Below, piece by piece: positions 1 through 64,000 of a stretch of DNA of 64,000 bases. The stretch spans positions 1-64,000 of the IMG/VR virus record IMGVR_UViG_3300005965_000002. One strand, 5' to 3'. The translations under genes and the position numbers were made by a program. The notes beneath the pieces were generated by a model. It saw only the letters and a program-made list of their open reading frames with translations, did not search any database and was not told where the DNA came from. How positions within the stretch are numbered: position 1 is the first letter of the stretch; each line of letters opens with the position of its first letter.

Positions 1-147
1 TTTCTCTTTAACAATCTTTTCAATATCGCTTAACTTAGCTTTAGGATTTTCCTTAAATCTATTATACGAAAATCTAATTACATTATTAAATTGCCTAATG
101 TAATCTTCGTTAATGTTTATTTGTATTTTAAATTTATAGGTTACCAT
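1..147 (-). CDS. N-terminus (runs off window) of a possible TnpB/IS607-OrfB-like protein
   Basis: MVTYKFKIQ...EDYIRQFNNVIRFSYNRFKE resembles the N-terminal helix of TnpB-like proteins; only 49 codons visible. Confidence 0.4.
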   Translation of the reverse strand, partial: MVTYKFKIQININEDYIRQFNNVIRFSYNRFKENPKAKLSDIEKIVKEK

Positions 148-351
148 AAAATATCTTTAAATGTTAAGATTTTATTATTATTTATACAATTATATTTTTA
201 CATAAAATTACAAATAAATTAAAATTATTTATCACCAGTTATAACACTTAATAGAATAGTACTGAATCTCAAACTTGTCAATTGGAATAATTAGAGTATC
301 CCAGAATTCAAAAGTATCGTTTTCGAATCCGTGATAGGCAGTTTCAGACAT

Positions 352-984
352 TTAGTCCATACCTCTTTCGGTATGTATTAATTTGATTAAATCCATTTGA
401 TTGCAGAGCATTACTTTAGCGTTCATGTATATTGATTCTTGCTGTATAAATAAGCGCCTTGCTTTTTTAATGCTTGGAAGTATAAAATTTTCAGTTTCCT
501 CTATATACCATTTTTGCCCTTTTTCCGTAAAGACATTAACCATTGTTTGGATATTATTAATCCTATCCCAGGGTTTTGTTAGGGATGCTATAGGGTCCTG
601 TGATATCTCATGGTGATACTGCTTTATATCCTTTTTTACATTTTCATACTTTTTTGTCATAGCCATTACAGATAACTGAATTCTTTCACCAAATTCATTT
701 TTTATATAACTGGAGGTTATGTCACAATCTTCTAGCACATCATGTAGAAAAATCACAGCTAAAGTTTCTTCGGAGTAGAGCAGCGTGGGCTCAAAAGCTT
801 TAGCATAGTTAGCTATTGAAAGCTGGTGCTGAAATTCAGGAGTAACACTATCTTTTCTTTTTCCGGAATGACATTTTAGCCCTAGCTCCATAGCCTTAAG
901 GGCTGTGTTGTAATTTCTCCCGAGGAGCCAGTAGCGCATCGCTATTTTTGATTTTTTGAAGAATCCCTTCGTCGTATATTCCAT
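352..984 (-). CDS. HD-domain small alarmone ((p)ppGpp) hydrolase-like protein
   Basis: H-x-G-x-RKD..P...H, LHDVLED and K..DR..N motifs of SpoT/Mesh1-type HD hydrolases. Confidence 0.8.
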   Translation of the reverse strand: MEYTTKGFFKKSKIAMRYWLLGRNYNTALKAMELGLKCHSGKRKDSVTPEFQHQLSIANYAKAFEPTLLYSEETLAVIFLHDVLEDCDITSSYIKNEFGERIQLSVMAMTKKYENVKKDIKQYHHEISQDPIASLTKPWDRINNIQTMVNVFTEKGQKWYIEETENFILPSIKKARRLFIQQESIYMNAKVMLCNQMDLIKLIHTERGMD

Positions 985-1217
985 ATTTCTTGAAACCTTC
1001 CTCTAGATAAGTACAGGTCGTATACTGTGCTAGGTATGTTTTTTTGAGTATACCCGCAATCGCTGCAAAAAAGTTCTAAAATTTCATCTTTAATCCTGGG
1101 TTCTAACTTCTTATGCTTGCTTTTAATGCAGGTCATTGGGTGTAAGAATTCCTGCTCCTGCCACCATCTTATAGCTTTGGTCTTCTCATCATTTGATAAG
1201 TTCCTTTTTTCTCTCAT
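942..1217 (-). CDS. hypothetical protein with Cys/His cluster
   Basis: ORF track; HPMTC...H...CSDC. Confidence 0.55.
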   Translation of the reverse strand: MREKRNLSNDEKTKAIRWWQEQEFLHPMTCIKSKHKKLEPRIKDEILELFCSDCGYTQKNIPSTVYDLYLSRGRFQEIWNIRRRDSSKNQK

Positions 1218-1890
1218 AAATTGTCAATCCATTGTTATTGGAATAATGCTTTTTTAACTCCCAATGGTCGTTTTCTTTCATAAACTCATCTATGGCGTCT
1301 AATATACCTCTATTATTAAACTCTCCTCTTTTACCCCATGTTTCTGTATCATGAAAAACTATATATTTTCTTGCTTTATTACCATGGCGTAAAAGTTCAT
1401 TTTTTACTTGATCGTATACGTGAAGAGAATCTACGAAAAGAAGATCCGTTTCCTCTATATTAGCTTCAAGGGTGCTTTCTATGTGGTAATGCATATCGAT
1501 GTTCATGCATAAGGCTAGTGCTTCAATTTGCTTAGCTCTTGGATGTTCGTTAATATCATATGTGTGTAATATGAAAGGTCGAGCTCTTACAAAAGCTATG
1601 GTTGAGTTCCCTCGGTGGGTGCCTAGCTCAGTGATATGTTCGCATTCTCTAGCCAGGTTATACAGGGTTTTTAAATGATCACTACAGTCGTAATTACCCT
1701 CAGTGGATTCCTTGTAATATTCTTCAATCATATCCGGTGCAGAACAAATAGATTTGAAGATGTTGATCAAAACATTATTATTCTGCAGGATGGTGCTGTT
1801 CGCAGATAGGGATCCTGAATTATGTAATTCATTTAGCTCATTTTGCGTTTCCCCTAATATGCGAAAAGCGTCTGAGAAAAGAGGGTTCAT
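1189..1890 (-). CDS. class I SAM-dependent methyltransferase (Methyltransf_24-like)
   Basis: ELGTHRGNST, DLLFVDSLH, IVFHD motifs. Confidence 0.75.
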   Translation of the reverse strand: MNPLFSDAFRILGETQNELNELHNSGSLSANSTILQNNNVLINIFKSICSAPDMIEEYYKESTEGNYDCSDHLKTLYNLARECEHITELGTHRGNSTIAFVRARPFILHTYDINEHPRAKQIEALALCMNIDMHYHIESTLEANIEETDLLFVDSLHVYDQVKNELLRHGNKARKYIVFHDTETWGKRGEFNNRGILDAIDEFMKENDHWELKKHYSNNNGLTIYERKKELIK

Positions 1891-2055
1891 TTAGTATCCT
1901 CCAATTTTTTCTTAAAATCCTTCAAGATTTCTATTAGTTCTTCTATTAGAATACCTGCATCTTCTTTAGAGAGAAGACTTACAGCATTATTCATGACCTG
2001 AGTAATTCTTTTTCTATAAAAATTAACGTTAGGCATTTGTCTATCCTTTTAAGAA

Positions 2056-2140
2056 TGGCGGAGGCGGAGAGATTTGAACTCCCAAGGCCCGAAGGCCGAA
2101 TCCTTTCCAGGGATTTCGCTTACCGTTAGCATACGCCTCC
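2056..2140 (-). tRNA. tRNA-Ser(GGA)
   Basis: Cloverleaf with long variable arm; AATCC-CTGGAAA-GGATT; CCA encoded. Confidence 0.93.
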
Positions 2141-2172
2141 AGTATCTTAATGTATTTTTATAAATCTTTTTT

Positions 2173-2610
2173 TTAAAGCTGTTTTTCCCACTTTTCTACG
2201 GGTCCAGGAATTACTTTGAAAAAAGGATTCACCTCTGGGTTATCTATGTTTTGGTACTTACTATATTTTTCAGGAGATCTTTTTCTAAGTTTATTCTGCA
2301 TTAAATGATTGAACTCATAAAACAGTTGCCCGTGAGTTACCGGAATTTTATCTATAATTTCACTGAAAGGTAGGATCTTAGAGGAGTCGTAATTGTACCC
2401 TCTTCTTGCAGCTTCTTCGTGAATTGAGGTAAGATAGCAGGAAATGTAGGAAAGAGGATCAGGCATAGATTGGAAGCGGATGAGCTGCGAGTGGTTTTTA
2501 TAACCTATCGTTTTACCTTGTAAAACTTTTTGGGCTAGGAGCGCTTCTCGCCAGCAACCTCCTAAACCTTTTTGATCAAGATAGGAAGGATGTATAGACC
2601 AAAGTCTCAT
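2173..2610 (-). CDS. pyrimidine-dimer DNA glycosylase (DenV/endonuclease V-like)
   Basis: MRLWSIHPSYLD..GL..CWREALLAQKVL signature. Confidence 0.85.
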   Translation of the reverse strand: MRLWSIHPSYLDQKGLGGCWREALLAQKVLQGKTIGYKNHSQLIRFQSMPDPLSYISCYLTSIHEEAARRGYNYDSSKILPFSEIIDKIPVTHGQLFYEFNHLMQNKLRKRSPEKYSKYQNIDNPEVNPFFKVIPGPVEKWEKQL

Positions 2611-2924
2611 TTATATCTTACCGTGCTTGTTTTCCCATTCTTCCCGGAACCTTCTAGCGTACTTATTGACCCATTCTTCACAAGCTTCTTCATCTAGGTC
2701 TCTTCCTTCTTGTTCACTTCTGATCCATTTATACTTCTCGATTTCTTCTATTTCATCCTTCATAAACTTGAAATATTTGCTGTCAGGATTAATAGGAGAA
2801 GGAGGGAAGCTGTCGTCCTTACAGCATATACCAGTAGATCCCTTTAAACACGGCATCGATACTCCCCTGTATATTGGTGCCTGAGGGGGGACTTGAACCC
2901 CCACACCTTTCGGCACTAGATCCT

Positions 2925-3716
2925 CTTACTACTCCTAGTTTCCCAGGCCCTCTCGGTTGTAGTCTGGACTATATCTTCACCCTCAGTTTTACCTGTAGGG
3001 GCCTGACGTATAGTCTCTGAGGGGTCACTAAGACTTCCCTGCGGATTGCCGATTATTATCCATACAGATTTTTACTAATAATCTGCTAATAAGTTGGCAG
3101 ACTCATAGTACTGTAGGCTTTACGGGTTTCCCGCATATAGTCAGGTTTCACGCTCCCAATTACTTGAAAGGTGCTCAGGATATGAAGAACATTTCAAAAG
3201 AACTTCTTAAAAAATACTATCTACAGCAAAAACTTACACCCTATAAAATAGGAGAACTCTTTGGAGTTAACCACAAAACTGTAAGGAGCTACTTAAAAAA
3301 ATACCAAATACCCATGCGTACTGCCTCAGAATATAATTTTTTAGCCCGTAAGAGTCATACAAGACCCGACAAAAAAAAGTTACAAAGTAAATTATCCATT
3401 GCCGGGCATTCTGCTTTTCTTTGTGAAGGTTGGCATACAGAAAAAACAAATGCTTTTTATTTCTGTAATACAGATCCCGCCCTCATTCTTTTGGTCCTTA
3501 ATACGCTAAAAAGGATTTATCAAGTTAAAAGAATCGCTATACAAATAATAGCTAAAGAAAAAACAGGAACTAAAAAATTATTTGATATCTTTCCAGAAGC
3601 CTCCTTTATTGTTGAAAAAGATAGAAAAACTCCTATAGTTCGCCTTAGGTGTGGGGGTAAAAATCTTGCTAGAGAAGTAATAGAAAATTCTTACAGAATA
3701 GTTACTTCACTTTACT
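2925..3716 (-). ncRNA. group I intron (792 nt) in anticodon of tRNA-Leu(TAG)
   Basis: Inserted after U34, ends in G; core elements TCAGAGACTA and AAGATATAGTCC present. Confidence 0.9.
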
Positions 3717-3718
3717 AA
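3182..3718 (+). CDS. HTH + LAGLIDADG-like homing endonuclease encoded antisense inside the intron
   Basis: N-terminal HTH (LTPYKIGELFGVNHKTVRSYL), then AFLCEG...F.NTDP.LI motif; ATG at 3182 preferred over TTG at 3164. Confidence 0.65.
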   Translation: MKNISKELLKKYYLQQKLTPYKIGELFGVNHKTVRSYLKKYQIPMRTASEYNFLARKSHTRPDKKKLQSKLSIAGHSAFLCEGWHTEKTNAFYFCNTDPALILLVLNTLKRIYQVKRIAIQIIAKEKTGTKKLFDIFPEASFIVEKDRKTPIVRLRCGGKNLAREVIENSYRIVTSLY

Positions 3719-3802
3719 GTCTAGCGTGTCTGCCGTTCCACCACTCAGGCATGTAAACCTCGTTAACAATATACTTATCTGTTTTTACTATTTAAACTAC
3801 AG

Positions 3803-4072
3803 CTAGCAATATTTGAAATTTTGAATAAGATATGCTATGTCTTTTGCTGCATGGACTTCGTCGGGTCCTTCCGCTCGAACTATGATAACTTCGCCTTGTA
3901 AGAAAGCAGCGGTAAGTATGTAGAGGATATTATTAGTTGGGAATATGTGAGGGTTTGTTTTTCTTCGAAGTGTTACTGTAGATTTGTAATTGCGGCAGGA
4001 AACAACGATATCACGGGAAGGCCTTGCGTGGATCCCTTTATCGTTGTTGATTCGTGCCTCAACCTCAAACAT
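3803..4072 (-). CDS. ptsH: HPr-family phosphocarrier protein
   Basis: GIHARP active-site motif; AEGPDE..A C-terminal motif. Confidence 0.85.
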   Translation of the reverse strand: MFEVEARINNDKGIHARPSRDIVVSCRNYKSTVTLRRKTNPHIFPTNNILYILTAAFLQGEVIIVRAEGPDEVHAAKDIAYLIQNFKYC

Positions 4073-4094
4073 AGAAGTCCTATTTTATTAGTAG

Positions 4095-4167
4095 TGGAGC
4101 TGCGGGGGTTCAAACCCCGGACCTCAACGCTGCCAGCGTCGCGCTCTCCCAACTGAGCTACCGCCCC
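4095..4167 (-). tRNA. tRNA-Ala(GGC)
   Basis: G3:U70 pair; loop CTGGCAG; tail CTA rather than CCA. Confidence 0.88.
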
Positions 4168-4205
4168 GGAATTTATAGTAGGCACAATTATGAATGAATT
4201 ATTAA

Positions 4206-4278
4206 AGCCGGTGGAGGGATTCGAACCCCCGACCAGAGGTTTACAAAACCCCTGCTCTGGCCACTGAGCTACACCGGC
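4206..4278 (-). tRNA. tRNA-Thr(TGT)
   Basis: Cloverleaf; loop TTTGTAA; no CCA. Confidence 0.92.
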
Positions 4279-4328
4279 ATTAAAAATATTCTATTATGGA
4301 AAACACTAAGGAAGGAATCAAGCCTATT

Positions 4329-4550
4329 TTATTTTTTGGACTTTGGCTTAATCAGTCCTTCTTCCATCTTTTTCTGCATTTCTAATTTTCTTTTGGCCGA
4401 TTCTCTTTGTACACGTTTTACAATACACGGCTTTTCGAATCTTCTTCTTTTCTTCATTTCAGAAAGAATGCCGCCATTATCAATTACTTTGGAAAAGCGC
4501 CTGATAGCTTTTTCAATATTTTCGTTATCTCTTATTCTGATGCCATTCAT
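4329..4550 (-). CDS. rpsU: ribosomal protein bS21
   Basis: ENIEKAIRRF...GILSEMKKRRRFEKP signature. Confidence 0.9.
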   Translation of the reverse strand: MNGIRIRDNENIEKAIRRFSKVIDNGGILSEMKKRRRFEKPCIVKRVQRESAKRKLEMQKKMEEGLIKPKSKK

Positions 4551-4575
4551 TTCGTTATTTGCTCCTAATAAAAAA

Positions 4576-4797
4576 AGCGGGGGGTGGGATTCGAACCCAC
4601 AGCGATTATCCCTAACCGGATTATTTTTCAGACGCTAGGGTTTCCGTTATTACGGTTCCTCATCATTGTTCGGGCTATAGCTAGCTCTGTTCAGGCCCGA
4701 ACCCAGGTAGAGGCGTGCAACCGGTCTCGCTTAACCCGGTCAGTTTGTTTTCTCCCGAACCTGGATGGGAGGCGTCTACCAATTCCGCCACCCCCGC
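4576..4797 (-). ncRNA. 222-nt tRNA-like RNA with ~140-nt structured insertion
   Basis: Acceptor GCGGGGG/CCCCCGC, Leu-type D arm, canonical T arm; several hairpins between anticodon-like arm and T arm. Confidence 0.75.
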
Positions 4798-4854
4798 TTA
4801 TTACTATAATATACCAATTCTATGGATGTTTTTAAAAAAATTATTAACAAATAA

Positions 4855-5715
4855 TTAGAATTCTACTAATTGGGTTTTCATTTTTCTTACAGTAGCATGG
4901 TGAAAAAGCTTTCTAATAGCTCTTTCTTTTATCTGTCTTACTCTTTCTCTTGTAAGATTAAGCTTATCTCCAATTTCTTGGAGATTATAGCAATGTCGGT
5001 CATATAGGCCAAAATGAAGCCTACATATCTCTTTTTCTCTTTCAGAGAGTACCTGCAACAACTCAGTTACTAATTTTTGAGTTGTCTCCGCGTGAAGAAA
5101 TTCGTTTGCAGTAATCGTATCTTGATCCTCCAGTGTATCTTTAACGGTTGCGTTTCCTTCCCCGATAGGAGAATCTATTGAGATATAAGGAGTATACATA
5201 GAATGAAGCCATTGGTACTCACTATAGCTATCGATATTAAGCTCAGCCATTATCTCCGAGGGTTCCGGTTCTCTCCTAAGCTCCTGCTGTAGCTTAATAA
5301 TGGCTTTCTTATACTGATCAAAAATAGGCACTCTGTTAATAGGTATCCGAGCAATCCTACTTTGGTTTGCTAACGCTTCTAAAACCTGCTGCCTAATCCA
5401 CCAGACAGCATAAGATATAAATTTATACCCTTTTTTATAATCAAACTTTTTAGCTGCCTTAATAAGTCCGATGTTTCCGATGTTAATCAGATCTTCTAAA
5501 GGCAACCCTTGATGCTGGTAAACACTTACTACATTTATCACAAAACGGAGGTTACCAAGAATTAGTTCTTCCTCGGCCTTTTTATCCCCTTTTGCTATAC
5601 GAATTGCCAGGTTTTTCTCTTGTTCATAGCTAAAATTTTTATATTTACTTATATCACAAAAGTAGATATCTAAAAGAGAATTACCGGTATCTGGTTTACT
5701 TTTTGTATTTTTCAT
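4855..5715 (-). CDS. sigma-70 (RpoD/RpoS-like) factor lacking region 1.1
   Basis: NLRFV, GNIGLIKAAKKFD, FISYAVWWIRQ, TRERVRQI; start moved to ATG 5715 because the upstream part of the track ORF is a tRNA. Confidence 0.92.
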   Translation of the reverse strand: MKNTKSKPDTGNSLLDIYFCDISKYKNFSYEQEKNLAIRIAKGDKKAEEELILGNLRFVINVVSVYQHQGLPLEDLINIGNIGLIKAAKKFDYKKGYKFISYAVWWIRQQVLEALANQSRIARIPINRVPIFDQYKKAIIKLQQELRREPEPSEIMAELNIDSYSEYQWLHSMYTPYISIDSPIGEGNATVKDTLEDQDTITANEFLHAETTQKLVTELLQVLSEREKEICRLHFGLYDRHCYNLQEIGDKLNLTRERVRQIKERAIRKLFHHATVRKMKTQLVEF

Positions 5716-5726
5716 AGTATAAAAAA

Positions 5727-5817
5727 TGGCGGAGGGTGAGGGACTCGAACCCCCAACACCCGAAGGTGACCGGTTTTCAAGACCGGAGCGGTCAACCAAA
5801 TTACGCTTTAACCCTCC
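5727..5817 (-). tRNA. tRNA-Ser(TGA)
   Basis: CCGGT-CTTGAAA-ACCGG, long variable arm, CCA. Confidence 0.92.
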
Positions 5818-6188
5818 TACTGTTTAGTCAAGATTCTCCAATGTTCGAATTTACCAAAAATATTGTTATTAAGGTATGTAGGTAGATTCTTTCTATCGCA
5901 TATAAATAGCAATTGGTATAGATCTTCCGTAAATGCTACTGTAGTTTCAGCGATGCCCTCTATAAAACAAATACCTTTATAGTTTGCTGTTGCCCCACTA
6001 TTAACGTCATACTTTCTTAAAAAATTCAAAAAACCTTCTAAGACTTCATGGTGGAAGCCCTCTTTCTCAAAAAGATAAACAAAAGGGTTTTTCTCCTTTA
6101 ACCTCTTTTCTTCATCTTTAAAGATTTCATAAAGGTCCCTTATATCTTCTTCCGTGTAATAGATAGGCTTAGTTATTGGCTTTTTCAT
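5817..6188 (-). CDS. hypothetical protein
   Basis: ORF track, RBS-like GAGG upstream. Confidence 0.55.
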   Translation of the reverse strand: MKKPITKPIYYTEEDIRDLYEIFKDEEKRLKEKNPFVYLFEKEGFHHEVLEGFLNFLRKYDVNSGATANYKGICFIEGIAETTVAFTEDLYQLLFICDRKNLPTYLNNNIFGKFEHWRILTKQ

Positions 6189-6532
6189 GCCTCGGTTTTA
6201 CCTCGTTATTTATTAGTATAACCTTTGGGTTCGTAACTCCTTGTGATAAATAAGAATAAAACCTTAAGCAGCTGTTGCATTCATACGTGTTAGCTCTTTT
6301 TTAGGCTCTTTTGTAGGAAAAGATCCTATACGAAAAACGTATTTTCCACACCGTGCACAATTTTTATTGACTCTTAGTGGCGTAGTCATGTTTTATCCTT
6401 TCTCTATATCATAATATACTAATTGGGTAAGATTATTTAAATTAGAATATTAGGCAGATATTAGTAATAATCTTCTAATCTTTTCCACTTTATTACTTGT
6501 AATGCTTATATAAATTTTATTGGGGTGAAACA

Positions 6533-7360
6533 ATGTTCGAATATTTACAAGGCTTACATCCTTTGCTTTCCTATTCTTTATCCACTCTCCTTGTAATAGC
6601 TGCGGTAATTATTTCTCTTTTTGCTAAAATAAAATGGGATAAACAATCTTTATCAATAGGCGGTACAGATGACGGAGATAAAAAGAATAATATTAAAGAA
6701 GCTAATCAAAAATCGAGTACCGTTAAGGTTCAGGAAAGAAATTGTATTGACTGCGTTTTTTATGTACTAGCATTAAGAGAGAAGTTTGAAATAGAATACG
6801 TGGCCGTAAAAGATAGCGTGTTAAAGGATCAGATGAATTTTGCTGAACAGAAGTTAAGCGAAGTCAAGACCACTGCTACCACTGAGTTTACTAAAAAATT
6901 GAAAGATCTAGAGCTTAATAAAAACGGAGATATTAGCATAGAAGAGCAATTTTTCAGGGAGACTACTCGTTACGAACTCTTCTGTAGTGTACTAAGAGAA
7001 GTAATGCATATTATTAAAGATGAAATAAGAAGATCCTTTAAGGAAAACGGTTATTTCGATTTTCAAGAAGGTGAGTTTTCTAACTACTTACGTAATAAAA
7101 TGGACTACTTAGAAAGTTTAGCTCTCAACCATTTTTCATCTCGTTATCCTTCATATAATAAAATTTTACCTCTTAGTGAGATCAAAGAAATTTACTTGGA
7201 TAACCGAAAAGAGCTAGAATCGACTTTAAGAGAAGTTTTTACAATTAGTAGAAGTATTAAGACTAAAGCGGATACAGAGGTTAAGAATAAAAAAGAAGAA
7301 TTCAAGAAAAGAATTGATAGCTTTATAAATAAAAGAAATAAAGCCCAGGATGAGGATTGA
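6533..7360 (+). CDS. hypothetical membrane-anchored helical protein
   Basis: N-terminal hydrophobic segment; preceded by the TAATAATCnnnTAAT motif. Confidence 0.65.
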   Translation: MFEYLQGLHPLLSYSLSTLLVIAAVIISLFAKIKWDKQSLSIGGTDDGDKKNNIKEANQKSSTVKVQERNCIDCVFYVLALREKFEIEYVAVKDSVLKDQMNFAEQKLSEVKTTATTEFTKKLKDLELNKNGDISIEEQFFRETTRYELFCSVLREVMHIIKDEIRRSFKENGYFDFQEGEFSNYLRNKMDYLESLALNHFSSRYPSYNKILPLSEIKEIYLDNRKELESTLREVFTISRSIKTKADTEVKNKKEEFKKRIDSFINKRNKAQDED

Positions 7361-7413
7361 ACTCACGACCCCTACCTTACCAAGGTAGTACTCTACCACT
7401 GAGCTACCTGGGC
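7342..7413 (-). tRNA. tRNA-Thr(GGT)
   Basis: Loop TTGGTAA; no CCA. Confidence 0.92.
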
Positions 7414-7417
7414 GTAA

Positions 7418-7495
7418 TGGGGTGACCGAGGGGAATTAAACCCCCAACCACCAGAGCCACAATCTGGTGCTCTACCCGGTTGAGCTACGGCCACC
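7418..7495 (-). tRNA. tRNA-His(GTG)
   Basis: Loop TTGTGGC; G-1:C73; CCA. Confidence 0.92.
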
Positions 7496-7836
7496 ATAAA
7501 TTCATTTATGCAGATTTTAAAATATTTGACAGATAGGAAATAATGTCTGTGCTCTCGTCAGCTCTGTTGCGGGGTAGCTTATGCAGTTTACTTAAAGCTT
7601 TCTCAACCGTCTCCCGGTCAATATCCATCGGCAGCTCATTTATCTTCTCAGGAGATAGTATTTTTACCTTGTAGTGTCCGTTTCCATTTGATGCGAATAA
7701 TACCTTTATGAGCTTACCCTGGTTGTAAAAAAATTCCTGGTAATTAGGTTTTGACATTCTTCGTCTCCGTTTGTATGATAGACGATAATAGAATGCCTAT
7801 TAAGAGATTATTAGTTGTGAACAAAATAACGAAAAA

Positions 7837-7912
7837 TGGCAGACCCGAAGGGACTCGAACCCCCAACCACTGGTTTTGGAGACCAGGACTCTACCAATTG
7901 AGCTACGGGCCT
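7837..7912 (-). tRNA. tRNA-Trp(CCA)
   Basis: CTGGT-CTCCAAA-ACCAG; CCA. Confidence 0.93.
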
Positions 7913-7914
7913 GT

Positions 7915-8811
7915 TTAATATCCTATTAATTTTCTCATTAAGTGTTTTCTATATCTGTTCATGATTTTGTGCCTACCCGCAGTTCTCCCTACGACTGTAT
8001 CTTCCGGTGCCCTCTCGTGGAGAAAGTGCTTAATGTATGTGTTTGTTATCAGCCTACACTCAACACCAGCAAACATAGAATCTACCCCAAAGGCCACGTC
8101 CTCATGGCCCCAGGATTTGAATTCAGTGTCATCGAAGTAGAATAGATCATCGTTTATTCTTCTTATTGCTTTTAAGCCTGGAACGTCTATTGCAAAGTTA
8201 CATGACCAAGTAATTCTACCTGTAAGGATAAGATCCATCTTCTCGTTAAATGAAGTCATTTTATTATACAGATCTACTATTCCTGAGATATCCCGATAAT
8301 CTTTATAATCGAGCTCGCGCTCAAAATAAAGGTTATCGTAAAGATTGTCGCTGTTCGAGTTCAAAAAAGAAGAGGGCATCTTATCTACTGGCATATAGCA
8401 ACAGGACTCATCGTCTTTTAAGAACTCTTCAAAATCTTCAGGCCGTTGTATATGCTCTCTCATTCCGTAGAAGCCCACACACTCACTACCATACTCTGAG
8501 AAAGCTTTCTCATAATTTTCTATAAAGTGTTTATTCGCTGGGAAAGAATCTCCGTCGAAGAATACCAGATAATTATTACCCATGGTGAGTGCTTTGTTGA
8601 TACCTATGTTTCTCCCCCGGGCTCTTCCTACTGATTTTTCATTACGGATCACTGTCACAAGGGTATCCACAATTGGGTAGAAAGGTTCTATGGAACCATC
8701 ATCTACGACAATGATGTTTCGAGGTAGTACTGTTTGCTCACAGAGTTTTGCTATTGCATAATTAACAAAATTTTGCTGATCTCGGCAAAGTATAATTACT
8801 GATGTGCTCAT
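7915..8811 (-). CDS. glycosyltransferase family 2
   Basis: SVIIL, IIVVDDGS, RNIG, FFDGD, WGHED motifs. Confidence 0.85.
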   Translation of the reverse strand: MSTSVIILCRDQQNFVNYAIAKLCEQTVLPRNIIVVDDGSIEPFYPIVDTLVTVIRNEKSVGRARGRNIGINKALTMGNNYLVFFDGDSFPANKHFIENYEKAFSEYGSECVGFYGMREHIQRPEDFEEFLKDDESCCYMPVDKMPSSFLNSNSDNLYDNLYFERELDYKDYRDISGIVDLYNKMTSFNEKMDLILTGRITWSCNFAIDVPGLKAIRRINDDLFYFDDTEFKSWGHEDVAFGVDSMFAGVECRLITNTYIKHFLHERAPEDTVVGRTAGRHKIMNRYRKHLMRKLIGY

Positions 8812-9010
8812 TATTTTACCAATTTAGCTTCTTTTCTAAGTACCTTTTTTCCATTATCATAGTCGTACTTAATTATATAGTCTTCATCGTTAGCTGGGCA
8901 GCTTACAAGTATATGATCACCAAAATCTCCTAAGATAGTATCTTCCTCAGTGAAGATATAACCAGTGTCTGGATCCTGTGGATATTTGGAATAGTCTAGT
9001 TTAAAACAAT

Positions 9011-11026
9011 TCATTTTTTCTTCCCATATGTTTTTCTTTTAAATTCAATAGGATTACATTCCATATCAAACATTCTCTTACATGCTGGAAAACCTGAGCA
9101 CCCTCCAAATTCTTTACCTGTCTTTGTAGACTTGCGGATAGCAACGGGCTTTCCGCACTTATCACATTTAAAAGGTTTTCCCGAGGAGTCCTTTAAGTAG
9201 TTAACTTTTTTAACGACGGGGGAGCCGTCATCACCTATTTGAAAGGTGGCTTTGCATTTAGCCTTGCCTTTTTCCATAAATCCGGCACATCCGTAGAACT
9301 CCCCATAGCGACTTTTTCGTATTACTAACTTATGAGTTTTACATATAGGACAGACAATATCTGTCTCTTCTGCTTTCTTCATACTTTTTGCTGTTTTTGC
9401 TGCGCCGATTCTTTTTTGTAATTCGCTGTAAAAATCATCTACAGTTTCATACCATACTAACGTACCCGCAGCTATCTCATCAAGTTTATCTTCGATACGG
9501 GCGGTATATTTTGTGTCCATTAATTCGGGGAATGCCCCCTTAAGAAAGTCGCTTACTGTTGTCCCGAGTTCTGTAGCTATAAACTTTTTGCCTTGTCTTT
9601 CAACATATGCTCGTTTTATTAAAGTGTCGATAATGGAAGCATACGTGGAAGGTCTACCCACACCGTTTTCTTCTAATGTCTTCACCAGGGAGGCATCATT
9701 GTAGTGTGGCGGCGGTTGGGTAAAATGCTGAGAAGGATCCACTACTAAAAGATTCGAATCCTCTCCCTTATTTATTTCAGGCAAGATCTGATCTTTAGAA
9801 GAGCCGAAGGACCAAACTTTTAAGAATCCGTCGAATTTTAACTTCTGACCGCTTGTCTGGAACTCATGCTTTTTCGACCCGCTTTCGACGGTAATCTTCA
9901 TCGTGTCGAAGATTGCGCTCTCCATTTGACTAGCTACAAATCTTTGGTAAATACCTTTATATAGTTTTATCTCGTCCGGAGAGTTAGCATTCACTACATT
10001 TAAGTCAGTAGGTCTAATGCCCTCATGAGCTTCCTGAGCAGATTTGGATTTAGTTTTAAATAAGCGAGGTTTAGAAGGTAGATATTTATTACCATAGGAC
10101 CCCTTTATATGGTCTCTCACAGCGACCATAGCTTCTTTACTAATATTTAGTGAGTCGGTCCTCATGTATGTGATTAGTCCGCTTTCATACAACTTCTGAG
10201 CTACGCTCATCGTTTTTTTACCAGGCCAGCCGTAAACAGCGGAAGCAAATTGTTGTAAAGATGAGGTGTTAAAGACAGGATAGGGGCTACGGGTTTTCTC
10301 AGATTCCTTTACATCTTTAATTTTCCAGGAATCCTCAGCCTTTATAGAATCGACAACTTCTGTAGCTTCTTTTTCGTTTTTAATCTTTTCTTTTTTTACA
10401 TAAGAAGCCTTAAAGCTATCCTTACGAGGAGTAGCAAAAGTCCCCTCAATTTCCCAATACTCCTCGGGTTTAAAGGCGTCTATCTCTTTTTGTCTCTCTG
10501 CTATGAGCATCAACCCAATAGATTGTACCCTACCGGCGCTCGTACCCTTACATACTTTTCTCCACAATACAGGAGAAACACCATATCCTACTAGCCGGTC
10601 CAGTACAGCACGGGCTTGCTGTGAGTGATACATTTCTTCATTCAGATCGCCTGGATTGGCAAAGGCTTTATGTATAGCTGATTTTGTGATCTCATGAAAT
10701 GTGGTGCGTTTGATAGGGCAAGCGTTTTTAATAGCAAATTTAGCTAGATGCCAGCCAATTGCTTCTCCCTCTCTATCAGGGTCAGAAGCTATGTAGCAGA
10801 GACTGCTTTTCTTAGCCGCCTCTTTGATCTCTTTTATTACCTTACTCTTTTTTTCAGCTATTACATATTTAGGCGCGTACTGGTTATCAACATCAATCGA
10901 AAGCCCTTTAGGATCTATTTGGTAACAGTGCCCAAAGGAAGCTTTAACCACGTACCCGGATCCCAGGTAGCTTTGTATTTTTTTAATCTTCGCAGGACTC
11001 TCAACAATAACTAAGATCTTTCCCAT
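9011..11026 (-). CDS. topA: DNA topoisomerase I (type IA) with C-terminal zinc ribbons
   Basis: IVESPAK, DPDREGE, SAGRVQS, ITYMRTDS, GRPST motifs. Confidence 0.97.
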   Translation of the reverse strand: MGKILVIVESPAKIKKIQSYLGSGYVVKASFGHCYQIDPKGLSIDVDNQYAPKYVIAEKKSKVIKEIKEAAKKSSLCYIASDPDREGEAIGWHLAKFAIKNACPIKRTTFHEITKSAIHKAFANPGDLNEEMYHSQQARAVLDRLVGYGVSPVLWRKVCKGTSAGRVQSIGLMLIAERQKEIDAFKPEEYWEIEGTFATPRKDSFKASYVKKEKIKNEKEATEVVDSIKAEDSWKIKDVKESEKTRSPYPVFNTSSLQQFASAVYGWPGKKTMSVAQKLYESGLITYMRTDSLNISKEAMVAVRDHIKGSYGNKYLPSKPRLFKTKSKSAQEAHEGIRPTDLNVVNANSPDEIKLYKGIYQRFVASQMESAIFDTMKITVESGSKKHEFQTSGQKLKFDGFLKVWSFGSSKDQILPEINKGEDSNLLVVDPSQHFTQPPPHYNDASLVKTLEENGVGRPSTYASIIDTLIKRAYVERQGKKFIATELGTTVSDFLKGAFPELMDTKYTARIEDKLDEIAAGTLVWYETVDDFYSELQKRIGAAKTAKSMKKAEETDIVCPICKTHKLVIRKSRYGEFYGCAGFMEKGKAKCKATFQIGDDGSPVVKKVNYLKDSSGKPFKCDKCGKPVAIRKSTKTGKEFGGCSGFPACKRMFDMECNPIEFKRKTYGKKK

Positions 11027-11285
11027 TTATACCTCATATGATTTGTCGTATCAATTCATTAAGTTCTGGCTCACCATACCAAAAAAAATATTGGTAATTT
11101 TCATAACTGATGTATATTATTCCTACTTCTTTTTTTATGTGTTTTCTCAAATGATCTATTACAGAGGGAGTACACATAGATACTCTTAAAGAGGCTATAA
11201 TGTGGCTCGGGAATTCTTTTATAGCATCCCGGACTCTCCTGTATATTTTTTCTTTTTCTGTAATATATCGATTCATAAGAAATAA

Positions 11286-11361
11286 TGGTGGAGCCGGTCG
11301 GGATCGAACCGACGACCGCTAGCTTGCAAAGCTAGTGCTCTCCCAATTGAGCTACGGCCCC
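11286..11361 (-). tRNA. tRNA-Ala(TGC)
   Basis: Loop TTTGCAA; G3:U70; CCA. Confidence 0.94.
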
Positions 11362-11645
11362 TTATTCAGAAAAATTGGCAGAATTCTTTATATGTTTTTT
11401 AGTTTCTATTCTATTGACTAATATCCCAATGAGGTTTGTAAAAGAATTTACCTCAGTAGCTTCAACGTAATAGCAGCCCCCGCCGAGAGCCGGTTCAATG
11501 TTGAAAAGGATACCCATCCATAAGCCGGTTACAGGGTCCTGGGCAATCTCTCTAACGAGCCATCCTTTAGGTATAAGGCTAAGGACGCTTTCTTCTTGAT
11601 TTTTGGGTTTGCTTTTAAAAAATGAAAACATAGGCATTTAATTGT

Positions 11646-11731
11646 TGGTGCTCCGGGGGAGACTCGAACTCCCAAGGGCAGTGCCCGCCAGATTTTGAAT
11701 CTGGTGCGTTTACCAATTCCACCACCGGAGC
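11646..11731 (-). tRNA. tRNA-Leu(CAA)
   Basis: CCAGA-TTCAAAA-TCTGG; CCA. Confidence 0.93.
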
Positions 11732-12406
11732 TAAAGAATGATTGTTTTGCTTTCTCTACAAGTTTCTTCCAAACGGTTGTACTCAGTTTTGGGTACTGTC
11801 TGTGTGCGGTACTGATGATATGAGGCGATACCCATTCCAAGAAGAAGGATGCTGAGGAGAGCAGCACTTATGAATAAGCCATCACCTGACGTGGCTGCTA
11901 AAGCTACTGAAAGAATGACAATAAAAAAGAGGAAAGAGATAACTATTACTAAAAAAATAGGTAGCATACTAGTCCTTTTTTGAGGCGTCGCGCTTATAGA
12001 TATCACATTTAGATATACCACATTTGCTGATGCCCTCTAGTGTTCTTTGTTCCAGGTCAGAATAGTCTTCCCACGGAATAATCGGGGTAAATGATTCTTT
12101 GGCTTTCTTCCCCATCTCAGTACGGCTTTGAATATTTTCTATGTTAGGCTTATCCAATGTTATTCCTTTACTTCTCCTGAAAATATGTGATTGTCGCATT
12201 TAACTACATCATCTTGACAGGTATCTTTTAGTACCGGATGATGCCCTCTAAATTCAGGATTGCTCATGCATTTAGGCCATTTATCAGTATGGTCACACAT
12301 AATGCATAAATTAGGTAATGTAGCTAATTCATTCATAAATACTTCCTGAAAAAATGGTACTCGGGACGAGATTCGAACTCGTACGGGGTTACCCCCAATG
12401 GATTTT

Positions 12407-13174
12407 CTTACTACTCTTGCTTTCACAAGCCGCTATAACGTTGTAGTCTGGACTATATCATCTCCTTAGTAAAACCTTAGGAGGGACGTGCATAGTCTCT
12501 GAACCTTCCCCATTTTAAAGGGGCTCGGCTGCTGATTACCCAATCTCTGATAGTTTTTTAACTTTCACACCCGCTGTTTTCAGCCATGTTGTAGTCATCT
12601 GAGCTATAAGGGCTTTCCAGCAATTCTCGTCCTGCTCACCTATTGATTTCTCAATAAGGGCTCTTTGATCCCTTATAAAAAAGTGAAGCCTGCCATGCTG
12701 CATCCTACTAATAATTATCATGTTACTTAAAGAGTTGTCTTTTATATCACCGTTAATATGATGAATAACTTCGTTATAAGAAAGTTTTCTCTTCAAAACT
12801 TGTTCAGCTATTACCCGGTGTATATCTTTAGAACTTCCTTTAAGTTTATTGTAATTACCAGTAGCATTGTTACCTATTTTTGAGACTTTTCTATAGCATT
12901 CTAAACAGTACTTTTGGTCTTTGTGGTTTAGCTTAATTTTTTTAGTGCATAAAACACAAAATCCCCAACCGTATCTATTTTTGTAAGCCGCTCCTCCTTT
13001 TTGAAGATAAAAATATTTACGTCTTTCTAGGTAACAAGGATTACAGTATCGTCTTCCTTTTGTTGGCGGGATCTTTTTACATTTAACACAAAGCCTCTCC
13101 ATAATAACTCCTTTTATTGGAAGGACCAATATTAGGAGATTATGGTGGACACAACGTGTCAAGTGTAAAAAACA
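12407..13174 (-). ncRNA. group I intron (768 nt) in anticodon of tRNA-Leu(TAA)
   Basis: After U34, ends ...AGTAGTAAG; TCAGAGACTA and GATATAGTCC core elements. Confidence 0.9.
12536..13102 (-). CDS. intron-encoded HNH homing endonuclease with zinc fingers
   Basis: HRVIAE..L.R.L...EVIHHING...DN...N motif; CxxC pairs; start at ATG 13102 with RBS GGAG. Confidence 0.85.
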   Translation of the reverse strand: MERLCVKCKKIPPTKGRRYCNPCYLERRKYFYLQKGGAAYKNRYGWGFCVLCTKKIKLNHKDQKYCLECYRKVSKIGNNATGNYNKLKGSSKDIHRVIAEQVLKRKLSYNEVIHHINGDIKDNSLSNMIIISRMQHGRLHFFIRDQRALIEKSIGEQDENCWKALIAQMTTTWLKTAGVKVKKLSEIG

Positions 13175-13268
13175 AAGTCCACAGTGTCTACCATTCCACC
13201 ACCCGAGCATGTCAAAGATCATCTCATATGAATATACTCCTTTGATTATTCTAATTAAAGTAAAAAAG

Positions 13269-13352
13269 TGCGGAGAAAGGGACTCGAACCCTTAATCTCA
13301 TTTAGAGAATTAGCTCCTCGGGCTAACGTGTATACCATTCCACCATCTCCGC
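13269..13352 (-). tRNA. tRNA-Leu(GAG), with C33
   Basis: TTAGC-CCGAGGA-GCTAA; no CCA. Confidence 0.88.
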
Positions 13353-13393
13353 AATTATCTTTTGATATCCTTTTGTAGAAAAAGGAGATATGT

Positions 13394-13825
13394 ATGATAA
13401 TCAAAAAACTGGAAAAATATGCTTCTATCTTAGAAGATAGAGGTATGAAAAAGCAGGCTTTTGAAATAGATTTAATTTGCAATAGCATAGAAAAAGCAGC
13501 TTTTAAGTTTCCATGGACTAAGAAAAAAGAGCAAGACAAAGCTGAACTTGAGCAACTTATAGGTGACCGGGTAAAGAGCGATAATAAGTTTCTGGCTAAT
13601 AAGATTGAGATCTATGATCGTCAAAAAAACTTTTCTTCTGAGGGCCGCGTAAGGACCAAAAACCCTCCTAAAGAATTTAAGAACAAGTTTGTTGAGGGTC
13701 CAGATGGGTATTGGTACCTTCAGGATGATAGAGCGATGAGCGTACAGAAGTTTCCAGATAAAATGGTTCTATACGATGACTCTAAAGACCTTGGCGTACC
13801 GGTCCAAGGGTTAGAGATAATGTAA
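13394..13825 (+). CDS. hypothetical protein carrying the recurring LExKGxxKxAxxxD motif
   Basis: RBS AAGGAG; N-terminal motif shared with ORFs 24393, 27907 and 57509. Confidence 0.7.
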   Translation: MIIKKLEKYASILEDRGMKKQAFEIDLICNSIEKAAFKFPWTKKKEQDKAELEQLIGDRVKSDNKFLANKIEIYDRQKNFSSEGRVRTKNPPKEFKNKFVEGPDGYWYLQDDRAMSVQKFPDKMVLYDDSKDLGVPVQGLEIM

Positions 13826-13931
13826 AGACCGACCTCAGCTTCATAGGTTTAGCGTTGTTTCGCCTGCCACGCCTCAGCAGAGGGCCCGGGGTTCTGCGGG
13901 CCCAGGCGCACTTCCTGGTTTCTGGTCTTTA
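13823..13931 (-). ncRNA. putative structured small RNA within the tRNA array
   Basis: GC-rich island closed by TAAAGACC/GGTCTTTA; internal GGGCCC hairpin whose loop GCAGA matches downstream TCTGC. Confidence 0.55.
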
Positions 13932-13940
13932 ATGTAAAAA

Positions 13941-14025
13941 TGGGAGCACTAGGACTCGAACCTAGGAAGGCCGCTACAGCCGCCGGAGCTACAATCCGGT
14001 GCATTCGCCGCTATGCTATACTCCC
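13941..14025 (-). tRNA. tRNA-Tyr(GTA)
   Basis: CCGGA-TTGTAGC-TCCGG, long variable arm; no CCA. Confidence 0.9.
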
Positions 14026-14041
14026 TTAATCGGTAGTTAAA

Positions 14042-14124
14042 TGCTGACGGAGAGACTCGAACTCTCATGAGCATAAGCCCACCAGGTCCTGAACCTGGCG
14101 TGTCTACCATTCCACCACATCAGC
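14042..14124 (-). tRNA. tRNA-Leu(CAG)
   Basis: CCAGG-TTCAGGA-CCTGG; no CCA. Confidence 0.92.
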
Positions 14125-14130
14125 GAAAAA

Positions 14131-14204
14131 TGGAGACGGGATCGGGATTCGAACCCGAGATGGGAGTTTTGCAGACTCCTGCCTTACCGCTTGGCTATCC
14201 CGTC
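14131..14204 (-). tRNA. tRNA-Cys(GCA)
   Basis: GGAGT-CTGCAAA-ACTCC; U73; CCA. Confidence 0.93.
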
Positions 14205-14290
14205 TTAAAAGGAAGACTCTATGAAACAGAGTCTTCCCTCTATATAAAAAGGACAATTTCCTAACTAATGTGCCTATCAATGCGTCAAAA

Positions 14291-14302
14291 TGTCAAAGAG
14301 CA
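14291..14302 (-). promoter_or_regulatory. boxA-like antitermination element TGCTCTTTGACA
   Basis: One mismatch to rrn boxA TGCTCTTTAACA; lies upstream of a hairpin+T4 (14207-14237) and the tRNA block. Confidence 0.7.
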
Positions 14303-14308
14303 ATCTAA

Positions 14309-14458
14309 CTATCGAGTTTTGATGATCTTCACTCGATCTATTCTTTTTCTAACTTCTTCTTCAGGCATCATAGCTACCATACGCCGAGCTTGAGCCTTGC
14401 TTACACAAATTCTTTTTTCAATCAATCCGTCAATGAGTTCGTTTTTCTTATCTTCCAT
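14309..14458 (-). CDS. 49-aa protein with S4-like motif (not in ORF track)
   Basis: RBS AGGAGG; MEDKKNELIDGLIEKRICVSKAQARRMV... Confidence 0.55.
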   Translation of the reverse strand: MEDKKNELIDGLIEKRICVSKAQARRMVAMMPEEEVRKRIDRVKIIKTR

Positions 14459-14474
14459 ATCTCCTCCTAAACGC

Positions 14475-14715
14475 AAAAAACCCCTCCCAGGTTTGCTGGA
14501 AGGGGTTTTTCTAACTATCGGTATCTTTTGCTTATTTCGTTAGAAGTTCCTCCCAGCTACTATTGTATTCGCACAGAGATATGAATACAATAAGGTCCAT
14601 GCGGCTGATGTCAGCACGGTATGCAAGGACTGTAGTGTGGAGGATGTCGATTTCATTTCTTTTTTCCCTTAAACAAGTTCATTCCTAATATACCTTTTTT
14701 TCGCTGGATATTCAA
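14475..14715 (-). promoter_or_regulatory. attenuator 1: promoter TTGAAT-N17-TATATT, leader ORF 14656-14540, antiterminator, terminator 14510-14475
   Basis: Leader MKSTSSTLQSLHTVLTSAAWTLLYSYLCANTIVAGRNF; GCTGGGAG..TTCTAAC pairs with GTTAGAA..CTTCCAGC of the terminator 5' arm. Confidence 0.85.
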
Positions 14716-14926
14716 AGAATTTTTTCCAGCTTTTCTTTTTGGTATGGAACCGAATAGATTCGCTTCCTTCAAATTATATTCTTCTCTAATCTTAATCAGC
14801 ATCTCTTCAGGGATAGAATCCGGGACACATAGACTTAGTAAGTCTATGAAATTAAAGGTAGTACGCAACTGCTCTCTTGAGGTACATCCCTTTATCATCC
14901 TAATACATTTCGAGTAGACGGCGTCT

Positions 14927-15334
14927 TTATTTAATGACGCCTTTGGCTCGGTCTCTTTCACACGTATCGCAGGTACAAGCCGGGGCATGAGCTTTTCCCT
15001 CCGTTTGATAGTTCACTCCGCAATCCTTCAGAAGCTCTTTAAGTTGAGAATCTGTGTGGTCATACCAGTTATCGCGGATAAATAGTTTTTCTTTTTTATT
15101 AAACAGCTTTCCTTCAGTTTCCTTATAGACAGTCATCTTGCATGAGCGGCCATTCACATAATCCAGGCTGAGCTTTATGGACGGGTCTTTTTTGTGTACA
15201 CTAATTAGACCTTTTGCCTGCTCGTCAGTAAGGGGGTCAGGGGTGAATTGTAGAAAACCCATTCCCAGAGGCCGTGATAGTTCATACACCTTCTTAACAA
15301 ACTTTACCAAGTCTATGCCGGTAACTTCAATCAT
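14927..15334 (-). CDS. hypothetical phage protein
   Basis: ORF track; PLGMGFLQ...DYVNGR motif; RBS AGGAG. Confidence 0.65.
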   Translation of the reverse strand: MIEVTGIDLVKFVKKVYELSRPLGMGFLQFTPDPLTDEQAKGLISVHKKDPSIKLSLDYVNGRSCKMTVYKETEGKLFNKKEKLFIRDNWYDHTDSQLKELLKDCGVNYQTEGKAHAPACTCDTCERDRAKGVIK

Positions 15335-15343
15335 CAGTAGCTC

Positions 15344-15961
15344 CTATTGCTTATGCTTTAAAGTAAAATTGATTGTGTCATTCAGTACTGATCTATCAAG
15401 GATCATAAATCTTCCGAAACCTGTTTTACTGATTGTAGAAGAAAAACTTATTCTATCGTTAAGAGAAAATCTATTTAGTTGACCAAGCCAGTAGTCCAAC
15501 ATTTTTTGCATAGGTTTACTGTGCGTTTTTCTTATGATCACAGAGCTATCTATCATGAGGTATTGATCGCTTGCGCTAAGAAAAAGTTCTTTTTGTTCCT
15601 TTAAAACTTCCTGGGAGGATTCTGGGCTATGTTTAATTAGGTAATCTATTTTTTCAATAAAGGATTCTTCGTCACTACTGCTAAAGAAAAGAGCATCTAA
15701 ATCAGGATCAAGAGTTACTTTTTCAATTAGACTCTTTAAATGTTCAAAATTAGTAATATGTCGATTCCCGTCCAAGTAGACATTTATTTTGTATTCATTT
15801 AAGCAAAAATGAGGTTGCAGTTTGTAGTATTTGTTACTGTAAAGACCACTATTCTCTGCACTGAACTTAGGGAAGACTTTTACGTTCCAACCCGGAGCAT
15901 AAATATTAGGGGAATCCGTGATCAGAACAAAATCAAAGCCTGAATTACTAAAACGGCTCAC
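15344..15961 (-). CDS. DUF616-like glycosyltransferase-fold protein
   Basis: LITD, KYYKLQPH, VYLDGN, DRISF; an upstream VIYTAIFGDYD segment suggests an earlier start. Confidence 0.6.
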   Translation of the reverse strand: MSRFSNSGFDFVLITDSPNIYAPGWNVKVFPKFSAENSGLYSNKYYKLQPHFCLNEYKINVYLDGNRHITNFEHLKSLIEKVTLDPDLDALFFSSSDEESFIEKIDYLIKHSPESSQEVLKEQKELFLSASDQYLMIDSSVIIRKTHSKPMQKMLDYWLGQLNRFSLNDRISFSSTISKTGFGRFMILDRSVLNDTINFTLKHKQ

Positions 15962-16276
15962 ATTCTGAGGCGCGTCATAATCCCCAAATATAGCAGTATA
16001 GATAACAGTGCGAATAGTTCAATATACTTTTTTGAAAAGGTTATTTAAATCTAAATTTCCACCAGGGGTCACATCCCTTCCCATAAAACCGATAATCAGA
16101 AATATTCCAGGAGCAGTAGTACTTTTTATACCCTCCCCCATCCGGAACAGATTCTGATCTTCTTATCTTCCGGTTTGCCTGGTTTTTGTAGTACGCCCTG
16201 GATTTACCTTCGCTGGTTATCCAGAGGTTTTTGCGGTAAGAACGAGACATGTAAAACTCCTTGAAAAAGTTGAGTC

Positions 16277-17830
16277 TTACATTTTGTCCCTCCTTTTTTT
16301 CCATCTTTTCATAAGTTCTTTCTCCATATATTCTTTGGAAGGTTTCTTACCTTCTTTTTCAACGTATTCGTCCTCGATATCATTAACTATTCCAATAGCT
16401 ACTCCAACCTCAGGTCCAGCTTTTATATCGAGCAGTTCTTTTATCTCATTGCCGTTTAGGGGCGGCTTCTTCGATACAGGTACTTTTCTAGCTTGTTCTA
16501 TTTTTTCCCTTAGCATAGGAATTGAGTTACTAGGAGGTATTTTACCTAATTGATCTGCTTCAGCTAAATCGAGTAGAGAATCTACCAATTCGTCCCCAAT
16601 GCTTCTAATGAAACGACGTAATGCCTTTTCTGTAAGCTTTCCTTCTTCTAGATCTTTCGCCAAGGCATGGGGACGCATATGGTTTCTAACCATCTTTTTA
16701 ACCTTGTCGATATCTTTGACCTTAAAGTTCAGCCTCCTCATTATGCCCTCGGCTATTTCAGAGGCGGCAGCTTCATGGCCGTGGTGCTTTATTTCACCCT
16801 CCATCATAGATCTTGTTGCGGGCTTTCCAATGTCGTGCAGCAGAGCTGCCATCTGATTATTAAGACCAGGCTTTGCATTATCAAGCACCATAAGAGTGTG
16901 CGTCAATACATCACCTTCCTGGTGATGCCTCTCTGATTGCGTTTCCTCTTGTAGTGCTTTTACCTCGGGCAGTATGTGCTCAAGAAGACCGGTATCTCTC
17001 ATAAATTTAATCATAGAGGATAGTTTACCGTAATCAGCTATTTTTTCCATTTCCTCTTGGATACGCTCACTCGAAATGATATTAATTCGGTCTGCATTTC
17101 TTTTTACGGAGTCTATCATGTACTGTGGGATCTTCCAGTTGTATTTAGCTTTGAATCTCACAAGTCTGAGCATTCTCAATGGATCGCTCGTAAACATTTC
17201 ATCCAGGTTTACTTTCGGATGACCAGTAAGGTTTCCTTCTTCTATATCCTTCCGGCTACGCCCGGTAAGATCTTTTATCTCACCGGTAGATAAATCTTTT
17301 AAGAGCATGTTGACCGTAAAGTCACGCCTCATTATATCTTCCTCTACGGTGCCCGGCTCGGTTACTCTTTGCCTGGATTTAGGATCGGGAAAGGATTCCT
17401 TCTGGGAGTCAGCAAATTCTATTACTGCGCCCTGAGTCTGGTAGAGGTCACCTTTATAGTTAATGTTTTCCTTAAAGGTAATCTGCCATATCGGGTAAGA
17501 TTTTCCCATTTGATAAGGAGTCGATACAGATCCTGGATTCTCTTTGTTTAACGTAGTATTGATATATTTGGTCAGCTCTTCTGCGCCACCCCCCTTAGGG
17601 CTATCTACCATTATATCCAGGTCTTTGGCTTTTATTGAAGGATCTTTTTTTATTTTACTCAGATACTCATCGCGGACGTAACCGCCGACAGCATAAGCCT
17701 TACCTTTCCAAGGAGTGGTTGGTAGCCAATCTTTAAAAAGTCTTTCTACTTCTTTTTCTGCATCCGCAGCTACCTTTTTTAAAAGGTGGTTAGCTGCTTC
17801 TCTCAGTTTCGCTGCTGTCTTGAGTTCCAT
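16277..17830 (-). CDS. cca: CCA-adding tRNA nucleotidyltransferase with HD domain
   Basis: AVGGYVRD, DLD, RRDFTVN, DPLRMLR, SERI, LLHDIGKP motifs. Confidence 0.92.
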   Translation of the reverse strand: MELKTAAKLREAANHLLKKVAADAEKEVERLFKDWLPTTPWKGKAYAVGGYVRDEYLSKIKKDPSIKAKDLDIMVDSPKGGGAEELTKYINTTLNKENPGSVSTPYQMGKSYPIWQITFKENINYKGDLYQTQGAVIEFADSQKESFPDPKSRQRVTEPGTVEEDIMRRDFTVNMLLKDLSTGEIKDLTGRSRKDIEEGNLTGHPKVNLDEMFTSDPLRMLRLVRFKAKYNWKIPQYMIDSVKRNADRINIISSERIQEEMEKIADYGKLSSMIKFMRDTGLLEHILPEVKALQEETQSERHHQEGDVLTHTLMVLDNAKPGLNNQMAALLHDIGKPATRSMMEGEIKHHGHEAAASEIAEGIMRRLNFKVKDIDKVKKMVRNHMRPHALAKDLEEGKLTEKALRRFIRSIGDELVDSLLDLAEADQLGKIPPSNSIPMLREKIEQARKVPVSKKPPLNGNEIKELLDIKAGPEVGVAIGIVNDIEDEYVEKEGKKPSKEYMEKELMKRWKKRRDKM

Positions 17831-18441
17831 CGATTAATTCCCAAAAATGATCGTTAACAGCTTGAGCTATATCCGGGTCTAGATCTTTTTGGCCCGATAT
17901 TAACTTTTCATGAAATCCTTTAAGGATGTTTTCTTTTTCAGCTTCTTCCATATTCACCATGTTATACAGATTGGTCCTAAGTAAAAACCCTTGCATACTT
18001 TCATTAAATGCTGAGAATTACGAGGGTCGTTCCTAGTAACCAAAAGGCGTGTGAGTCTCCAATCGAACGGGGTAAACTGGATACCAAAGTCTTCTATTTT
18101 CATATGGATTTTTACCCACCACTTTTTATCTCTTTCCTTCTGCTCTTCTTTAAATTTTTCGTAATCTTCGTCCGGGACGTAATCTGTCGGCTCAGCTTTT
18201 TTCATTTGCTCTATTACTTTTAATATGTCATCGGTTTGCTCATCTGGAAAATCGAAGCAGAGTCCTACGCCTTCATCTTCATCGTCATCAGAATCTTTTA
18301 ATAGCTGCCAGATGGCGCACCCAACCCCATCCTTATATCGAATCTTCTCACCTCTTATTTTACCACTCTTAAACCTTATAGTGTCATCCATCTTTTTATC
18401 CTTGTTATTGTTACTTTTTACACGAAGATATTATTAAAGGA

Positions 18442-18927
18442 TTATTTTAGGGAATCTCGGACTTTTGTAAGGGTCTCTCCCAACCAATTTTTTCCCTTCC
18501 AATCCTTGGGATTGTTACATCGGGGATCGTCCCATTTCAGACCTATACCCCAAATCCTATCATATGGGCTACCTTCCACAAGAATGAGGGGTGCTGTCTC
18601 AATCAGTTTTTCTTTGAGCCCGGGGTTTTGGCTGTACTTAGCGTAGTTCCCTTCAAAGACAATATCTTTAGCCTTAGCATTCCATAATTCTTCGTTAAAA
18701 CCTTTAACTTTACGACCTAAAGCTTTTTGTTCTTTGGGGTTGTTTGTCGCCATTATTGATTCGAAGGTATGAAAGTCATTAAATATCCGAGCCTTCTCAG
18801 CCATCATAAACTGCTCAGCACAGCAATACACCCGACCTGCTACTGAAAAATCGGACATGTACCATTGAGACAGAAAGCCGTGCCAAAAGAACAGATACTT
18901 ATCAGTTTTTCTCATTTTCCGCCTCAT
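18442..18927 (-). CDS. NADAR family protein (YbiA-like)
   Basis: LSQWY, AEQFMMAEKA, KALGRKV, EGSPYDRIWGIG, GKNWLG. Confidence 0.92.
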   Translation of the reverse strand: MRRKMRKTDKYLFFWHGFLSQWYMSDFSVAGRVYCCAEQFMMAEKARIFNDFHTFESIMATNNPKEQKALGRKVKGFNEELWNAKAKDIVFEGNYAKYSQNPGLKEKLIETAPLILVEGSPYDRIWGIGLKWDDPRCNNPKDWKGKNWLGETLTKVRDSLK

Positions 18928-19717
18928 CCTTATAATCGAATTTGATAGAATGTAATAAGCTTGAATAATTTCGATTGAATGGTTTGGGTGTAGTTGTTTG
19001 AGTTATTTGGCCCCAGGTAGCAGGCTCGACAAATCTACGTCTTATTTTATAGCCGTCATAAGCTCTGTAATGGGGCAGCATCAATTCATTTATTTCTTTT
19101 TCCCCTACGAGGTTTTTTAGGTTTCTTTTCTTCTTCATTATTATCTGTTTTCTTAAAGCTGTTAATGTATCTTTTTTTCATTTCCTCAGTTTCATAGTAA
19201 GGACACTTACAAGAATCCGGTTCTATGACTTTTAAAACTGTCGGTATAATGATATCACATTTACCATTTTCTTGATTTAAACAGCTTTTTAAATTGCATT
19301 CATTCGTCTTTTTCTTGGTTATCTTCTCGCTCTTTTTGCCAGACAATTTTTACATCCCTCTCTAAATTGTATATCCTGTCATCTAATAATTCCCGGAAGC
19401 TTACGCCCATTGGTACCTTTCCAAGGGATTTTATTGAAAGATAATAGGTACCGCCCATCTGGACATTAGTCTTACGAAGAAGCTGCCCTTCAATGTAGTC
19501 CAACCTCCGAGTATCGTTGATAGAGATGGCTTGTTCCGGTTTTTGATTCCATTGAGTCCTGCAATTTGGCTCATTACACTGGCAGGTTAACCGTGTGCCG
19601 TCATTACTGAAATAGGCATTGATTTTAGCGCTCTTACAGTTAGGGCAGCAGGGCAATAGTAATCGGTTGCTGTACATAATAATCCTTTAATATAGTTCTA
19701 TTAAGAGAGGTATATCT

Positions 19718-20053
19718 ATGTCTAAAGATATTTCTGATAAAGTATCCCAGCGCATACAAGCTGGAGACCGTGGCGAATTTGTTAAATTACGCTATTCCTG
19801 CGATTATGGGCACGGTTTTTTGGGGTTGTTTGCTGCTCTCTTTAAAGGTAATATCGAGGAAGTCATTGATGACCCAGGCCCTCCTTACGTTGATAAAGCT
19901 CATATGCCTATGATTGTCAGGAACCTCTATTTCCTTTATAATGAGGGCAACGGAAATGAGCACCTAAAAGATATCCCCAAAAAATACCACAAATACATAT
20001 GTGATATTTCGGAACTTAACAAGCCTTCCTCAGACTGCCTCTTTGAGTCCTGA
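19718..20053 (+). CDS. hypothetical protein
   Basis: RBS GAGG; preceded by the TAATAATCCTTTAAT motif. Confidence 0.6.
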   Translation: MSKDISDKVSQRIQAGDRGEFVKLRYSCDYGHGFLGLFAALFKGNIEEVIDDPGPPYVDKAHMPMIVRNLYFLYNEGNGNEHLKDIPKKYHKYICDISELNKPSSDCLFES

Positions 20054-20387
20054 TAGAATATACTAATTAAAATAACTATTTTAAATCACTTTTTATCGAG
20101 CATATCTAGCTTGTATAAAAGTCCTGCTGTTTTGTGATCCACCAGATGTCCGTGGAAGGTATTTGCTGAGGATCCAGGAGGGGTGTAAGGAGCATACCAT
20201 TTGGTCTTTTTCTCAACCTCTGATAGCTCCCGGGGCTCGTCGTAGGCTCCGATTTCAGTAGCATTACAGTGCTCACAGTGGTAGGGCCCACACTGTACGT
20301 ACCCTACTTCTACATCAACCCAATCTGCTTCGCATTCTGCTCCACAGTACGGGCATTTTTTCTTCGGCCTCTCGTACGCCGATCTCA

Positions 20388-21443
20388 TTAAAAATCCTCT
20401 TTAGAGTTTTTTCTTAGTATCTCATAGATTTTTCGGCCCTGCTCTATGTTTTCCTTGGGCTCTTTTTTGCCTTCATTTTCTATCATTGATTCAATAAAGG
20501 CCTTTGTTTGTTCTTCATTGAGAGGAGGAGTACAGCGTATTCGTAGCCGTGGCTCGTCATCATATTCCAGAGTACCATAAATATCCTCATACTCCTTTAA
20601 AGCTTGCCGCTCAGCTTCATCAACAATCAAAGAAATGTTGCAATCATACAGTCCGGCACAGGAGAACGAACCTATCTCTAACAATCTCATTTCCCCTTCG
20701 GCAGTTTCACAGATGTCTATGACATACATAGGATCCGGATTGTAGCCCTCATTAGCTATTTCCTGTGCCTTTTTTAATGCAGCTTTATCTTTTGGGAAGT
20801 TAACGATATCGATTTCTCGGTATTTACCAGAGCTTATAGGTCCTATTCTTTCTTTGTACAAGCTGCCTGTAACTACTTTTTTATCTGATATAATAAATCG
20901 CCATTCCCTGATAATAACTTTAGGGGAGCTGATAATGACCAAAGAATGTGGCTCTGTGAATTCCTCTACCCAGTCCCAGTCGCTTTCAAAATGCTTCTCA
21001 TGGAAAACTTTTCCAGTAAAAGTTTTGTGCCCGGAACTCGGGCGCATAAAGAGAGCGTTTTCCTCACTACCAAAGGTCTTTTTAAGAAAACCCATTTGGC
21101 GAGGGACTTCTGCTCGGGGAAGCATTACGTAGTCGGAATTAAGATGGTGATGCCCTAAAGATGCATAATAACGAGAGCACTCGTACGCGATGCTGTTTAG
21201 CCAGGGACCTGGTACCCAGTAGTCCTCTTTTTGTAATTGTCTACAAAGATTAATAGATCCTTGCACAACAACGCAATCATGTCCTTTAAAAAAATGACTA
21301 TACTTCCCGCTTTTAAATGGGCGATATTTTACTACCTCGGTCTGTAGCCCCCGTCTACGGGTTTCTTCAGCTAATTTGTCAAACTTGTTATCCGCTTCGA
21401 AATCTTCTATTAACCATCTTGGTCTTACTTTAGCTATAGCCAT
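20388..21443 (-). CDS. ATP-grasp domain protein (DUF4343/R2K-like)
   Basis: FMRPSSGHKTFTG, EWRF, YVIDIC, EIGSFSCAGLY. Confidence 0.75.
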   Translation of the reverse strand: MAIAKVRPRWLIEDFEADNKFDKLAEETRRRGLQTEVVKYRPFKSGKYSHFFKGHDCVVVQGSINLCRQLQKEDYWVPGPWLNSIAYECSRYYASLGHHHLNSDYVMLPRAEVPRQMGFLKKTFGSEENALFMRPSSGHKTFTGKVFHEKHFESDWDWVEEFTEPHSLVIISSPKVIIREWRFIISDKKVVTGSLYKERIGPISSGKYREIDIVNFPKDKAALKKAQEIANEGYNPDPMYVIDICETAEGEMRLLEIGSFSCAGLYDCNISLIVDEAERQALKEYEDIYGTLEYDDEPRLRIRCTPPLNEEQTKAFIESMIENEGKKEPKENIEQGRKIYEILRKNSKEDF

Positions 21444-21612
21444 TTTTCAATTAAACCTTATAGTTATCACTTATTGAGTTTTTGTAGTTCTTGTTTTACT
21501 TCAGAAATATTTGTGTCAATACTTTCCAGCTTATCACATATGATAAGTAAAGAAAATAAAACTATGATTCCATATAGATATCGCATTATTAGGGTTCCTA
21601 ATTAAAATAAGA

Positions 21613-21699
21613 TGGCGGAGGGTGAGGGATTTGAACCCCCGTGCCCTTTCGGACGCTTGTTTAGCAAACAAGTGGTTTTACCGATTCACCCAACCCTCC
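21613..21699 (-). tRNA. tRNA-Ser(GCT)
   Basis: CTTGT-TTGCTAA-ACAAG; long variable arm; CCA. Confidence 0.93.
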
Positions 21700-21725
21700 G
21701 TTATCCTTGTACCGGAATGTATATA

Positions 21726-21996
21726 TTAGACCAAGCAAATGGATATGAATGTGCTTGGGGGTAGAACTTCTAACATTAATTTTCTTCCGCCCTGATTGAG
21801 GGAATGGACATAAACTTCTGGCGGACATCTATCTAAATTCCTTGATAGCCATTCTGCTACCTCGTATCCGGTACCCTCTCCGGAAGGGACATAGACTTTA
21901 CCGTCTAAGTCGTGATCAAGATATAAAAGATCCCACAAATTTGCGACGAAATAGCTTCATCCTATCCAAATCATCTTCGAGTATTAAAACATTCAT
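21726..21996 (-). pseudogene. cyclic-phosphate-processing receiver-like domain, frameshifted or internally deleted
   Basis: MNVLILEDD..R in one frame; LDHDL..GTGYEVA.WL..HSLN in another. Confidence 0.6.
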
Positions 21997-22502
21997 GAGC
22001 ATGCTTTCATAATTAAATAGCTATCAATTTTTCTTTTAATGTTGTCTATATGTTTGTCCAGACTCCAAGAAATATCTTCACCTAATTCTGGGTGGATAAG
22101 ATTTAGCTGAATAAACACATCTTTTTCTCTTTTATACCCGGGTTCTACGCCGACTGCAATCTCATGTAGATAGTCAGCTTTGTATTGTCTAAGGGCTACC
22201 TGTCTGCCGAGTTCATACATGCAAATAGGCTGGTCGCTAGGGGCATCGCTAAACCACATTGAAAATATGTCACATTGGTTTAGTGCGTGGAATTCCCAAG
22301 TAATTTGTTCCTCAGAAGCGTTTGGGTCATCGATAGGAAAGTTTTCTCTCCGAGGATTTAAAATGATACAATCAGTACCTTCTAATCCTTTGATTACTTC
22401 ATCCTGCCAATTTGGGCAGTTTGTTATACCTCCGGCTAAAAACACGGAAGGTAATCCTTGTACCCCCAACGTAAACGGACGAGGAGCTGTGTACAGTATC
22501 AT
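21993..22502 (-). CDS. nucleoside 2-deoxyribosyltransferase-like protein
   Basis: VFLAGGI..CPNWQ, LNPRR, QITWE, ELG motifs. Confidence 0.8.
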   Translation of the reverse strand: MILYTAPRPFTLGVQGLPSVFLAGGITNCPNWQDEVIKGLEGTDCIILNPRRENFPIDDPNASEEQITWEFHALNQCDIFSMWFSDAPSDQPICMYELGRQVALRQYKADYLHEIAVGVEPGYKREKDVFIQLNLIHPELGEDISWSLDKHIDNIKRKIDSYLIMKACS

Positions 22503-23616
22503 TTTATCTCCTGGAAAATCCCATGGTTTTATTTTTATTTTTTATCTGATTTAGAGTGTACTTCAGCTTTATAATTGCATTTGCGTAAACAGAAAAAGCT
22601 GTAATCAGGTTAGCAGTCAGCATTAAAATATAGGCTGCTTTCGCAAATGCTTTTTTTGTTCTCATATTGAGCATTACTGTTGGACCTCAAACACCTCTTC
22701 ACAGAGATGGTAGCTGTCTCTTTTTTCTTTTGCGATGGCTCTACATTTATCGCATTCGCCATCAGGCTTCCTATGCACGCAAACTACATTCTCATAAAGA
22801 GGATCCCAGGTTACGTAAACCTTTTCTTTATCTTTATTGTGTGAGTAGGATTTCTGAGCCTCAAGTACCCAACCGATATTTAAATTAAAAAGATGCTCAA
22901 GAGAATCGTACTCTTTATCTGGTATATGTCCCTTTAGGGGTATTAACCGACCAACACAGCTAGTCCAGTATCTACCCTCCCCCAAGGATTGTAAATCATA
23001 ATAGTAGTCATCTTTATCCGTTTTGAAATCTATCAAACGTACTACCGTCGTTCCGTCTATCAGCAGATCACCTTTATGTTTTTCAACAAACTGGATTAAA
23101 TCAGTTTTAGAAGATTGAGGGAAGTATGAATCGCAATCTTTGAGGTTGGTTTCTTCCTCGGCGCATTCAGATTTGGGGAGAGGAGTTACTTCGCCGGTTA
23201 GATATTCAAACTTATATCTGCAGGATTCACAAGGACCCTTCATACGTCATTCCTTTTCCATCCGTAGTTAAAAATAAACCAGTCTGCAGCTTTTTTTAGT
23301 TCTGTTTTTCTTCTCGATGATGGGAAGCGAAGCATCTCAAGTCGAGCTTCTTTGGTTTTGTACCAATAATCTACAAGCCAGTCATGAAATGAGATCTCTT
23401 CTTTTTTATTCCATGTGTGTGAGCAGTACCATTGGGGGTCAAAGAAATCAACATCTTCATATTTGACATTTACTCTGCTACACATTTCTTTCAGTGCCGC
23501 TTTTACATGGGTTCCAAACTCTCTTTTTTGAGGTTTATCTTGAGTGTCCATAGATATCTCCTTTTCAAAGCACAGAATAATGTATTATTTGGAGATCCGT
23601 ATTTAAAGAAAATTAG

Positions 23617-23688
23617 AGAAGAAGGCAGGAATCGAACCCACGCCTTCTCCCGGACAGGGAGTGTTCAACCAGCTTAAACTACTTCTTC
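23617..23688 (-). ncRNA. atypical tRNA-Asp(GTC)-like RNA
   Basis: Acceptor GAAGAAG/CTTCTTC, normal T arm, anticodon arm CTCCC-TGTCC-GGGAG (5-nt loop). Confidence 0.6.
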
Positions 23689-23872
23689 TCTAACATAGAG
23701 GCGGCTAAGGCCTTCAGGTGGCTACAAGGTTTTTCCTTGTTATCCATATTTATCACGCAACCACAAACTGTGCAGATTACGTTTGATACCTTAAGTGTGT
23801 GGGTTTCTACTCGTTCGAAGGCTTTTTTAATTTCTTCTACATCAATAGTCATATTATATTCTCCTAAAAAAA

Positions 23873-23947
23873 TGGCGGGCCCACGGAGAATTGAACTCCG
23901 GTTACGAGATTGACAGTCTCGCGTCCTAGCCACTAGACGATGAGCCC
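23873..23947 (-). tRNA. tRNA-Asp(GTC)
   Basis: CGAGA-CTGTCAA-TCTCG; CCA. Confidence 0.93.
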
Positions 23948-23953
23948 TTAAAC

Positions 23954-24031
23954 TGGTAGGGACGCCCGGGATTGAACCGGGGACAACGCGGATTTTCAGT
24001 CCGCTGCTCTACCAAACTGAGCTAAGTGGCC
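23954..24031 (-). tRNA. tRNA-Phe(GAA) with mismatched (chimeric) acceptor stem
   Basis: GCGGA-CTGAAAA-TCCGC; 5' GGCCACT versus 3' CGTCCCT has 3 mismatches. Confidence 0.75.
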
Positions 24032-24081
24032 TTAAATTTATTTTAAAGCCACTAAAGTCAGAATCTCCCATCATTGCCTCC

Positions 24082-24304
24082 AAAAAGAGAAACCCCGCTG
24101 AACTTTCGCTCGGCGGGGTTTCTCTTGAATTCACTTTTATAAAAAGTTATCTTCGAGACCCCCGCCCGGGCATAATATCATCGCCACTATCAAAATCGAT
24201 AGCGCTCATGCTGATGATAAAAATGCTGGTTACGATAGTCATTGAAGATAAACTCCTATTCATTGGTTCGTTTCTAATATACCCTTTTGTTACAAGGAAT
24301 TCAA
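24082..24304 (-). promoter_or_regulatory. attenuator 2: promoter TTGAAT-N17-TATATT, leader ORF 24242-24147, antiterminator, terminator 24126-24082
   Basis: Leader MTIVTSIFIISMSAIDFDSGDDIMPGRGSRR (RBS AGGAG); GGCGGGGGTCTC pairs with GAGAAACCCCGCC. Confidence 0.85.
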
Positions 24305-24392
24305 ATACTTTTTTCAGAAAGTTTAGGAACCCATTAATAATCTTATAATATTTTCTTGTTATAAGATATTTTCTGTAAAGAGGGGCTACATA

Positions 24393-26543
24393 ATGGATTG
24401 GGTAGGATTAAGTTTATTTGGATATAGAGAAGCTGCAAGAAAATTTAAAAAACCTGCAGATCTTCAGTCTATACTAAAGACCATCAATATCACCTCAGAA
24501 CAATTTGAAGAGATTCGAAAAGAGGTGGCTCAAAAAGATACAGCCGGGTTAAAAGTAACTGCTCAGACTTCTGGGGCTATTGAATTATATGATCCGATCA
24601 TCACCTACCTTACTTGGATAGTACTACACGACAAGTTTAAATCTAAAAAAGAAAAGCCTGAATATCCTACTCACCAAGAATATGATTTCTTTCATGATTT
24701 ATTAGTTGCTGGTAAATTTGATGATATAAGAAAAATCATATCTAATGATAATGTTCCTCGTAACCAGCTACAGCAATATATACAGAAATTTCAGTCTTCC
24801 AATAAGTCAGATAATAAGCTCACCAAAGAAGATTTGAAAGTTTTAAATAATAAAAAAGAAGTAGTTGATTTAGGGGGAGGGTGGTCTTGGATAACCCTAG
24901 TAGATGATCAAGGCAACATAAAAGGTGGTTCTACGGTACTTACTAAAATACTAGGTCACTGTGGTAACGGTGAAGGTTTACCTGGAGATAAAATGTATCT
25001 ATTAAGTAATAAAACCATGGGACTTATACCTACTATCAAAGCTACAGTTATTGTTGATGGTGAAGGAAAAATCAGGGAGTCTAAGGCTTCTTTCAATAGA
25101 AAGATAAACATTAATAAATATGGGGGTGCCTTCTTAAAACTTCTTGAGCAACCTTTCGTAAAAGGCCTAGACGATAGTGGTGCTTACATGGCTGATTCAA
25201 ATCTCCATATGAGTGACTTTTCTGGTACTCCTTTTGAAGAACAAGCCAAGGCTCTTATAGAGAAAAAACCTAATCTTATGAATAATGATTTTGATCAAGT
25301 TATTACTAAATATAAAGATGAAGTATCAAGTCTCTCCCCAGAAGATAAAAAAGACGAATTACGGAAATTATTAGAAGATGGTCATATAAATTTAGTACAA
25401 GCTCGCGCCTTGAATGGCGGAAAATTTCCCTTTACAGACGACGAGTTGGTCGGTATGATTGATGGGGGATTAGATATAGGAAAGATAATTTCTGCCGGTA
25501 ATAGCTTATTTAGCCTTAAAGTGCAGCAAGCTTTAGCAAAAAAAGATCCTTCAAAAAACATCTCTTACATGCTTTACATGGCAGCTACTTTAAATAACAG
25601 TCCTATAGATAAAAAAATTCTTATAGAGGGTCTTAATTCCGCAAAAAAATTTAAAATGAATAGCTTTGCAGGTGATGTAGGAGATGAGACAAAAAATAAA
25701 TTAACTTCTTACTTGAAAAAGAATACTGATTTATTGTCCGCTTATCTTAAGAAAGATCCCTCGGCTATAGATTATTTCCCTGAAGACCAGCGAATGCATA
25801 TATTTAATAAAATGCCCGAGGCGTTCGCCGAAGTGTTTAAAAAAGTTCCTTCGGCTATACGTTATTTCCCTGAAGATAAAAGGATGGATATCTTTAACCA
25901 AATGCCCGAGGCGTTCGCCGAAGGGTTTTATGAAGACCCCTCGTCTATTGGTTATTTCCCTGAAGATAAAAGGATGGATATCTTTAACCGAATGCCCGAG
26001 GTGTTCGCCGAAGGGTTTAAAGAAGTTCCTTGGTCTATAAGTTATTTCCCTGAAGATAAAAAGATGGATATCTTTAACCGAATGCCCGAGGCGTTCGCCG
26101 AAGGGTTTAAAAAAATTCCTTCGGCTATAGGTTATTTCCCTGAAGACCAACACGGTTATATAAAGGAAACTATAAGAAAAATAAATGAGAAGAATAGAAC
26201 AAAGGAAGCGGCTACTATGAACAAGATATCTACCCTGTTAGACACAATAGCCAACCGATTGGAAGCAAAAGGCCTAATTAAGGAAGCTTTCAGCTTAGAT
26301 ACAATAGCAAATACTCTTGAAAAATGTGCTGCTATAGATCCATATGCGGCTACCTTGATAGCCCATGCAAAAGGTAATATGAATCAAATTCAGCAAGCTG
26401 CTCAAGATGTTAAGCAACTAGGGAAGAAAGGTATAGAATCGGTAGGCCCTGTAGAAGAAGTATTAGAAAAGCATAACTTAACTTTAAAGTCCAAGGATGA
26501 GGCTGCTTTAGAAAATCTTTGTGCTAATCTTTTAAAGATCTAA
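24393..26543 (+). CDS. large hypothetical protein with 30-aa tandem repeats and the shared motif near the C-terminus
   Basis: 716-aa ORF; preceded by TAATAATCTTATAAT. Confidence 0.75.
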   Translation: MDWVGLSLFGYREAARKFKKPADLQSILKTINITSEQFEEIRKEVAQKDTAGLKVTAQTSGAIELYDPIITYLTWIVLHDKFKSKKEKPEYPTHQEYDFFHDLLVAGKFDDIRKIISNDNVPRNQLQQYIQKFQSSNKSDNKLTKEDLKVLNNKKEVVDLGGGWSWITLVDDQGNIKGGSTVLTKILGHCGNGEGLPGDKMYLLSNKTMGLIPTIKATVIVDGEGKIRESKASFNRKININKYGGAFLKLLEQPFVKGLDDSGAYMADSNLHMSDFSGTPFEEQAKALIEKKPNLMNNDFDQVITKYKDEVSSLSPEDKKDELRKLLEDGHINLVQARALNGGKFPFTDDELVGMIDGGLDIGKIISAGNSLFSLKVQQALAKKDPSKNISYMLYMAATLNNSPIDKKILIEGLNSAKKFKMNSFAGDVGDETKNKLTSYLKKNTDLLSAYLKKDPSAIDYFPEDQRMHIFNKMPEAFAEVFKKVPSAIRYFPEDKRMDIFNQMPEAFAEGFYEDPSSIGYFPEDKRMDIFNRMPEVFAEGFKEVPWSISYFPEDKKMDIFNRMPEAFAEGFKKIPSAIGYFPEDQHGYIKETIRKINEKNRTKEAATMNKISTLLDTIANRLEAKGLIKEAFSLDTIANTLEKCAAIDPYAATLIAHAKGNMNQIQQAAQDVKQLGKKGIESVGPVEEVLEKHNLTLKSKDEAALENLCANLLKI
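25758..26150 (+). repeat. 90-nt (30-aa) tandem repeat, 4 full copies plus 1 partial
   Basis: TATTTCCCTGAAGA recurs at 25773, 25863, 25953, 26043 and 26133. Confidence 0.95.
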
Positions 26544-26713
26544 AGAGTATCGGGTATTGATGCTTTTTCGGTTTCTTCTAATTCTTTTTGTAACGCCTTT
26601 ATATTTTCACGAGTTTCGTATATTATGCAGTGGTAGCTGTCATCAGTGTTATGTAGAAAATGCTCAAGCAATTTTATTGATTTTCTTAGCGTCTGTGCCT
26701 TCATTTTTATACC

Positions 26714-27334
26714 TCACAGAAAAACATGGTCTGCGTTTTTAACAAGAGCCTCGACGGCAGCACATTCTTTTGTGACAACTTTTTTTCTAAAGTTGTCTGT
26801 TTCGTTTTCTTTTTTCCTTTTCTTTCGGAAATCGTAGGTAGATTCTGGATCCGTCTTTCCTATGTGTACTTTAATATTAGAAGGAATATTAGAATGACAG
26901 CCATACAATCCTTCAAAAATTAATACATCACAGCTAGATTTATCTATGCTTGCATTAATTACTGCAGTGGAGAATTTTGACATTTGAAAGAACTGCACCC
27001 TATTGTAGAGTGGGTTATAAAAGGTCTCGTATGTCCAAGCCAGGCGTTTCCAGTCCATCTCTTTAGGTCCAATTACTTTGTTTTTCTTCCGTATATCATT
27101 ACGGGTGTGCCAGGGAGTCATGTAATAGTCATCCCCAGATATTATATGGCACTGCTTACCGGAACAGATGAGCATCTCGGCCAGTTTATGTGCTGTCTCC
27201 GATTTGCGCGTTCCTGAGATACCACCAATAGAGATGGTGAAGCGCTTTAATAAAAGCTTTTTATCTAGACCCTCAAAAATTTGTTTAGAATACTTTTCGC
27301 TAATAGCATCCCAAACCAAATAATCGCCGAACAT
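26714..27334 (-). CDS. uridine-kinase-like P-loop protein
   Basis: ISIGGISGTRKS, ISGDDYY, LIFEGLY. Confidence 0.7.
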   Translation of the reverse strand: MFGDYLVWDAISEKYSKQIFEGLDKKLLLKRFTISIGGISGTRKSETAHKLAEMLICSGKQCHIISGDDYYMTPWHTRNDIRKKNKVIGPKEMDWKRLAWTYETFYNPLYNRVQFFQMSKFSTAVINASIDKSSCDVLIFEGLYGCHSNIPSNIKVHIGKTDPESTYDFRKKRKKENETDNFRKKVVTKECAAVEALVKNADHVFL

Positions 27335-27371
27335 AATACACTCGCTATCAGTTATTGCTTAGACTGAACAT

Positions 27372-27410
27372 AAAAAAAAGGCCCCGTCAATAGATAATAT
27401 CAGCGGAACC
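27372..27410 (-). terminator. intrinsic terminator after the 81-aa ORF 27439-27684
   Basis: GGTTCCG...CGGGGCC followed by T8. Confidence 0.6.
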
Positions 27411-27906
27411 TAAACCTTAGACTTTTAAGCTAGGCCACTTACAGGTTATTAGCAATCCAGCTAGGAGCTCCTGCATACATCTTCAAGTAACCGCCTCCAG
27501 CCGATCCCTGTGTTTGGGTAGGCTTAACCTCAGTCTCAGTAGAGGGGGCACCATTTACCGGGTTGTTTCCGGCAGAATTATCCACAACGTCTCCACTAGG
27601 ATTACCCATGTTGGTATCTTTGGTCTCGAAAGTTGTGTTAATAGAGAATCCGCTCATTCCAGCATAAGAAGTATCTGTAGACATAATTTCCCCTTTATTG
27701 AGTTATTTTCAACGATTGTCTCAAAAGTATCGCTATGAACTATTAAATATTAAATGATTATTAATTTTTGTATGGAGGAGTTAAGTCACCATTTTTATCG
27801 ATAAATCCTTTTTTCTCAAGGAAAGCTCGTGCCGCTTTTTTACTCCTGCATATCTTTCTAGAGTATGCCCTTAGAGCTTTTATTTCTCTTTTTAGTTCTT
27901 TTTGTG

Positions 27907-28539
27907 TCATTTTATAAGGTTATGCTTATGAGCTATATCTAAAATGATTTTACATGTCCAGGCATCAACACCCGTAACCTCAGCAACTGAGTGCTCGGTG
28001 TCTGCTCCCTTATTAAAAGCTTGAATAACAAGATAGGCTTTTTCGGGGGGGATATCATTGTTCGCTATTTCATCGCTGAAACTAATTACGTTAATAGAAT
28101 CCCAGTTGGACTCGATGGTATTAGCTATAATATCCATTAAGTAAGATTCTTCGAAGGCTCCTTTTTCTTCTAAAGAATTTGCTATCTTTTCAATAGCCTG
28201 TATGGCGAGCTTAAGCGATAATTGCTCAGCTTCTTGCTTAGGTTCCTGCTTAGGTTTTTTCTCGGGCTTTTGCTTTTTTGCTCCTATCCTATCTATATCT
28301 AAATATTTTCTCCATTCCGAGAATGAAAAAGGATCCTTGCCCTTTTTTGGGCATACATAATCGACAAATTTAAAAAATTTTTGAAGTTTGTCGTAGCGGG
28401 TAGAGGATAAGGAGCGGGGCTCCCATTCCTTTAAAGGAATAGGAGTAACGGTATACTCTTTACCGTTATATAGAAAGGAAAACTGGCGTAAACCGGTATC
28501 GTGGTCTTTTGTCTCGCTTGTTACAATCGGATTCTGCAT
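27907..28539 (-). CDS. hypothetical protein with the shared IANxLExKG motif
   Basis: AIEKIANSLEEKGAFEESYLMDIIANTIE. Confidence 0.7.
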   Translation of the reverse strand: MQNPIVTSETKDHDTGLRQFSFLYNGKEYTVTPIPLKEWEPRSLSSTRYDKLQKFFKFVDYVCPKKGKDPFSFSEWRKYLDIDRIGAKKQKPEKKPKQEPKQEAEQLSLKLAIQAIEKIANSLEEKGAFEESYLMDIIANTIESNWDSINVISFSDEIANNDIPPEKAYLVIQAFNKGADTEHSVAEVTGVDAWTCKIILDIAHKHNLIK

Positions 28540-29563
28540 ATTTCCTCCTGCAACAATCGAGTTATAATGAATAGATAATTATAACGTAAGAATCTCTGTT
28601 TCACCAACGTCTTCAGGTAGTTCTTCGACTACCATCTTTGTGCTTTTATCCTTAGTGTTAAACCAGAAAAATATCTGATTATGATGGGTTGTAAAGGATT
28701 TTTCATCAAATTTGTCATTAGATGTGGTAGGGAATATCTCCTTATGTTCCTTTATAGCTCTTTCAATTAATCTTTTTCTTATGCTTTCCATGATTGTTTC
28801 CTTCTTTATTTTTTAACTGATTAAACAGTTTTTTTGTATTATTTATCATTGTTTTTAAGATATTAGGATCTTCTATATATTTTACGTTATCAGGGTTACT
28901 CTCGCTTACACAAATTAAATCAGATAGTATTGTGTCTGATATATCGTGAGACTCAACAATGTTGAAGAAAAAGTCGATCCCTTTTTCTGTAAATATTTTT
29001 TCCTTTAAATTAGCACAACACCGGGGCGTGCGGCTATTCTCATTATCTAAAAATTCCCTGGAGTTATCCAATAGAGTTGTGAATAAATCATACTCATAAA
29101 AATAGCTTTTTTGTCTCTGATATAACGTTTTAGTTCTTCATATGTAATTGATATTTTGTATGTTCTTTTAGACTGAATCTTCAAGGATCCATTATGCCTT
29201 GAAATATTAACCTTTGCTGGATCTGTTTTTTTATAGTTTTTTGACATCCATATAGGTTCATAATTATCGACTGAACGGTATCTATCTATATCTTCTTCTA
29301 CGTTATCGGAGTGGACATAGCCGGAGGAAGCCCACTCATCCAGATCATTATCATATATCGCTCTAGAAGCAACTTCCCAGGCTACTGAGTTACCACCTGT
29401 CTCCTTGCTTATAGTCTGATACAATACATAATACTTTTTCAGATCAAATTCTATGCCCATATGGTTTTCAACGGTATCGCCCACTTTATCTGTTTTAAGT
29501 ATAGCAATGAGCTCAACTTCTTTCAAGTCTTTAAAAGCTTCTAAGCATTTATCAATAAATACG

Positions 29564-30108
29564 TTATCTTGCATCATAGCTCCGTAAATCTGATTTTTTA
29601 GAGACACCCTCGTTTAGCTGGGTCTCCCAGAAATTTTGATAACACGCATTTAAGCCTGAGGTTTCCATAAGGGTGTTCAGAACAAACACATTTGGTAAGA
29701 CATTATTGTCTTTCCGAAAATTTTTTTCGTCCAACCCCAGAAATCTGTTAGCAAATAGGCCTACGGCTCCTGACCGGCTAATACCGGCATCGCAGTGGGC
29801 TACTAATGTATCTACCCGATCCTTGTTCCTATCAATAAACTCTATAATTCTAAGAGCGCATTCTTTCGAGAACAAAGTTATATCTTCATGCTTGGAAAGC
29901 CTGTTGTACTCCTCAAGGGTAACATCAGAAAATACACATTCCAGATAGTCTTTACAACCTTTTTTCTTCAGTTTATCTTTATCGACAATTGTCTCATCTT
30001 TTGTAGTGGTAATCGATATTAAAGACCAATTATCCCATATTTTTATGGAATCATCTAAAATCATGTCTTTAATAACCATTCTTGGTACTACTATTATTTT
30101 TTGAATCA
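29564..30108 (-). CDS. protein-tyrosine/dual-specificity phosphatase-like protein
   Basis: HCDAGISRS (CX5R) motif. Confidence 0.8.
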
Positions 30109-30807
30109 TACTATCTTCTTTATCGAATGATAGAGCATATGGAATCTTCCAGAATCCCATTCATCGTGCCAGTGTCCGCAATAATATTCAGCGTTTCTGC
30201 ACGTACGGAACACGTCATCTAGGTATAACCTTGTAGAATCCAGCTCCGTAAATCTGGAGCTTAGCCCTATAGTAGCAAAATACATGCGTATAAGAGTCTC
30301 CGGAGCGGTATGAGAGATTACGAAGTCTATTTGGTCTCCCATTTTTTCTAAAATCTTATAGCCTTTTTCTTTTTCCTCAGGTGACGGCACTTCCTGGGGC
30401 CACCAAGTTTTTCCCGGCTTACGCGAGTTCCGGTCGATGCTTTTTGCTCCACCCATAGTAAAAAAGAGTTTACCTTCGATATTATATACGTTACCTCTTT
30501 TTAGGTGAAAAACACTGTCAGAAGTCTTTCCAACAGAGCTGCCAAACATATCCACATCTTCGAACTCTTCAGCCAACCTTGCGTGATTCTCGTGGTTTCC
30601 GTCAACCCAGAGTGTTGTCCAGGGTTTATCATTCAACCACTTTAACCAGTATTCTTCAACGTTATCTTTTTTCGTCCATATCAGACCAAAATCCCCGGCG
30701 ATTATTAAATAATCTTTTTTAGTAAGCGTTTTCCCCTCAGGCCAATTTTTGGAAGAAAGATCGCCCATCCCTAATTCGCCGTGCTTATCTCCAGTAACAA
30801 AAATCAT
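30106..30807 (-). CDS. calcineurin-like metallophosphoesterase
   Basis: GDKHG, GDFG, GNHE, SHT, GHWH. Confidence 0.9.
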   Translation of the reverse strand: MIFVTGDKHGELGMGDLSSKNWPEGKTLTKKDYLIIAGDFGLIWTKKDNVEEYWLKWLNDKPWTTLWVDGNHENHARLAEEFEDVDMFGSSVGKTSDSVFHLKRGNVYNIEGKLFFTMGGAKSIDRNSRKPGKTWWPQEVPSPEEKEKGYKILEKMGDQIDFVISHTAPETLIRMYFATIGLSSRFTELDSTRLYLDDVFRTCRNAEYYCGHWHDEWDSGRFHMLYHSIKKIV

Positions 30808-30968
30808 TTTAATACTCTACTTTATCCGTCTCAAAGGATATACCAGTTTTTTTGACGATAACAGTTACCTGTATATGCTTTAAAGGGATTGGTAAAGGCG
30901 GTAAATAAATGTCTTTTCTATACGGATCATATCTTTTAATCGAAGGAACGAATGGTAACAGTTTTAAG

Positions 30969-31041
30969 CGCCCCCGAAAGGATTCGAACCTTTGACTGAC
31001 TGGTTTTAGGGACCACTCCTCTACCACTGAGGTACGGGGGC
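30969..31041 (-). tRNA. putative amber-suppressor tRNA (anticodon CTA), Trp-like anticodon arm
   Basis: TGGT-CCCTAAA-ACCA; perfect acceptor GCCCCCG/CGGGGGC; G73; C33. Confidence 0.7.
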
Positions 31042-31081
31042 TGATAGTCATTAATATACCTTTGTGATATATTTATTTTAA

Positions 31082-31393
31082 CTACTTTACGATATCAAGG
31101 CTTTTGAAGATACTTCCCAGATCGAAACAAGCTAGTGCTGTTTCTTGGTTGTCCAGGTCTGGCTCCCGAAAAACCGAAAAAATCTTCTCTTCTTTTTCTA
31201 GTTTTTCTTTCCAATACCTGAGGCCCCTCAAATGAGGGACCCCAAGATAAATGAGAGTGCCATTACCCCATGCCTTAAAAAGAGATTCATGTTCTAAGGC
31301 ATACTGTGAAAGCGCGTGGCCTCCTTGTACCAAACCGTAGACTTTGGAAAGATCAAGCCTCACTAGCACATACATCTTTGGCTGTGTAGGCAT
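31082..31393 (-). CDS. Pth2-like peptidyl-tRNA hydrolase
   Basis: KMYVLVRLDL....VQGGHA, FREPDLDNQETALA. Confidence 0.7.
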   Translation of the reverse strand: MPTQPKMYVLVRLDLSKVYGLVQGGHALSQYALEHESLFKAWGNGTLIYLGVPHLRGLRYWKEKLEKEEKIFSVFREPDLDNQETALACFDLGSIFKSLDIVK

Positions 31394-31661
31394 CTTTGAT
31401 CTCCTGAATAGTCTTCCAGTTAGGTTCGTTACCTTCTCTACAATGGTTCTCAATTTCTTCATATTTTCGTCCTCTAAGCAGGCAGTAGGCAATATGACTG
31501 TGGCGGTAGTCAGCCTTTAGAGAAAGAACCTCTGCTTGTTCTCTCCAAGCATTCCCGGTTCCTGACTCCCTTTGGATTGATCTAATCTTGTTTTTGAGTT
31601 CACGTAGACCTAAAGCCTTCTTCTTCAGCGTATTTTTCAGAATTGAATATGAGGTATGCAT
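31353..31661 (-). CDS. hypothetical protein upstream of the Pth2-like gene
   Basis: RHSHIAYCLLRGRKYEEIE; RBS lies inside a hairpin. Confidence 0.7.
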   Translation of the reverse strand: MHTSYSILKNTLKKKALGLRELKNKIRSIQRESGTGNAWREQAEVLSLKADYRHSHIAYCLLRGRKYEEIENHCREGNEPNWKTIQEIKDAYTAKDVCASEA

Positions 31662-31965
31662 TCCGCACTCCTTTAATTAAGTGAATAGTTAATAGATAGC
31701 ACTTAAAAAAGGAATGCTTTAAGGAGGCTTAAAAACTCGGAGGACCTATGTGAATCCGGAAACCTACACAGGTGAGAAAAAGTGGGTCATTTTATTTTCC
31801 TATTAAGATTTAATATTTAAATACCGATAATTTCATCATCGTAAAAATAGGTATCTTTTTCGTGACCACTCTTCATTTTATAGATGAAATAAGTAGCTAC
31901 TAATGCAAGAATACCCGATATAGCGATAATTTTTTTCATACTATGACTCTCAGATTAAAAGATTA

Positions 31966-32793
31966 TTAGATACCCAAGTAATGATGCCCATATTGCTGGA
32001 AGTTATATACTGGGTTTTCTACAATAATTCTTTTGTATTTTTCAATGTAAGCTAAAAACTTTTTTGATTCCTGCGCCCATGATTTTAGGGAATTGCAGGT
32101 AGGGACTGTTCTTACTTTAAGCTTATGCAATAAATCATGTTCCCATTTAAAATGATGAACAAAATTTTTGGAGAAACAGCTATCTACTTCCGGAAAATAT
32201 GTTTCTGTTCGGTAGCCGTTTACTTTTTCTCCGTTCTCCCGCAACAAAACATGATGACCTCCTCCGATGTCTCTCGATGCCTTCGCGGCCATTACCTTTT
32301 TATCCCAGGCACCTAACAGGTAGTGTGTAATAAACCCACCCAGTGAGAATATTTCTTCTAAAGAATATTCTTCTTTAAATAAAGGTAAGTCACCGCTGGA
32401 ATAGACTCTATCTAGTAACCTACCCTCGATTGAATCTAAGAAATGCTCTGAACAATAATTGATTTGATCACGTAAAGGAGGATCAAAGTAATGAAATTCA
32501 TCGCTATCCGCGTAAATCACCCAGTCCTGGTCGTCACAGACCTCATTTTTGGCTTTATTTTCGATCTCTATCTTTTTGTCCTCACTAAAATGTCCGTGCC
32601 AGGATCCATTTCCTTTTACATTATACCGGTTACAGACCTTACTAATACCCTGCAGTATATCGTATGAAAAATCTGGATAAGGCTGGTGGTTAGTAACTAT
32701 AAATTGATCGACACCAAGTCTCTGATAATAGCCAAAGAAACGATCCAGATACTTAATATCAGGACCTATCGTTGTGACTAAATAAATCTTCAT
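31966..32793 (-). CDS. glycosyltransferase family 2-like protein
   Basis: YYQRLGVD, WVIYADSDEF, GGGHH, HHFKW. Confidence 0.75.
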   Translation of the reverse strand: MKIYLVTTIGPDIKYLDRFFGYYQRLGVDQFIVTNHQPYPDFSYDILQGISKVCNRYNVKGNGSWHGHFSEDKKIEIENKAKNEVCDDQDWVIYADSDEFHYFDPPLRDQINYCSEHFLDSIEGRLLDRVYSSGDLPLFKEEYSLEEIFSLGGFITHYLLGAWDKKVMAAKASRDIGGGHHVLLRENGEKVNGYRTETYFPEVDSCFSKNFVHHFKWEHDLLHKLKVRTVPTCNSLKSWAQESKKFLAYIEKYKRIIVENPVYNFQQYGHHYLGI

Positions 32794-33690
32794 TTTTTAA
32801 CTTTTGGGATAAGGTAAATTTCAGAAGTATCGTAAGATCCATCATCATTCTTGTTTAAGCGCCCATGATAGATTGGAATGTGTGGGCCTATCTTCCTGGC
32901 GGTATCCCGCGCCTCATTCAATGCTGTGTAGGGGCCTTCATATTTTTTGCCTTTTTCTACTTCTACGAAAAATCCTTGCATTTGTCCTCACTTGTTATAC
33001 CATACCCAACCTACGAAAATTACCTGGTCACCGTTATCAAGATTTACCAAAAATCTTTTTAATTCGTTATCACCATCACAGGGAAGAGTGCAGGTAGTAT
33101 AGCCATGGCCTAAAGAAGCTCTTTCAATATGAGAGAGTACTCGTATACCATTTAGCACAAACGATGCATCAAACTTGTATTCAAACATAGCAGAATCAAA
33201 GTTTGGCTTTCTGTACTGATCTACATCGTTTTTTACGATAATAGCAGTAGGTATCATCCAGAAGTATCTGTTGCCTATGATATAGGGGCACTCATAAATT
33301 ACTTTATCTCTGATCTTTGATAGATCAACATTAAGTCGTTCCGCTTCATGCCAGGGGTCTGGTCTGATTAAAGATATTAAACCTATTTTTTCAGATTTAA
33401 TAGATTCTAATTTATCGAAGTCATAGGTGTGGGAAACATACTCTGACCCATACAAAATATCTCCGTAATCTTCACCCTGAAAAGTCTTAGCGACTACTGG
33501 CTTAATCATGATTCCTCCGTACTTATTTCGTCTATTTCCTTTTGTATTTCCTTTTGTATTTCTTTCTTAGCTTTTTGTCTTTCGGTCTTCTTATTAAGAC
33601 TATCTAACTCTGCCTCCCACCAATTGATGTATCCTTTGGGAGGATGGTTATCTTCGTAGTTATGACTTTTTGGTTTACGCCCGTAAGGTT

Positions 33691-34161
33691 TCATTTTTCA
33701 CAGACAAATTCTAGTTTTGTCCCACCATCGTAAGGTACAGCTAGACCGGCTGTAATTAGCATTTCAGCCAAATTCTGACCATCAATAAGAACATCAGCTA
33801 AAATCCTAAAATATTTACCTCTTTGTATATTGGTAAGCTCAATTTTTTTAGCATTTGAAAGCTTATCTATGACGAAGGCTTTAGCTTCTTTAGCTTTGGC
33901 TTTTTCACAGGGGCGGCTTCCCCTTATCTCCGGTGCGTCTATTCCTTTTACACGTATAGATACTGTGTCGCCGATGAGGGGGTGAACATTATTGATATTA
34001 GCGTGAAAAGTATCGCCATCATAAACTTTAACGATGTTTTTCACCTTCAGGGATCCGTACGTCTTATCAGCAGCGTGAAGAGAATTAACTACGCAGAAAA
34101 ATAAAATCAATAAAACAAACAAGTTTTTGAAAATTTGATTGTAAAGGTTCGATCCAAACAT
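33691..34161 (-). CDS. thermonuclease (SNase-like), probably secreted
   Basis: VYDGDT, IRVKGIDAPE, GKYFRILA, GLA motifs; hydrophobic signal-like segment; start uncertain. Confidence 0.85.
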   Translation of the reverse strand: MFGSNLYNQIFKNLFVLLILFFCVVNSLHAADKTYGSLKVKNIVKVYDGDTFHANINNVHPLIGDTVSIRVKGIDAPEIRGSRPCEKAKAKEAKAFVIDKLSNAKKIELTNIQRGKYFRILADVLIDGQNLAEMLITAGLAVPYDGGTKLEFVCEK

Positions 34162-34938
34162 TGGGTGGTATCCTGTGTTAGAGCTATCCGTCCCAACCTC
34201 TATATCTTTGGGTGTAGACTCCATTTTACGCAGCTTTGGCGAATGTTTTGTACTGTTGCCAAGCATCCTCCCACCTCTGGGATTTGACAAGCGTACGGAA
34301 TGTCAGGATGTTCTGACCACCTTCACAGGACCAACGCATGCCGCTTCGCTGAGATTGCTGGTCATCTTCTCTACAAGCTCGGCGTTGAGCTGCGAAAAGT
34401 TGAAGTCGTGGCATAAATCTACCATTTTTTGTTTAAATGTACTGACAAAGCGATCGACTATTCGGCCAATAGATATCATCGGATCCTCCTGAATTTCCCT
34501 TTAACTTGTTGTTCAATAAGCAGTTAGGGAATACGATGGGGGATCCTTTTTTCCTGAATACATGCGTAAAAACGAGTCTACACCCAAATCTTTCCAAAGA
34601 TCTTTCGGCATTGTGACACTAAACTTTTCCATTAATTTGTTTAATTCAGTATACGGTGTAGATTTTATTTTGTATGGATCGTATGCTCTAAATGCTGTCC
34701 GGTTGGTAGTTGTAGCTGTTGTACGGCCTATAACAGACCCGTTTACAGCTAAATCGTTTTCATGGGAATTATATACTCCATGAGGTTTACCTACAGGTTT
34801 ACCAAGCCAGCACTCGTCAGTGCGTCCTATAGATAATTCTGAAGCTTTGAATATGTCATTATTTCTATTTGGTGGTAACATAGGCATATTATAATATACT
34901 CCACAGATAAAAGTATTTAAAGGAGAGAAATAAGAAAA

Positions 34939-35013
34939 TCGAGGTGCCCGGATTTGAACCGAGGACCCCCGCCTCCCAAAGACGGTGCTCTAGCCAAGCT
35001 GAGCTACACCTCG
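34939..35013 (-). tRNA. tRNA-Pro(TGG)
   Basis: Loop TTTGGGA; no CCA. Confidence 0.92.
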
Positions 35014-35255
35014 TTAGATTATGATTTTTAGAGCACTCACAACATTTTGGATGCGGTTGATGACAGTTGTCGTACTACTCCCGGCAAAAAGAAGACCTAC
35101 GGCGTTATTTTGACCGTTAAATACCACTGACCCACTATCGCCTCCTTGGCTCATAGGTCCTGCAATAAGCTGGTCAGTAAAAACAGCCACTTTATTGGCT
35201 CCGTAGCTTACTTGTACTGTAGCATCTATCTGCTGAATAGTACCTTCTGTGTACC
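35014..35255 (-). pseudogene. C-terminal fragment of a trypsin-like serine protease
   Basis: TGYTEG..., SQGGDSGS, VGLLFAG; N-terminus replaced by IS DNA. Confidence 0.75.
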
Positions 35256-35830
35256 CGGTAGACATCCCACAGAAGAGAGCTGTCGGTGGGATAGTGGATG
35301 TTCGACTCACACACCGTGCTGTCCACCCGCAGCCTCTCGGCGGTGATCTTGCCGCTGCGCTGAGCAGCATCCAGGACAATCGCATTGATCTTTTGCCATG
35401 TCGAAGCCTGGATATGCTTGAATGCCGTACACAGCTGGTTAAAGCTCATCACCTTGCCCATGCCGATGCGGGTGAAATTGAGCAAAAAATCGCTATCTGC
35501 GATACGAATCACCGTCTCGCGGTAAGGAAGGTCTTCTATAATCATAACAATACTCATCCGCAATACCTGTTCGCTGCTATAACTGGCTCCACGCCCCTTG
35601 CTCGAGCCACATCGGCGCAGGTCTTTATGAACGACATTCAGAATCTCTGGATGCTCGTCCAGGAAGCGGTCAATCGAATCGTATTTGGCTCGGTACTCAC
35701 GAATCACCTTCTGTTCACTGAATACATTGAAGGGAAAACATGGCTGTGCGTGAACTATTTTTCTCACTGGGATGCCCTCCGTTTTCTGTAAAACCCTTTT
35801 GGTTTTTTGATCAACAGAAAAATAGGATAA
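35255..35830 (-). mobile_element. truncated IS transposase (ISNCY/IS5-like), 5' part only
   Basis: Higher GC; GR....EQVLR...YRE, RVDSTVCESNIHYPTDSSLLWD; fused out of frame to the protease fragment. Confidence 0.8.
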
Positions 35831-35844
35831 GGCATCCCTTTTTG

Positions 35845-36852
35845 TTAACCCTTAGTGCTTTCTGAACAGAAACTAACTAATACTCTTTTGTTTTTTACTA
35901 TGATTCTGAAATACGGGCATTTTCCATTTATCGACAAATCTTTTCCATCATTACCTTTTCTAAATTTAACAATCTCAAATTGGTCAGGATTGAATTTGTG
36001 TAGGAACGTTATGGGGACACCCATATATCCATTATAATCGATTGGTATATCCTGTGTTTTATTGACATTTATCCCATCATAATTATCATACTTTGGATAT
36101 TCAGCTTCATTACCAAGATATTTCCTTTTTAGTTCAATGTCTTCATGACGTTTAAAAGTGTCCAAATTAGTTAGCCATAGACAATTATTTGGCGAAACTA
36201 TTCTATTTCCAGCATCATCTATGCGTGCTTCTGTTCCATAGAGATCATAGTGGTCAGGTACAATAAAACCAGAAACGCCTCTACCAAGACCTATTCCTAG
36301 CCAAGCATTGTTTTCCTTAATTAACTTAAAAATTTCCTTATACGTTATGGCATTAACATTCCCAATTATCAAAAATTGTTTATCATAGTTTACCAATTGA
36401 GCGACATACTCTCTGAATAGCGAAAAAGGAGGATTAGTAACAATAATATCTGATTGTTTCAAGAGTTCAATGCTTTCAGCACTTCTAAAGTCTCCATCTC
36501 CTTTGAAATAAACTATATCCGTTGTATCTGGTATCTTTTTCTCGCCCTCAGTTCCTGTATATGCATAGAAAAAACCATTTTCATCTTCTTGCGTATTAAA
36601 TAAATCTCTTGTTTGTTCCTTATAACATGACGCGATTACTTTTTTAAGGCCAAGTTCCTCAAAGTTTGAAGTAAAATAACGGAAGAAGTTGCTGATACGA
36701 GGGTCATCACAATTACAATAAACAACTTTATTCTTAAAATGACTCTTATAATGTTGTAATTCACTTTCTATATCCGCAAGCTGGGTGTAAAATTCATCAC
36801 TTTTCGATTTTTTTGCCTTTTGAAGTAATTTATTTGTTGCATTTCGTGCCAT
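35845..36852 (-). CDS. EcoRI-family adenine DNA methyltransferase
   Basis: AKKSKSDEFYT, VYCNCDDP, GDGDFRS.E, VTNPPFSLFREY, GVPITF. Confidence 0.9.
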   Translation of the reverse strand: MARNATNKLLQKAKKSKSDEFYTQLADIESELQHYKSHFKNKVVYCNCDDPRISNFFRYFTSNFEELGLKKVIASCYKEQTRDLFNTQEDENGFFYAYTGTEGEKKIPDTTDIVYFKGDGDFRSAESIELLKQSDIIVTNPPFSLFREYVAQLVNYDKQFLIIGNVNAITYKEIFKLIKENNAWLGIGLGRGVSGFIVPDHYDLYGTEARIDDAGNRIVSPNNCLWLTNLDTFKRHEDIELKRKYLGNEAEYPKYDNYDGINVNKTQDIPIDYNGYMGVPITFLHKFNPDQFEIVKFRKGNDGKDLSINGKCPYFRIIVKNKRVLVSFCSESTKG

Positions 36853-36861
36853 TAATTCACC

Positions 36862-37488
36862 TTAGTTGTTATTTGTTAATTGATTGAATATGTCGCTTCC
36901 CAATACTTTGAGCGAGGTCTTCGAAATTTCAATCATAACATCAAACATATCCTTAGTATCCCACCTTTCTCCGTTCCCCTGTGTATAAATAGATGTTGCT
37001 TGAAGCATAATTGTTTTATCAATATGCTTAACAAACTTATTCATACATAAATTGGTGTTGATGGGCATACCATAATTTGCTGATGTCAACCTATCTAGTC
37101 TATTTAGCATTCCTGAGTTATATTCAAGAGTTACAACTCTTCCGTCTGGCCTTTGAATTGAAATAGTTTCTGTTAAGAAATTTGAGCCTTCCAAAAACAG
37201 TACGTAAGGGAAATGAGATTCAGCTAGCATAAAGTTAGCTATTTCTGATATGTTTTTATGAGACCTTTCAATCGCATTTCCAGCGGCCATCAAGTCTTGG
37301 TTATTACCAGTGCCAACTAATTGACCATTTCTAATGTTTTCAATGTCTTTTCCCTGATGTTTGGCTTCTGAAACCAAAACTACTCTCCAATTGCCGTTGT
37401 CGTCTTTTACTTCAATAATTCCGCCATCAGGTTTAATACTAGAATTACCTAAATCTTTTCTCATTACTATGACTTGTTTGTAATTCAT
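36862..37488 (-). CDS. N-truncated EcoRI-like restriction endonuclease fused to a Pth2-like N-terminus
   Basis: KPDGG..EAKHQG..MAAGNAIERSHKN closely match EcoRI; first 14 aa MNYKQVIVMRKDLG are Pth2-like. Confidence 0.85.
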   Translation of the reverse strand: MNYKQVIVMRKDLGNSSIKPDGGIIEVKDDNGNWRVVLVSEAKHQGKDIENIRNGQLVGTGNNQDLMAAGNAIERSHKNISEIANFMLAESHFPYVLFLEGSNFLTETISIQRPDGRVVTLEYNSGMLNRLDRLTSANYGMPINTNLCMNKFVKHIDKTIMLQATSIYTQGNGERWDTKDMFDVMIEISKTSLKVLGSDIFNQLTNNN

Positions 37489-37743
37489 GCGTCTTCCATT
37501 TCCTGCTTTACCCGTTTATTCTTTTTCTTTACCTGTTTGCGGCACCCTTCAATAAACTCTTTGCTTACTTTTTTACTGGGCACTTTAACTAATTTAATTG
37601 TAAAAACGCCTTCACACTTAGGACAGTACATTGCTTTTGAAAACCAGCCGTTTGAGACCTCTTCAAGACCTGTCCCGCATTTGTTGCAGACTGCATTGGT
37701 AATAAAAGGACTTGCGTGTATTTCGAAGTTATCAAATTTCATA

Positions 37744-38310
37744 TCAACTCCTAAGTTCTCTTTCGCCTGAGCGGGATAAATAGTTTTTATCTGCTGGTGA
37801 ATCGTAAAACCAGCAGGGCCAGTGCTTTTTAAAGCTTTCAATTACTGCTTGGTTACAAGTAATCACTAAACTCCAAGGACGAAAGAGTACCATATCAAAC
37901 ATTACCCAGCCGGGCTGGAGGGTCACCGCGTGGAAATTGTATTGGCTCTGTTCGCTGTCGTGGGAGACAATGATATCTGTGTTTTTCTGTAGTCGGTCTA
38001 AGAGTTGCCATCTTAACTCGACATCATTGTCTACGAAAATCATATCCCACTTACCGGATAAGCGGGATGCATAATTTAAGACCTGATCGTGATCGGGTAA
38101 GTATAGCGAGTTAGGGTTGATTTTTTGAGAAGAATCAAACCATTGTTCATTCTGGGTTTCTATAGAGGTAAGTACGCAACCTCTCTCTACAAAATATCTC
38201 GTGCTAAAGTCTCCGGTACCGAACTCAAGTACTTCCTTTGGATTCACCGTATTGAACACACGATCCAAAACTGGTATATGACTCATAATCCCATCAAATT
38301 TAAATATCAT
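37744..38310 (-). CDS. methyltransferase-like protein
   Basis: VLEFGTGDFST, DMIFVD, VSHD. Confidence 0.65.
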   Translation of the reverse strand: MIFKFDGIMSHIPVLDRVFNTVNPKEVLEFGTGDFSTRYFVERGCVLTSIETQNEQWFDSSQKINPNSLYLPDHDQVLNYASRLSGKWDMIFVDNDVELRWQLLDRLQKNTDIIVSHDSEQSQYNFHAVTLQPGWVMFDMVLFRPWSLVITCNQAVIESFKKHWPCWFYDSPADKNYLSRSGERELRS

Positions 38311-38326
38311 ATTATCTCTCCAAAAA

Positions 38327-38404
38327 TGGTCGGGACGCCCGGATTTGAACCGGGGACCCCAAGTCCCCCAGACTTGTGCGCTGACCAGGCTGCGCCACGT
38401 CCCG
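38327..38404 (-). tRNA. tRNA-Pro(GGG)
   Basis: Loop CTGGGGG; CCA. Confidence 0.92.
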
Positions 38405-38418
38405 AAAAAAACTAGTAA

Positions 38419-38937
38419 TCAATTTTTAACGTTTCCTTTTTTAAACTCTACGTGATAGTTTGTAAACTGCTGCTCTGATCTGTTTTCCAAATTACTTAAT
38501 TCAGGGTGCTCGGATTTTCTATATTTACATTTTTTTATGTTTATAAATCCTAGAATCTTAGCTATATACTCTAATTCTTCAAAGGCAGGAAAATGAATGT
38601 GTCCGAATCTTTTTACATTGATTTCCTCTAAAATGCAAAATTCTCTATAACCATACCCTATATAAAGGAGCGTATCTATGGGTGGGAATGATGCCCGAAA
38701 AACACCGTTGGGTTTTAATATTCTATAGATCTCTGAAAGAAACTTCATCACGTCTATTTGCGATAAGTGCTACAATACATCTTGGCAGTATACGAAGGAA
38801 GCGGTACTATCTTTAAAGGGGTGTTGCTTTGTTATATCTGCTATAAGCTGCGTGTCCGGGTTGTCTGCGTCAAAGCGTAGGTCAACGTTTAGCCTCCCCT
38901 CTTTGTAATCGTTACCACTGCCGTAATGGATCTTCAT
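38419..38937 (-). pseudogene. type 11 methyltransferase with in-frame TAG at 38772-38770 (pseudogene or read-through)
   Basis: MKIHYGSG...NVD...DIT..PF.D...QDVL*HL...EIYRILKPNG. Confidence 0.75.
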
Positions 38938-40155
38938 AGTGAATTCTTTAATATTTATGGTACGCCTAATTTTTTATTTCCACTACTCTACCGCTGTCAT
39001 ACACGAGATCTTTTTTATCGAAAAGGCTTGCGTTCATCACACAGGAGGCATCCCACCCCTTAGAAGTGTCTTCTGCTTCTCCATATAGGTCTGAGGATGT
39101 TTTCCCGCAACAAACACAAACCCAAATTTTACCTTCCGGGGCTATCTTATTTTTGCTCACGAGACTGCTCCCATTCTTTTATAAATGCTATAGCTGTATA
39201 GTTGGTATCACATTTACGCATTAGTATACACTGCCCATTTTTTAATGTCACATTAAATGCGTTATTCTCATCGGATAGTGTAGATATAATATCAACGGCC
39301 ACTACCTGATTAAGCATAAAAGCACCTTTGGGATGTTTGATAATTTTTTCAGAGTTCATCAGTCTTCCCTGACTATGTCAAATCGTTCTATTTTGCTGAA
39401 ATCTTCCACAATGTCTTTTGAAAAAATAAGTCTCCAGGAACCATCCGGGAGTCCATCAAGATGCAGCATCTCAAGATCTGATTTTATAGAGGTAGCTTTA
39501 GATAGCTCCAATTCCTTATAAGACCCATCTTTCATAACAATTCGGATAGCACGCCTAATACTCATGCTACAGATCCTCTCGTGGTTGAAACTGCTTCATA
39601 AAGTGGACAACGTTTTTGTATTCCTCAGGTTTATCGCAGGAGACGTAGCCGCTGGTTTCCCTTTGTTTCGTTCCACTACACTCCGCATACAGCAAAGGTA
39701 TACCCGATTTTACTCGCACCCGCCGCTGTTTTTAGGATGTGCTTTACCCGTTAAGCTACAGCCACCATAAACTCTTGGTAAATTTTTTATTTGGGTATAG
39801 ATACTCATTGCTTTCCAGTAACTTTTTCCTTCATCGTCTTTATAACACTTAATAAGCTGAATCTTCTTATCAAGTAATTCTGAAAAGACTAAAGCCATTC
39901 CCAAATCAAAATGAGATCCTTTTGAATCTACATCCCAGAACACATGTATCTCATCAGCATCCTTCATCCCTATGTAATGGCCCATGACGATACTGTAGCC
40001 AGTATCGTCATTTTGATTCACTTTTTTGTAGGAATGAACATCATGTCCTTGGCTTTCAAGGTTAGAGATATACTCGTCTAATTCCTCTTTTTGCTCATCT
40101 GTCATTTTTCTTACGGGACAGAGAATGTAGATGTTCATTTTGTCTCCTTAAAAAA

Positions 40156-40235
40156 TGGAAGGGGTGCCCGGATTCGAACCGGGGAAAAATAACGGGACCA
40201 AAACCCGTCGTGTTAAGCCGCTTCACCACACCCCT
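40156..40235 (-). tRNA. tRNA-Gln(TTG)
   Basis: ACGGG-TTTTGGT-CCCGT; CCA. Confidence 0.88.
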
Positions 40236-40434
40236 CTAATTACCGAAACTAATACCTGATCGCTTGTACGGTTTCGTTATTGCCCAGTATATAAAGATAA
40301 ATCTTCTTTCGAACCAAAGAGTATACGGCCCATACATAGTACCGCCCTCTTCCGGATCGTACCGGGCAAAGGATTCTCCTTTGGTGTAGAATAGATTTAA
40401 ACCGAGTTTACCTATCCAAATAAACATGATAAAT

Positions 40435-40511
40435 TGGCTGGCGCGGCAGGGCTCGAACCTGCGACCTGGTGGTTAACAGCCACCCGCTACTGCCAACTGA
40501 GCTACGCGCCA
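40435..40511 (-). tRNA. tRNA-Asn(GTT)
   Basis: GGTGG-CTGTTAA-CCACC; CCA. Confidence 0.93.
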
Positions 40512-40596
40512 GTACTTGGTATTGAGTTTTTCAGAATTTCAAGAATACGCTTATCTTCATCGCGTACTATATCATTCATAGCTTTTATGGTATATG

Positions 40597-40648
40597 CTGA
40601 CGTACTCCCACGACTGAAGTCGTGGGCTTTCCCGCTCACTCTCGTAAA
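40597..40648 (-). mobile_element. 52-nt palindromic IS200/IS605-end-like element, copy 1
   Basis: Identical to 53619-53670; hairpin CCCACGAC-TTCA-GTCGTGGG. Confidence 0.75.
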
Positions 40649-40925
40649 TCCTGCCAGTGCTCAAGAGCCCAACGAGGAAGATACTTAGCGTAATTTTTTC
40701 TAAATTTTTTATTCAATCTTTTGTTGTTTAACCAACGCTTAGGTCTACGAACTTTTGCGTACCGTGCCATTTCCGGTAGAGTAATACTCGTAGGGATTTC
40801 TACAGCACCTTTTAGATCAAAAGACGCCTTAATCGTAAATTTTTTAGAGTTTTTTAAAATGCCTTTAACAGCCTTATCATTCATACAAGAATATACTCAT
40901 TAGAATAAGCATTTTAAAGTAAAAG

Positions 40926-41001
40926 TGGCTGGGGTGCCAGGATTTGAACCCGGGATCTTCTGGGCCAGAACCAGACGTTCTACCAACTGAACTACACCCC
41001 A
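40926..41001 (-). tRNA. tRNA-Gln(CTG)
   Basis: TCTGG-TTCTGGC-CCAGA; CCA. Confidence 0.92.
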
Positions 41002-41008
41002 GTAAAAA

Positions 41009-41081
41009 CTGGCAGGGTCGGGATCGAACCGACAGTCACCTGGGTAACAACCAGGCCGCTTGCCAATTTGCGTACCTGCCA
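41009..41081 (-). tRNA. tRNA-Asn(GTT), divergent second copy
   Basis: CCTGG-TTGTTAC-CCAGG; no CCA. Confidence 0.85.
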
Positions 41082-41106
41082 ATGAAATGTACTACCACCA
41101 AATAGA

Positions 41107-41312
41107 TATCAAAGAACAAATAAAAAACCCCGGAGAACTCTTGGTTCGCCGGGGTTTTTGATTCTCTTATTGAGCTTTAATCTAGGCCAAAAGAATCCCT
41201 CCCAACGAACCTTCTGTTCGCGGTTGTTGTGGATTAGGATTATTCTGGTTCATGATAAACATAATTTTTCCTCGTCAGTACTAATATACCCTTTTGCAGT
41301 AAAAAATACAAA
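41107..41312 (-). promoter_or_regulatory. attenuator 3: promoter TTGTAT-N17-TATATT, leader ORF 41262-41182, terminator 41159-41122, boxA-like 41118-41107
   Basis: Leader MFIMNQNNPNPQQPRTEGSLGGILLA; GGTTCGTTGGG pairs with CCCGGCGAACC. Confidence 0.88.
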
Positions 41313-41319
41313 TACTTTT

Positions 41320-42057
41320 TTAGTAGGGTAGAATTACTTCAAGCTCTACCTGTTGATCGATTCTAATATCAGTGCCGTCGATAAGCTCTCTAATATCGCT
41401 ACTCGGGAATTTCCAGGTACCACAATCTTGCACGGATCCGAAAAATAGGATAGCTTTACCGACTCCTGACTGGAAGTTTATTCTTAAAAAGGAGTCTAAT
41501 GTATTAGTCGTAACAGGTATATTATTGGATTTATTATATCCAGCAACGACTCCTGACTTATCCGGCTTTAGAAGTTCTACCGTAAGTTCAGCAGCAGCGC
41601 AAATACGAGACCAATCGCTATTATCGACAGCCGGTTCCGATGTTGTTGAGTTGGCAACTACGCACTGCCAGATAGCTCCATTGTGGTAGACATAATCATT
41701 CTGTGAGTAAGTTTCCGCAGTCCAAATACTGATGTTTTCGATCTCTAAATCAGAAGGTGCGTTAGCTTTAATACCAATATCACTACAGCTAAATCTTAAC
41801 CATTGTTTGGCGAATTCAATTGAGAAATCTAGGCCGGTGATTTGACCATCGGTCCATACTAGTGTGTAGTCACTATCGATAGATATTCTATCTTCTTCCT
41901 CCTGGGTGGTCTGGTAATAAGCGATATCGGTGACATCACCACCTGTGTAGTTGGTTGCTAGTGCATCTAAAAATCCTTGAGCGGGATCTGAAGATAATCT
42001 TCTTTTTTCCAGCTCCTGCTGTGTTGAAATTTGACCGAAAATGTAGAGGCTTGACAT
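41320..42057 (-). CDS. hypothetical protein with CBM5/12-like module
   Basis: W.AETYSQNDYVYHNGAIWQC...P.....W. Confidence 0.6.
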   Translation of the reverse strand: MSSLYIFGQISTQQELEKRRLSSDPAQGFLDALATNYTGGDVTDIAYYQTTQEEEDRISIDSDYTLVWTDGQITGLDFSIEFAKQWLRFSCSDIGIKANAPSDLEIENISIWTAETYSQNDYVYHNGAIWQCVVANSTTSEPAVDNSDWSRICAAAELTVELLKPDKSGVVAGYNKSNNIPVTTNTLDSFLRINFQSGVGKAILFFGSVQDCGTWKFPSSDIRELIDGTDIRIDQQVELEVILPY

Positions 42058-43008
42058 TTTCTAACCTTTCTTTAATTGTTCTTTGTATTCACCCTTTGTG
42101 ATTCTTTCATAGTATATCAATGTGTATCTTATGTTAGGGTTTTTCTTCTGTTGCTTTAATATCCAGTCTTTAGGGTCTTCTCTTTTATCTTTTGATTTCA
42201 ATATTTTGGTGTGATATAATGGTGCAGATAAACTCTTCGTGTTCTGGGTAGTATACGTGACATAGTAATAAAACTCTCTACCCCAGTAAATCTTTATTTT
42301 CATTTATTTCTCCTTATTTAATTAAGTTAAATAAGTATGCGTATATAAGGAGATAATTACACTTTTTTGCTCCTTAAGATGAATTTAACAATAAACCTGA
42401 TAAAGGATTTACCAGGCTTTATAGATAATATGTAGGAACGGTTAAAAGAGGCTTTTGCGGTATTTGACTACTTTAAATCTACCGTCGCGGACATGGATAG
42501 TGTCTATATCGACAATCTTCTTTTCTTCTACCCAGATAGGGTCGGTTAAGGTAAAATGGGCAGTCTTTATAGTACAGCTTACCGTGAGTAGGAAAAACAA
42601 AATTATACCTAATTTCATTTGGTGCGATACCTTTCCTTTAAACTATCCATGTAAGCGACCTCAGACTTAGGGACTACTGTAGGATCGCTATCGACCAGAT
42701 TTCCAACATAAATGGTTATAGCTTTGTCTATCCAGGGGGCGGTTAGTCTTAATTCTCGTGTCTTTTTATTTTCCCAGATTACCATAGCATAAGCAATGTG
42801 TTTACCGCCGAGTTCGTTTGTATACTCGACTTTCAATGCGTGAGAAGTGTCATTCGGGGTTATATAGTATTTAAGTTCCCAAGGACTAGAAGATCCTACC
42901 AGAGTTGTGTCCGGGTTCCAAGGAGCTCTAGTTTTTGGTTCAGGAAGTTTATTGTTTCTTTGACAGCTATATATACTTAGAAGCAATAAGATAAGGAATA
43001 GAATAGTT

Positions 43009-43707
43009 TTAATCATCTTTTTCCTCTTTTATTTTTGCTAACTTTTCTTGTATCAATTCTTCGGCTTCTTGGACACCTTTACCTACGAGGTGCTCGTTTT
43101 CAGGATCTATTCTAGCTAAGAGTTCCTCGAATTCTCCAACGTGTTCCTTCTCTTCATTAGCTACATCCTGCATTATCTTTCTAACCGCTGCATCCGGTGT
43201 GGAATCAGCGATAAGCTCATATAGGTGCACAGCATCGTGCTCGGCTGTAATAGCTAATCTGATAGCTCTAGCGAGCTCTCGTACAGTCATAAACCGATTA
43301 GGGTTAAGAGTGGGCTCTATAGATGTGAACTCTACGGCTGTCTTTTGCTGGAGAGAGGGGTCATCGCTAAAGATAGGCTTAACAATATATCGGATAGATC
43401 CGTGTTGTTGATTCATTTTCTCAGCTTGAGTTCTAGCCCTATTTTTGTGGTACTCACTTTTTGGAGGAGGGTAAGAGCCGCCTACTTGCTGTTTTGTTTG
43501 TTTATCGTAAATTCTGTATTCAGCGATTTCTCTGGGGTTATTTTTATCCACTAACCCCCCTGGAATGGTATCCTGTGCTTGAATAAACATATAGGCTACT
43601 CTCTGAGCAGCCTCTTTAATTTTGTTTGCAGATTCCATTTGTTTTACCACCTTTTTTGCCCAGGAATATCCGGGATCACCACCCCAACACTTTTCAGGCT
43701 TAGCCAT
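43009..43707 (-). CDS. protein with C-terminal ferritin-like domain
   Basis: AIRLAITAEHDAVHLYE...DVANEEKEHVGEF. Confidence 0.75.
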   Translation of the reverse strand: MAKPEKCWGGDPGYSWAKKVVKQMESANKIKEAAQRVAYMFIQAQDTIPGGLVDKNNPREIAEYRIYDKQTKQQVGGSYPPPKSEYHKNRARTQAEKMNQQHGSIRYIVKPIFSDDPSLQQKTAVEFTSIEPTLNPNRFMTVRELARAIRLAITAEHDAVHLYELIADSTPDAAVRKIMQDVANEEKEHVGEFEELLARIDPENEHLVGKGVQEAEELIQEKLAKIKEEKDD

Positions 43708-43763
43708 ATAAAATCCTCCTAAACTATTAATATAAGTTAAAAGGATTTTATATTAGTTGATTA

Positions 43764-44063
43764 TTATCCAGCCTGAATTTCGGTGCAGAGGCGCAAAGGC
43801 GGGCCCGCTAGTCTGCTTTCGACCATTTCGCAGGTTTCCAAATTTCCCTGGTACGCTATAGCTTTACCATTATTGTGGGCTTCTATAGTAATAGAGTAAG
43901 CTTTGTTTAAATCGCATTTGACTGATCTTTGTACATGGATCACCACTTCTTCGAAAGAATGGTGCTCATCGTTAAAAAGCACTACCTTATGCGGCTTACC
44001 TAAAAGCGTGCTTATATCTGTTGTGGTCTTTAGATCGGGAGTTTGAATACTACCGCTATTCAT
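43764..44063 (-). CDS. clpS: ClpS-like N-degron adaptor
   Basis: KVVLFNDEHHSFEEV...AHNNGKA. Confidence 0.85.
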   Translation of the reverse strand: MNSGSIQTPDLKTTTDISTLLGKPHKVVLFNDEHHSFEEVVIHVQRSVKCDLNKAYSITIEAHNNGKAIAYQGNLETCEMVESRLAGPPLRLCTEIQAG

Positions 44064-44173
44064 TAGTATACTCCGGGAGGCTATATTTGTTAAGAATGTA
44101 GAAATAACTTATTGTAATAGCGCTTACAATAAATAAAGCAAGACCTAAGAATAACCGTTTAAACATTTTCATT

Positions 44174-45184
44174 TTAATGCCTATCGAAGATTTCGGACAT
44201 TGAGTTTTGGAAGTAGACACAAAGAATAGCATCAGAAAACATATCAGCCATTGAGATATATTCAAAAGTTTCCTGGATATTACTATCATTGGATATTTCA
44301 TTATCGATTGATTCCCTATAGACCGTATCGGTAAGATAAACTTTTTGAATACAAGACTCAGCTATCTTCTTAGGCGCTCCCTCGGTAAGCACGCCATGGA
44401 CGGCAAACACTTCTATGCTGTTGGCTCCAAGTTCCTTTAGTTTTTCAGCAGCTTTTATTACTGAGTTACCCGAGGCTATTTCATCATCCATTATAAGGCA
44501 GTTCTTGCCTTTTACATTCCCGGCTACATTAGTAATGGTGGGAGATTCGCTGTCATCGACTCTGATTTTATTCATATACGCCACAGGCGTACCAAAATAC
44601 TCAGCGTATCCAGCTACCATTTTACTACTCCCGGTGTCGGGAGCTACAAGTACAACATTATCCTTTAGCTTATCCTTCATGTATTTCCGAATAGTTATAG
44701 CAGGCAATAGATGATCTACTGGTATCCGAAAAAACCCTTGTACCTGAGGGGAATGAAGATTCATCGTAATTACCCGGTCAGCTCCTGCTGTTTCCAGCAT
44801 GTCAGCTACGAGTCTGGCTGTTATAGATATTCTGGCTTCATCCTTCTTATCTGATCGGCTATAGGGAAAATAGGGCAAAACAGTTGTTATACGCCCTGCG
44901 CTTGCATGCTTTAGGGCATCTATTAATATCAGAAGTTCTACCAACCGTTCATTTTGGTTGGGATAATTAGGCTGAATGATAAAGATATCATCGCCTCTTA
45001 CACATTTTTCTATTTTTACTTTTATGTTGTCGTTCGAAAATTTTACACAACTTACAGGTACTATAGGCTGTTCGCCCTGATAAGCTTCTTGGATATTTTT
45101 TGCAACAAGATCATAAAGGGGATAATAAGAGGATCCAGTAATAATCCCTAAACTTTTTGTCATAATATTTAACTGATAATTCAT
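44174..45184 (-). CDS. prs: ribose-phosphate pyrophosphokinase family protein
   Basis: PYFPYSRSDKK, LHSPQVQGFF, APDTG, MDDEIASG. Confidence 0.9.
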   Translation of the reverse strand: MNYQLNIMTKSLGIITGSSYYPLYDLVAKNIQEAYQGEQPIVPVSCVKFSNDNIKVKIEKCVRGDDIFIIQPNYPNQNERLVELLILIDALKHASAGRITTVLPYFPYSRSDKKDEARISITARLVADMLETAGADRVITMNLHSPQVQGFFRIPVDHLLPAITIRKYMKDKLKDNVVLVAPDTGSSKMVAGYAEYFGTPVAYMNKIRVDDSESPTITNVAGNVKGKNCLIMDDEIASGNSVIKAAEKLKELGANSIEVFAVHGVLTEGAPKKIAESCIQKVYLTDTVYRESIDNEISNDSNIQETFEYISMADMFSDAILCVYFQNSMSEIFDRH

Positions 45185-45563
45185 AGTATATCCTTAAGCG
45201 TCTGTTTAAAAATTATTAATAGAGGCACGCTCCCCAAGATTTCACACTGAGTAGCCCTTAGAAGAATATACTTATTTGAGACAAGATATTAAATCAGCTA
45301 TGGTATTTCATTGAGAGGGAGCAGGCACCTGCCACAATATAATAGAAAAAGCTCATGGGATGCTTTGTCGTGTCGGGTAGCTTGAAGAGCTTGTAGAGTG
45401 TATGTTCTACTTCTCGGTGGGATAATAATAGAGGGATATGAATGGATCTGTTTTCACATTTCAGAGAGGGCATGTAACCCGCATTTTTCTCTCTGAAGAT
45501 AACTTTGCAGCTTCCTTCTAAGATATCGAACTGATCTTCTATTAAATTGTTCATGTTGTCCAT

Positions 45564-45637
45564 TACGCCCGGTAGGATTCGAACCTACGACTACCGGCTT
45601 CGGAAGCCGGGACTCTATTCCGCTGAGTTACGGGCGC
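45564..45637 (-). tRNA. tRNA-Arg(CCG)
   Basis: CCGGC-TTCCGAA-GCCGG; no CCA. Confidence 0.92.
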
Positions 45638-45942
45638 TTGCCTAATATGGAAATTCTTTGGCAGACTTTAGCCAGGTTGAGCCCCTCCACATCGGATACG
45701 TCAACCCCGTAGATTTCTTCTATTTTTTTAAAGTCTTCTCTTCTGTCTCTTTGAATTCCATCTTCTGTGAGCTCAAAGTTAAAATCATCTAACGAAGATT
45801 CGTCTGTAATAAAAGATTGCTTTATTCCATAGACCCTAAATAAAAGGTCATGTGCGATATCTTTGTAAGATTCGATTTCTATTTGAGGAGCAAAGTAAAA
45901 CTTTAGTTCGGGTTTTTCTTTCTTCATAATAACCTTTATAAA

Positions 45943-45982
45943 TGGTGGGCACAGTAGGATTCGAACCTACGACCCCCTGCTT
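45943..45982 (-). pseudogene. orphan 3' half of a tRNA (Val-like)
   Basis: AAGCAGG-GGGTC-GTAGGTTCGAATCCTAC-TGTGCCC-ACCA; no matching 5' half seen. Confidence 0.7.
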
Positions 45983-46051
45983 ACTAAGAACTATATAATA
46001 ATCTTTTAATATAATATACTTTTTTGTACCACTAAAATACAAAGGAATATT

Positions 46052-46843
46052 ATGAAAAATTGTTTATTGTGCGGAGACCTTATTCCAAATTGGATTAAAA
46101 TAGACGGGAAAAGGAAAAATATATCCAGTCGAAAATACTGTTTAAAATGTTCGCCTTATAAAAAACACAACACAAAAAAGTTACACTTAAATAGTAACTC
46201 CGAAAAATTTAAAAAATGTAAAAGCTGCGGTAAAAAACAATCTATTGATAAATTCAGAAAAAGAACAGATAGAGAAAATTTAAGGGTGCCTTATTGTAAA
46301 AAGTGCCAAAATAAAGAGATGCTGATTAGATATAAAAAAAGACACTATAAATTAAAACTCAAAGCTGTTAAATACCTGGGCGGGAAATGTCATGTTTGTG
46401 GTTATAGTAAAAACATACATGTTTTAGACTTTCACCATAAGAACCCAAAAATTAAAAAAGGAGAATTTATAAAATTTAAAAGCGAAGCACGCATTGAGAA
46501 AGAACTAGATAGGTGCGTGTTACTTTGCTCTAACTGCCATAGGGAGCTCCACTATAATGTAAAGAGTTCTAAAATAATTAAAAAAGACACAATAAGAATA
46601 AAAAAGCTGTTGCTTAGTCTAAAGCAAAAAGCTGTTACATACCTGGGAGGGAAATGTTCTGCCTGCGGCTATAAAAAATGTATAGCCGCGCTTGAGTTTC
46701 ACCATATTTCAAAGAGCAAAGAATTTAATATATCAAAGCCTAAATCAATAGTATTTGAAAAAATAAAAACCGAATTAGATAAGTGCTCCCTATTATGCTC
46801 TAACTGTCACAGGGAAACACATCATAATAGTTGCAAAAAATAG
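46052..46843 (+). CDS. free-standing endonuclease with two HNH domains
   Basis: Two copies of GGKC..CGY....L.FHH...C.LLCSNCHRE.H. Confidence 0.88.
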   Translation: MKNCLLCGDLIPNWIKIDGKRKNISSRKYCLKCSPYKKHNTKKLHLNSNSEKFKKCKSCGKKQSIDKFRKRTDRENLRVPYCKKCQNKEMLIRYKKRHYKLKLKAVKYLGGKCHVCGYSKNIHVLDFHHKNPKIKKGEFIKFKSEARIEKELDRCVLLCSNCHRELHYNVKSSKIIKKDTIRIKKLLLSLKQKAVTYLGGKCSACGYKKCIAALEFHHISKSKEFNISKPKSIVFEKIKTELDKCSLLCSNCHRETHHNSCKK

Positions 46844-46914
46844 GCGATCAGGGATTTGAACCCTGGATCTTTTGAATGTAACTCAAACGCTTTTACCAAC
46901 TAAGCTAATCGCCT
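46841..46914 (-). tRNA. tRNA-Val(TAC)
   Basis: TTTGA-GTTACAT-TCAAA; no CCA. Confidence 0.88.
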
Positions 46915-47109
46915 ATGTAAACTCTGTGGGCTATTTAGCAAACTTTATGAAATCTCAATATGGTGCTCTTTCCACATTTCTTTACTTACCAATCTTTTTG
47001 CGCCTACCAAGATGATTAATCTCCATCCATACAGATAAGCTAATTCTTCTCTACGTTCTTTAATAGCATCTTTTTCATTATGTCTCTGTATAAAAGTGAT
47101 GACCAGTAA

Positions 47110-47184
47110 CACCCCCGCCAGGATTCGAACCTGGAACTAACCGGCGTTCGTAGCGCCGTGCTCTATCCATTGAGCTACGGGGGC
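47110..47184 (-). tRNA. tRNA-Arg(ACG)
   Basis: CGGCG-CTACGAA-CGCCG; no CCA. Confidence 0.9.
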
Positions 47185-47187
47185 GTA

Positions 47188-47273
47188 AAGCAGATAGACA
47201 AATCGGTAGCTGGTCTCACATGATTGTCTCAAAGCCCTGGCTTTCAGTTTTCACGTCACTGCCCTCTCTGCTT
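47188..47273 (-). ncRNA. putative structured small RNA between tRNA-Lys and tRNA-Arg
   Basis: Closing stem AAGCAGAGAGGGCA/TGTCTATCTGCTT; interior rich in TGAAA/TGAGA. Confidence 0.55.
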
Positions 47274-47278
47274 ATAAA

Positions 47279-47353
47279 TGGTACGCCCGGCTGGGCTTGA
47301 ACCAGAAACTCTCGCCTTAAGAGGGCGATACTCTACCATTGAGTTACGGGCGC
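47279..47353 (-). tRNA. tRNA-Lys(CTT)
   Basis: TCGCC-CTCTTAA-GGCGA; CCA. Confidence 0.92.
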
Positions 47354-47443
47354 ATATCATCAAAGAACATGGGCTTGCCCAGAATATAACCGGAGGCTCA
47401 ATGCCAAAGAGGCATTTTAACCATCTGAGCTATAAAGGCATAC

Positions 47444-47977
47444 CTATAAAAATTTTTTTATGTTTATTAGCTTTCCGTGTACTTCCGCGTGGCAACTCCT
47501 GCACAAGCATATGCATTTGTTTAGTTCTTTTTTTACTTTATCTAAATTTAACAGTTTGGATTTTGATATTATATAATCTTTTTTAGAAGGTTCTAAATGA
47601 TGAAATTCCAATGCTCCATAATACTTATTATATCCACAGATTAAACACTTACCGCCTAAATACTCTACCGCTTCTTTTTTTAATTTTATTTGCCTATCTT
47701 TAGTGCTGTTGCTACAACATAATTTACAGTAAGAGCTATACCCTCCGCTCTCCCTTTTATAAAACTCATTTAACTTCTTTTTTTTGTTGCATTTTGGGCA
47801 TAGCTTTTCTGACTTAATATCGATTCCTAATTCATCCGGTACGTGTAGCTTTTTTGTGTTATGCTTTTTATAGGGAGAACACCTTAAACAATATTTTCTA
47901 GAAAATAGATACTTCCATTCACCGTTTATTTTTTGATATCCCTTAAACTCTTTATTACATTTTTTACATATTGGCAT
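47444..47977 (-). CDS. HNH endonuclease, paralog of 46052-46843
   Basis: SRKYCL.CSPYKKHNTKKLH shared; GGKCLICGY..LEFHH..CRSCHAEVH. Confidence 0.88.
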   Translation of the reverse strand: MPICKKCNKEFKGYQKINGEWKYLFSRKYCLRCSPYKKHNTKKLHVPDELGIDIKSEKLCPKCNKKKKLNEFYKRESGGYSSYCKLCCSNSTKDRQIKLKKEAVEYLGGKCLICGYNKYYGALEFHHLEPSKKDYIISKSKLLNLDKVKKELNKCICLCRSCHAEVHGKLINIKKFL

Positions 47978-48051
47978 AATAACCTACACTATTTAATTGC
48001 TAAACCTTTGTGTTTAACAACTATAAATTAGTAGATTAGTACATATAATAG

Positions 48052-48125
48052 TGGGTTAGGAGGGACTCGAACCCTCGACTCCGATATTAAAAGTATCGTA
48101 CTCTAGCCATCTGAGTTACTAACCC
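48052..48125 (-). tRNA. tRNA-Lys(TTT)
   Basis: CGATA-CTTTTAA-TATCG; CTA tail. Confidence 0.92.
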
Positions 48126-48429
48126 ATTTTCCTTCCTTCAGCAGCGATGTCCCGACTTTCCTCTGCTAAATTCCCAGGTCTCCCAAGGCGTAGGGTCAGA
48201 GTATTCTATCTCTTTATCTTAGCACTAGGAGGATCCGGTGGAGCCGGAGGAGCATTTGAGTTATCAAACTGTCTCATAGCTCCTTGCTTCTTACCTTCTG
48301 TTAGTCGAATACTCCTATTATGATTTCTATCATCTTCAGCTCTATGAAAATTGACCATAGGGTCAGACTTCATATCAGCTTCGCTCTTTTTAAATATATA
48401 AGGTTTCTTTTTCATATTATCCCAGAAAT

Positions 48430-48637
48430 AAAAAAGCCCTCCGGATTCCTCCAGAGGGCTTTGTATCTTAAAAATGCTTTCGCTTTTAGATAAAAAGCCT
48501 AAATTCCCCCCTGTGGCTACCTTTACGGCGCTTTACTACGACTTTTACCTTTTTCACGATCATCAGCATAATTCCACCTAATTTCTTCAGTTTTCTTCTC
48601 GTACTTATAATATACCACTTAGAACTCCTTATTTCAA
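48430..48637 (-). promoter_or_regulatory. attenuator 4: promoter TTGAAA-N17-TATATT, leader ORF 48569-48486, terminator 48462-48430
   Basis: Leader MLMIVKKVKVVVKRRKGSHRGEFRLFI; GGCTTTTTATCT pairs with AGATACAAAGCC, and CAGGGGG with CCCTCTG. Confidence 0.88.
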
Positions 48638-49512
48638 ACACTTCCTAAATATTTTTTTACTAAGTCTTTGTATACGGATAGGTACTTTAGGTATATCTCA
48701 TTAAAATACACTGCGTTAGGATAGGCCCAGTCCCACGATAAAAATTTATCACTATCTGGAGCGTTAGGTCCTGTAAAATGTACAATGCGTGCTGATTGGG
48801 GAGGAGACCCGACGTCACGCAGGGAGCCGAATGATACCTGATAATTATACAGATAGCTTTGGCTAATTGGTATGTTTAAGACGTTACACCATAGTGTTAT
48901 AATACTTTGATCGGCATACGCACAATACTTAATAAAATCCTTTGAGAGGTCACATAATAGATTATAATAAAAAGGTGTCCTGTACTTTTTGGGAATCATA
49001 AAGACACCAGCGTTTGCCATGCTATTAGGACCGTCTGGGTATTTAATACCGTATCTATTAAGTTTTCTTTGTAGTTTCTTATCGTGCCTTTTATCCTGGC
49101 CAAAGACCCTGACTATTGTATAGGGCTCGTGATTAGAAACTATAAAGAAATCGTGTTCTTCAAAAATATAGTCCAAATTTCTTTGTACAATAGTATCGCA
49201 ATCTAAATAAAGCACATTATCGTATTCATCAAAATCTGATGTCCATAGGTTGTACTTAAGGTAGACCCCTGGATGATTCACAGGCCCTAAACTCTTTTTT
49301 TGAGCCCTAAAATTTTCCCTGTAGAACATATCCTTTAACTCTACGTTTACTAGAGTTCTTAAAAGATTTCTAATCTCTGTGTTTTGTCCTTCGTAATAGA
49401 CTAAAATTTTTGGGTGTGATGGGTAGTTAGTTACTATACTACCCACCAGCGCCCTGGCATAATTCAAGTATCTATCATCGAAGTAAAAAGCTATTGCGTT
49501 TTTCTTAGACAT
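48634..49512 (-). CDS. glycosyltransferase family 8
   Basis: VLYLDCD, NAGV, ADQS, YNYQ, IVHFTG. Confidence 0.85.
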   Translation of the reverse strand: MSKKNAIAFYFDDRYLNYARALVGSIVTNYPSHPKILVYYEGQNTEIRNLLRTLVNVELKDMFYRENFRAQKKSLGPVNHPGVYLKYNLWTSDFDEYDNVLYLDCDTIVQRNLDYIFEEHDFFIVSNHEPYTIVRVFGQDKRHDKKLQRKLNRYGIKYPDGPNSMANAGVFMIPKKYRTPFYYNLLCDLSKDFIKYCAYADQSIITLWCNVLNIPISQSYLYNYQVSFGSLRDVGSPPQSARIVHFTGPNAPDSDKFLSWDWAYPNAVYFNEIYLKYLSVYKDLVKKYLGSV

Positions 49513-50071
49513 AATCCTCTGGAAAGTTTAACCGGCTAACGTCTTTAGTTCTTTTATAAACAGCTTGATCATATGCTGCGGCAGCATCTGTTTCTTCACT
49601 AAAGAAACCAAGTTCCATTCTTTTACCAGCTATGCAAGCTCTGGCTCTCCATTTACTGTACGACTCAGCCCAGCTCACTCCTCGAAAGGCGCTACTTTTC
49701 CCTCTTGGAGATACTCTATTAGCTTTTCTTTTATTTAGTTTCTTAGCTTTTCTGTTAGTAGACTTTAGATGAGGGGTTCTGCGCCTATCTACTAAAGTCT
49801 TTTTTTCTACTAGGTTCATCGGACCATCTATACCTTCAGATTCGATGGCTATATTCGAACTTTGCGGGAGGCTCTTTGTACCCCTGTCGGACATTGTTGT
49901 ATCATTTAAGCACTCCGAGAGCCAATCTTCTTCCTCAATAGTAATCTCAGGAAACTCTGCCTCAATAAAATTCTTAATCTCAAGGATTTCATTGAAGAGA
50001 GTTTTGATTTTTTCTTTCGCTGTCACTATCATTGTGCCTTTAAGTGCCGGGGGAATCGAGCTGGTGCTCAT
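49505..50071 (-). CDS. AP2-domain DNA-binding protein
   Basis: SAFRGVSW...KWRAR....LGFF.EE.DAAAAYD....LNFP. Confidence 0.8.
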   Translation of the reverse strand: MSTSSIPPALKGTMIVTAKEKIKTLFNEILEIKNFIEAEFPEITIEEEDWLSECLNDTTMSDRGTKSLPQSSNIAIESEGIDGPMNLVEKKTLVDRRRTPHLKSTNRKAKKLNKRKANRVSPRGKSSAFRGVSWAESYSKWRARACIAGKRMELGFFSEETDAAAAYDQAVYKRTKDVSRLNFPEDYV

Positions 50072-50080
50072 TACTACCTC

Positions 50081-50620
50081 CTAGTTTGAATTATAGAATT
50101 TATCCCATGCTGATTTAATAGCTTTTATGTGTAGACTTACTGTTTGATCAGTAACACATAATTTTTTTGCTATCTCTTTACGTGTTCTCTTTATGATTAA
50201 TTCCTCGAAAATTTTTCTTCTTATAGGCGACACCTTTGGATCTTCGTAGTATAAAGAAACAAAAAGATTCCAATCTGATTTTAAATCCATTTCCTTTGCT
50301 AAATCAGAATCCTCCGAGTGTAGAGACTCATCGTATTCAACTTTTACAATATTAGCACCACGTTTTACGCTTTTTTCTTTGTTGGCCTCTTTTTGCGCGA
50401 ACCTTAACAGACATGTAGTGATGTAGGTGTTATACTTAGCAATCTTTTCATTGAACTTCTCCAATATTTCATTTTCTATCATATGAAGCACAAACTTGGA
50501 TATTAACTCATCGACTAAATCCGGATCCCTGACTCTGGTCTTCCAGATAAACATCTTCCTGAGGTCATCCAGGTTTTTTCTATAGAAGGTATCGTATGAT
50601 TTAGTTTCAATCATTTGCAA
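50081..50620 (-). CDS. ECF/sigma-like transcription factor
   Basis: Region-2-like KFNEKIAKYNTYI and C-terminal HTH RKEIAKKLCVTDQTVS. Confidence 0.65.
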   Translation of the reverse strand: MQMIETKSYDTFYRKNLDDLRKMFIWKTRVRDPDLVDELISKFVLHMIENEILEKFNEKIAKYNTYITTCLLRFAQKEANKEKSVKRGANIVKVEYDESLHSEDSDLAKEMDLKSDWNLFVSLYYEDPKVSPIRRKIFEELIIKRTRKEIAKKLCVTDQTVSLHIKAIKSAWDKFYNSN

Positions 50621-50647
50621 TTATTGGGTTTAAATTAAACTTCATAG

Positions 50648-51229
50648 TCAATTATGTACAAACAGTGCTTTGCTGATATACTCTGCTCTTTGGTTCATTG
50701 CTTTCTTATAATCTTCCAGAAAAAAACCATCGGCACAATAATGAGTGGAATTAAATCCTACTTCTTTAGCTTTTTTTGTCCTGGTGACAAATGCTCCCAT
50801 GTCTATTTTACTAATTTCTGGATAGCTCTTATAATAATTGTAATCCTGGTGGCTATGTACAAAATCATAGTATAGCAGATCCACATCATCTTTAAAGTTA
50901 GAAAGAACTGTGTCTACATATGTAGGTACATAGTAATTATCAAAATTGGTTATTAAAAGCAGCTCCCCGTCGTTTGGGTCTATTTTCGAAAGCATGGTTG
51001 ATCTATTTATATGACCCCAGACACCGGTTGGGGGATCAACTCCTAAAATTCTAACGTCACAAAAGTTTCTGTAATGATTTATTAAGTCTGTGACGGGAAG
51101 GGTCACTATTCCATCATGTATAAAATGTATCACATAGTTTTGGTTAGTTTGTAATAGAAAACTATTAATAAATACGTTGAAGTTAAAAATCTGGTTTTGG
51201 TAACAAGCCGCTATAATCTGTAATCTCAC
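50648..51229 (-). CDS. glycosyltransferase family 2-like protein
   Basis: IHDG, WGH.NR, TNFDNYY, IDMG, ADG. Confidence 0.7.
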   Translation of the reverse strand: MRLQIIAACYQNQIFNFNVFINSFLLQTNQNYVIHFIHDGIVTLPVTDLINHYRNFCDVRILGVDPPTGVWGHINRSTMLSKIDPNDGELLLITNFDNYYVPTYVDTVLSNFKDDVDLLYYDFVHSHQDYNYYKSYPEISKIDMGAFVTRTKKAKEVGFNSTHYCADGFFLEDYKKAMNQRAEYISKALFVHN

Positions 51230-52258
51230 TTATCCCTCCAGGACCTTCTGAATCATTTTCACATAGGCTACTCCTATAGTGTGTATGCCATACTTCTGAA
51301 AGGATGATGCTTTAGCGTTTATACCTATATATTGGCGCAGTTTTGGGTCTTTAAGCATCGTAAGGTATTTTACCCAGTCTTCTTTTGTCTCAGCTATAAA
51401 TCCATTCCTACCGTGCTCTATAGCTTCTATATACGAGGTAAGTGGGCAGGCTATAACAGGCATCCCCAGAGACATAGCGGTGGATGCCTTAACGTTACTT
51501 TTTGCCGGGAACTTATTTATGTCATGATAGCACAAGGCAACGTCACAGCTTGTTAAATCTCCAATCCAAGAATAGGGAGTATACTCCAGACATTCGAATC
51601 GTTTATCAAAATTGGTCTTGTATATCGATGTAAATTTGTAACCTGCTTCATCACATATTTCAAGTAAAAAGTCACTGTAAGGCTGGATATTAGCCCCGAG
51701 TAAACAAGATTTGTTACTTTGGTCATAAGTAGGAAGCTTACTGTACTTGGTCCCAGTATCGACAGGGTCGTATATCGTGAAAACAGGTACCTGCCAGGAA
51801 TTTATAGCAGCAAGATGGCCGTCAGTATATTGAGAAAGTAATGAGCTACAACATGAGATCCCGGCAGCATTCCTCATTATATCATCTTCGTTAGGTAAGG
51901 AAAAAATAGACTCACTATGATCAAAAATGCATTTTGTTTTGCTCCCAGCTAGTCCTATAAAGATGTCTTTATCCTCAACTTCTAAGTCGAAGATGACTAC
52001 TATATCGTATCTTTTTAGGTACTCTATAAAGTTCTCTGTATCATCGCAATGGTATCCTGTGCCGTTGTAATTTTTGTGTCCACCAACTATAACTGTTGAT
52101 TCACTTACCAGGTATTTAAGATTCTCTAAATACCTATGAATTAGATACCTTCTGAGCCTGAACGCAGGATCCGAGATAATATTCATCGAGGGAAAAAGCC
52201 ATGCTATAGAAAAGGGCTTTAGCTCTTTGACTTTATACTGGTCAATACCAATGATCAT
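51230..52258 (-). CDS. GT-B fold glycosyltransferase (GT4-like)
   Basis: KSNVK...AMSLGMPVIA...Y.EAIEHGRNGF. Confidence 0.8.
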   Translation of the reverse strand: MIIGIDQYKVKELKPFSIAWLFPSMNIISDPAFRLRRYLIHRYLENLKYLVSESTVIVGGHKNYNGTGYHCDDTENFIEYLKRYDIVVIFDLEVEDKDIFIGLAGSKTKCIFDHSESIFSLPNEDDIMRNAAGISCCSSLLSQYTDGHLAAINSWQVPVFTIYDPVDTGTKYSKLPTYDQSNKSCLLGANIQPYSDFLLEICDEAGYKFTSIYKTNFDKRFECLEYTPYSWIGDLTSCDVALCYHDINKFPAKSNVKASTAMSLGMPVIACPLTSYIEAIEHGRNGFIAETKEDWVKYLTMLKDPKLRQYIGINAKASSFQKYGIHTIGVAYVKMIQKVLEG

Positions 52259-52731
52259 ATAGGATAACCTACAAAAATCGCTTTATAAACTGTTTTTAGA
52301 TCCGAAAAAGAGTTGCTTATTGGAAGACCCTGATTCTTGAGAGATTTGATAACATCAACTCCCATTGCTTCCGGGCAGGAAGTGTGTGCCACCCCACGCT
52401 TTGTTTTTACAAATTCTATGGCTTTTTCTTTTAAGGATTTATTGACTCGGGATTGCCAGTAGAGAACACAGCGGCATTGAAGCTCCGTCCAGTCCGGGTG
52501 CCTGGACTTCATTTTCTTTTTATGAGACTCTAAATCAAAGGTAGTATATATAAACCAATGAGGCTTTGTTAGGTCAAATACGTCCTGTAAAAAAGGTACT
52601 TTGGGAGGACAGGTGTCTTTCTTCCCGTAGTTAGGGCAACCACGGGGGTGGTTAGGGTATGGTAGCTTACACCATTCCCTGGCTCTAGGATTAAGCACAA
52701 GATTGCCGGTTACTTCAACGACACCGTTCAT
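52255..52731 (-). CDS. DUF2284-like metal-binding protein
   Basis: C..GCPNYGK..TCPP, PEAMGVDV. Confidence 0.75.
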   Translation of the reverse strand: MNGVVEVTGNLVLNPRAREWCKLPYPNHPRGCPNYGKKDTCPPKVPFLQDVFDLTKPHWFIYTTFDLESHKKKMKSRHPDWTELQCRCVLYWQSRVNKSLKEKAIEFVKTKRGVAHTSCPEAMGVDVIKSLKNQGLPISNSFSDLKTVYKAIFVGYPI

Positions 52732-52752
52732 ATTATCTTATTTATTAAAAAA

Positions 52753-52828
52753 TGGCACGCCCGCCAGGACTCGAACCTGGAACCCTGGGATTAGAAATCC
52801 CATGCTATCTCCATTTAGCTACGGGCGC
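52753..52828 (-). tRNA. tRNA-Arg(TCT)
   Basis: TGGGA-TTTCTAA-TCCCA; CCA. Confidence 0.92.
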
Positions 52829-53618
52829 ATTAATACCTCTTCAATATACCCACGAATTACTTTAGGAGTAATCCGTATCTGTTTTTTACGATTTGCTTCC
52901 TCGAATTCTTCTTTCGACATTTCTACGAATTCCCAGATTTTCATCATATAGAAGTCTTGTTCTGGGGAAAGAAATTTAATGTTTTTCTTTTGTATCTCCC
53001 ATCTCCAGCAGTGCTCATTTACCATTATTTTTCGAGCTAATGCTACCGATCTTCTTTTTTTCGGAGATGTTTTTGATTTCATGTATTTTTGTACATTATA
53101 CGGCTTCCGACTTGTTCTATGGGTTTTACACATAAAGTGCAAACTCCCTGGTATTCAACATACTAACCACCTGAAGCTGTGATGAATACCTCCCGGTCAT
53201 AATCTTCAGAACATTCAGTTGAACAGACGTATTCAAATTCTGCGGTTTTCATAAATTTTAGCGGAAGATTAATTACCGGGTGAGGTATGGGTTTTCCGCA
53301 ATGAATACATCTGGAAGCGTATTTCTTTAAACGCTTCAGTGGTGGTTTTCTTATGAATAAATTATTAAACCATTTCATCCAAGAGCCCTCGGTTTTTCAG
53401 CTCTTCATTAATCATGTCAACAATAGAATCAAGAACATGCTCAGGGGTTCCATATAATTCATCAAGATTGTCACTCTCTGACTGTTCTATTAATTTAGAG
53501 CGTACATCAGAGATCACGCTTTTATATTTGTCGCCATTAAGAGCATCTTTGAATGCTTGTTCTTCGGCATACATATCAAATTTTAATATCAGCTTAGGCA
53601 TACTAACTCCAAGGGCTT

Positions 53619-53670
53619 CTGACGTACTCCCACGACTGAAGTCGTGGGCTTTCCCGCTCACTCTCGTAAA
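53619..53670 (-). mobile_element. 52-nt palindromic IS200/IS605-end-like element, copy 2
   Basis: Identical to 40597-40648. Confidence 0.75.
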
Positions 53671-53868
53671 AGGCGAGCAATACATAGCTGCCTTTTGGAT
53701 ACCACTGTAACTAAGGATTTCAGAGATTTTAATTGCTGTAATTTCGGCCTGATTTTTTCCTGCTTCTGTAAGCTCAATCTTGTAATCCGGGACTGTAAGA
53801 TACACGTCTTTATCAACATTCCCTGTTGATTGGCCGTGACGTACTAAAAAAATTTTACGGGGTTTCAT
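53665..53868 (-). pseudogene. histidine phosphatase (phosphoglycerate-mutase family), truncated at the palindromic element
   Basis: IFLVRHGQS..N, LT..G..QA, YCSPFTR, then element-derived sequence. Confidence 0.75.
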
Positions 53869-53931
53869 CTGATACCTTTATGCTTCGCGTAGGGCCTATT
53901 ACAATATACTTATCAGAAGCTATTTTTTAAA

Positions 53932-54543
53932 TCAATAAACGAATTCTTCCCAAGGAGTTTGGGAATAGATTTTCCAGATAAAAGAGTCTAATTCAGCTGG
54001 GGTCATTTTCCTTTTATGGGACTCCAGGGCAAATTCTTTTTCTTTTTCGAGATAATCTTTCGAATTTTTAGGAGGATCCCACAGCATATATTTGATTATA
54101 TGGGTATCTATTATGGCTAATTCTATAGCTCCAAGATTTCTAAGGAAATGGCTGGATGTTTTCATACCGAAGCCGTTAACGTTTTTACAAAGCCACTCCC
54201 TTACTTCTACCCAAGGCCTTTCGCTTCTAATCAAGTCATAGATTTGGTTAAATTGAGATTTGGCCAGCAGGAGCCTGTTAGCTTTAACCTTATGGAATCG
54301 GGTAGTCCAAATCAATGAATCCACCTGCTTGAGGCTCAGGGTATTGCAATAAAAACCACTCGAAATGATGTTACTAATAGCAATACAATTACTCTTGTAG
54401 GTAGTTTGGGGTGTCATGAGACAAAAGCACATATCATAGAAGATCTGTTCTTTTGACTTCAATATTCTGAAGGAATTTATGACTTTTTTTAAGAATTTTC
54501 TATCAGCATCTGGAATCGAGTAGCGAGAATTCTTAGTATACAC
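53932..54543 (-). CDS. 8-oxoguanine DNA glycosylase/AP lyase (Ogg-like)
   Basis: FCL.TPQ, RF..VKA, REWL..V.G.G.K.SSHFLRN.G, AIIDTHI. Confidence 0.88.
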   Translation of the reverse strand: MYTKNSRYSIPDADRKFLKKVINSFRILKSKEQIFYDMCFCLMTPQTTYKSNCIAISNIISSGFYCNTLSLKQVDSLIWTTRFHKVKANRLLLAKSQFNQIYDLIRSERPWVEVREWLCKNVNGFGMKTSSHFLRNLGAIELAIIDTHIIKYMLWDPPKNSKDYLEKEKEFALESHKRKMTPAELDSFIWKIYSQTPWEEFVY

Positions 54544-54593
54544 TCTAATCTCCGGTTTATACCTAAATACTATTTTGAAAAAGTTATTTAAAA

Positions 54594-54666
54594 TAGCCCA
54601 GCAGGGACTCGAACCCCGAGACCAGGATTAGGAATCCTGTGCTTTGTCCTGTTAAGCGACTGGGCC
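54594..54666 (-). tRNA. tRNA-Arg(CCT)
   Basis: CAGGA-TTCCTAA-TCCTG; no CCA. Confidence 0.88.
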
Positions 54667-55482
54667 TTTTTTCTTTTTCAGTATAAACCCGATTATCCAG
54701 GTCATTACTCCGCTACTAATTATAAACCCGATAATGGTTTTCCAGTTGTTTTCCCAAAATCTGCCAGCTATAAAAGTAGGATTTACAGCCACTTTTATAG
54801 TGTCCGTATATGTTACGATATCATAGGTTTCATCCGAGAATCCTTCTCTTTTCAAGATGCATACTATTTTCATTTTTAATATATTTGTGCCACCGCTTAC
54901 AGGAGTAATCCCCCATTTCCATACGGTAGGCTTATCAAATTTTCGTAACTGAGTGGATGAGCTATAAGTGGTATCAATGCGGAACCCGTCACCAGATAAT
55001 TCAGCTTTCATTGTCTGGCTTACATCGATAATTTTTAGAGTATATTTTTCTCCTAAACCTTCAGTTAGTGCCTCAGAAATTTTATTATCGATTCTGAGCT
55101 TAACTTGATACTCTTTTCCCATTTTAATTGTATCTGGTACCTCGTAAGCTATTGCTCCAGAGGTAAGTTGAGACTGAAGGACCCAGGCGGCATCTCTATG
55201 AGAAAAATCCTCTCCGGCTGCTGCTGGAGAGGATCCTTCAATCTGTATAGTTCTTAAATTGATACGATCTAATTGTTTGGTTTCTTCTTCCCAGCTTGAA
55301 GGAGCTGGGGGAGGCATCCCAGCCCAATAGTCTTCTTCGTACTCATAGGTATCGGGGGAGGGTGTCATCTCTTGATAATCTGGTGAGATTACCGGAGGGG
55401 GTGCTGATGTATCATCTTTAAAAGTTTTTTTACCTCCACAAGAAACAATAGTAGCCAATAAGATTAAAAACATCCACTTCAT
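54652..55482 (-). CDS. putative lipoprotein with C-terminal transmembrane segment
   Basis: Lipobox-like IVSC; hydrophobic C-terminus followed by KKKK. Confidence 0.65.
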   Translation of the reverse strand: MKWMFLILLATIVSCGGKKTFKDDTSAPPPVISPDYQEMTPSPDTYEYEEDYWAGMPPPAPSSWEEETKQLDRINLRTIQIEGSSPAAAGEDFSHRDAAWVLQSQLTSGAIAYEVPDTIKMGKEYQVKLRIDNKISEALTEGLGEKYTLKIIDVSQTMKAELSGDGFRIDTTYSSSTQLRKFDKPTVWKWGITPVSGGTNILKMKIVCILKREGFSDETYDIVTYTDTIKVAVNPTFIAGRFWENNWKTIIGFIISSGVMTWIIGFILKKKKGPVA

Positions 55483-55496
55483 AATTACTCCTTTAA

Positions 55497-55568
55497 AGCC
55501 GGTGAAGGGACTCGGACCCCCAACCTACGCATTACGGGTGCGTTGCTCTACCGTTGAGCTACACCGGC
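55497..55568 (-). tRNA. tRNA-Thr(CGT), with C33
   Basis: ACGCA-CCCGTAA-TGCGT; no CCA. Confidence 0.85.
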
Positions 55569-56269
55569 TAGTATCCTAATTCAGATGCTGCTTGAACAAT
55601 TGGATCTGGCATCTTGATCTGCGTATAGGATGTCTTATTTTTATATACCTGGAGTTTCTCTATTTTCTCCCCCACAAAATCAGAGATTCTTTTTAATTCG
55701 TGATCCTGGTTTTCTATAAAATCTTCCATTTTTACCACTATCGATCTTTCTGGGTAAGGAACAGATTTTATAATGTCGTATTGAAGCTTCCAGCTCCATA
55801 AGCTTATATTTGCGTTTTTTAATCCACCAAACGCTCCAAAATGATTTAACAGCTTATCGCTATAGTGAGGGGCATTTCTCATTGGATTGCGAAACCAGAG
55901 TACATAGTAAAACTCAGGATATAGCCTAGTAAGCCAGGGATAGATAAAAGTTGTTTCTGGAAGCTTCCACCCTTTTTTTGGAGATTTATCGAGTAGAATG
56001 TCATGCAGATACCGGCGAATATCCTCGGCATCTTTAGCAGTGCAGCCTTCTATTGCTGGTTGTAGATTATAGTGATTGCCATCAAATTTAATTTGACTGA
56101 TAAACCTTTTGGCAATATCATACATTAAAGCATAGGGTTCCTTATCATAGCTTACATTCCTAAACTGAGGGGAACCCATAAAAAATCCGCTACTAGAAAA
56201 AGTTTTTGCTATTAATCTAGAAGCAGAAGATCCACGACCAATGATTGTTACAATCTTAGGACTCATCAC
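55568..56269 (-). CDS. sulfotransferase-family protein
   Basis: IIGRGSSASR, GWKLPET, FRNP, VKMEDF. Confidence 0.7.
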   Translation of the reverse strand: MMSPKIVTIIGRGSSASRLIAKTFSSSGFFMGSPQFRNVSYDKEPYALMYDIAKRFISQIKFDGNHYNLQPAIEGCTAKDAEDIRRYLHDILLDKSPKKGWKLPETTFIYPWLTRLYPEFYYVLWFRNPMRNAPHYSDKLLNHFGAFGGLKNANISLWSWKLQYDIIKSVPYPERSIVVKMEDFIENQDHELKRISDFVGEKIEKLQVYKNKTSYTQIKMPDPIVQAASELGY

Positions 56270-56489
56270 CTTCCTCTACTTCGTTACAGGCTATGCTTGC
56301 GTTTGCCCACATGATCGCTTCGCGTAGCTTTTCTATCGCTTTGTTAGTTTCCTCGCCTTCGGGGCAAAGCTTGACAATCTTTTTCGCTAGTCTTTTTCCT
56401 GCAGTCCTGAGAGTTTCATAACGATCGGGTTGGTCTCCACCCGGTCTGTGGTAGCTAAAAATGTTTTCGATTTGGTCTTTTGTAATCAT
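56256..56489 (-). CDS. Acb2/Tad1-like small helical protein
   Basis: FSYH.P..Q..RY..LR...CP...AIEKLREAIMWANASIA; start at ATG 56489. Confidence 0.65.
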   Translation of the reverse strand: MITKDQIENIFSYHRPGGDQPDRYETLRTAGKRLAKKIVKLCPEGEETNKAIEKLREAIMWANASIACNEVEEGDES

Positions 56490-56509
56490 CTTATCTTCTC
56501 CATAAAAAT

Positions 56510-56584
56510 TGGAGCAGGAGACGAGACTCGAACTCGCAACAATCACCTTGGAAGGGTGGGGCTCTACCATTGAGCTACTCCTGC
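56510..56584 (-). tRNA. tRNA-Gly(TCC)
   Basis: Loop CTTCCAA; U73; CCA. Confidence 0.92.
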
Positions 56585-57508
56585 ATATATTTAAATGTTT
56601 TTGGTTTTCTCTATATTTTCACTAATAAATTGCCTGACTTTTTTCCTAGATTTTTTCTTTTCCTTTATTTTCTACAAACTCTTCGCCTCTTTCCCAGGCT
56701 GCTATCTTAGCGTCTGCCTCTGATTCATGCATAATTATAAGAGACCCGTCCTTGCAGTCGAAACCAACAGGACCTGAAATAGAAACTTCTTTGAAATCGT
56801 AAATCACCAGATATTGCTTAGAATCCTCTGTTATCAATATCGCTGGTGTCTCGTCTAATCTTAACTTTCCTTTATAGCCTTTTTCCAGTAAATGACCAAC
56901 GGCTTTAGAAAGTATCTTCAGTTTTTTTGGAGAGGCTAGTCCCTCATAACTGAGGCGCAGAAACTCCTTAAAATTTTCCTTCGTTAGTAGTCCTGACTCA
57001 AGAGCTTCAAAAATAGCATCCGATGCATTTTCTACTGTGAGCTCAGGATCCAAATCCGGGCTATCCTCAAAGTTTATCATTCTCAGCTCAACTCTTTAAA
57101 CAAACTTATATAATTGTCTGCGATTTCCCTGTCTGACTTCTTCTCTTCTTCGCTGAGATTTTCATACTCGGAAAGCATTTGCCTTACCCAGCGGGCGACC
57201 TTTTCCTCGGGGATCAAAATAGCACCAAAAGAAGTAGGCTCACATTGCTTAAAAAGGTACTTCATTTAGTGAGACCATACATCATGGCAGTGCCTAGCGA
57301 TCTCTTCCTTAGGATCCTTATCTTTTTTAGAAAAAGGATTAATTTTCTCAGGGTTTACTGGTAATTCCCCAGCTTCGGCATTTTCTCTAATCTGGCGTAA
57401 GCTCCAGGGTTCGCTGTCTCTCATAATATGTTTTACCAATATTTTGATATTAAAGAATTATTTCACTGATTAACTACTAATATTCTGCAATTTAAAAAGG
57501 AGTATCCT

Positions 57509-57922
57509 ATGCATAGAATATCAGAATATTTAGACTCTCTTTCTAATATATTAGAGAGCAAAGGATTTTTAAAGCAGGCTGAGCATATTGATATGCTTAC
57601 TAACACAGTAGATGGGTTATGGCTCTGCTCATGCTGTCAGAAGCCCACGGTAAATAGTATAGAAGATCGTTACATGGTAAACGATGATATATGGAGAGAG
57701 CTGGGTTTCCCGGGCCAAGTAGATGGCATTCCTGATGACTACTTTTTATGTTGGAGCTGTCTTATTATGGCAGTTTCGAAAAAGTTAGGTAGAGGGCTTT
57801 CATCTGCCGATTTTGCTCAATATATGCAGTACCCTATAAACGTAAATAATCCGAATATAATTGATCTTATGAGGGGAGAAATGGACCAGGTAGGACTCGA
57901 ACCTACGACTGCTCGATTATGA
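57509..57922 (+). CDS. hypothetical protein with the shared N-terminal motif
   Basis: RBS AAGGAG; LDSLSNILESKGFLKQAEHIDML. Confidence 0.7.
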   Translation: MHRISEYLDSLSNILESKGFLKQAEHIDMLTNTVDGLWLCSCCQKPTVNSIEDRYMVNDDIWRELGFPGQVDGIPDDYFLCWSCLIMAVSKKLGRGLSSADFAQYMQYPINVNNPNIIDLMRGEMDQVGLEPTTARL

Positions 57923-57955
57923 GTCGAGAACTCTAACCAACTGAGTTACTGGTCC
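57882..57955 (-). tRNA. tRNA with CAT anticodon (Ile2 likely, Met possible)
   Basis: CTCGA-CTCATAA-TCGAG; no CCA; its leader contains ATA twice. Confidence 0.88.
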
Positions 57956-58145
57956 TAAAAATTCTCAAAATTTTCTGCAAAGTGTATTCTTTCATTTTGA
58001 CGGCATTCTCCCAATCTTAAAGAGACTGATTTGCCAAATTCTTTTCTTTTCTTTTAATATAATAGCACTTGTCTGTGTCAGGGCAATATATGCACATTAC
58101 ATCTGTAGTACTCATTATAACCTCTTTGAGCTACTTGATAAATAG

Positions 58146-58270
58146 AGCCCCGGGTTGGATTCGAACCAACGATGGAGGTCTTCAGTCACCCAGCAAACAG
58201 CCTCTCAACTGGTCGCGAGTTCAATTTAACCACTGGGTATTGTCGCCGTGTGCCTTCTCGGCTCCAGGGC
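58146..58270 (-). ncRNA. 125-nt tRNA-like RNA (acceptor and T arm, long helix replacing anticodon arm)
   Basis: GCCCTGG/CCGGGGC-U; GTTGG-TTCGAAT-CCAAC; ACCCAGT/GCTGGGT helix. Confidence 0.65.
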
Positions 58271-58569
58271 ATTCTGTGTCTATTTTAACATACTTTTTAG
58301 TATCTTAGTTTTAAAACGTATCTTTTCTTTTACTAAGTTTTTTCAAGCACTTCTTTGCTGTTTTTTCGAGCTCTGTAATAACAAGAACACAATCGTTGAC
58401 TTCGCCCTCGTAATAAAAATGAACAAACCCACCCTCTTTGTCATCACTTAGTTTAGAGGCTATAAGTTTCATTTTATGGTCTAAATAGGTGTTTTCCATG
58501 TTTCTCCTTTCTCTTACCATAAAAATATAGTAAAAGATAAGGAGATAATTAATGAGGATTGTGTTAGAA

Positions 58570-58644
58570 TGGAGCAGGGGACGGGAGTCGAACCCGCAAC
58601 AACCACCTTGGCAAGGTGGAGCTCTACCGTTGAGCTACCCCTGC
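58570..58644 (-). tRNA. tRNA-Gly(GCC)
   Basis: CCACC-TTGCCAA-GGTGG; CCA. Confidence 0.93.
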
Positions 58645-58645
58645 T

Positions 58646-59104
58646 TTATCTGAGATTATAGAAGTAAAGTAGACCAGCCCACCCCGAGGGTAAACACCTA
58701 GGTGCTTCTTCTAACTCTTCTCCATATTTTACCGCCATTTCAAGGAAGTACTTAGCATGGAAAAAGGCCTCTACCATAGGTCTCGTGTGTTTAAGCCAAT
58801 TTTTGTTATGCTTGTCTTGGAAGGTTTTGCCTGAAGCACCTTCCTTAAGTATCTCTTCTAAAAAACAGTTAGGCTTTACTCCCTCAGGTGCTAAGCTGTT
58901 AAGCTTTTCAATAATCTCTTTGGTAATCCCTTGGATGTAATAAACCTTAAAAGATTGGTGGTAGAACCGGTATATATGGTCTTCATAAAACCAATGACCG
59001 TTTATCTTCTCTAACAGTTCTTTAAGCTCCTTGTGATTACGCTTTATATTTTCTAAAAGCGCGTTAGCTTGCTTATGCATGTTCTCAAAATAATTATGAT
59101 CCAT
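58646..59104 (-). CDS. conserved hypothetical protein
   Basis: YRFYHQSFKVY...EAFFHAKYFL...LPSGWA. Confidence 0.7.
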   Translation of the reverse strand: MDHNYFENMHKQANALLENIKRNHKELKELLEKINGHWFYEDHIYRFYHQSFKVYYIQGITKEIIEKLNSLAPEGVKPNCFLEEILKEGASGKTFQDKHNKNWLKHTRPMVEAFFHAKYFLEMAVKYGEELEEAPRCLPSGWAGLLYFYNLR

Positions 59105-59162
59105 AAAAACCCTCCTTCTTTAATATAACTATTTACAGAAAGGTTTTTTGAAAATAATAAAA

Positions 59163-59234
59163 TAGCCCGTACCGGAGTCGAACCGATGCGTCCTGGCTGA
59201 GAACCAGGTATCCTGACCACTAGATGAACGGGCC
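59163..59234 (-). tRNA. tRNA-Glu(CTC)
   Basis: CCTGG-TTCTCAG-CCAGG; no CCA. Confidence 0.9.
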
Positions 59235-59239
59235 ATTAA

Positions 59240-59313
59240 TAGAGGTAGGGGGATTCGAACCCCCGATCTACGCCGTGAAAGGGCGTTGAGTTTGACCACT
59301 ACTCTATACCTCC
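59240..59313 (-). tRNA. tRNA-Glu(TTC)
   Basis: ACGCC-CTTTCAC-GGCGT; no CCA. Confidence 0.9.
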
Positions 59314-59318
59314 ATATA

Positions 59319-59400
59319 TGGAGCTGGGAGAGGGTGTTTCACCCACACAGAGCTCATTCCCCTGAGCAAGGGGTCCGCTGCCTATTTCTGGAGTCCCAGC
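59319..59400 (-). ncRNA. 82-nt tRNA-like RNA ending UCCA
   Basis: GCTGGGA/TCCCAGC-TCCA; non-canonical T loop TGAAACA; CCCCT-TGCTC-AGGGG arm. Confidence 0.65.
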
Positions 59401-59592
59401 ATAGTAACTAATCTAAGGTGCGTTCTTATGCTTATTCCTGTCAAAGAGCTTCGGCTTCCACTGAGTGCAGTGATCTGCGCACCTAACGTAGATAGCCTGT
59501 TTTTTGGCCGTGCACACACGATAGCCCTGTCTTATGGATCTACACCCATTAGCACAGTTGTAACAGCTTTCGTCATGTATTTTAGTGGCCAT

Positions 59593-59784
59593 AAAAAAAA
59601 CCCTGTCAGTTTTAGTCCTGACAGGGTTTTATTCGACTTATGCAATAGATACCCCATCAGGACATTATAGTACCCTCGCCTTCTCCTTCTCTTCCTTCTA
59701 TCCTGATGGTAGTCGTAGCAATCATAATTTTTCCTTAAATTGGTTCGTTATCTTTAATATACCAATTAACGACCGAAAATTCAA
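59593..59784 (-). promoter_or_regulatory. attenuator 5: promoter TTGAAT-N17-TATATT, leader ORF 59725-59657, terminator 59630-59593 (boxA-like at 59450-59439)
   Basis: Leader MIATTTIRIEGREGEGEGTIMS; GTCCTGATGGGGT pairs over 13 bp with ACCCTGTCAGGAC. Confidence 0.9.
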
Positions 59785-59787
59785 ATA

Positions 59788-60210
59788 CTAAATTACAACT
59801 CTACCATTTTCCCAATAACCAAGTTTTCCCACGACATCAAAAGGCTCTATTTGGGAAAAATTTAAATGCTTAGTATCGACAGCTTTACCCCCGGCCCCTA
59901 AAGACATAGTTATATGAGGAGTAGCCGGGTTTCTATAGAGATCCTTTAATGATATTTTCTCACCACCAGCTACAAGTATTATGTTTGGTATTTTTACCTC
60001 AAACCCGTGATTTTTATCGTTACTACCCTCACCAACAACTTTTATAGGAATTTCTTTTCCTATTAGTTCTTTCGGTAGCTTATCTTCTTTATTGGGGTTG
60101 AAGTTAAAAGTTACATGCAAATCCTCTATAGGTTTATCAAGGGATGTGCTTACTTTATCCCGTAGCAGGTCGTCAAAAGGACCTTCGAAAAATACGCCTG
60201 AGTAGTACAT
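59788..60210 (-). CDS. 2H phosphoesterase-like protein
   Basis: Two HxT motifs (LHVT, PHIT). Confidence 0.65.
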   Translation of the reverse strand: MYYSGVFFEGPFDDLLRDKVSTSLDKPIEDLHVTFNFNPNKEDKLPKELIGKEIPIKVVGEGSNDKNHGFEVKIPNIILVAGGEKISLKDLYRNPATPHITMSLGAGGKAVDTKHLNFSQIEPFDVVGKLGYWENGRVVI

Positions 60211-60212
60211 GC

Positions 60213-61124
60213 TTATCCTTTAATAAAAGAGTAATCTACTTGTTTTGAAAGTTCTTCACCTATTTGTTGGTATTCGGACAAGTATCTAATCTTATCCATT
60301 CCATCGAATTTCTTTTCTTTACCGCTAAACGTATATTGCAGTCGCTGGAAAGAAAAGTTTTCAGAGGTTTCTGTTAGCTGCTGCAGCCAGCACACCTGAG
60401 TGTCGGCAGCAACCACCCGGGCGAGCCCGCCATTTTTTGGATTTAAGTAATAGCTTACTTGTCGAATATTTTTGTAATTTTTAGCTTTATTAAATGGTAT
60501 GCTGTAATCGGTTTTTCCGCATCCTAATGAAATAACGTGCGCGGGTGTGTCTCCCGTCCACCCTTGCCTCAAGATTTCAACATAGCTTTCAACAAGAGGG
60601 CAATTATTATTGCTCGTACCCCCATCCAGCCATACAGCACTATTATCTTTATCCACTATAGAGCCAAAATATAAAGGGGCTGCAAAAGATCGAGCTACTG
60701 TATCCAGGGCAGGAAGACTGCCGTCTGCTTGCTCCCAGGATTTGAAGAAGTGCGTCCTCCCCGTTACCATGTCTACTGATGTGAACATAAATTTAGATTT
60801 AGCATCAGCCAGAAACTTCCCACCTAAGTAAGGGGCCAATTTCTTCTTCGCAGTTCTCATGCTATATTTAGGCTGAATAATAGGTATTCGGATTCTGGGT
60901 TTGAAAATGACTTTTACATCTTCAAGAAACTCTTCTAAGGCCTGTTCTGCTGATTTATCCCCTATCAAGATAGAGGATCCTATAATACTACCTACTGAGG
61001 TACTAACTACTAAATCAGCCCATTCATGGAGAGGCTTACCTATTTCTTTTTCCATGTTCTTTAGGATCGTAAGAGGGATTACGCCTTTAGCTCCTCCACC
61101 ATCTATCTCAATGACGACTCTCAT
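60213..61124 (-). CDS. patatin-like phospholipase
   Basis: IDGGGAKG, STSVG, SFAAPLYF, LDGG..NN.P. Confidence 0.88.
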   Translation of the reverse strand: MRVVIEIDGGGAKGVIPLTILKNMEKEIGKPLHEWADLVVSTSVGSIIGSSILIGDKSAEQALEEFLEDVKVIFKPRIRIPIIQPKYSMRTAKKKLAPYLGGKFLADAKSKFMFTSVDMVTGRTHFFKSWEQADGSLPALDTVARSFAAPLYFGSIVDKDNSAVWLDGGTSNNNCPLVESYVEILRQGWTGDTPAHVISLGCGKTDYSIPFNKAKNYKNIRQVSYYLNPKNGGLARVVAADTQVCWLQQLTETSENFSFQRLQYTFSGKEKKFDGMDKIRYLSEYQQIGEELSKQVDYSFIKG

Positions 61125-61522
61125 ATTAAACTCCTCTTTATTCTAATTAATCTATATCCCAGTTTTCGTCACTTCCACATTTTGGGCATGACGCGCATTT
61201 GGCATTATAATCTTTTTTAAAGCTTTTTTGTGTCCACCATTTTTGAGTAAATAGTCTGACAAAATGTCTTCTTATTTCCCACCACATTATACGCCAAGAA
61301 AATATATGGTTACTCTTAAAACCGTTTTCTTTCGCCCACTGAGAATCATACTTAATAAACCGAGGGCGTGCGTATTCAGCTATATCTTCTAGGACTAATG
61401 ATAGGGGATTGTGCCCTAAGGGCCTCCGCGACCACTGCCAAAAACGTAGTAGTCCTTGCCATTTCCATGACCAAAAATCGTCTTGACTCCAAGAACATTT
61501 ATGGCAATGTAGATATGACATA

Positions 61523-61972
61523 TCAATTCCCCTCAATTCGGATATTAAATGTTTTTTCTATCTTTTCAGTAAGATCTTTAAAGAAAGCATCTCCAGGAAC
61601 AAAATGTACAAAAGGAGTAGTAAAATGCTCTAGGTATTTCATTGAATCATCAATATGCAGATCTATATTTTCTTTGTCACAGTAGTGGCCCTTTGTTTTA
61701 TTCCACGTACCTTCATCCATCCAGGGCGTTCCCTTTTCATCGTACCATATGTTTGTGCCCTGTTTTGTGTGGTGGTCCACTATTGAAAAAAAATGAGTAT
61801 AGCCTTTTAATAGGCCACACTCATAATTAAGTTTATAATAAATCTCTTCAGAATACTTAGCACCGGTTATAATATGTACCTGGTGACCAGCATTAATCAA
61901 AGTTTTTGTTATGGGCTGAAAAAATTTAGGGTATGCTTCAACAACACCGTGAAAATCTAATCCAAGCTTCAT
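61523..61972 (-). CDS. HAD-superfamily-like protein
   Basis: LGLDFHGV, IITG, HIDDS. Confidence 0.65.
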   Translation of the reverse strand: MKLGLDFHGVVEAYPKFFQPITKTLINAGHQVHIITGAKYSEEIYYKLNYECGLLKGYTHFFSIVDHHTKQGTNIWYDEKGTPWMDEGTWNKTKGHYCDKENIDLHIDDSMKYLEHFTTPFVHFVPGDAFFKDLTEKIEKTFNIRIEGN

Positions 61973-61975
61973 CTT

Positions 61976-64000
61976 TTAACCTTGCCATTTTTGAACTATA
62001 GGTATCCTTCGACCGATACCGAAAGCTTTTTCGTGTATCTTTAAGGTTATAGGTGCCTGATTTCTTTTAAATTCGTTTCTTCTAACCATACGACCAATCT
62101 GGTGGTAGTCGCTTGCACTCATTTGATTTTGTACCCGCAGTATCTCTGCCCAGTCTTCCCTATATGCTTCTCTTCCTTCAATAAATACCTTTAGTCTCGC
62201 ATCTAGAAGAGGATAAGGGGGCAAATTATCAGTATCCTCCTGTCCGGGAGCTAGCTCAGCGGAAGGAGCCTTATTAATGATAGACTCCGGTATTAATTCT
62301 TTATTATGAAATTCATTATAGTACCTGGCAAGCTCATAGACTTCCATCTTATAAAGATCACTTAAAGGGGCCAGGCCCCCATTCATGTCCCCGTATATTG
62401 TGCAATTATGCGTTTTTACGCCATTTACTGTGTATTCATGGTCTTTTTCTACTGTGAAATCGAACATTTCAACTTCTGTTTCCACAGTTTCTAATTTTTT
62501 AATAGCGGCGTAGTATGTCTTACTCTTAATTCTATCTTCCAAAGCAACCGTGATATCACTTTTATTTTTAATTGTATCAAGAAATTTTTTAAGAATACTT
62601 CTTCCAATCCACTTACTATTTTTATTTAAGTGCCTTCGAATAGTCCCATTTACCTTCCAATGTGTGTTGTCCTTGATGTGTGATAATTCACAGTGTGTTA
62701 TAGGAACAACATCATAGCTGGTTTTTATTTTTTTTGTGTTTTTTGTGTTATTATATAGTCTATTAGCTATACTTTTCTTCAGGATTTTAAAATTTAACAA
62801 TTTTTCTGATTCTATTGCCGGTATATACACTTCGTGTAAGTTTTTCCTGGACCTAATATAGGAAACTACCCCCAAATTCAACAAAATTAGATGTAACTTT
62901 TCTACTAATTTATAGCTAACACTATGGTATAGGATTTCTGACGTATTTTTGTTACCGTTGCTAGTACTATCTAAAAAAACACCTTCAATGAAAGGTTTTA
63001 CAAGATTTAGCGGGGCTCTCATAATGCACGCCGGTACATCTTTATTATGGGAACCATGTTCAATTCCTAAATGTCTTAAAAAACTGTTAAACTGAACACT
63101 ACATATTTCTATAAAAAAGCAACCTCTTTGGTCTTTTTTTGTAACTTTATACGAGCTTTCTTTTAGCCTTATGCTCTTAAAAAACATTACACAGAAATCA
63201 GAAACATACTTTTTAGAAGTACGTATTCTATAGATACTATCATTTATCCCGGAATAAGAGCCGTCAGCAACACAGATACCTATAAATTTAGATAGATTTT
63301 CATTCAAGTGAGATGGAAAATTAATATCTTGGGATATATAGTCAAATTCTTTTTTTTTGTAAGAAAACGTTATGTCGGTACTTCTGCCCCATATGTTTTC
63401 ACCAAAACTTACTATAGACATGTCTCCTACTTTTAGATTTTTAGCCTCTATAAATTCTTCTTTTCCATTTTTGTGTATCTTTATTTTGTGGTCTTCCGAT
63501 ATCTTTATTATATCCCCAAGTATGTTAGTAATTTTGATAAATCTATTTTTAACATTCCTAAATGAGTGCGTAACAGGCATGTCCTTGATAGAATAGGAAT
63601 TTTTTTCGTCAAAAACGCTACGAGCGCTAATTATGCCATTATCCGTAAATATGTAACTATCTCCATGGACACAATAACCCACGGACATCTCACTTTTGTT
63701 TCCTGTGGAAACTAGTAGATACCCAAATTGGTTAGAAAAAGCCATCAAAAGGAGCCCTCTTATACGGGCTTGCATGTTTTGCCTAGTCAAATCTGCGTCT
63801 GGAAGGTCGCCGACAGCGAAAAGAAAATCAGTGAAAACTTTTTCAAATATCCCTTTGATAGGTAGATTCTTTAGCTCTACTCCCAAGTTACTGCATAGCT
63901 TCTCAGAGTCCGTCACACTTCCTATACTAGAATACTCTGATGGCATTGTTACCGCAAAAACTTTGTCCGGACCAATAGCATCAGCGGCCATAGCTATTGC
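61976..64000 (-). CDS. nadE: NAD+ synthetase (5' end outside window) containing an intein
   Basis: MPS.YS, NMQARIRG, TGNKSE..VGY|CTIYGD, DLYK, KAPSAEL..GQ.D, EFKR.QAP. Confidence 0.92.
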   Translation of the reverse strand, partial: AIAMAADAIGPDKVFAVTMPSEYSSIGSVTDSEKLCSNLGVELKNLPIKGIFEKVFTDFLFAVGDLPDADLTRQNMQARIRGLLLMAFSNQFGYLLVSTGNKSEMSVGYCVHGDSYIFTDNGIISARSVFDEKNSYSIKDMPVTHSFRNVKNRFIKITNILGDIIKISEDHKIKIHKNGKEEFIEAKNLKVGDMSIVSFGENIWGRSTDITFSYKKKEFDYISQDINFPSHLNENLSKFIGICVADGSYSGINDSIYRIRTSKKYVSDFCVMFFKSIRLKESSYKVTKKDQRGCFFIEICSVQFNSFLRHLGIEHGSHNKDVPACIMRAPLNLVKPFIEGVFLDSTSNGNKNTSEILYHSVSYKLVEKLHLILLNLGVVSYIRSRKNLHEVYIPAIESEKLLNFKILKKSIANRLYNNTKNTKKIKTSYDVVPITHCELSHIKDNTHWKVNGTIRRHLNKNSKWIGRSILKKFLDTIKNKSDITVALEDRIKSKTYYAAIKKLETVETEVEMFDFTVEKDHEYTVNGVKTHNCTIYGDMNGGLAPLSDLYKMEVYELARYYNEFHNKELIPESIINKAPSAELAPGQEDTDNLPPYPLLDARLKVFIEGREAYREDWAEILRVQNQMSASDYHQIGRMVRRNEFKRNQAPITLKIHEKAFGIGRRIPIVQKWQG
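62405..63673 (-). mobile_element. 423-aa intein with LAGLIDADG endonuclease in NadE
   Basis: Starts CVHGDS, ends FDFTV..DHEY.VNG..THN followed by Cys; IGICVADG and FIEGVFLDS blocks. Confidence 0.93.

What the first reader, a model, noticed from the sequence alone, without database searches (positions are those of the whole stretch)
58146..59400. Two more U73 tRNA mimics in block 5
58146-58270 keeps the acceptor and T arms but has a long irregular helix instead of an anticodon arm. 59319-59400 ends in UCCA, has a TGAAACA T-loop, and its loop GCTCA can pair with TGAGC in the variable region. That is the same anticodon-occluding idea as the 4576 RNA. Four mimics (4576, 23617, 58146, 59319) share discriminator U, hinting at a common partner or non-ribosomal use.
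Basis: partly seen in the sequence, partly recalled or inferred. Interest (0 to 1): 0.6.

Follow-up and report, generated by a model that had tools for sequence, protein, structure and literature searches.

The report
Two degenerate tRNA-like genes in phage array
Two small genes in the tRNA cluster of a huge hypersaline-lake phage keep the ends of a tRNA but have a broken decoding part; they are most likely decaying tRNA copies, and nothing found here shows they are specialised "mimics" with a shared partner.

Summary
Both elements exist, on the minus strand of a 37-tRNA array in a 258.6-kb phage contig (38.6% GC).

Candidate 1 (58270→58146, 125 nt):
- It has a 7-bp acceptor stem, a type-II-like D arm and a textbook T arm (GUUGG-UUCGAAU-CCAAC).
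- About 73 nt that fold no better than shuffled sequence replace the anticodon and variable arms.

Candidate 2 (59400→59319, 82 nt):
- It has a perfect 7-bp acceptor stem plus U-CCA and lies 5 nt upstream of tRNA-Glu.
- It aligns end to end with type-II tRNAs (loop UUGCUCA versus UUGCUAA in the array's tRNA-Ser).
- It lacks a proper D arm and the U55-C56 T-loop motif.

Both lack U8, fill GC-rich islands, and are missed by ARAGORN and Rfam.

No homologue was found outside this phage lineage. The one diverged copy of candidate 1 shows no extra constraint. U73 occurs in 8 of 36 ordinary tRNAs of the array. The GCUCA/UGAGC pairing is possible but disfavoured (about 4%).

Best reading: tRNA-derived genes in decay that are probably still processed into small RNAs. 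T4 RNAC has the same architecture as candidate 1. A dedicated function is not excluded, and expression is untested.

The parts
58146..58270 (-). Candidate 1: 125-nt tRNA-like gene. RNA position p = 58271 minus the window coordinate.
   Evidence: Sequence read. It coincides with a GC island at 58140-58280. It is 100% identical in at least 5 other assemblies and has 2 substitutions in relative L103.
58264..58270 (-). Candidate 1, acceptor 5' strand GCCCUGG. It pairs with 58147-58153 (CCGGGGC). The discriminator U is at 58146, and no CCA is encoded.
58245..58262 (-). Candidate 1, D arm GCCG-AGAAGGCACA-CGGC (type-II-like 'GCCGAG', with a GG in the loop). Position 8 is A, not U.
58171..58244 (-). 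Candidate 1, central 74 nt that replace the anticodon arm and variable region. It contains an 8-bp outer helix (RNA 32-39 with 77-84) and a Phe-like loop CUGAAGA (RNA 86-92) with a 3-of-5-bp stem.
   Evidence: It folds no better than shuffles. The deletion test gives no unique tRNA. It has no similarity to any array tRNA.
58154..58170 (-). Candidate 1, canonical T arm GUUGG-UUCGAAU-CCAAC.
59319..59400 (-). Candidate 2: 82-nt tRNA-like gene ending in U-CCA, 5 nt upstream of tRNA-Glu(UUC). RNA position p = 59401 minus the window coordinate.
   Evidence: The GC island 59163-59409 covers it. ARAGORN calls it Ser(gct) only at an 80% threshold. It aligns end to end with type-II tRNAs.
59359..59373 (-). 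Candidate 2, anticodon-arm-like hairpin CCCCU-UGCUC-AGGGG. It can also be read as a 4-bp stem with the 7-nt loop UUGCUCA (GCU anticodon, C at position 37).
   Evidence: Pair probabilities are about 0.9. The loop differs from the array's tRNA-Ser(GCU) loop UUGCUAA only at position 37.
59352..59356 (-). Candidate 2, UGAGC, complementary to loop GCUCA (59363-59367). This is an alternative helix, mutually exclusive with the hairpin.
   Evidence: Energies are -25.1 against -25.6 kcal/mol; ensemble probability is about 0.04.
59330..59346 (-). Candidate 2, T-arm-like hairpin. As a tRNA arm it reads GUGGG-UGAAACA-CCCUC (one U.U mismatch, no U55-C56). The fold prefers GGGUG-AAA-CACCC.
59162..59314 (-). 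Context: tRNA-Glu(UUC) and tRNA-Glu(CUC), directly downstream of candidate 2.
58646..59104 (-). Context: ORF152, a conserved protein of unknown function lying between the two candidates.
59597..59630 (-). Context: terminator-like hairpin (13 pairs plus a U run) about 200 nt upstream of candidate 2.

Best explanation
Both loci are derivatives of tRNA genes inside a fast-evolving phage tRNA array. They have lost the ability to decode but keep the 'top half' of a tRNA.

- Candidate 1 is a tRNA gene with a type-II-like D arm whose anticodon and variable region is replaced or interrupted by about 50-70 nt of unstructured sequence.
- Candidate 2 is a degenerate Ser(GCU)-type copy. Its D arm is collapsed, its variable arm is truncated, its T loop has lost U55-C56, and position 37 is C.

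Inferred, not shown: both are transcribed together with the neighbouring tRNAs and ORFs. Both keep an intact acceptor stem stacked on a T-type hairpin, so RNase P and 3'-end processing probably release them as discrete small RNAs. Candidate 1 could then receive CCA from the CCA-adding enzyme the phage encodes. They are not expected to be used by the ribosome. They need no common partner. They are products of the gene birth-and-death turnover visible elsewhere in this array.
For: - Position, strand and spacing match the array's tRNAs.
- Partial tRNA anatomy with lesions in the core and the decoding part. Both lack U8, which 34 of 36 array tRNAs have. Candidate 2 lacks the UUC..A T-loop motif that 32 of 36 have. 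Candidate 1 has no anticodon stem at the canonical place.
- The array shows a graded series of decay. Thirty-three tRNAs score 53-71 bits and three score 31-43 bits. tRNA-Phe has only 4 of 7 acceptor pairs. Then come the 4577-4797 insert-bearing element and these two candidates.
- Intact-looking Ser(GCU) and Leu(GAG) genes exist in the array, so for those readings the candidates are redundant. For the Phe(GAA) reading the array's only other copy is itself defective in its acceptor stem, so redundancy is weaker there.
- The central regions fold no better than shuffles.
- No homologue was found outside the lineage.
- The diverged copy L103 shows no reduced substitution rate in candidate 1: 1.6% against a 0.7% background.
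- Candidate 2 aligns end to end with type-II tRNAs.
- A CCA-adding-enzyme-like ORF lies in the array.
Against: - The lesions are 'clean'. All 7 acceptor pairs are intact in both, and candidate 1 also keeps 5 of 5 T-stem and 3-4 D-stem pairs and a perfect T loop. A long-dead gene would be expected to carry scattered stem mismatches.
- Both remain sharply bounded GC islands.
- Both are 100% identical in assemblies from several samples. This may only mean that one population was sampled several times.
- T4 RNAC shows that a non-decoding tRNA-like RNA can be a maintained, expressed phage gene.
- Conserved insert-bearing tRNA-like genes exist in other contigs.
- Neither a parent gene nor the origin of the insert could be identified.
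Confidence: 0.55

Rival explanations
1. They are maintained, functional tRNA-like stable RNAs of the kind represented by phage T4 RNAC (species 1 RNA). Host tRNA enzymes process them, and they are used off the ribosome. Possible uses are as decoys or sponges for tRNA-targeting defence nucleases, or for tRNA-binding enzymes.
For: - Candidate 1 has the same ground plan as T4 rnaC: a 7-bp terminal stem stacked on a canonical T arm, long non-tRNA sequence in between, location inside the tRNA cluster, and the same strand.
- Stems are intact and GC-island boundaries are sharp.
- Candidate 2, and the array's second tRNA-Asp, can close the anticodon loop to 5 nt through a 32-38 pair and carry C37. Published work shows that phage tRNAs escape anticodon nucleases through anticodon-loop changes (PMC10264068, PMC11464382, PMC11555353).
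Against: - There is no sequence or structure homology to rnaC: the candidate 1 model does not hit it.
- rnaC folds far better than shuffles (z = -4.6) and the candidates do not.
- No conservation beyond one lineage, no covariation and no expression data.
- The two candidates do not resemble each other.
Confidence: 0.25
2. Candidate 1 is a functional tRNA gene interrupted by a short intervening sequence that is removed after transcription. The product would be Leu(GAG) if a 30-nt insert at position 32/33 is removed, or Phe(GAA) if about 53 nt are removed.
For: - ARAGORN accepts several excision products at its default threshold.
- The array already holds two tRNAs with group I introns and a 147-nt-insert element.
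- Other phage arrays hold tRNAs with hairpin inserts in the anticodon region, and one pair is conserved with compensatory changes.
- The array's own tRNA-Phe has a defective acceptor stem.
Against: - There is no unique excision. Four different anticodons result, and each has an imperfect anticodon stem of 3-4 of 5 pairs.
- The insert is far too short for a group I intron (established knowledge), and Rfam finds none there.
- The 258 kb contain no splicing endonuclease and no RtcB.
- The array's tRNA-Tyr is 85 nt, the long-variable-arm form characteristic of bacteria (type inferred from its length), so a bacterial host is inferred, and protein-spliced tRNA introns are not known in bacteria.
- Positions 8 and 14 are A and G, not the canonical U8-A14.
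Confidence: 0.1
3. One or both are chance look-alikes in spacer DNA and are not RNA genes at all.
For: - Loose 'acceptor plus hairpin' criteria give about 180 chance hits in this genome.
- About 14 elements with 7 perfect pairs plus NCCA are expected by chance.
- Candidate 2 has no canonical T loop or D arm.
Against: - Candidate 1 carries the exact tRNA T-arm motif plus a D arm, and is one of only three such places outside the called tRNAs.
- Candidate 2 is GC-rich (60% against 38.6%), intergenic, on the array strand, starts with G1, ends in NCCA 5 nt before the next tRNA, and aligns along its whole length with type-II tRNAs.
Confidence: 0.05

Closest known systems
Phage T4 RNAC (species 1 RNA, rnaC; NC_000866 70908-71046), and its neighbour RNAD
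   Same: - A small non-decoding RNA gene packed into a phage tRNA cluster on the tRNA strand.
- rnaC has a 7-bp terminal acceptor-like stem stacked directly on a canonical T arm (CCGGG-UUCGAAU-CCCGG), with long non-tRNA sequence where the D and anticodon arms would be.
- Its function is still unknown (PMC3014915, PMC9697503).
   Different: - No detectable homology: the candidate 1 model does not hit it.
- rnaC has no D arm, and its inserts form very stable hairpins (z = -4.6). Candidate 1 keeps a D arm and has an unstructured insert (z about -0.1 to -1).
- rnaC is experimentally shown to be expressed. These candidates are not.
- Candidate 2 does not share this plan.
Degenerate or pseudo-tRNA genes in phage and bacterial tRNA arrays
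   Same: In-array position, partial cloverleaf, loss of conserved core nucleotides (U8; U55-C56 in candidate 2), sub-threshold scores with tRNA finders, redundancy with better-preserved isoacceptors, and restriction to one lineage.
   Different: Acceptor stems are unusually well preserved, and in candidate 1 so are the D and T arms. The defect in candidate 1 is a single large replacement or insertion, not scattered point mutations.
Intron-containing tRNA genes (bacterial group I introns in tRNA-Leu; archaeal bulge-helix-bulge introns)
   Same: Extra sequence in the anticodon region of an otherwise recognisable tRNA gene. Genuine group I intron-split tRNAs occur in the same array.
   Different: The insert of 30-54 nt is too short for a group I ribozyme, and Rfam gives no hit. 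No clean exon junction restores a canonical anticodon stem. No splicing endonuclease or RtcB ligase was found, and the inferred host is bacterial.
Phage tRNAs with altered anticodon loops that escape tRNA-targeting defences (T5 and others; PMC10264068, PMC11464382, PMC11555353)
   Same: Phage-encoded tRNA-array members with unusual anticodon loops. Candidate 2 has C37 and a possible 32-38 pair.
   Different: The published cases are fully functional, decodable tRNAs with point changes. These candidates lack core tRNA features and probably cannot decode.

Membership tests
Canonical tRNA (Rfam RF00005 / ARAGORN) | Score above the family threshold (Rfam gathering score 29 bits; ARAGORN default) | tested here: not met
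   Neither locus is reported by ARAGORN at default settings, even with introns allowed. Neither is reported by Rfam at E<=10 in a 2-kb search or at E<=0.05 in the whole window. ARAGORN calls them only at 70-80% of its threshold.
Canonical tRNA (Rfam RF00005 / ARAGORN) | 7-bp acceptor stem with a discriminator base | tested here: met
   Candidate 1 has 7 of 7 pairs (one G.U). Candidate 2 has 7 of 7 Watson-Crick pairs plus U-CCA.
Canonical tRNA (Rfam RF00005 / ARAGORN) | U8 and a T loop with U54-U55-C56...A58 | tested here: not met
   Position 8 is A in candidate 1 and C in candidate 2, against U in 34 of 36 array tRNAs. Candidate 1 has the T loop UUCGAAU (met). Candidate 2 has UGAAACA (not met).
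Canonical tRNA (Rfam RF00005 / ARAGORN) | 5-bp anticodon stem with a 7-nt loop at the canonical distance from the D and T arms | tested here: not met
   Candidate 1 has no such stem. The best readings have 3-4 of 5 pairs and require removal of 30-54 nt. Candidate 2 has 4 bp plus a 7-nt loop with C37, or 5 bp plus a 5-nt loop.
T4 RNAC-type tRNA-like stable RNA | Sequence or structure homology to T4 rnaC | tested here: not met
   Covariance model R1 of candidate 1 does not hit rnaC in L105; only T4 tRNA-Leu scores 18.5 bits. Rfam has no rnaC family against which to test.
T4 RNAC-type tRNA-like stable RNA | Architecture: a terminal 7-bp stem stacked on a canonical T arm, a non-tRNA interior, and location in a phage tRNA cluster | tested here: met
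   Met for candidate 1. Not met for candidate 2, which has a non-canonical T loop.
T4 RNAC-type tRNA-like stable RNA | Accumulates as a discrete stable RNA during infection | not testable with these tools
   No RNA run holds the sequence. The reads laid on the region were DNA contigs only.
tmRNA | tRNA-like domain plus a tag reading frame, detected by ARAGORN or the Rfam tmRNA models | tested here: not met
   ARAGORN in tmRNA mode finds nothing even at a 70% threshold. No Rfam tmRNA hit.
Y RNA-like / YrlA and other curated tRNA-like RNAs in Rfam | A match to any curated Rfam family | tested here: not met
   No family other than chance-level hits overlaps either locus at E<=10.
tRNA interrupted by a group I intron | A group I ribozyme core inside the tRNA gene | tested here: not met
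   Rfam Intron_gpI hits 2944-3239 and 12433-12677 but nothing at 58146-58270. The insert of at most 54-73 nt is far below the size of known group I introns (established knowledge).
tRNA with a protein-spliced (bulge-helix-bulge) intron | Splicing endonuclease and ligase available, and a defined exon junction restoring the anticodon arm | tested here: not met
   No PF01974 or PF01139 in the 258 kb; the record is only about 55% complete, so absence is not proven. The 85-nt tRNA-Tyr, read as the long-variable-arm bacterial type, points to a bacterial host. No unique junction exists.

The most novel reading that the evidence does not exclude
The array encodes a set of deliberately non-decodable tRNA-like RNAs: candidates 1 and 2, the 4577-4797 element, and perhaps the 5-nt-loop tRNA-Asp copy. 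They would keep the acceptor/T 'top half' so that host enzymes process and stabilise them. They would then act as decoys that soak up tRNA-targeting defence nucleases or other tRNA-binding factors. That would be a functional counterpart of the still unexplained T4 RNAC, possibly working together with the conserved ORF152 protein that recurs next to such elements.
Probability: 0.1. Interest if true: 0.7.

Novelty: new member of a known kind. Interest (0 to 1): 0.3.

Why it matters
If these are decaying tRNA copies, they mainly document how quickly huge-phage tRNA arrays gain, break and lose genes. They also show that standard tRNA finders miss part of that record. If instead they are maintained, they would join T4 RNAC as non-decoding tRNA-like phage RNAs. 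The function of that class has been unknown for about 50 years and could be connected to the recently discovered conflict between phage tRNAs and tRNA-cleaving defence systems. The present data do not favour the second reading, but they do not exclude it.

Tried and rejected
HOMOLOGUE SEARCHES
- IMG/VR pattern scans for candidate 1 (two patterns) gave 0 hits. The scan for candidate 2 gave 5 hits, all chance matches with no matching acceptor strand.
- Anchoring on ORF152 homologues in IMG/VR and in metagenomes gave about 85 loci. They are not syntenic and hold no homologue by BLAST or by covariance models R1 and R2.
- The GTDB genome pattern scan returned 34 loci, all ordinary tRNAs or neighbouring tRNA pairs.
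- Whole-record searches of five viral records found nothing. Four metagenome records were not held and so were not searched.
- The patatin anchor found one distant phage with no tRNAs nearby.

THE CLOSE RELATIVE
- The syntenic relative contig (JGI 3300040801) could not be served as DNA and is not in the metagenome collection.
- Attempts to reach a diverged copy of candidate 2 failed: no homologue of ORF59 and no diverged cluster members.
- The laid-reads table was truncated before candidate 2's differences, and the tool is capped at one call (2,801 letters were laid, within the operators' limit).
- I first inferred that an IS607-like element disrupts candidate 2 in the relative. Coordinate arithmetic on the gene table puts it about 100 nt upstream, inside 'ORF59', so I withdrew that inference.

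OTHER TESTS
- The excision test for a hidden intron in candidate 1 was non-discriminating: 69 different deletions gave 4 different anticodons.
- The search for a parent tRNA inside the array matched only the T-loop block.
- ORF152 fold searches (Foldseek PDB, VIA-align wide, ESM Atlas) and profile searches (Pfam, PHROGs, NCBIfam, PDB sequences) gave no assignment. The only signal was weak HEPN-like four-helix similarity at Z about 6.4, below what is meaningful for helical bundles.
Full report
CONTEXT

The window is the first 64 kb of a 258,580-bp IMG/VR virus record. CheckV estimates it at about 55% complete. It was assembled from hypersaline-lake metagenomes, and near-identical DNA is present in several samples. 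ARAGORN finds 37 tRNA genes, all on the minus strand and all within the first 60 kb. Rfam confirms 36 tRNAs and two group I introns. The genome is 38.6% GC. The array's tRNA-Tyr is 85 nt. I read that as the long-variable-arm form typical of bacteria, so I infer a bacterial host.

OBSERVATION: CANDIDATE 1 (minus strand, 58270→58146, 125 nt)

- The acceptor stem is GCCCUGG/CCGGGGC (7 pairs, one G.U). The discriminator is U and no CCA is encoded.
- The D arm reads (G)CCG-AGAAGGCACA-CGG(C), with the 'GCCGAG' typical of type-II tRNAs and a GG in the loop.
- The T arm is the textbook GUUGG-UUCGAAU-CCAAC.
- Between the D and T arms lie 74 nt where 22-40 nt are expected.
- Requiring a 7-bp acceptor stem directly next to a 5-bp stem with a canonical T-loop sequence leaves only three places in the 258 kb outside the called tRNAs. 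These are the 3' exon of an intron-split tRNA, the 4577-4797 element, and candidate 1. The element is therefore not a chance look-alike.
- It exactly fills a GC island at 58140-58280.
- The 'long irregular helix' is weak. The central 74 nt fold no better than shuffled sequence (z = -0.10), the 53-nt hairpin gives z = -1.19, and the whole RNA gives z = -0.95.
- Position 8 is A, whereas 34 of 36 array tRNAs have U8.

OBSERVATION: CANDIDATE 2 (minus strand, 59400→59319, 82 nt)

- The acceptor stem GCUGGGA/UCCCAGC is 7 perfect pairs, followed by U-CCA. The gene ends 5 nt before tRNA-Glu(UUC).
- Elements with 7 perfect pairs plus NCCA occur 28 times in the genome, against about 14 in shuffles. Eleven are called tRNAs. 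Candidate 2 is the only other one that is GC-rich and intergenic; the other three in the array region are AU-rich stretches that look like coding sequence.
- The interior has a CCCCU/AGGGG hairpin. The 7-nt reading of its loop is UUGCUCA.
- The T-like hairpin prefers GGGUG-AAA-CACCC. As a tRNA arm it would read GUGGG-UGAAACA-CCCUC, with a U.U mismatch and no U55-C56.
- The D arm is at best 3 pairs, and position 8 is C.
It is an alternative to the hairpin, not an addition to it, and has about 4% probability in the ensemble.

WHAT THEY ARE NOT

- Neither element is reported by ARAGORN at default settings, with or without introns, or in tmRNA mode.
- No Rfam family is reported for either locus at E<=10.
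- Candidate 1 is not a group I intron carrier. Rfam finds the two real introns elsewhere in the array but nothing here, and the insert is far too short.
- An excision test (3,892 deletion variants) gave 69 ARAGORN-acceptable tRNAs with four different anticodons (Phe, Ser, Gly, Leu). No unique intron can be read off. The two most tRNA-like readings are Leu(GAG) with a 30-nt insert at position 32/33 (4 of 5 stem pairs, long variable arm) and Phe(GAA) after removing positions 27-80 (3 of 5 stem pairs, 3-nt variable loop).
- The genome holds no splicing endonuclease and no RtcB ligase. It does hold a CCA-adding-enzyme-like ORF inside the array.

RELATIVES AND CONSTRAINT

- Both elements are 100% identical in at least five other assemblies of the same phage.
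- One diverged relative (L103, a Logan contig) carries candidate 1 with two C→U changes, at position 21 in the D loop and at position 54. The surrounding 1.85 kb differs by about 0.7% and candidate 1 by 1.6%, so there is no sign of extra constraint. Strong divergence starts only at 58300.
- No diverged copy of candidate 2 could be obtained. A relative's contig aligns up to RNA position 62 and then ends.
- Covariance models of both candidates found only themselves. They were searched against about 0.5 Mb of related phage and MAG loci, phage T4, five whole viral records and 34 bacterial loci. All other hits are ordinary tRNAs matching the shared tRNA core.
- Neither candidate has a recognisable parent among the array's own tRNAs.
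- Candidate 2 aligns end to end with type-II tRNAs. Its loop UUGCUCA differs from the array's tRNA-Ser(GCU) loop UUGCUAA only at position 37.

THE 'SHARED U73' ARGUMENT

Among the 36 Rfam-scored tRNAs the discriminator is A in 17, G in 9, U in 8 and C in 2. CCA is encoded in 16. U73 is therefore common: Thr, Gly, Cys, one Gln, and the second Asp copy. Most genes are followed by U-rich trailers in this AT-rich genome. One of the four 'mimics' (23617) is a tRNA-Asp by both programs. Four elements sharing U, chosen after the fact, is weak evidence for a common partner.

THE ARRAY IS IN FLUX

- Thirty-three tRNAs score 53-71 bits. Three score 31-43 bits: the second Asp copy, Phe and Ser(UGA).
- tRNA-Phe has normal D, anticodon and T arms but only 4 of 7 acceptor pairs.
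- Two Leu-type tRNAs carry group I introns.
- The 4577-4797 element has a Leu-like 5' part, an insert of about 147 nt with no Rfam match, and a canonical T arm.

The two candidates sit at the far end of this series.

CLOSEST KNOWN

Phage T4 encodes two small stable RNAs, RNAC and RNAD, in its tRNA cluster. They are transcribed, classed as late RNAs, and still of unknown function (PMC3014915; PMC9697503). Folding rnaC shows a 7-bp terminal stem (two U.U mismatches) stacked on a canonical T arm, with long hairpins in between. That is the ground plan of candidate 1. It is an analogue and not a demonstrated relative:
- the candidate 1 model does not hit rnaC;
- Rfam has no rnaC family;
- rnaC is very stably folded (z = -4.6), unlike candidate 1.

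MECHANISM (mostly inferred)

Shown:
- the anatomy of both elements;
- their position in the array;
- the lack of detectable homologues;
- the lack of a canonical decoding arm.

Inferred:
- co-transcription with the neighbouring tRNAs and ORFs;
- release by RNase P and 3'-end processing, because the acceptor/T minihelix that those enzymes recognise is intact;
- CCA addition to candidate 1;
- no use in translation.

I rate 'decaying tRNA derivatives with no dedicated function' at about 0.55. I rate 'maintained RNAC-like tRNA-like RNAs' at about 0.25, 'candidate 1 is a spliced functional tRNA' at about 0.1, and chance at about 0.05.

VERDICT

The 'mimic with a common partner' interpretation is not supported by any test that could be run. 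The elements are real, tRNA-derived and lineage-restricted, with a 50-year-old architectural precedent in T4. Interest is modest unless expression and conservation are shown.

Noticed in passing
window 2879-3239 (-) and 12365-12677 (-): Two type-II (Leu-like) tRNA genes are interrupted by Rfam group I introns (79 and 67 bits). Their 3' exons begin with AGGAUC... and AAAAUCC..., followed by a variable arm, a T arm and an acceptor strand. ARAGORN does not call either tRNA.
   Followed up: partly
window 4577-4797 (-): A tRNA-Leu-like 5' part (acceptor plus the GCGGAAUUGGUAGACGC D arm), then an insert of about 147 nt with no Rfam family, then a canonical T arm and acceptor strand with U73.
   Followed up: partly
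window 23954-24033 (-) and 23617-23688 (-): tRNA-Phe(GAA) has normal D, anticodon and T arms but only 4 of 7 acceptor pairs. The second tRNA-Asp copy scores 43 bits and, like candidate 2, has C37 and a possible 32-38 pair that would shrink the anticodon loop to 5 nt.
   Followed up: partly
window 30968-31041 (-): A tRNA with a CUA anticodon, i.e. amber-suppressor type (ARAGORN labels it 'Pyl'). ORFs near the finding are open under the standard bacterial code, so no recoding was assumed.
   Followed up: no
window 58646-59104 (-), ORF152: A 152-aa protein of a large family (1,821 hits) that is about 60% identical across phages and bacterial and archaeal MAGs. It has invariant D42, R46, H49, S51, N100, T107, R108, E112 and H116, with H99 and H106 nearly invariant, which looks like an enzyme active site. 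It matches no Pfam, PHROG or NCBIfam family. The AlphaFold model is confident (pLDDT 93), all-helical, with only weak HEPN-like similarity (Z about 6.4). In 15 of 76 loci a tRNA lies within 500 nt of the homologue.
   Followed up: partly
L097:9294-9396 and L061:9731-9829; L024:983-1082: Other contigs that carry ORF152 homologues hold over-long tRNA-like genes. L097 and L061 share one whose anticodon stem continues into a 9-bp helix with a loop of variable length, with three compensatory pairs between the two copies. L024 has a tRNA(CAU) with a hairpin of about 27 nt in the anticodon loop, directly after tRNA-Glu, about 110 nt downstream of the end of an ORF152 homologue. These look like maintained insert-bearing tRNAs.
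   Followed up: partly
relative contig JGI 3300040801 (gene table only), corresponding to about window 59500: A syntenic relative carries a 2.2-kb insertion encoding a resolvase and a TnpB (Cas12f1-like_TNB), i.e. IS607-type. By coordinate arithmetic it lies about 100 nt upstream of candidate 2, inside the doubtful 'ORF59'. The window's own genome has no TnpB.
   Followed up: partly
window 17228-17698 (-), within a 518-aa frame: A CCA-adding-enzyme-like ORF (PolyA_pol head domain, 51.6 bits) is encoded inside the tRNA array. About half of the array's tRNAs (20 of 36) do not encode CCA.
   Followed up: no
window 56256-56570 (-) and 61976-63991 (-): An Acb2/Tad1-hairpin-like ORF (a candidate anti-defence sponge) lies within the array. 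The NAD synthase gene carries an intein with a LAGLIDADG domain.
   Followed up: no
window 58051-58055 and the small ORF downstream of candidate 1 (about 58020-58115, minus strand): Relative L103 lacks 5 nt here. That turns a 32-codon Cys-rich ORF into a 51-aa ORF with a PDDEXK_5 Pfam hit on record. A sigma-70-like promoter (10 of 12 matches) lies immediately after candidate 1's 3' end (58141-58114, minus strand).
   Followed up: no
L003:7204-7293 (also in L026-L028): A 90-92-nt type-II tRNA with a long variable arm but a CUU (Lys) anticodon, in another phage's tRNA array. This is an unusual combination.
   Followed up: no

Follow-up and report, generated by a model that had tools for sequence, protein, structure and literature searches.

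The window analysed here comprises the first 64,000 nucleotides (64 kb) of a single 258,580-base virus contig (IMGVR_UViG_3300005965_000002; 38.6% GC), which was assembled from a hypersaline-lake metagenome and is estimated by CheckV to be 55% complete. All 37 tRNA genes of the contig lie in this window, on the minus strand, between positions 2056 and 59314. At the upstream end of this tRNA region, 59785-59593 (minus strand) holds a sigma-70-like promoter found by consensus scan, a Shine-Dalgarno (SD) site, a 22-codon open reading frame (ORF), a strand that can act as an antiterminator and contains the stop codon of this frame, and a strong intrinsic terminator. These elements precede a block of eight tRNA genes:

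59755-59785, minus strand: dedicated promoter, TTTGAAT, 15 bases, GGTATATTA (-35 TTGAAT at 59784-59779, -10 TATATT at 59761-59756)
59732-59736, minus strand: SD site AAGGA, 6 bases before the leader ATG
59657-59725, minus strand: leader ORF, 22 codons plus TGA (MIATTTIRIEGREGEGEGTIMS); codons 8-18 at 59704-59672
59699-59709, minus strand: region 1 (CCATCAGGATA, leader codons 6-9), which can pair over 11 bp with 59664-59654 (possible anti-antiterminator)
59651-59664, minus strand: region 2, the antiterminator strand, containing the stop codon TGA (59659-59657)
59593-59630, minus strand: intrinsic terminator (5' arm 59630-59618, overlapping region 3 at 59627-59615; loop 59617-59610; 3' arm 59609-59597; T-run 59600-59593)
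59413-59592, minus strand: first ORF after the terminator (59 aa, Cys-rich, no family match), the ATG of which directly follows the T-run; whether it is a real gene is uncertain
59239-59314, minus strand: tRNA-Glu (TTC); leader codon GAA x3
59162-59235, minus strand: tRNA-Glu (CTC); leader codon GAG
58570-58644, minus strand: tRNA-Gly (GCC); leader codons GGC, GGT
57882-57955, minus strand: tRNA with anticodon CAT, probably tRNA-Ile2 (which needs lysidine at C34); leader codon ATA x2
56510-56584, minus strand: tRNA-Gly (TCC); leader codon GGA x2
55496-55569, minus strand: tRNA-Thr (CGT); leader codon ACG
54594-54666, minus strand: tRNA-Arg (CCT); leader codon AGG
52753-52828, minus strand: tRNA-Arg (TCT); leader codon AGA; last tRNA before the next attenuator

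The leader region upstream of the eight-tRNA block

The initial annotation described this locus as an attenuator in which leader codons match eight of eight tRNAs and in which the stop codon sits inside a 13-bp antiterminator strand, and we found this description to be correct in every point we could check. Thirteen of the 21 sense codons are read by the eight downstream tRNAs, all eight tRNAs are represented, and codons 8-18 (AGG, ATA, GAA, GGA, AGA, GAA, GGA, GAA, GGC, GAG and GGT) are eleven consecutive cognate codons. The codons ATT, GCT, ACT x2, ACC, ATC and TCC are not cognate, and ACG lies upstream of region 1. To explore whether this match could have arisen by chance, we compared the leader with the codon usage of the phage. 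Against a background of 20.5% cognate codons, 13 of 21 corresponds to a binomial P of 4e-5, coverage of 8/8 tRNAs has P = 8e-4 by simulation, and both together occurred 0 times in 200,000 simulations. Of 881 small ORFs in all six frames of the contig, only this one matches as well.

We next analysed the RNA structures that the region could adopt. The region folds better than all 200 shuffled sequences (z = -3.6), and the terminator consists of a 13-bp GC-rich stem (59630-59597, -20 to -23 kcal/mol) followed by eight T. In constrained folds, the strand 59663-59651, which contains the stop codon, can pair over 13 bp with the 5' arm of the terminator at 59627-59615, whereas in the minimum free energy fold region 2 pairs over 11 bp with region 1 inside the leader. 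No Rfam family, including curated leader families and the T-box, matched the window at gathering score, and only sub-threshold, terminator-driven hits at E <= 10 were obtained in 59300-59800.

These sub-threshold hits, to sRNA and terminator-type families overlapping the hairpin, together with the purine-rich nature of the tract 59704-59672, raise the possibility that the element is a plain terminator or small RNA that only happens to read as matching codons. We consider this very unlikely, given that the joint probability was below 5e-6 for this leader alone and that a promoter followed about 150 bases later by a strong terminator has no simple use except regulation.

Five modules and their tRNA blocks

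Strikingly, the same architecture recurs five times in the contig. Five strong minus-strand terminators lie directly upstream of tRNA blocks, with T-runs at 14480, 24086, 41127, 48435 and 59600, and each is preceded by a short ORF and by the motif TTTGWAW-N15-GGTATATTA, which occurs exactly five times in 258,580 bases and only in front of the five leaders. The four sister modules are:

48433-48638, minus strand: sister attenuator 4 (promoter 48638-48608, leader 48569-48486 with a Val/Lys/Arg run, terminator 48462-48433), preceding Lys-TTT, Lys-CTT, Arg-ACG, Val-TAC and Arg-CCG
41123-41312, minus strand: sister attenuator 3 (promoter 41312-41282, leader 41262-41182 with an Asn/Gln/Pro run and stop TAG, terminator 41159-41123), preceding Asn, Gln-CTG, Asn, Gln-TTG, Pro-GGG, Pro-TGG and Sup-CTA
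24085-24305, minus strand: sister attenuator 2 (promoter 24305-24275, leader 24263-24147 with a Ser-AGY/Phe/Asp run, terminator 24126-24085), preceding Phe, Asp, Asp and Ser-GCT
14473-14716, minus strand: sister attenuator 1 (promoter 14716-14686, leader 14656-14540, terminator 14515-14473), preceding 13 tRNAs (Cys, Leu x3, Tyr, Ala x3, Trp, His, Thr x2, Ser-GGA), all with a cognate codon in the leader

To address the question of whether each leader is specific for its own block, we compiled a leader-versus-block codon matrix. The diagonal is 0.59, 0.30, 0.40, 0.42 and 0.62, off-diagonal values are at most 0.29, and the true assignment ranks 1 of 120 permutations. Binomial P values against phage codon usage run from 1e-2 to 4e-5 per leader. 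In total, 36 of 37 tRNAs have a cognate codon in their own leader, and only CGG for Arg-CCG is missing. Importantly, the match is at the level of synonymous codons and not of amino acids: Arg is AGG/AGA in leader 5, the leader at 59725-59657 (tRNAs CCT, TCT), but CGC/CGT in the run of leader 4 (tRNA ACG), and Ser is AGC/AGT in leader 2 (tRNA GCT) but TCC in leader 1 (tRNA GGA). Of note, the five leaders have unrelated base composition but follow the same codon-tRNA rule, which is further evidence against a coincidental purine-rich tract.

Having found this correspondence, we modelled a ribosome whose A site sits on each codon in turn, with everything up to 13 bases ahead of it made unavailable and the 3' arm of the terminator treated as not yet made. 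In all five modules, the antiterminator forms for every position up to the end of the cognate run and disappears within one to three codons after it; in module 5 it is lost once the A site passes codon 18-20. This is the arrangement expected of a working attenuator. However, in equilibrium folds without a ribosome and without the 3' arm of the terminator, pairing of regions 2 and 3 beats that of regions 1 and 2, so that termination on an untranslated leader would depend on the order of co-transcriptional folding.

We then searched for relatives, using a conserved 152-aa protein (58646-59104) as a handle. This protein, for which we found no family in Pfam or PHROGs and only weak Atlas leads, is often encoded by the first gene after such modules in relatives. 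The phage contig G001 (67% identity in this protein) has four modules, the leaders of which match differently partitioned blocks (Thr/Ser/His/Thr/Ala; Cys/Leu x5/Tyr; Asp/CAT/CAT/Ile-GAT/Phe/Ser; Glu/Glu). The contig G004 has a single 39-codon leader that contains all twenty amino acids, in front of at least 21 tRNA genes, and contigs L022, L037 and L048 add further modules. In addition, a DNA pattern search of viral contigs for the conserved core of regions 2 and 3 gave nine matches, of which seven were chance, one was G001 and one, G005, was a true homologue. Notably, G005 has a GC content of 61% and carries homologues of modules 5, 4 and 3 in the same order. G005 has Val-GAC, Arg-CCG and Gly-CCC tRNAs, the first and third of which are lacking from the window contig, whose leader 4 has no CGG for its own Arg-CCG tRNA, and the G005 leaders carry GTC/GTT x4, CGG and GGG x2. 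Over eleven leader/block pairs, the true assignment beats 200,000 permutations (P <= 5e-6). On the other hand, we found no such modules in the tRNA clusters of the high-GC relatives L013-L015, and a search for relatives through the upstream 140-aa protein gave none. No near-identical phage was detected among GenBank phages, where only a 39-base chance hit was obtained. Contigs of related strains cover the region at about 90% identity, and the only indel is a T-run that is one T shorter, but this comparison gave no usable pattern inside the leader.

Alignment of five homologues of module 5 showed that 96.8% of cells in the terminator are paired, with three compensatory pairs. The antiterminator, with its conserved core CCTGAYRGG, is 86.9% paired, against at most 45% when the partners are slid, but most of its pairs never vary, so that covariation is weak and the shuffle control is not significant. 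For the helix between regions 1 and 2, 74% of cells are paired, against at most 41.5% when slid; it comprises 9 bp in L048 with one compensatory change but, taken column by column, is not kept in L022 and G001.

Decoding identity of the CAT tRNA

The initial annotation took the two ATA codons of the leader to suggest that the CAT tRNA is lysidine-modified Ile2. We find this inference likely but unproven, and the leader alone is weak evidence, since ATG also occurs once inside it (codon 21) and ATA is frequent in this phage, such that two ATA in 21 codons is only a mild excess. Considering that ARAGORN calls this tRNA Met, we were wondering whether it might instead be an elongator tRNA-Met, in which case the ATA codons would just be common Ile codons read by a host tRNA. 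It is the only CAT tRNA in the contig, and no Ile-GAT gene is present. The tRNA is elongator-type, with a paired G1-C72 and an anticodon stem (CUCGA/UCGAG) that lacks the three G-C pairs of initiators, and it has C4:G69, C5:G68, U12:A23, C29:G41, A37, A38 and A73. E. coli TilS relies on 4:69 and 5:68, whereas Burkholderia TilS relies on 3:70 and 4:69 (PMC11947777). The positions used by the E. coli enzyme are the same in the E. coli gene annotated tRNA-Ile(CAT) but differ in the elongator Met gene metT (U4:A69 and A5:U68), while A3:U70 of the phage tRNA differs from G3:C70 of Burkholderia. Among complete E. coli genomes, the best matches are genes annotated tRNA-Ile, and the one we examined has anticodon CAT. 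Pairwise identity, used as a proxy for isotype scores, is 0.74 to this E. coli Ile2 gene against 0.68 to E. coli Met, which is not far below, and 0.62 to T5 tRNA-Ile2 against 0.40 to T5 tRNA-Met.

The leaders point in the same direction. ATA is the commonest Ile codon in the phage, at 32 per 1000, and is present in all five homologous leaders of this type, including that of G005, whose block holds a homologous CAT tRNA with C4:G69 and C5:G68. In contrast, the G001 block with a Met-like CAT tRNA (G4:C69, G5:C68) and an Ile-GAT tRNA has a leader with three internal ATG, ATC/ATT and no ATA. Moreover, if the phage tRNA were Met, ATA would be the only non-cognate codon in an otherwise unbroken 11-codon run. 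No TilS gene (PF01171) was found in the contig, which is estimated to be 55% complete. Taken together, we consider Ile2 the likely identity and elongator Met doubtful, although TilS determinants differ between bacteria and modification of the tRNA by a host TilS remains an inference.

A ribosome-mediated attenuation model for phage tRNA genes

Collectively, these data strongly support the interpretation that the element is a ribosome-mediated (leader-peptide) transcription attenuator at the head of a phage tRNA operon, and we hold this reading with fairly high confidence, although it rests on sequence, with no RNA run listed for this DNA among public data, and all mechanistic steps beyond the sequence anatomy are inferred. 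In the proposed model, host RNA polymerase starts at the dedicated promoter and transcribes a leader of roughly 150 bases, while a ribosome translates the 22-codon frame close behind the polymerase. If every codon is decoded quickly, the ribosome reaches the last codons and the TGA, where it covers region 2, so that the terminator hairpin forms and transcription stops at the T-run before the tRNA genes. If the ribosome stalls anywhere in codons 8-18 because the matching aminoacyl-tRNA is scarce, region 2 stays free and pairs with the 5' arm of the terminator, and the polymerase reads on into the genes for exactly those tRNAs. The predicted result is negative feedback, in which the phage makes Glu, Gly, Arg(AGR), Thr(ACG) and ATA-reading tRNAs when the infected cell cannot decode those codons fast enough and stops when it can, with the four sister modules doing the same for the other 29 tRNAs. 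Within this reading, the CAT tRNA is the ATA decoder. Of note, the block spans 7 kb and contains protein genes, -10-like elements and a terminator-like hairpin at about 55207 inside an ORF, and control of all eight tRNAs by this one site is not shown.

The interspersed protein genes led us to question whether the leader is a classical amino-acid sensor that reports uncharged tRNA and mainly regulates these genes, with the match to the tRNA genes being secondary. The sensor cannot by itself tell low tRNA abundance from low charging, and protein genes, including that of the conserved 152-aa protein, lie in the same blocks. However, we regard this possibility as unlikely, since the match follows anticodons rather than amino acids and changes with tRNA gain or loss in relatives. 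In addition, the interspersed proteins (Ogg-like glycosylase, sulfotransferase-like, Acb2/Tad1-like, histidine phosphatase) have no link to Glu, Gly, Arg, Thr or Ile supply, and more tRNA does not relieve amino-acid starvation. Alternatively, the mechanism may be the same but the trigger may be host defence rather than codon-usage mismatch, the modules switching on phage tRNA genes when host anticodon nucleases or other tRNA-depleting defences destroy the host's copies, which phage tRNAs are probably able to replace. The logic of the circuit fits any cause of tRNA depletion, and an anti-defence-type protein (Acb2/Tad1 hairpin domain, E = 6e-14) is encoded inside the block at 56256-56570. Nevertheless, nothing in the sequence distinguishes this trigger from simple supply and demand, all 37 tRNAs are covered and not only known nuclease targets, and we consider host defence as the specific trigger improbable.

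The layout resembles the leader-peptide attenuators of enterobacterial amino-acid operons (trpL, hisL, leuL, thrL, ilvL, pheL), which have a promoter-proximal short ORF with a run of regulatory codons, mutually exclusive hairpins, a stop codon placed so that a finishing ribosome masks region 2, and an intrinsic terminator before the regulated genes; leaders sensing several amino acids are already known (thr, ilv). Here, by contrast, the inferred targets are tRNA genes and not biosynthetic enzymes, one leader samples up to 13 tRNA species, the match is to anticodons, the modules are phage-borne and occur as a set of five, and there is no sequence or Rfam relationship. The pheM leader of E. coli pheST likewise controls a component of the translation apparatus (phenylalanyl-tRNA synthetase) according to how well its own codons are decoded, but it controls a synthetase for one amino acid rather than tRNAs for many codons at once. 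T-box riboswitches also sense tRNA status and choose between terminator and antiterminator upstream of translation-related genes, but they bind uncharged tRNA directly through a specifier codon and a conserved T-box sequence, without a ribosome; neither a T-box match nor such a fold is present here, and a translated ORF is inferred to take its place. As in the tRNA gene clusters of phage T5, and probably of T4, many tRNA genes lie on one strand, interspersed with small ORFs and driven by host-type promoters, and T5 also carries a tRNA-Ile2 (CAU). In the T5 tRNA region, however, we found annotated promoters and small ORFs but no promoter-proximal leader-plus-terminator modules. Leader-peptide attenuation itself is well known, but in a literature search of limited scope we found no report of it on tRNA genes in phages or cells, and this would be the first such case known to us.

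It is, in our view, somewhat more likely than not that the whole 59-kb tRNA region is a set of five codon-resolved feedback loops, each using the translating ribosome to measure the capacity of the cell to decode the very codons whose tRNAs it controls, such that the phage would supply only the tRNAs that its current host lacks or that host defences have destroyed. This logic may extend to stop-codon suppression, since the leader whose block contains the amber suppressor tRNA ends in TAG, and its homologue in the 61% GC phage, whose block contains an ochre suppressor tRNA, ends in TAA. The modules are compact (about 190 bases) and would represent natural codon-specific sensors of tRNA availability. 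If this holds, leader codons could provide an independent, sequence-only clue to the identity of ambiguous tRNAs (CAT as Ile2 or Met; suppressors) in uncultured phages. Why large phages carry many tRNA genes, and how these are expressed, are open questions, and a demand-sensing attenuator would show that phage tRNA supply is actively tuned to the decoding capacity of the infected cell.

Genes and RNA elements in and near the tRNA region

Inspection of the region surrounding the attenuators revealed the following features within the window:

58646-59104, minus strand: gene for a conserved 152-aa protein of unknown function
56256-56570, minus strand: ORF with an Acb2/Tad1 hairpin domain
55175-55207, minus strand: terminator-like hairpin
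5727-5817, minus strand: tRNA-Ala (CGC)
2944-3239 and 12433-12677, minus strand: two group I introns
61976-63991, minus strand: 671-aa ORF running off the window end

The conserved 152-aa protein has no Pfam or PHROGs family but at least 386 relatives in metagenome contigs, and its gene is repeatedly the first or second one after one of these attenuators. Notably, the ORF at 56256-56570 has an Acb2/Tad1 hairpin domain (E = 6e-14), the type found in anti-CBASS and anti-Thoeris sponge proteins. This ORF lies inside tRNA block 5, the block behind the fifth attenuator, and its annotated start overlaps tRNA-Gly (TCC). The terminator-like hairpin (-19.5 kcal/mol plus a T-run) lies inside the 276-aa ORF, between tRNA-Thr (CGT) and tRNA-Arg (CCT), and would split block 5 if it is active. 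Of note, tRNA-Ala (CGC) is 91 bases long according to ARAGORN and scores only 31 bits with the Rfam tRNA model, just above the cut-off; it may carry an insertion or be degenerate. The two group I introns that lie within the tRNA region score 79 and 67 bits with Rfam. Finally, judged by eye from the translation only, the 671-aa ORF begins and ends like a PP-loop NAD synthetase, with a long unrelated middle part that may be an intein.

Leader sequences and a phage T5 ORF

We next considered leaders, and one ORF of phage T5, at the following positions:

Window 24147-24263: leader 2
L001 9690-9726, L001 17290-17323 and L006 4405-4440: three of the four leaders of the related phage contig G001
L108 15618-15893: phage T5 gene T5.072

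Leader 2 is rich in ATC/ATT and ATG, but its block has no Ile or Met tRNA. Strikingly, it matches the homologous G001 block (Asp, CAT, CAT, Ile-GAT, Phe, Ser) better (0.54) than its own (0.30); either tRNA genes were lost while the leader kept their codons, or those genes lie in the missing part of the genome. In G001 itself, three of the four leaders start 6-8 bases after a TATAAT/TATATT -10 box and have no Shine-Dalgarno site, and are probably translated from leaderless mRNAs. In phage T5, the ORF just upstream of the Tyr-Glu-Trp-Phe tRNA genes contains the stretch WEGWEGEIEWLYFY, which is rich in exactly those four residues; however, no terminator follows it, and this may be coincidence.

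Stop codons and suppressor tRNAs

Stop codons may also take part in the correspondence between leaders and tRNAs. The relevant positions are:

Window 41182-41184 (leader 3 stop) and 30968-41082, with L109 1953-2033 and 8023-8098: leader 3 and its block, and their homologue in the 61% GC contig G005
Window 31052-31060, minus strand: sixth copy of the -10-type element
Contig 50081-50614, minus strand, and 245569-250020, plus strand: two long frames, each interrupted by a single in-frame TAG

The two interrupted frames, comprising 177 codons plus 191 more and 183 codons plus 1299 more, respectively, are candidates for suppressor-dependent read-through. TAG ends 29 of 192 long ORFs, so the code is not globally reassigned. 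The sixth copy of the -10-type element, GGTATATTA, lacks the upstream TTTGWAW half and sits about 10 bases before the suppressor tRNA gene (31041), raising the possibility that the suppressor has its own promoter. Leader 3 ends in TAG (followed by four codons and then TAA), and its block contains the amber suppressor tRNA (anticodon CTA), while its homologue in G005 ends in TAA and the corresponding block ends with an ochre suppressor tRNA (anticodon TTA). The stop codon may act as the sensor codon for the suppressor; the chance probability of the two matches together is roughly 0.04.
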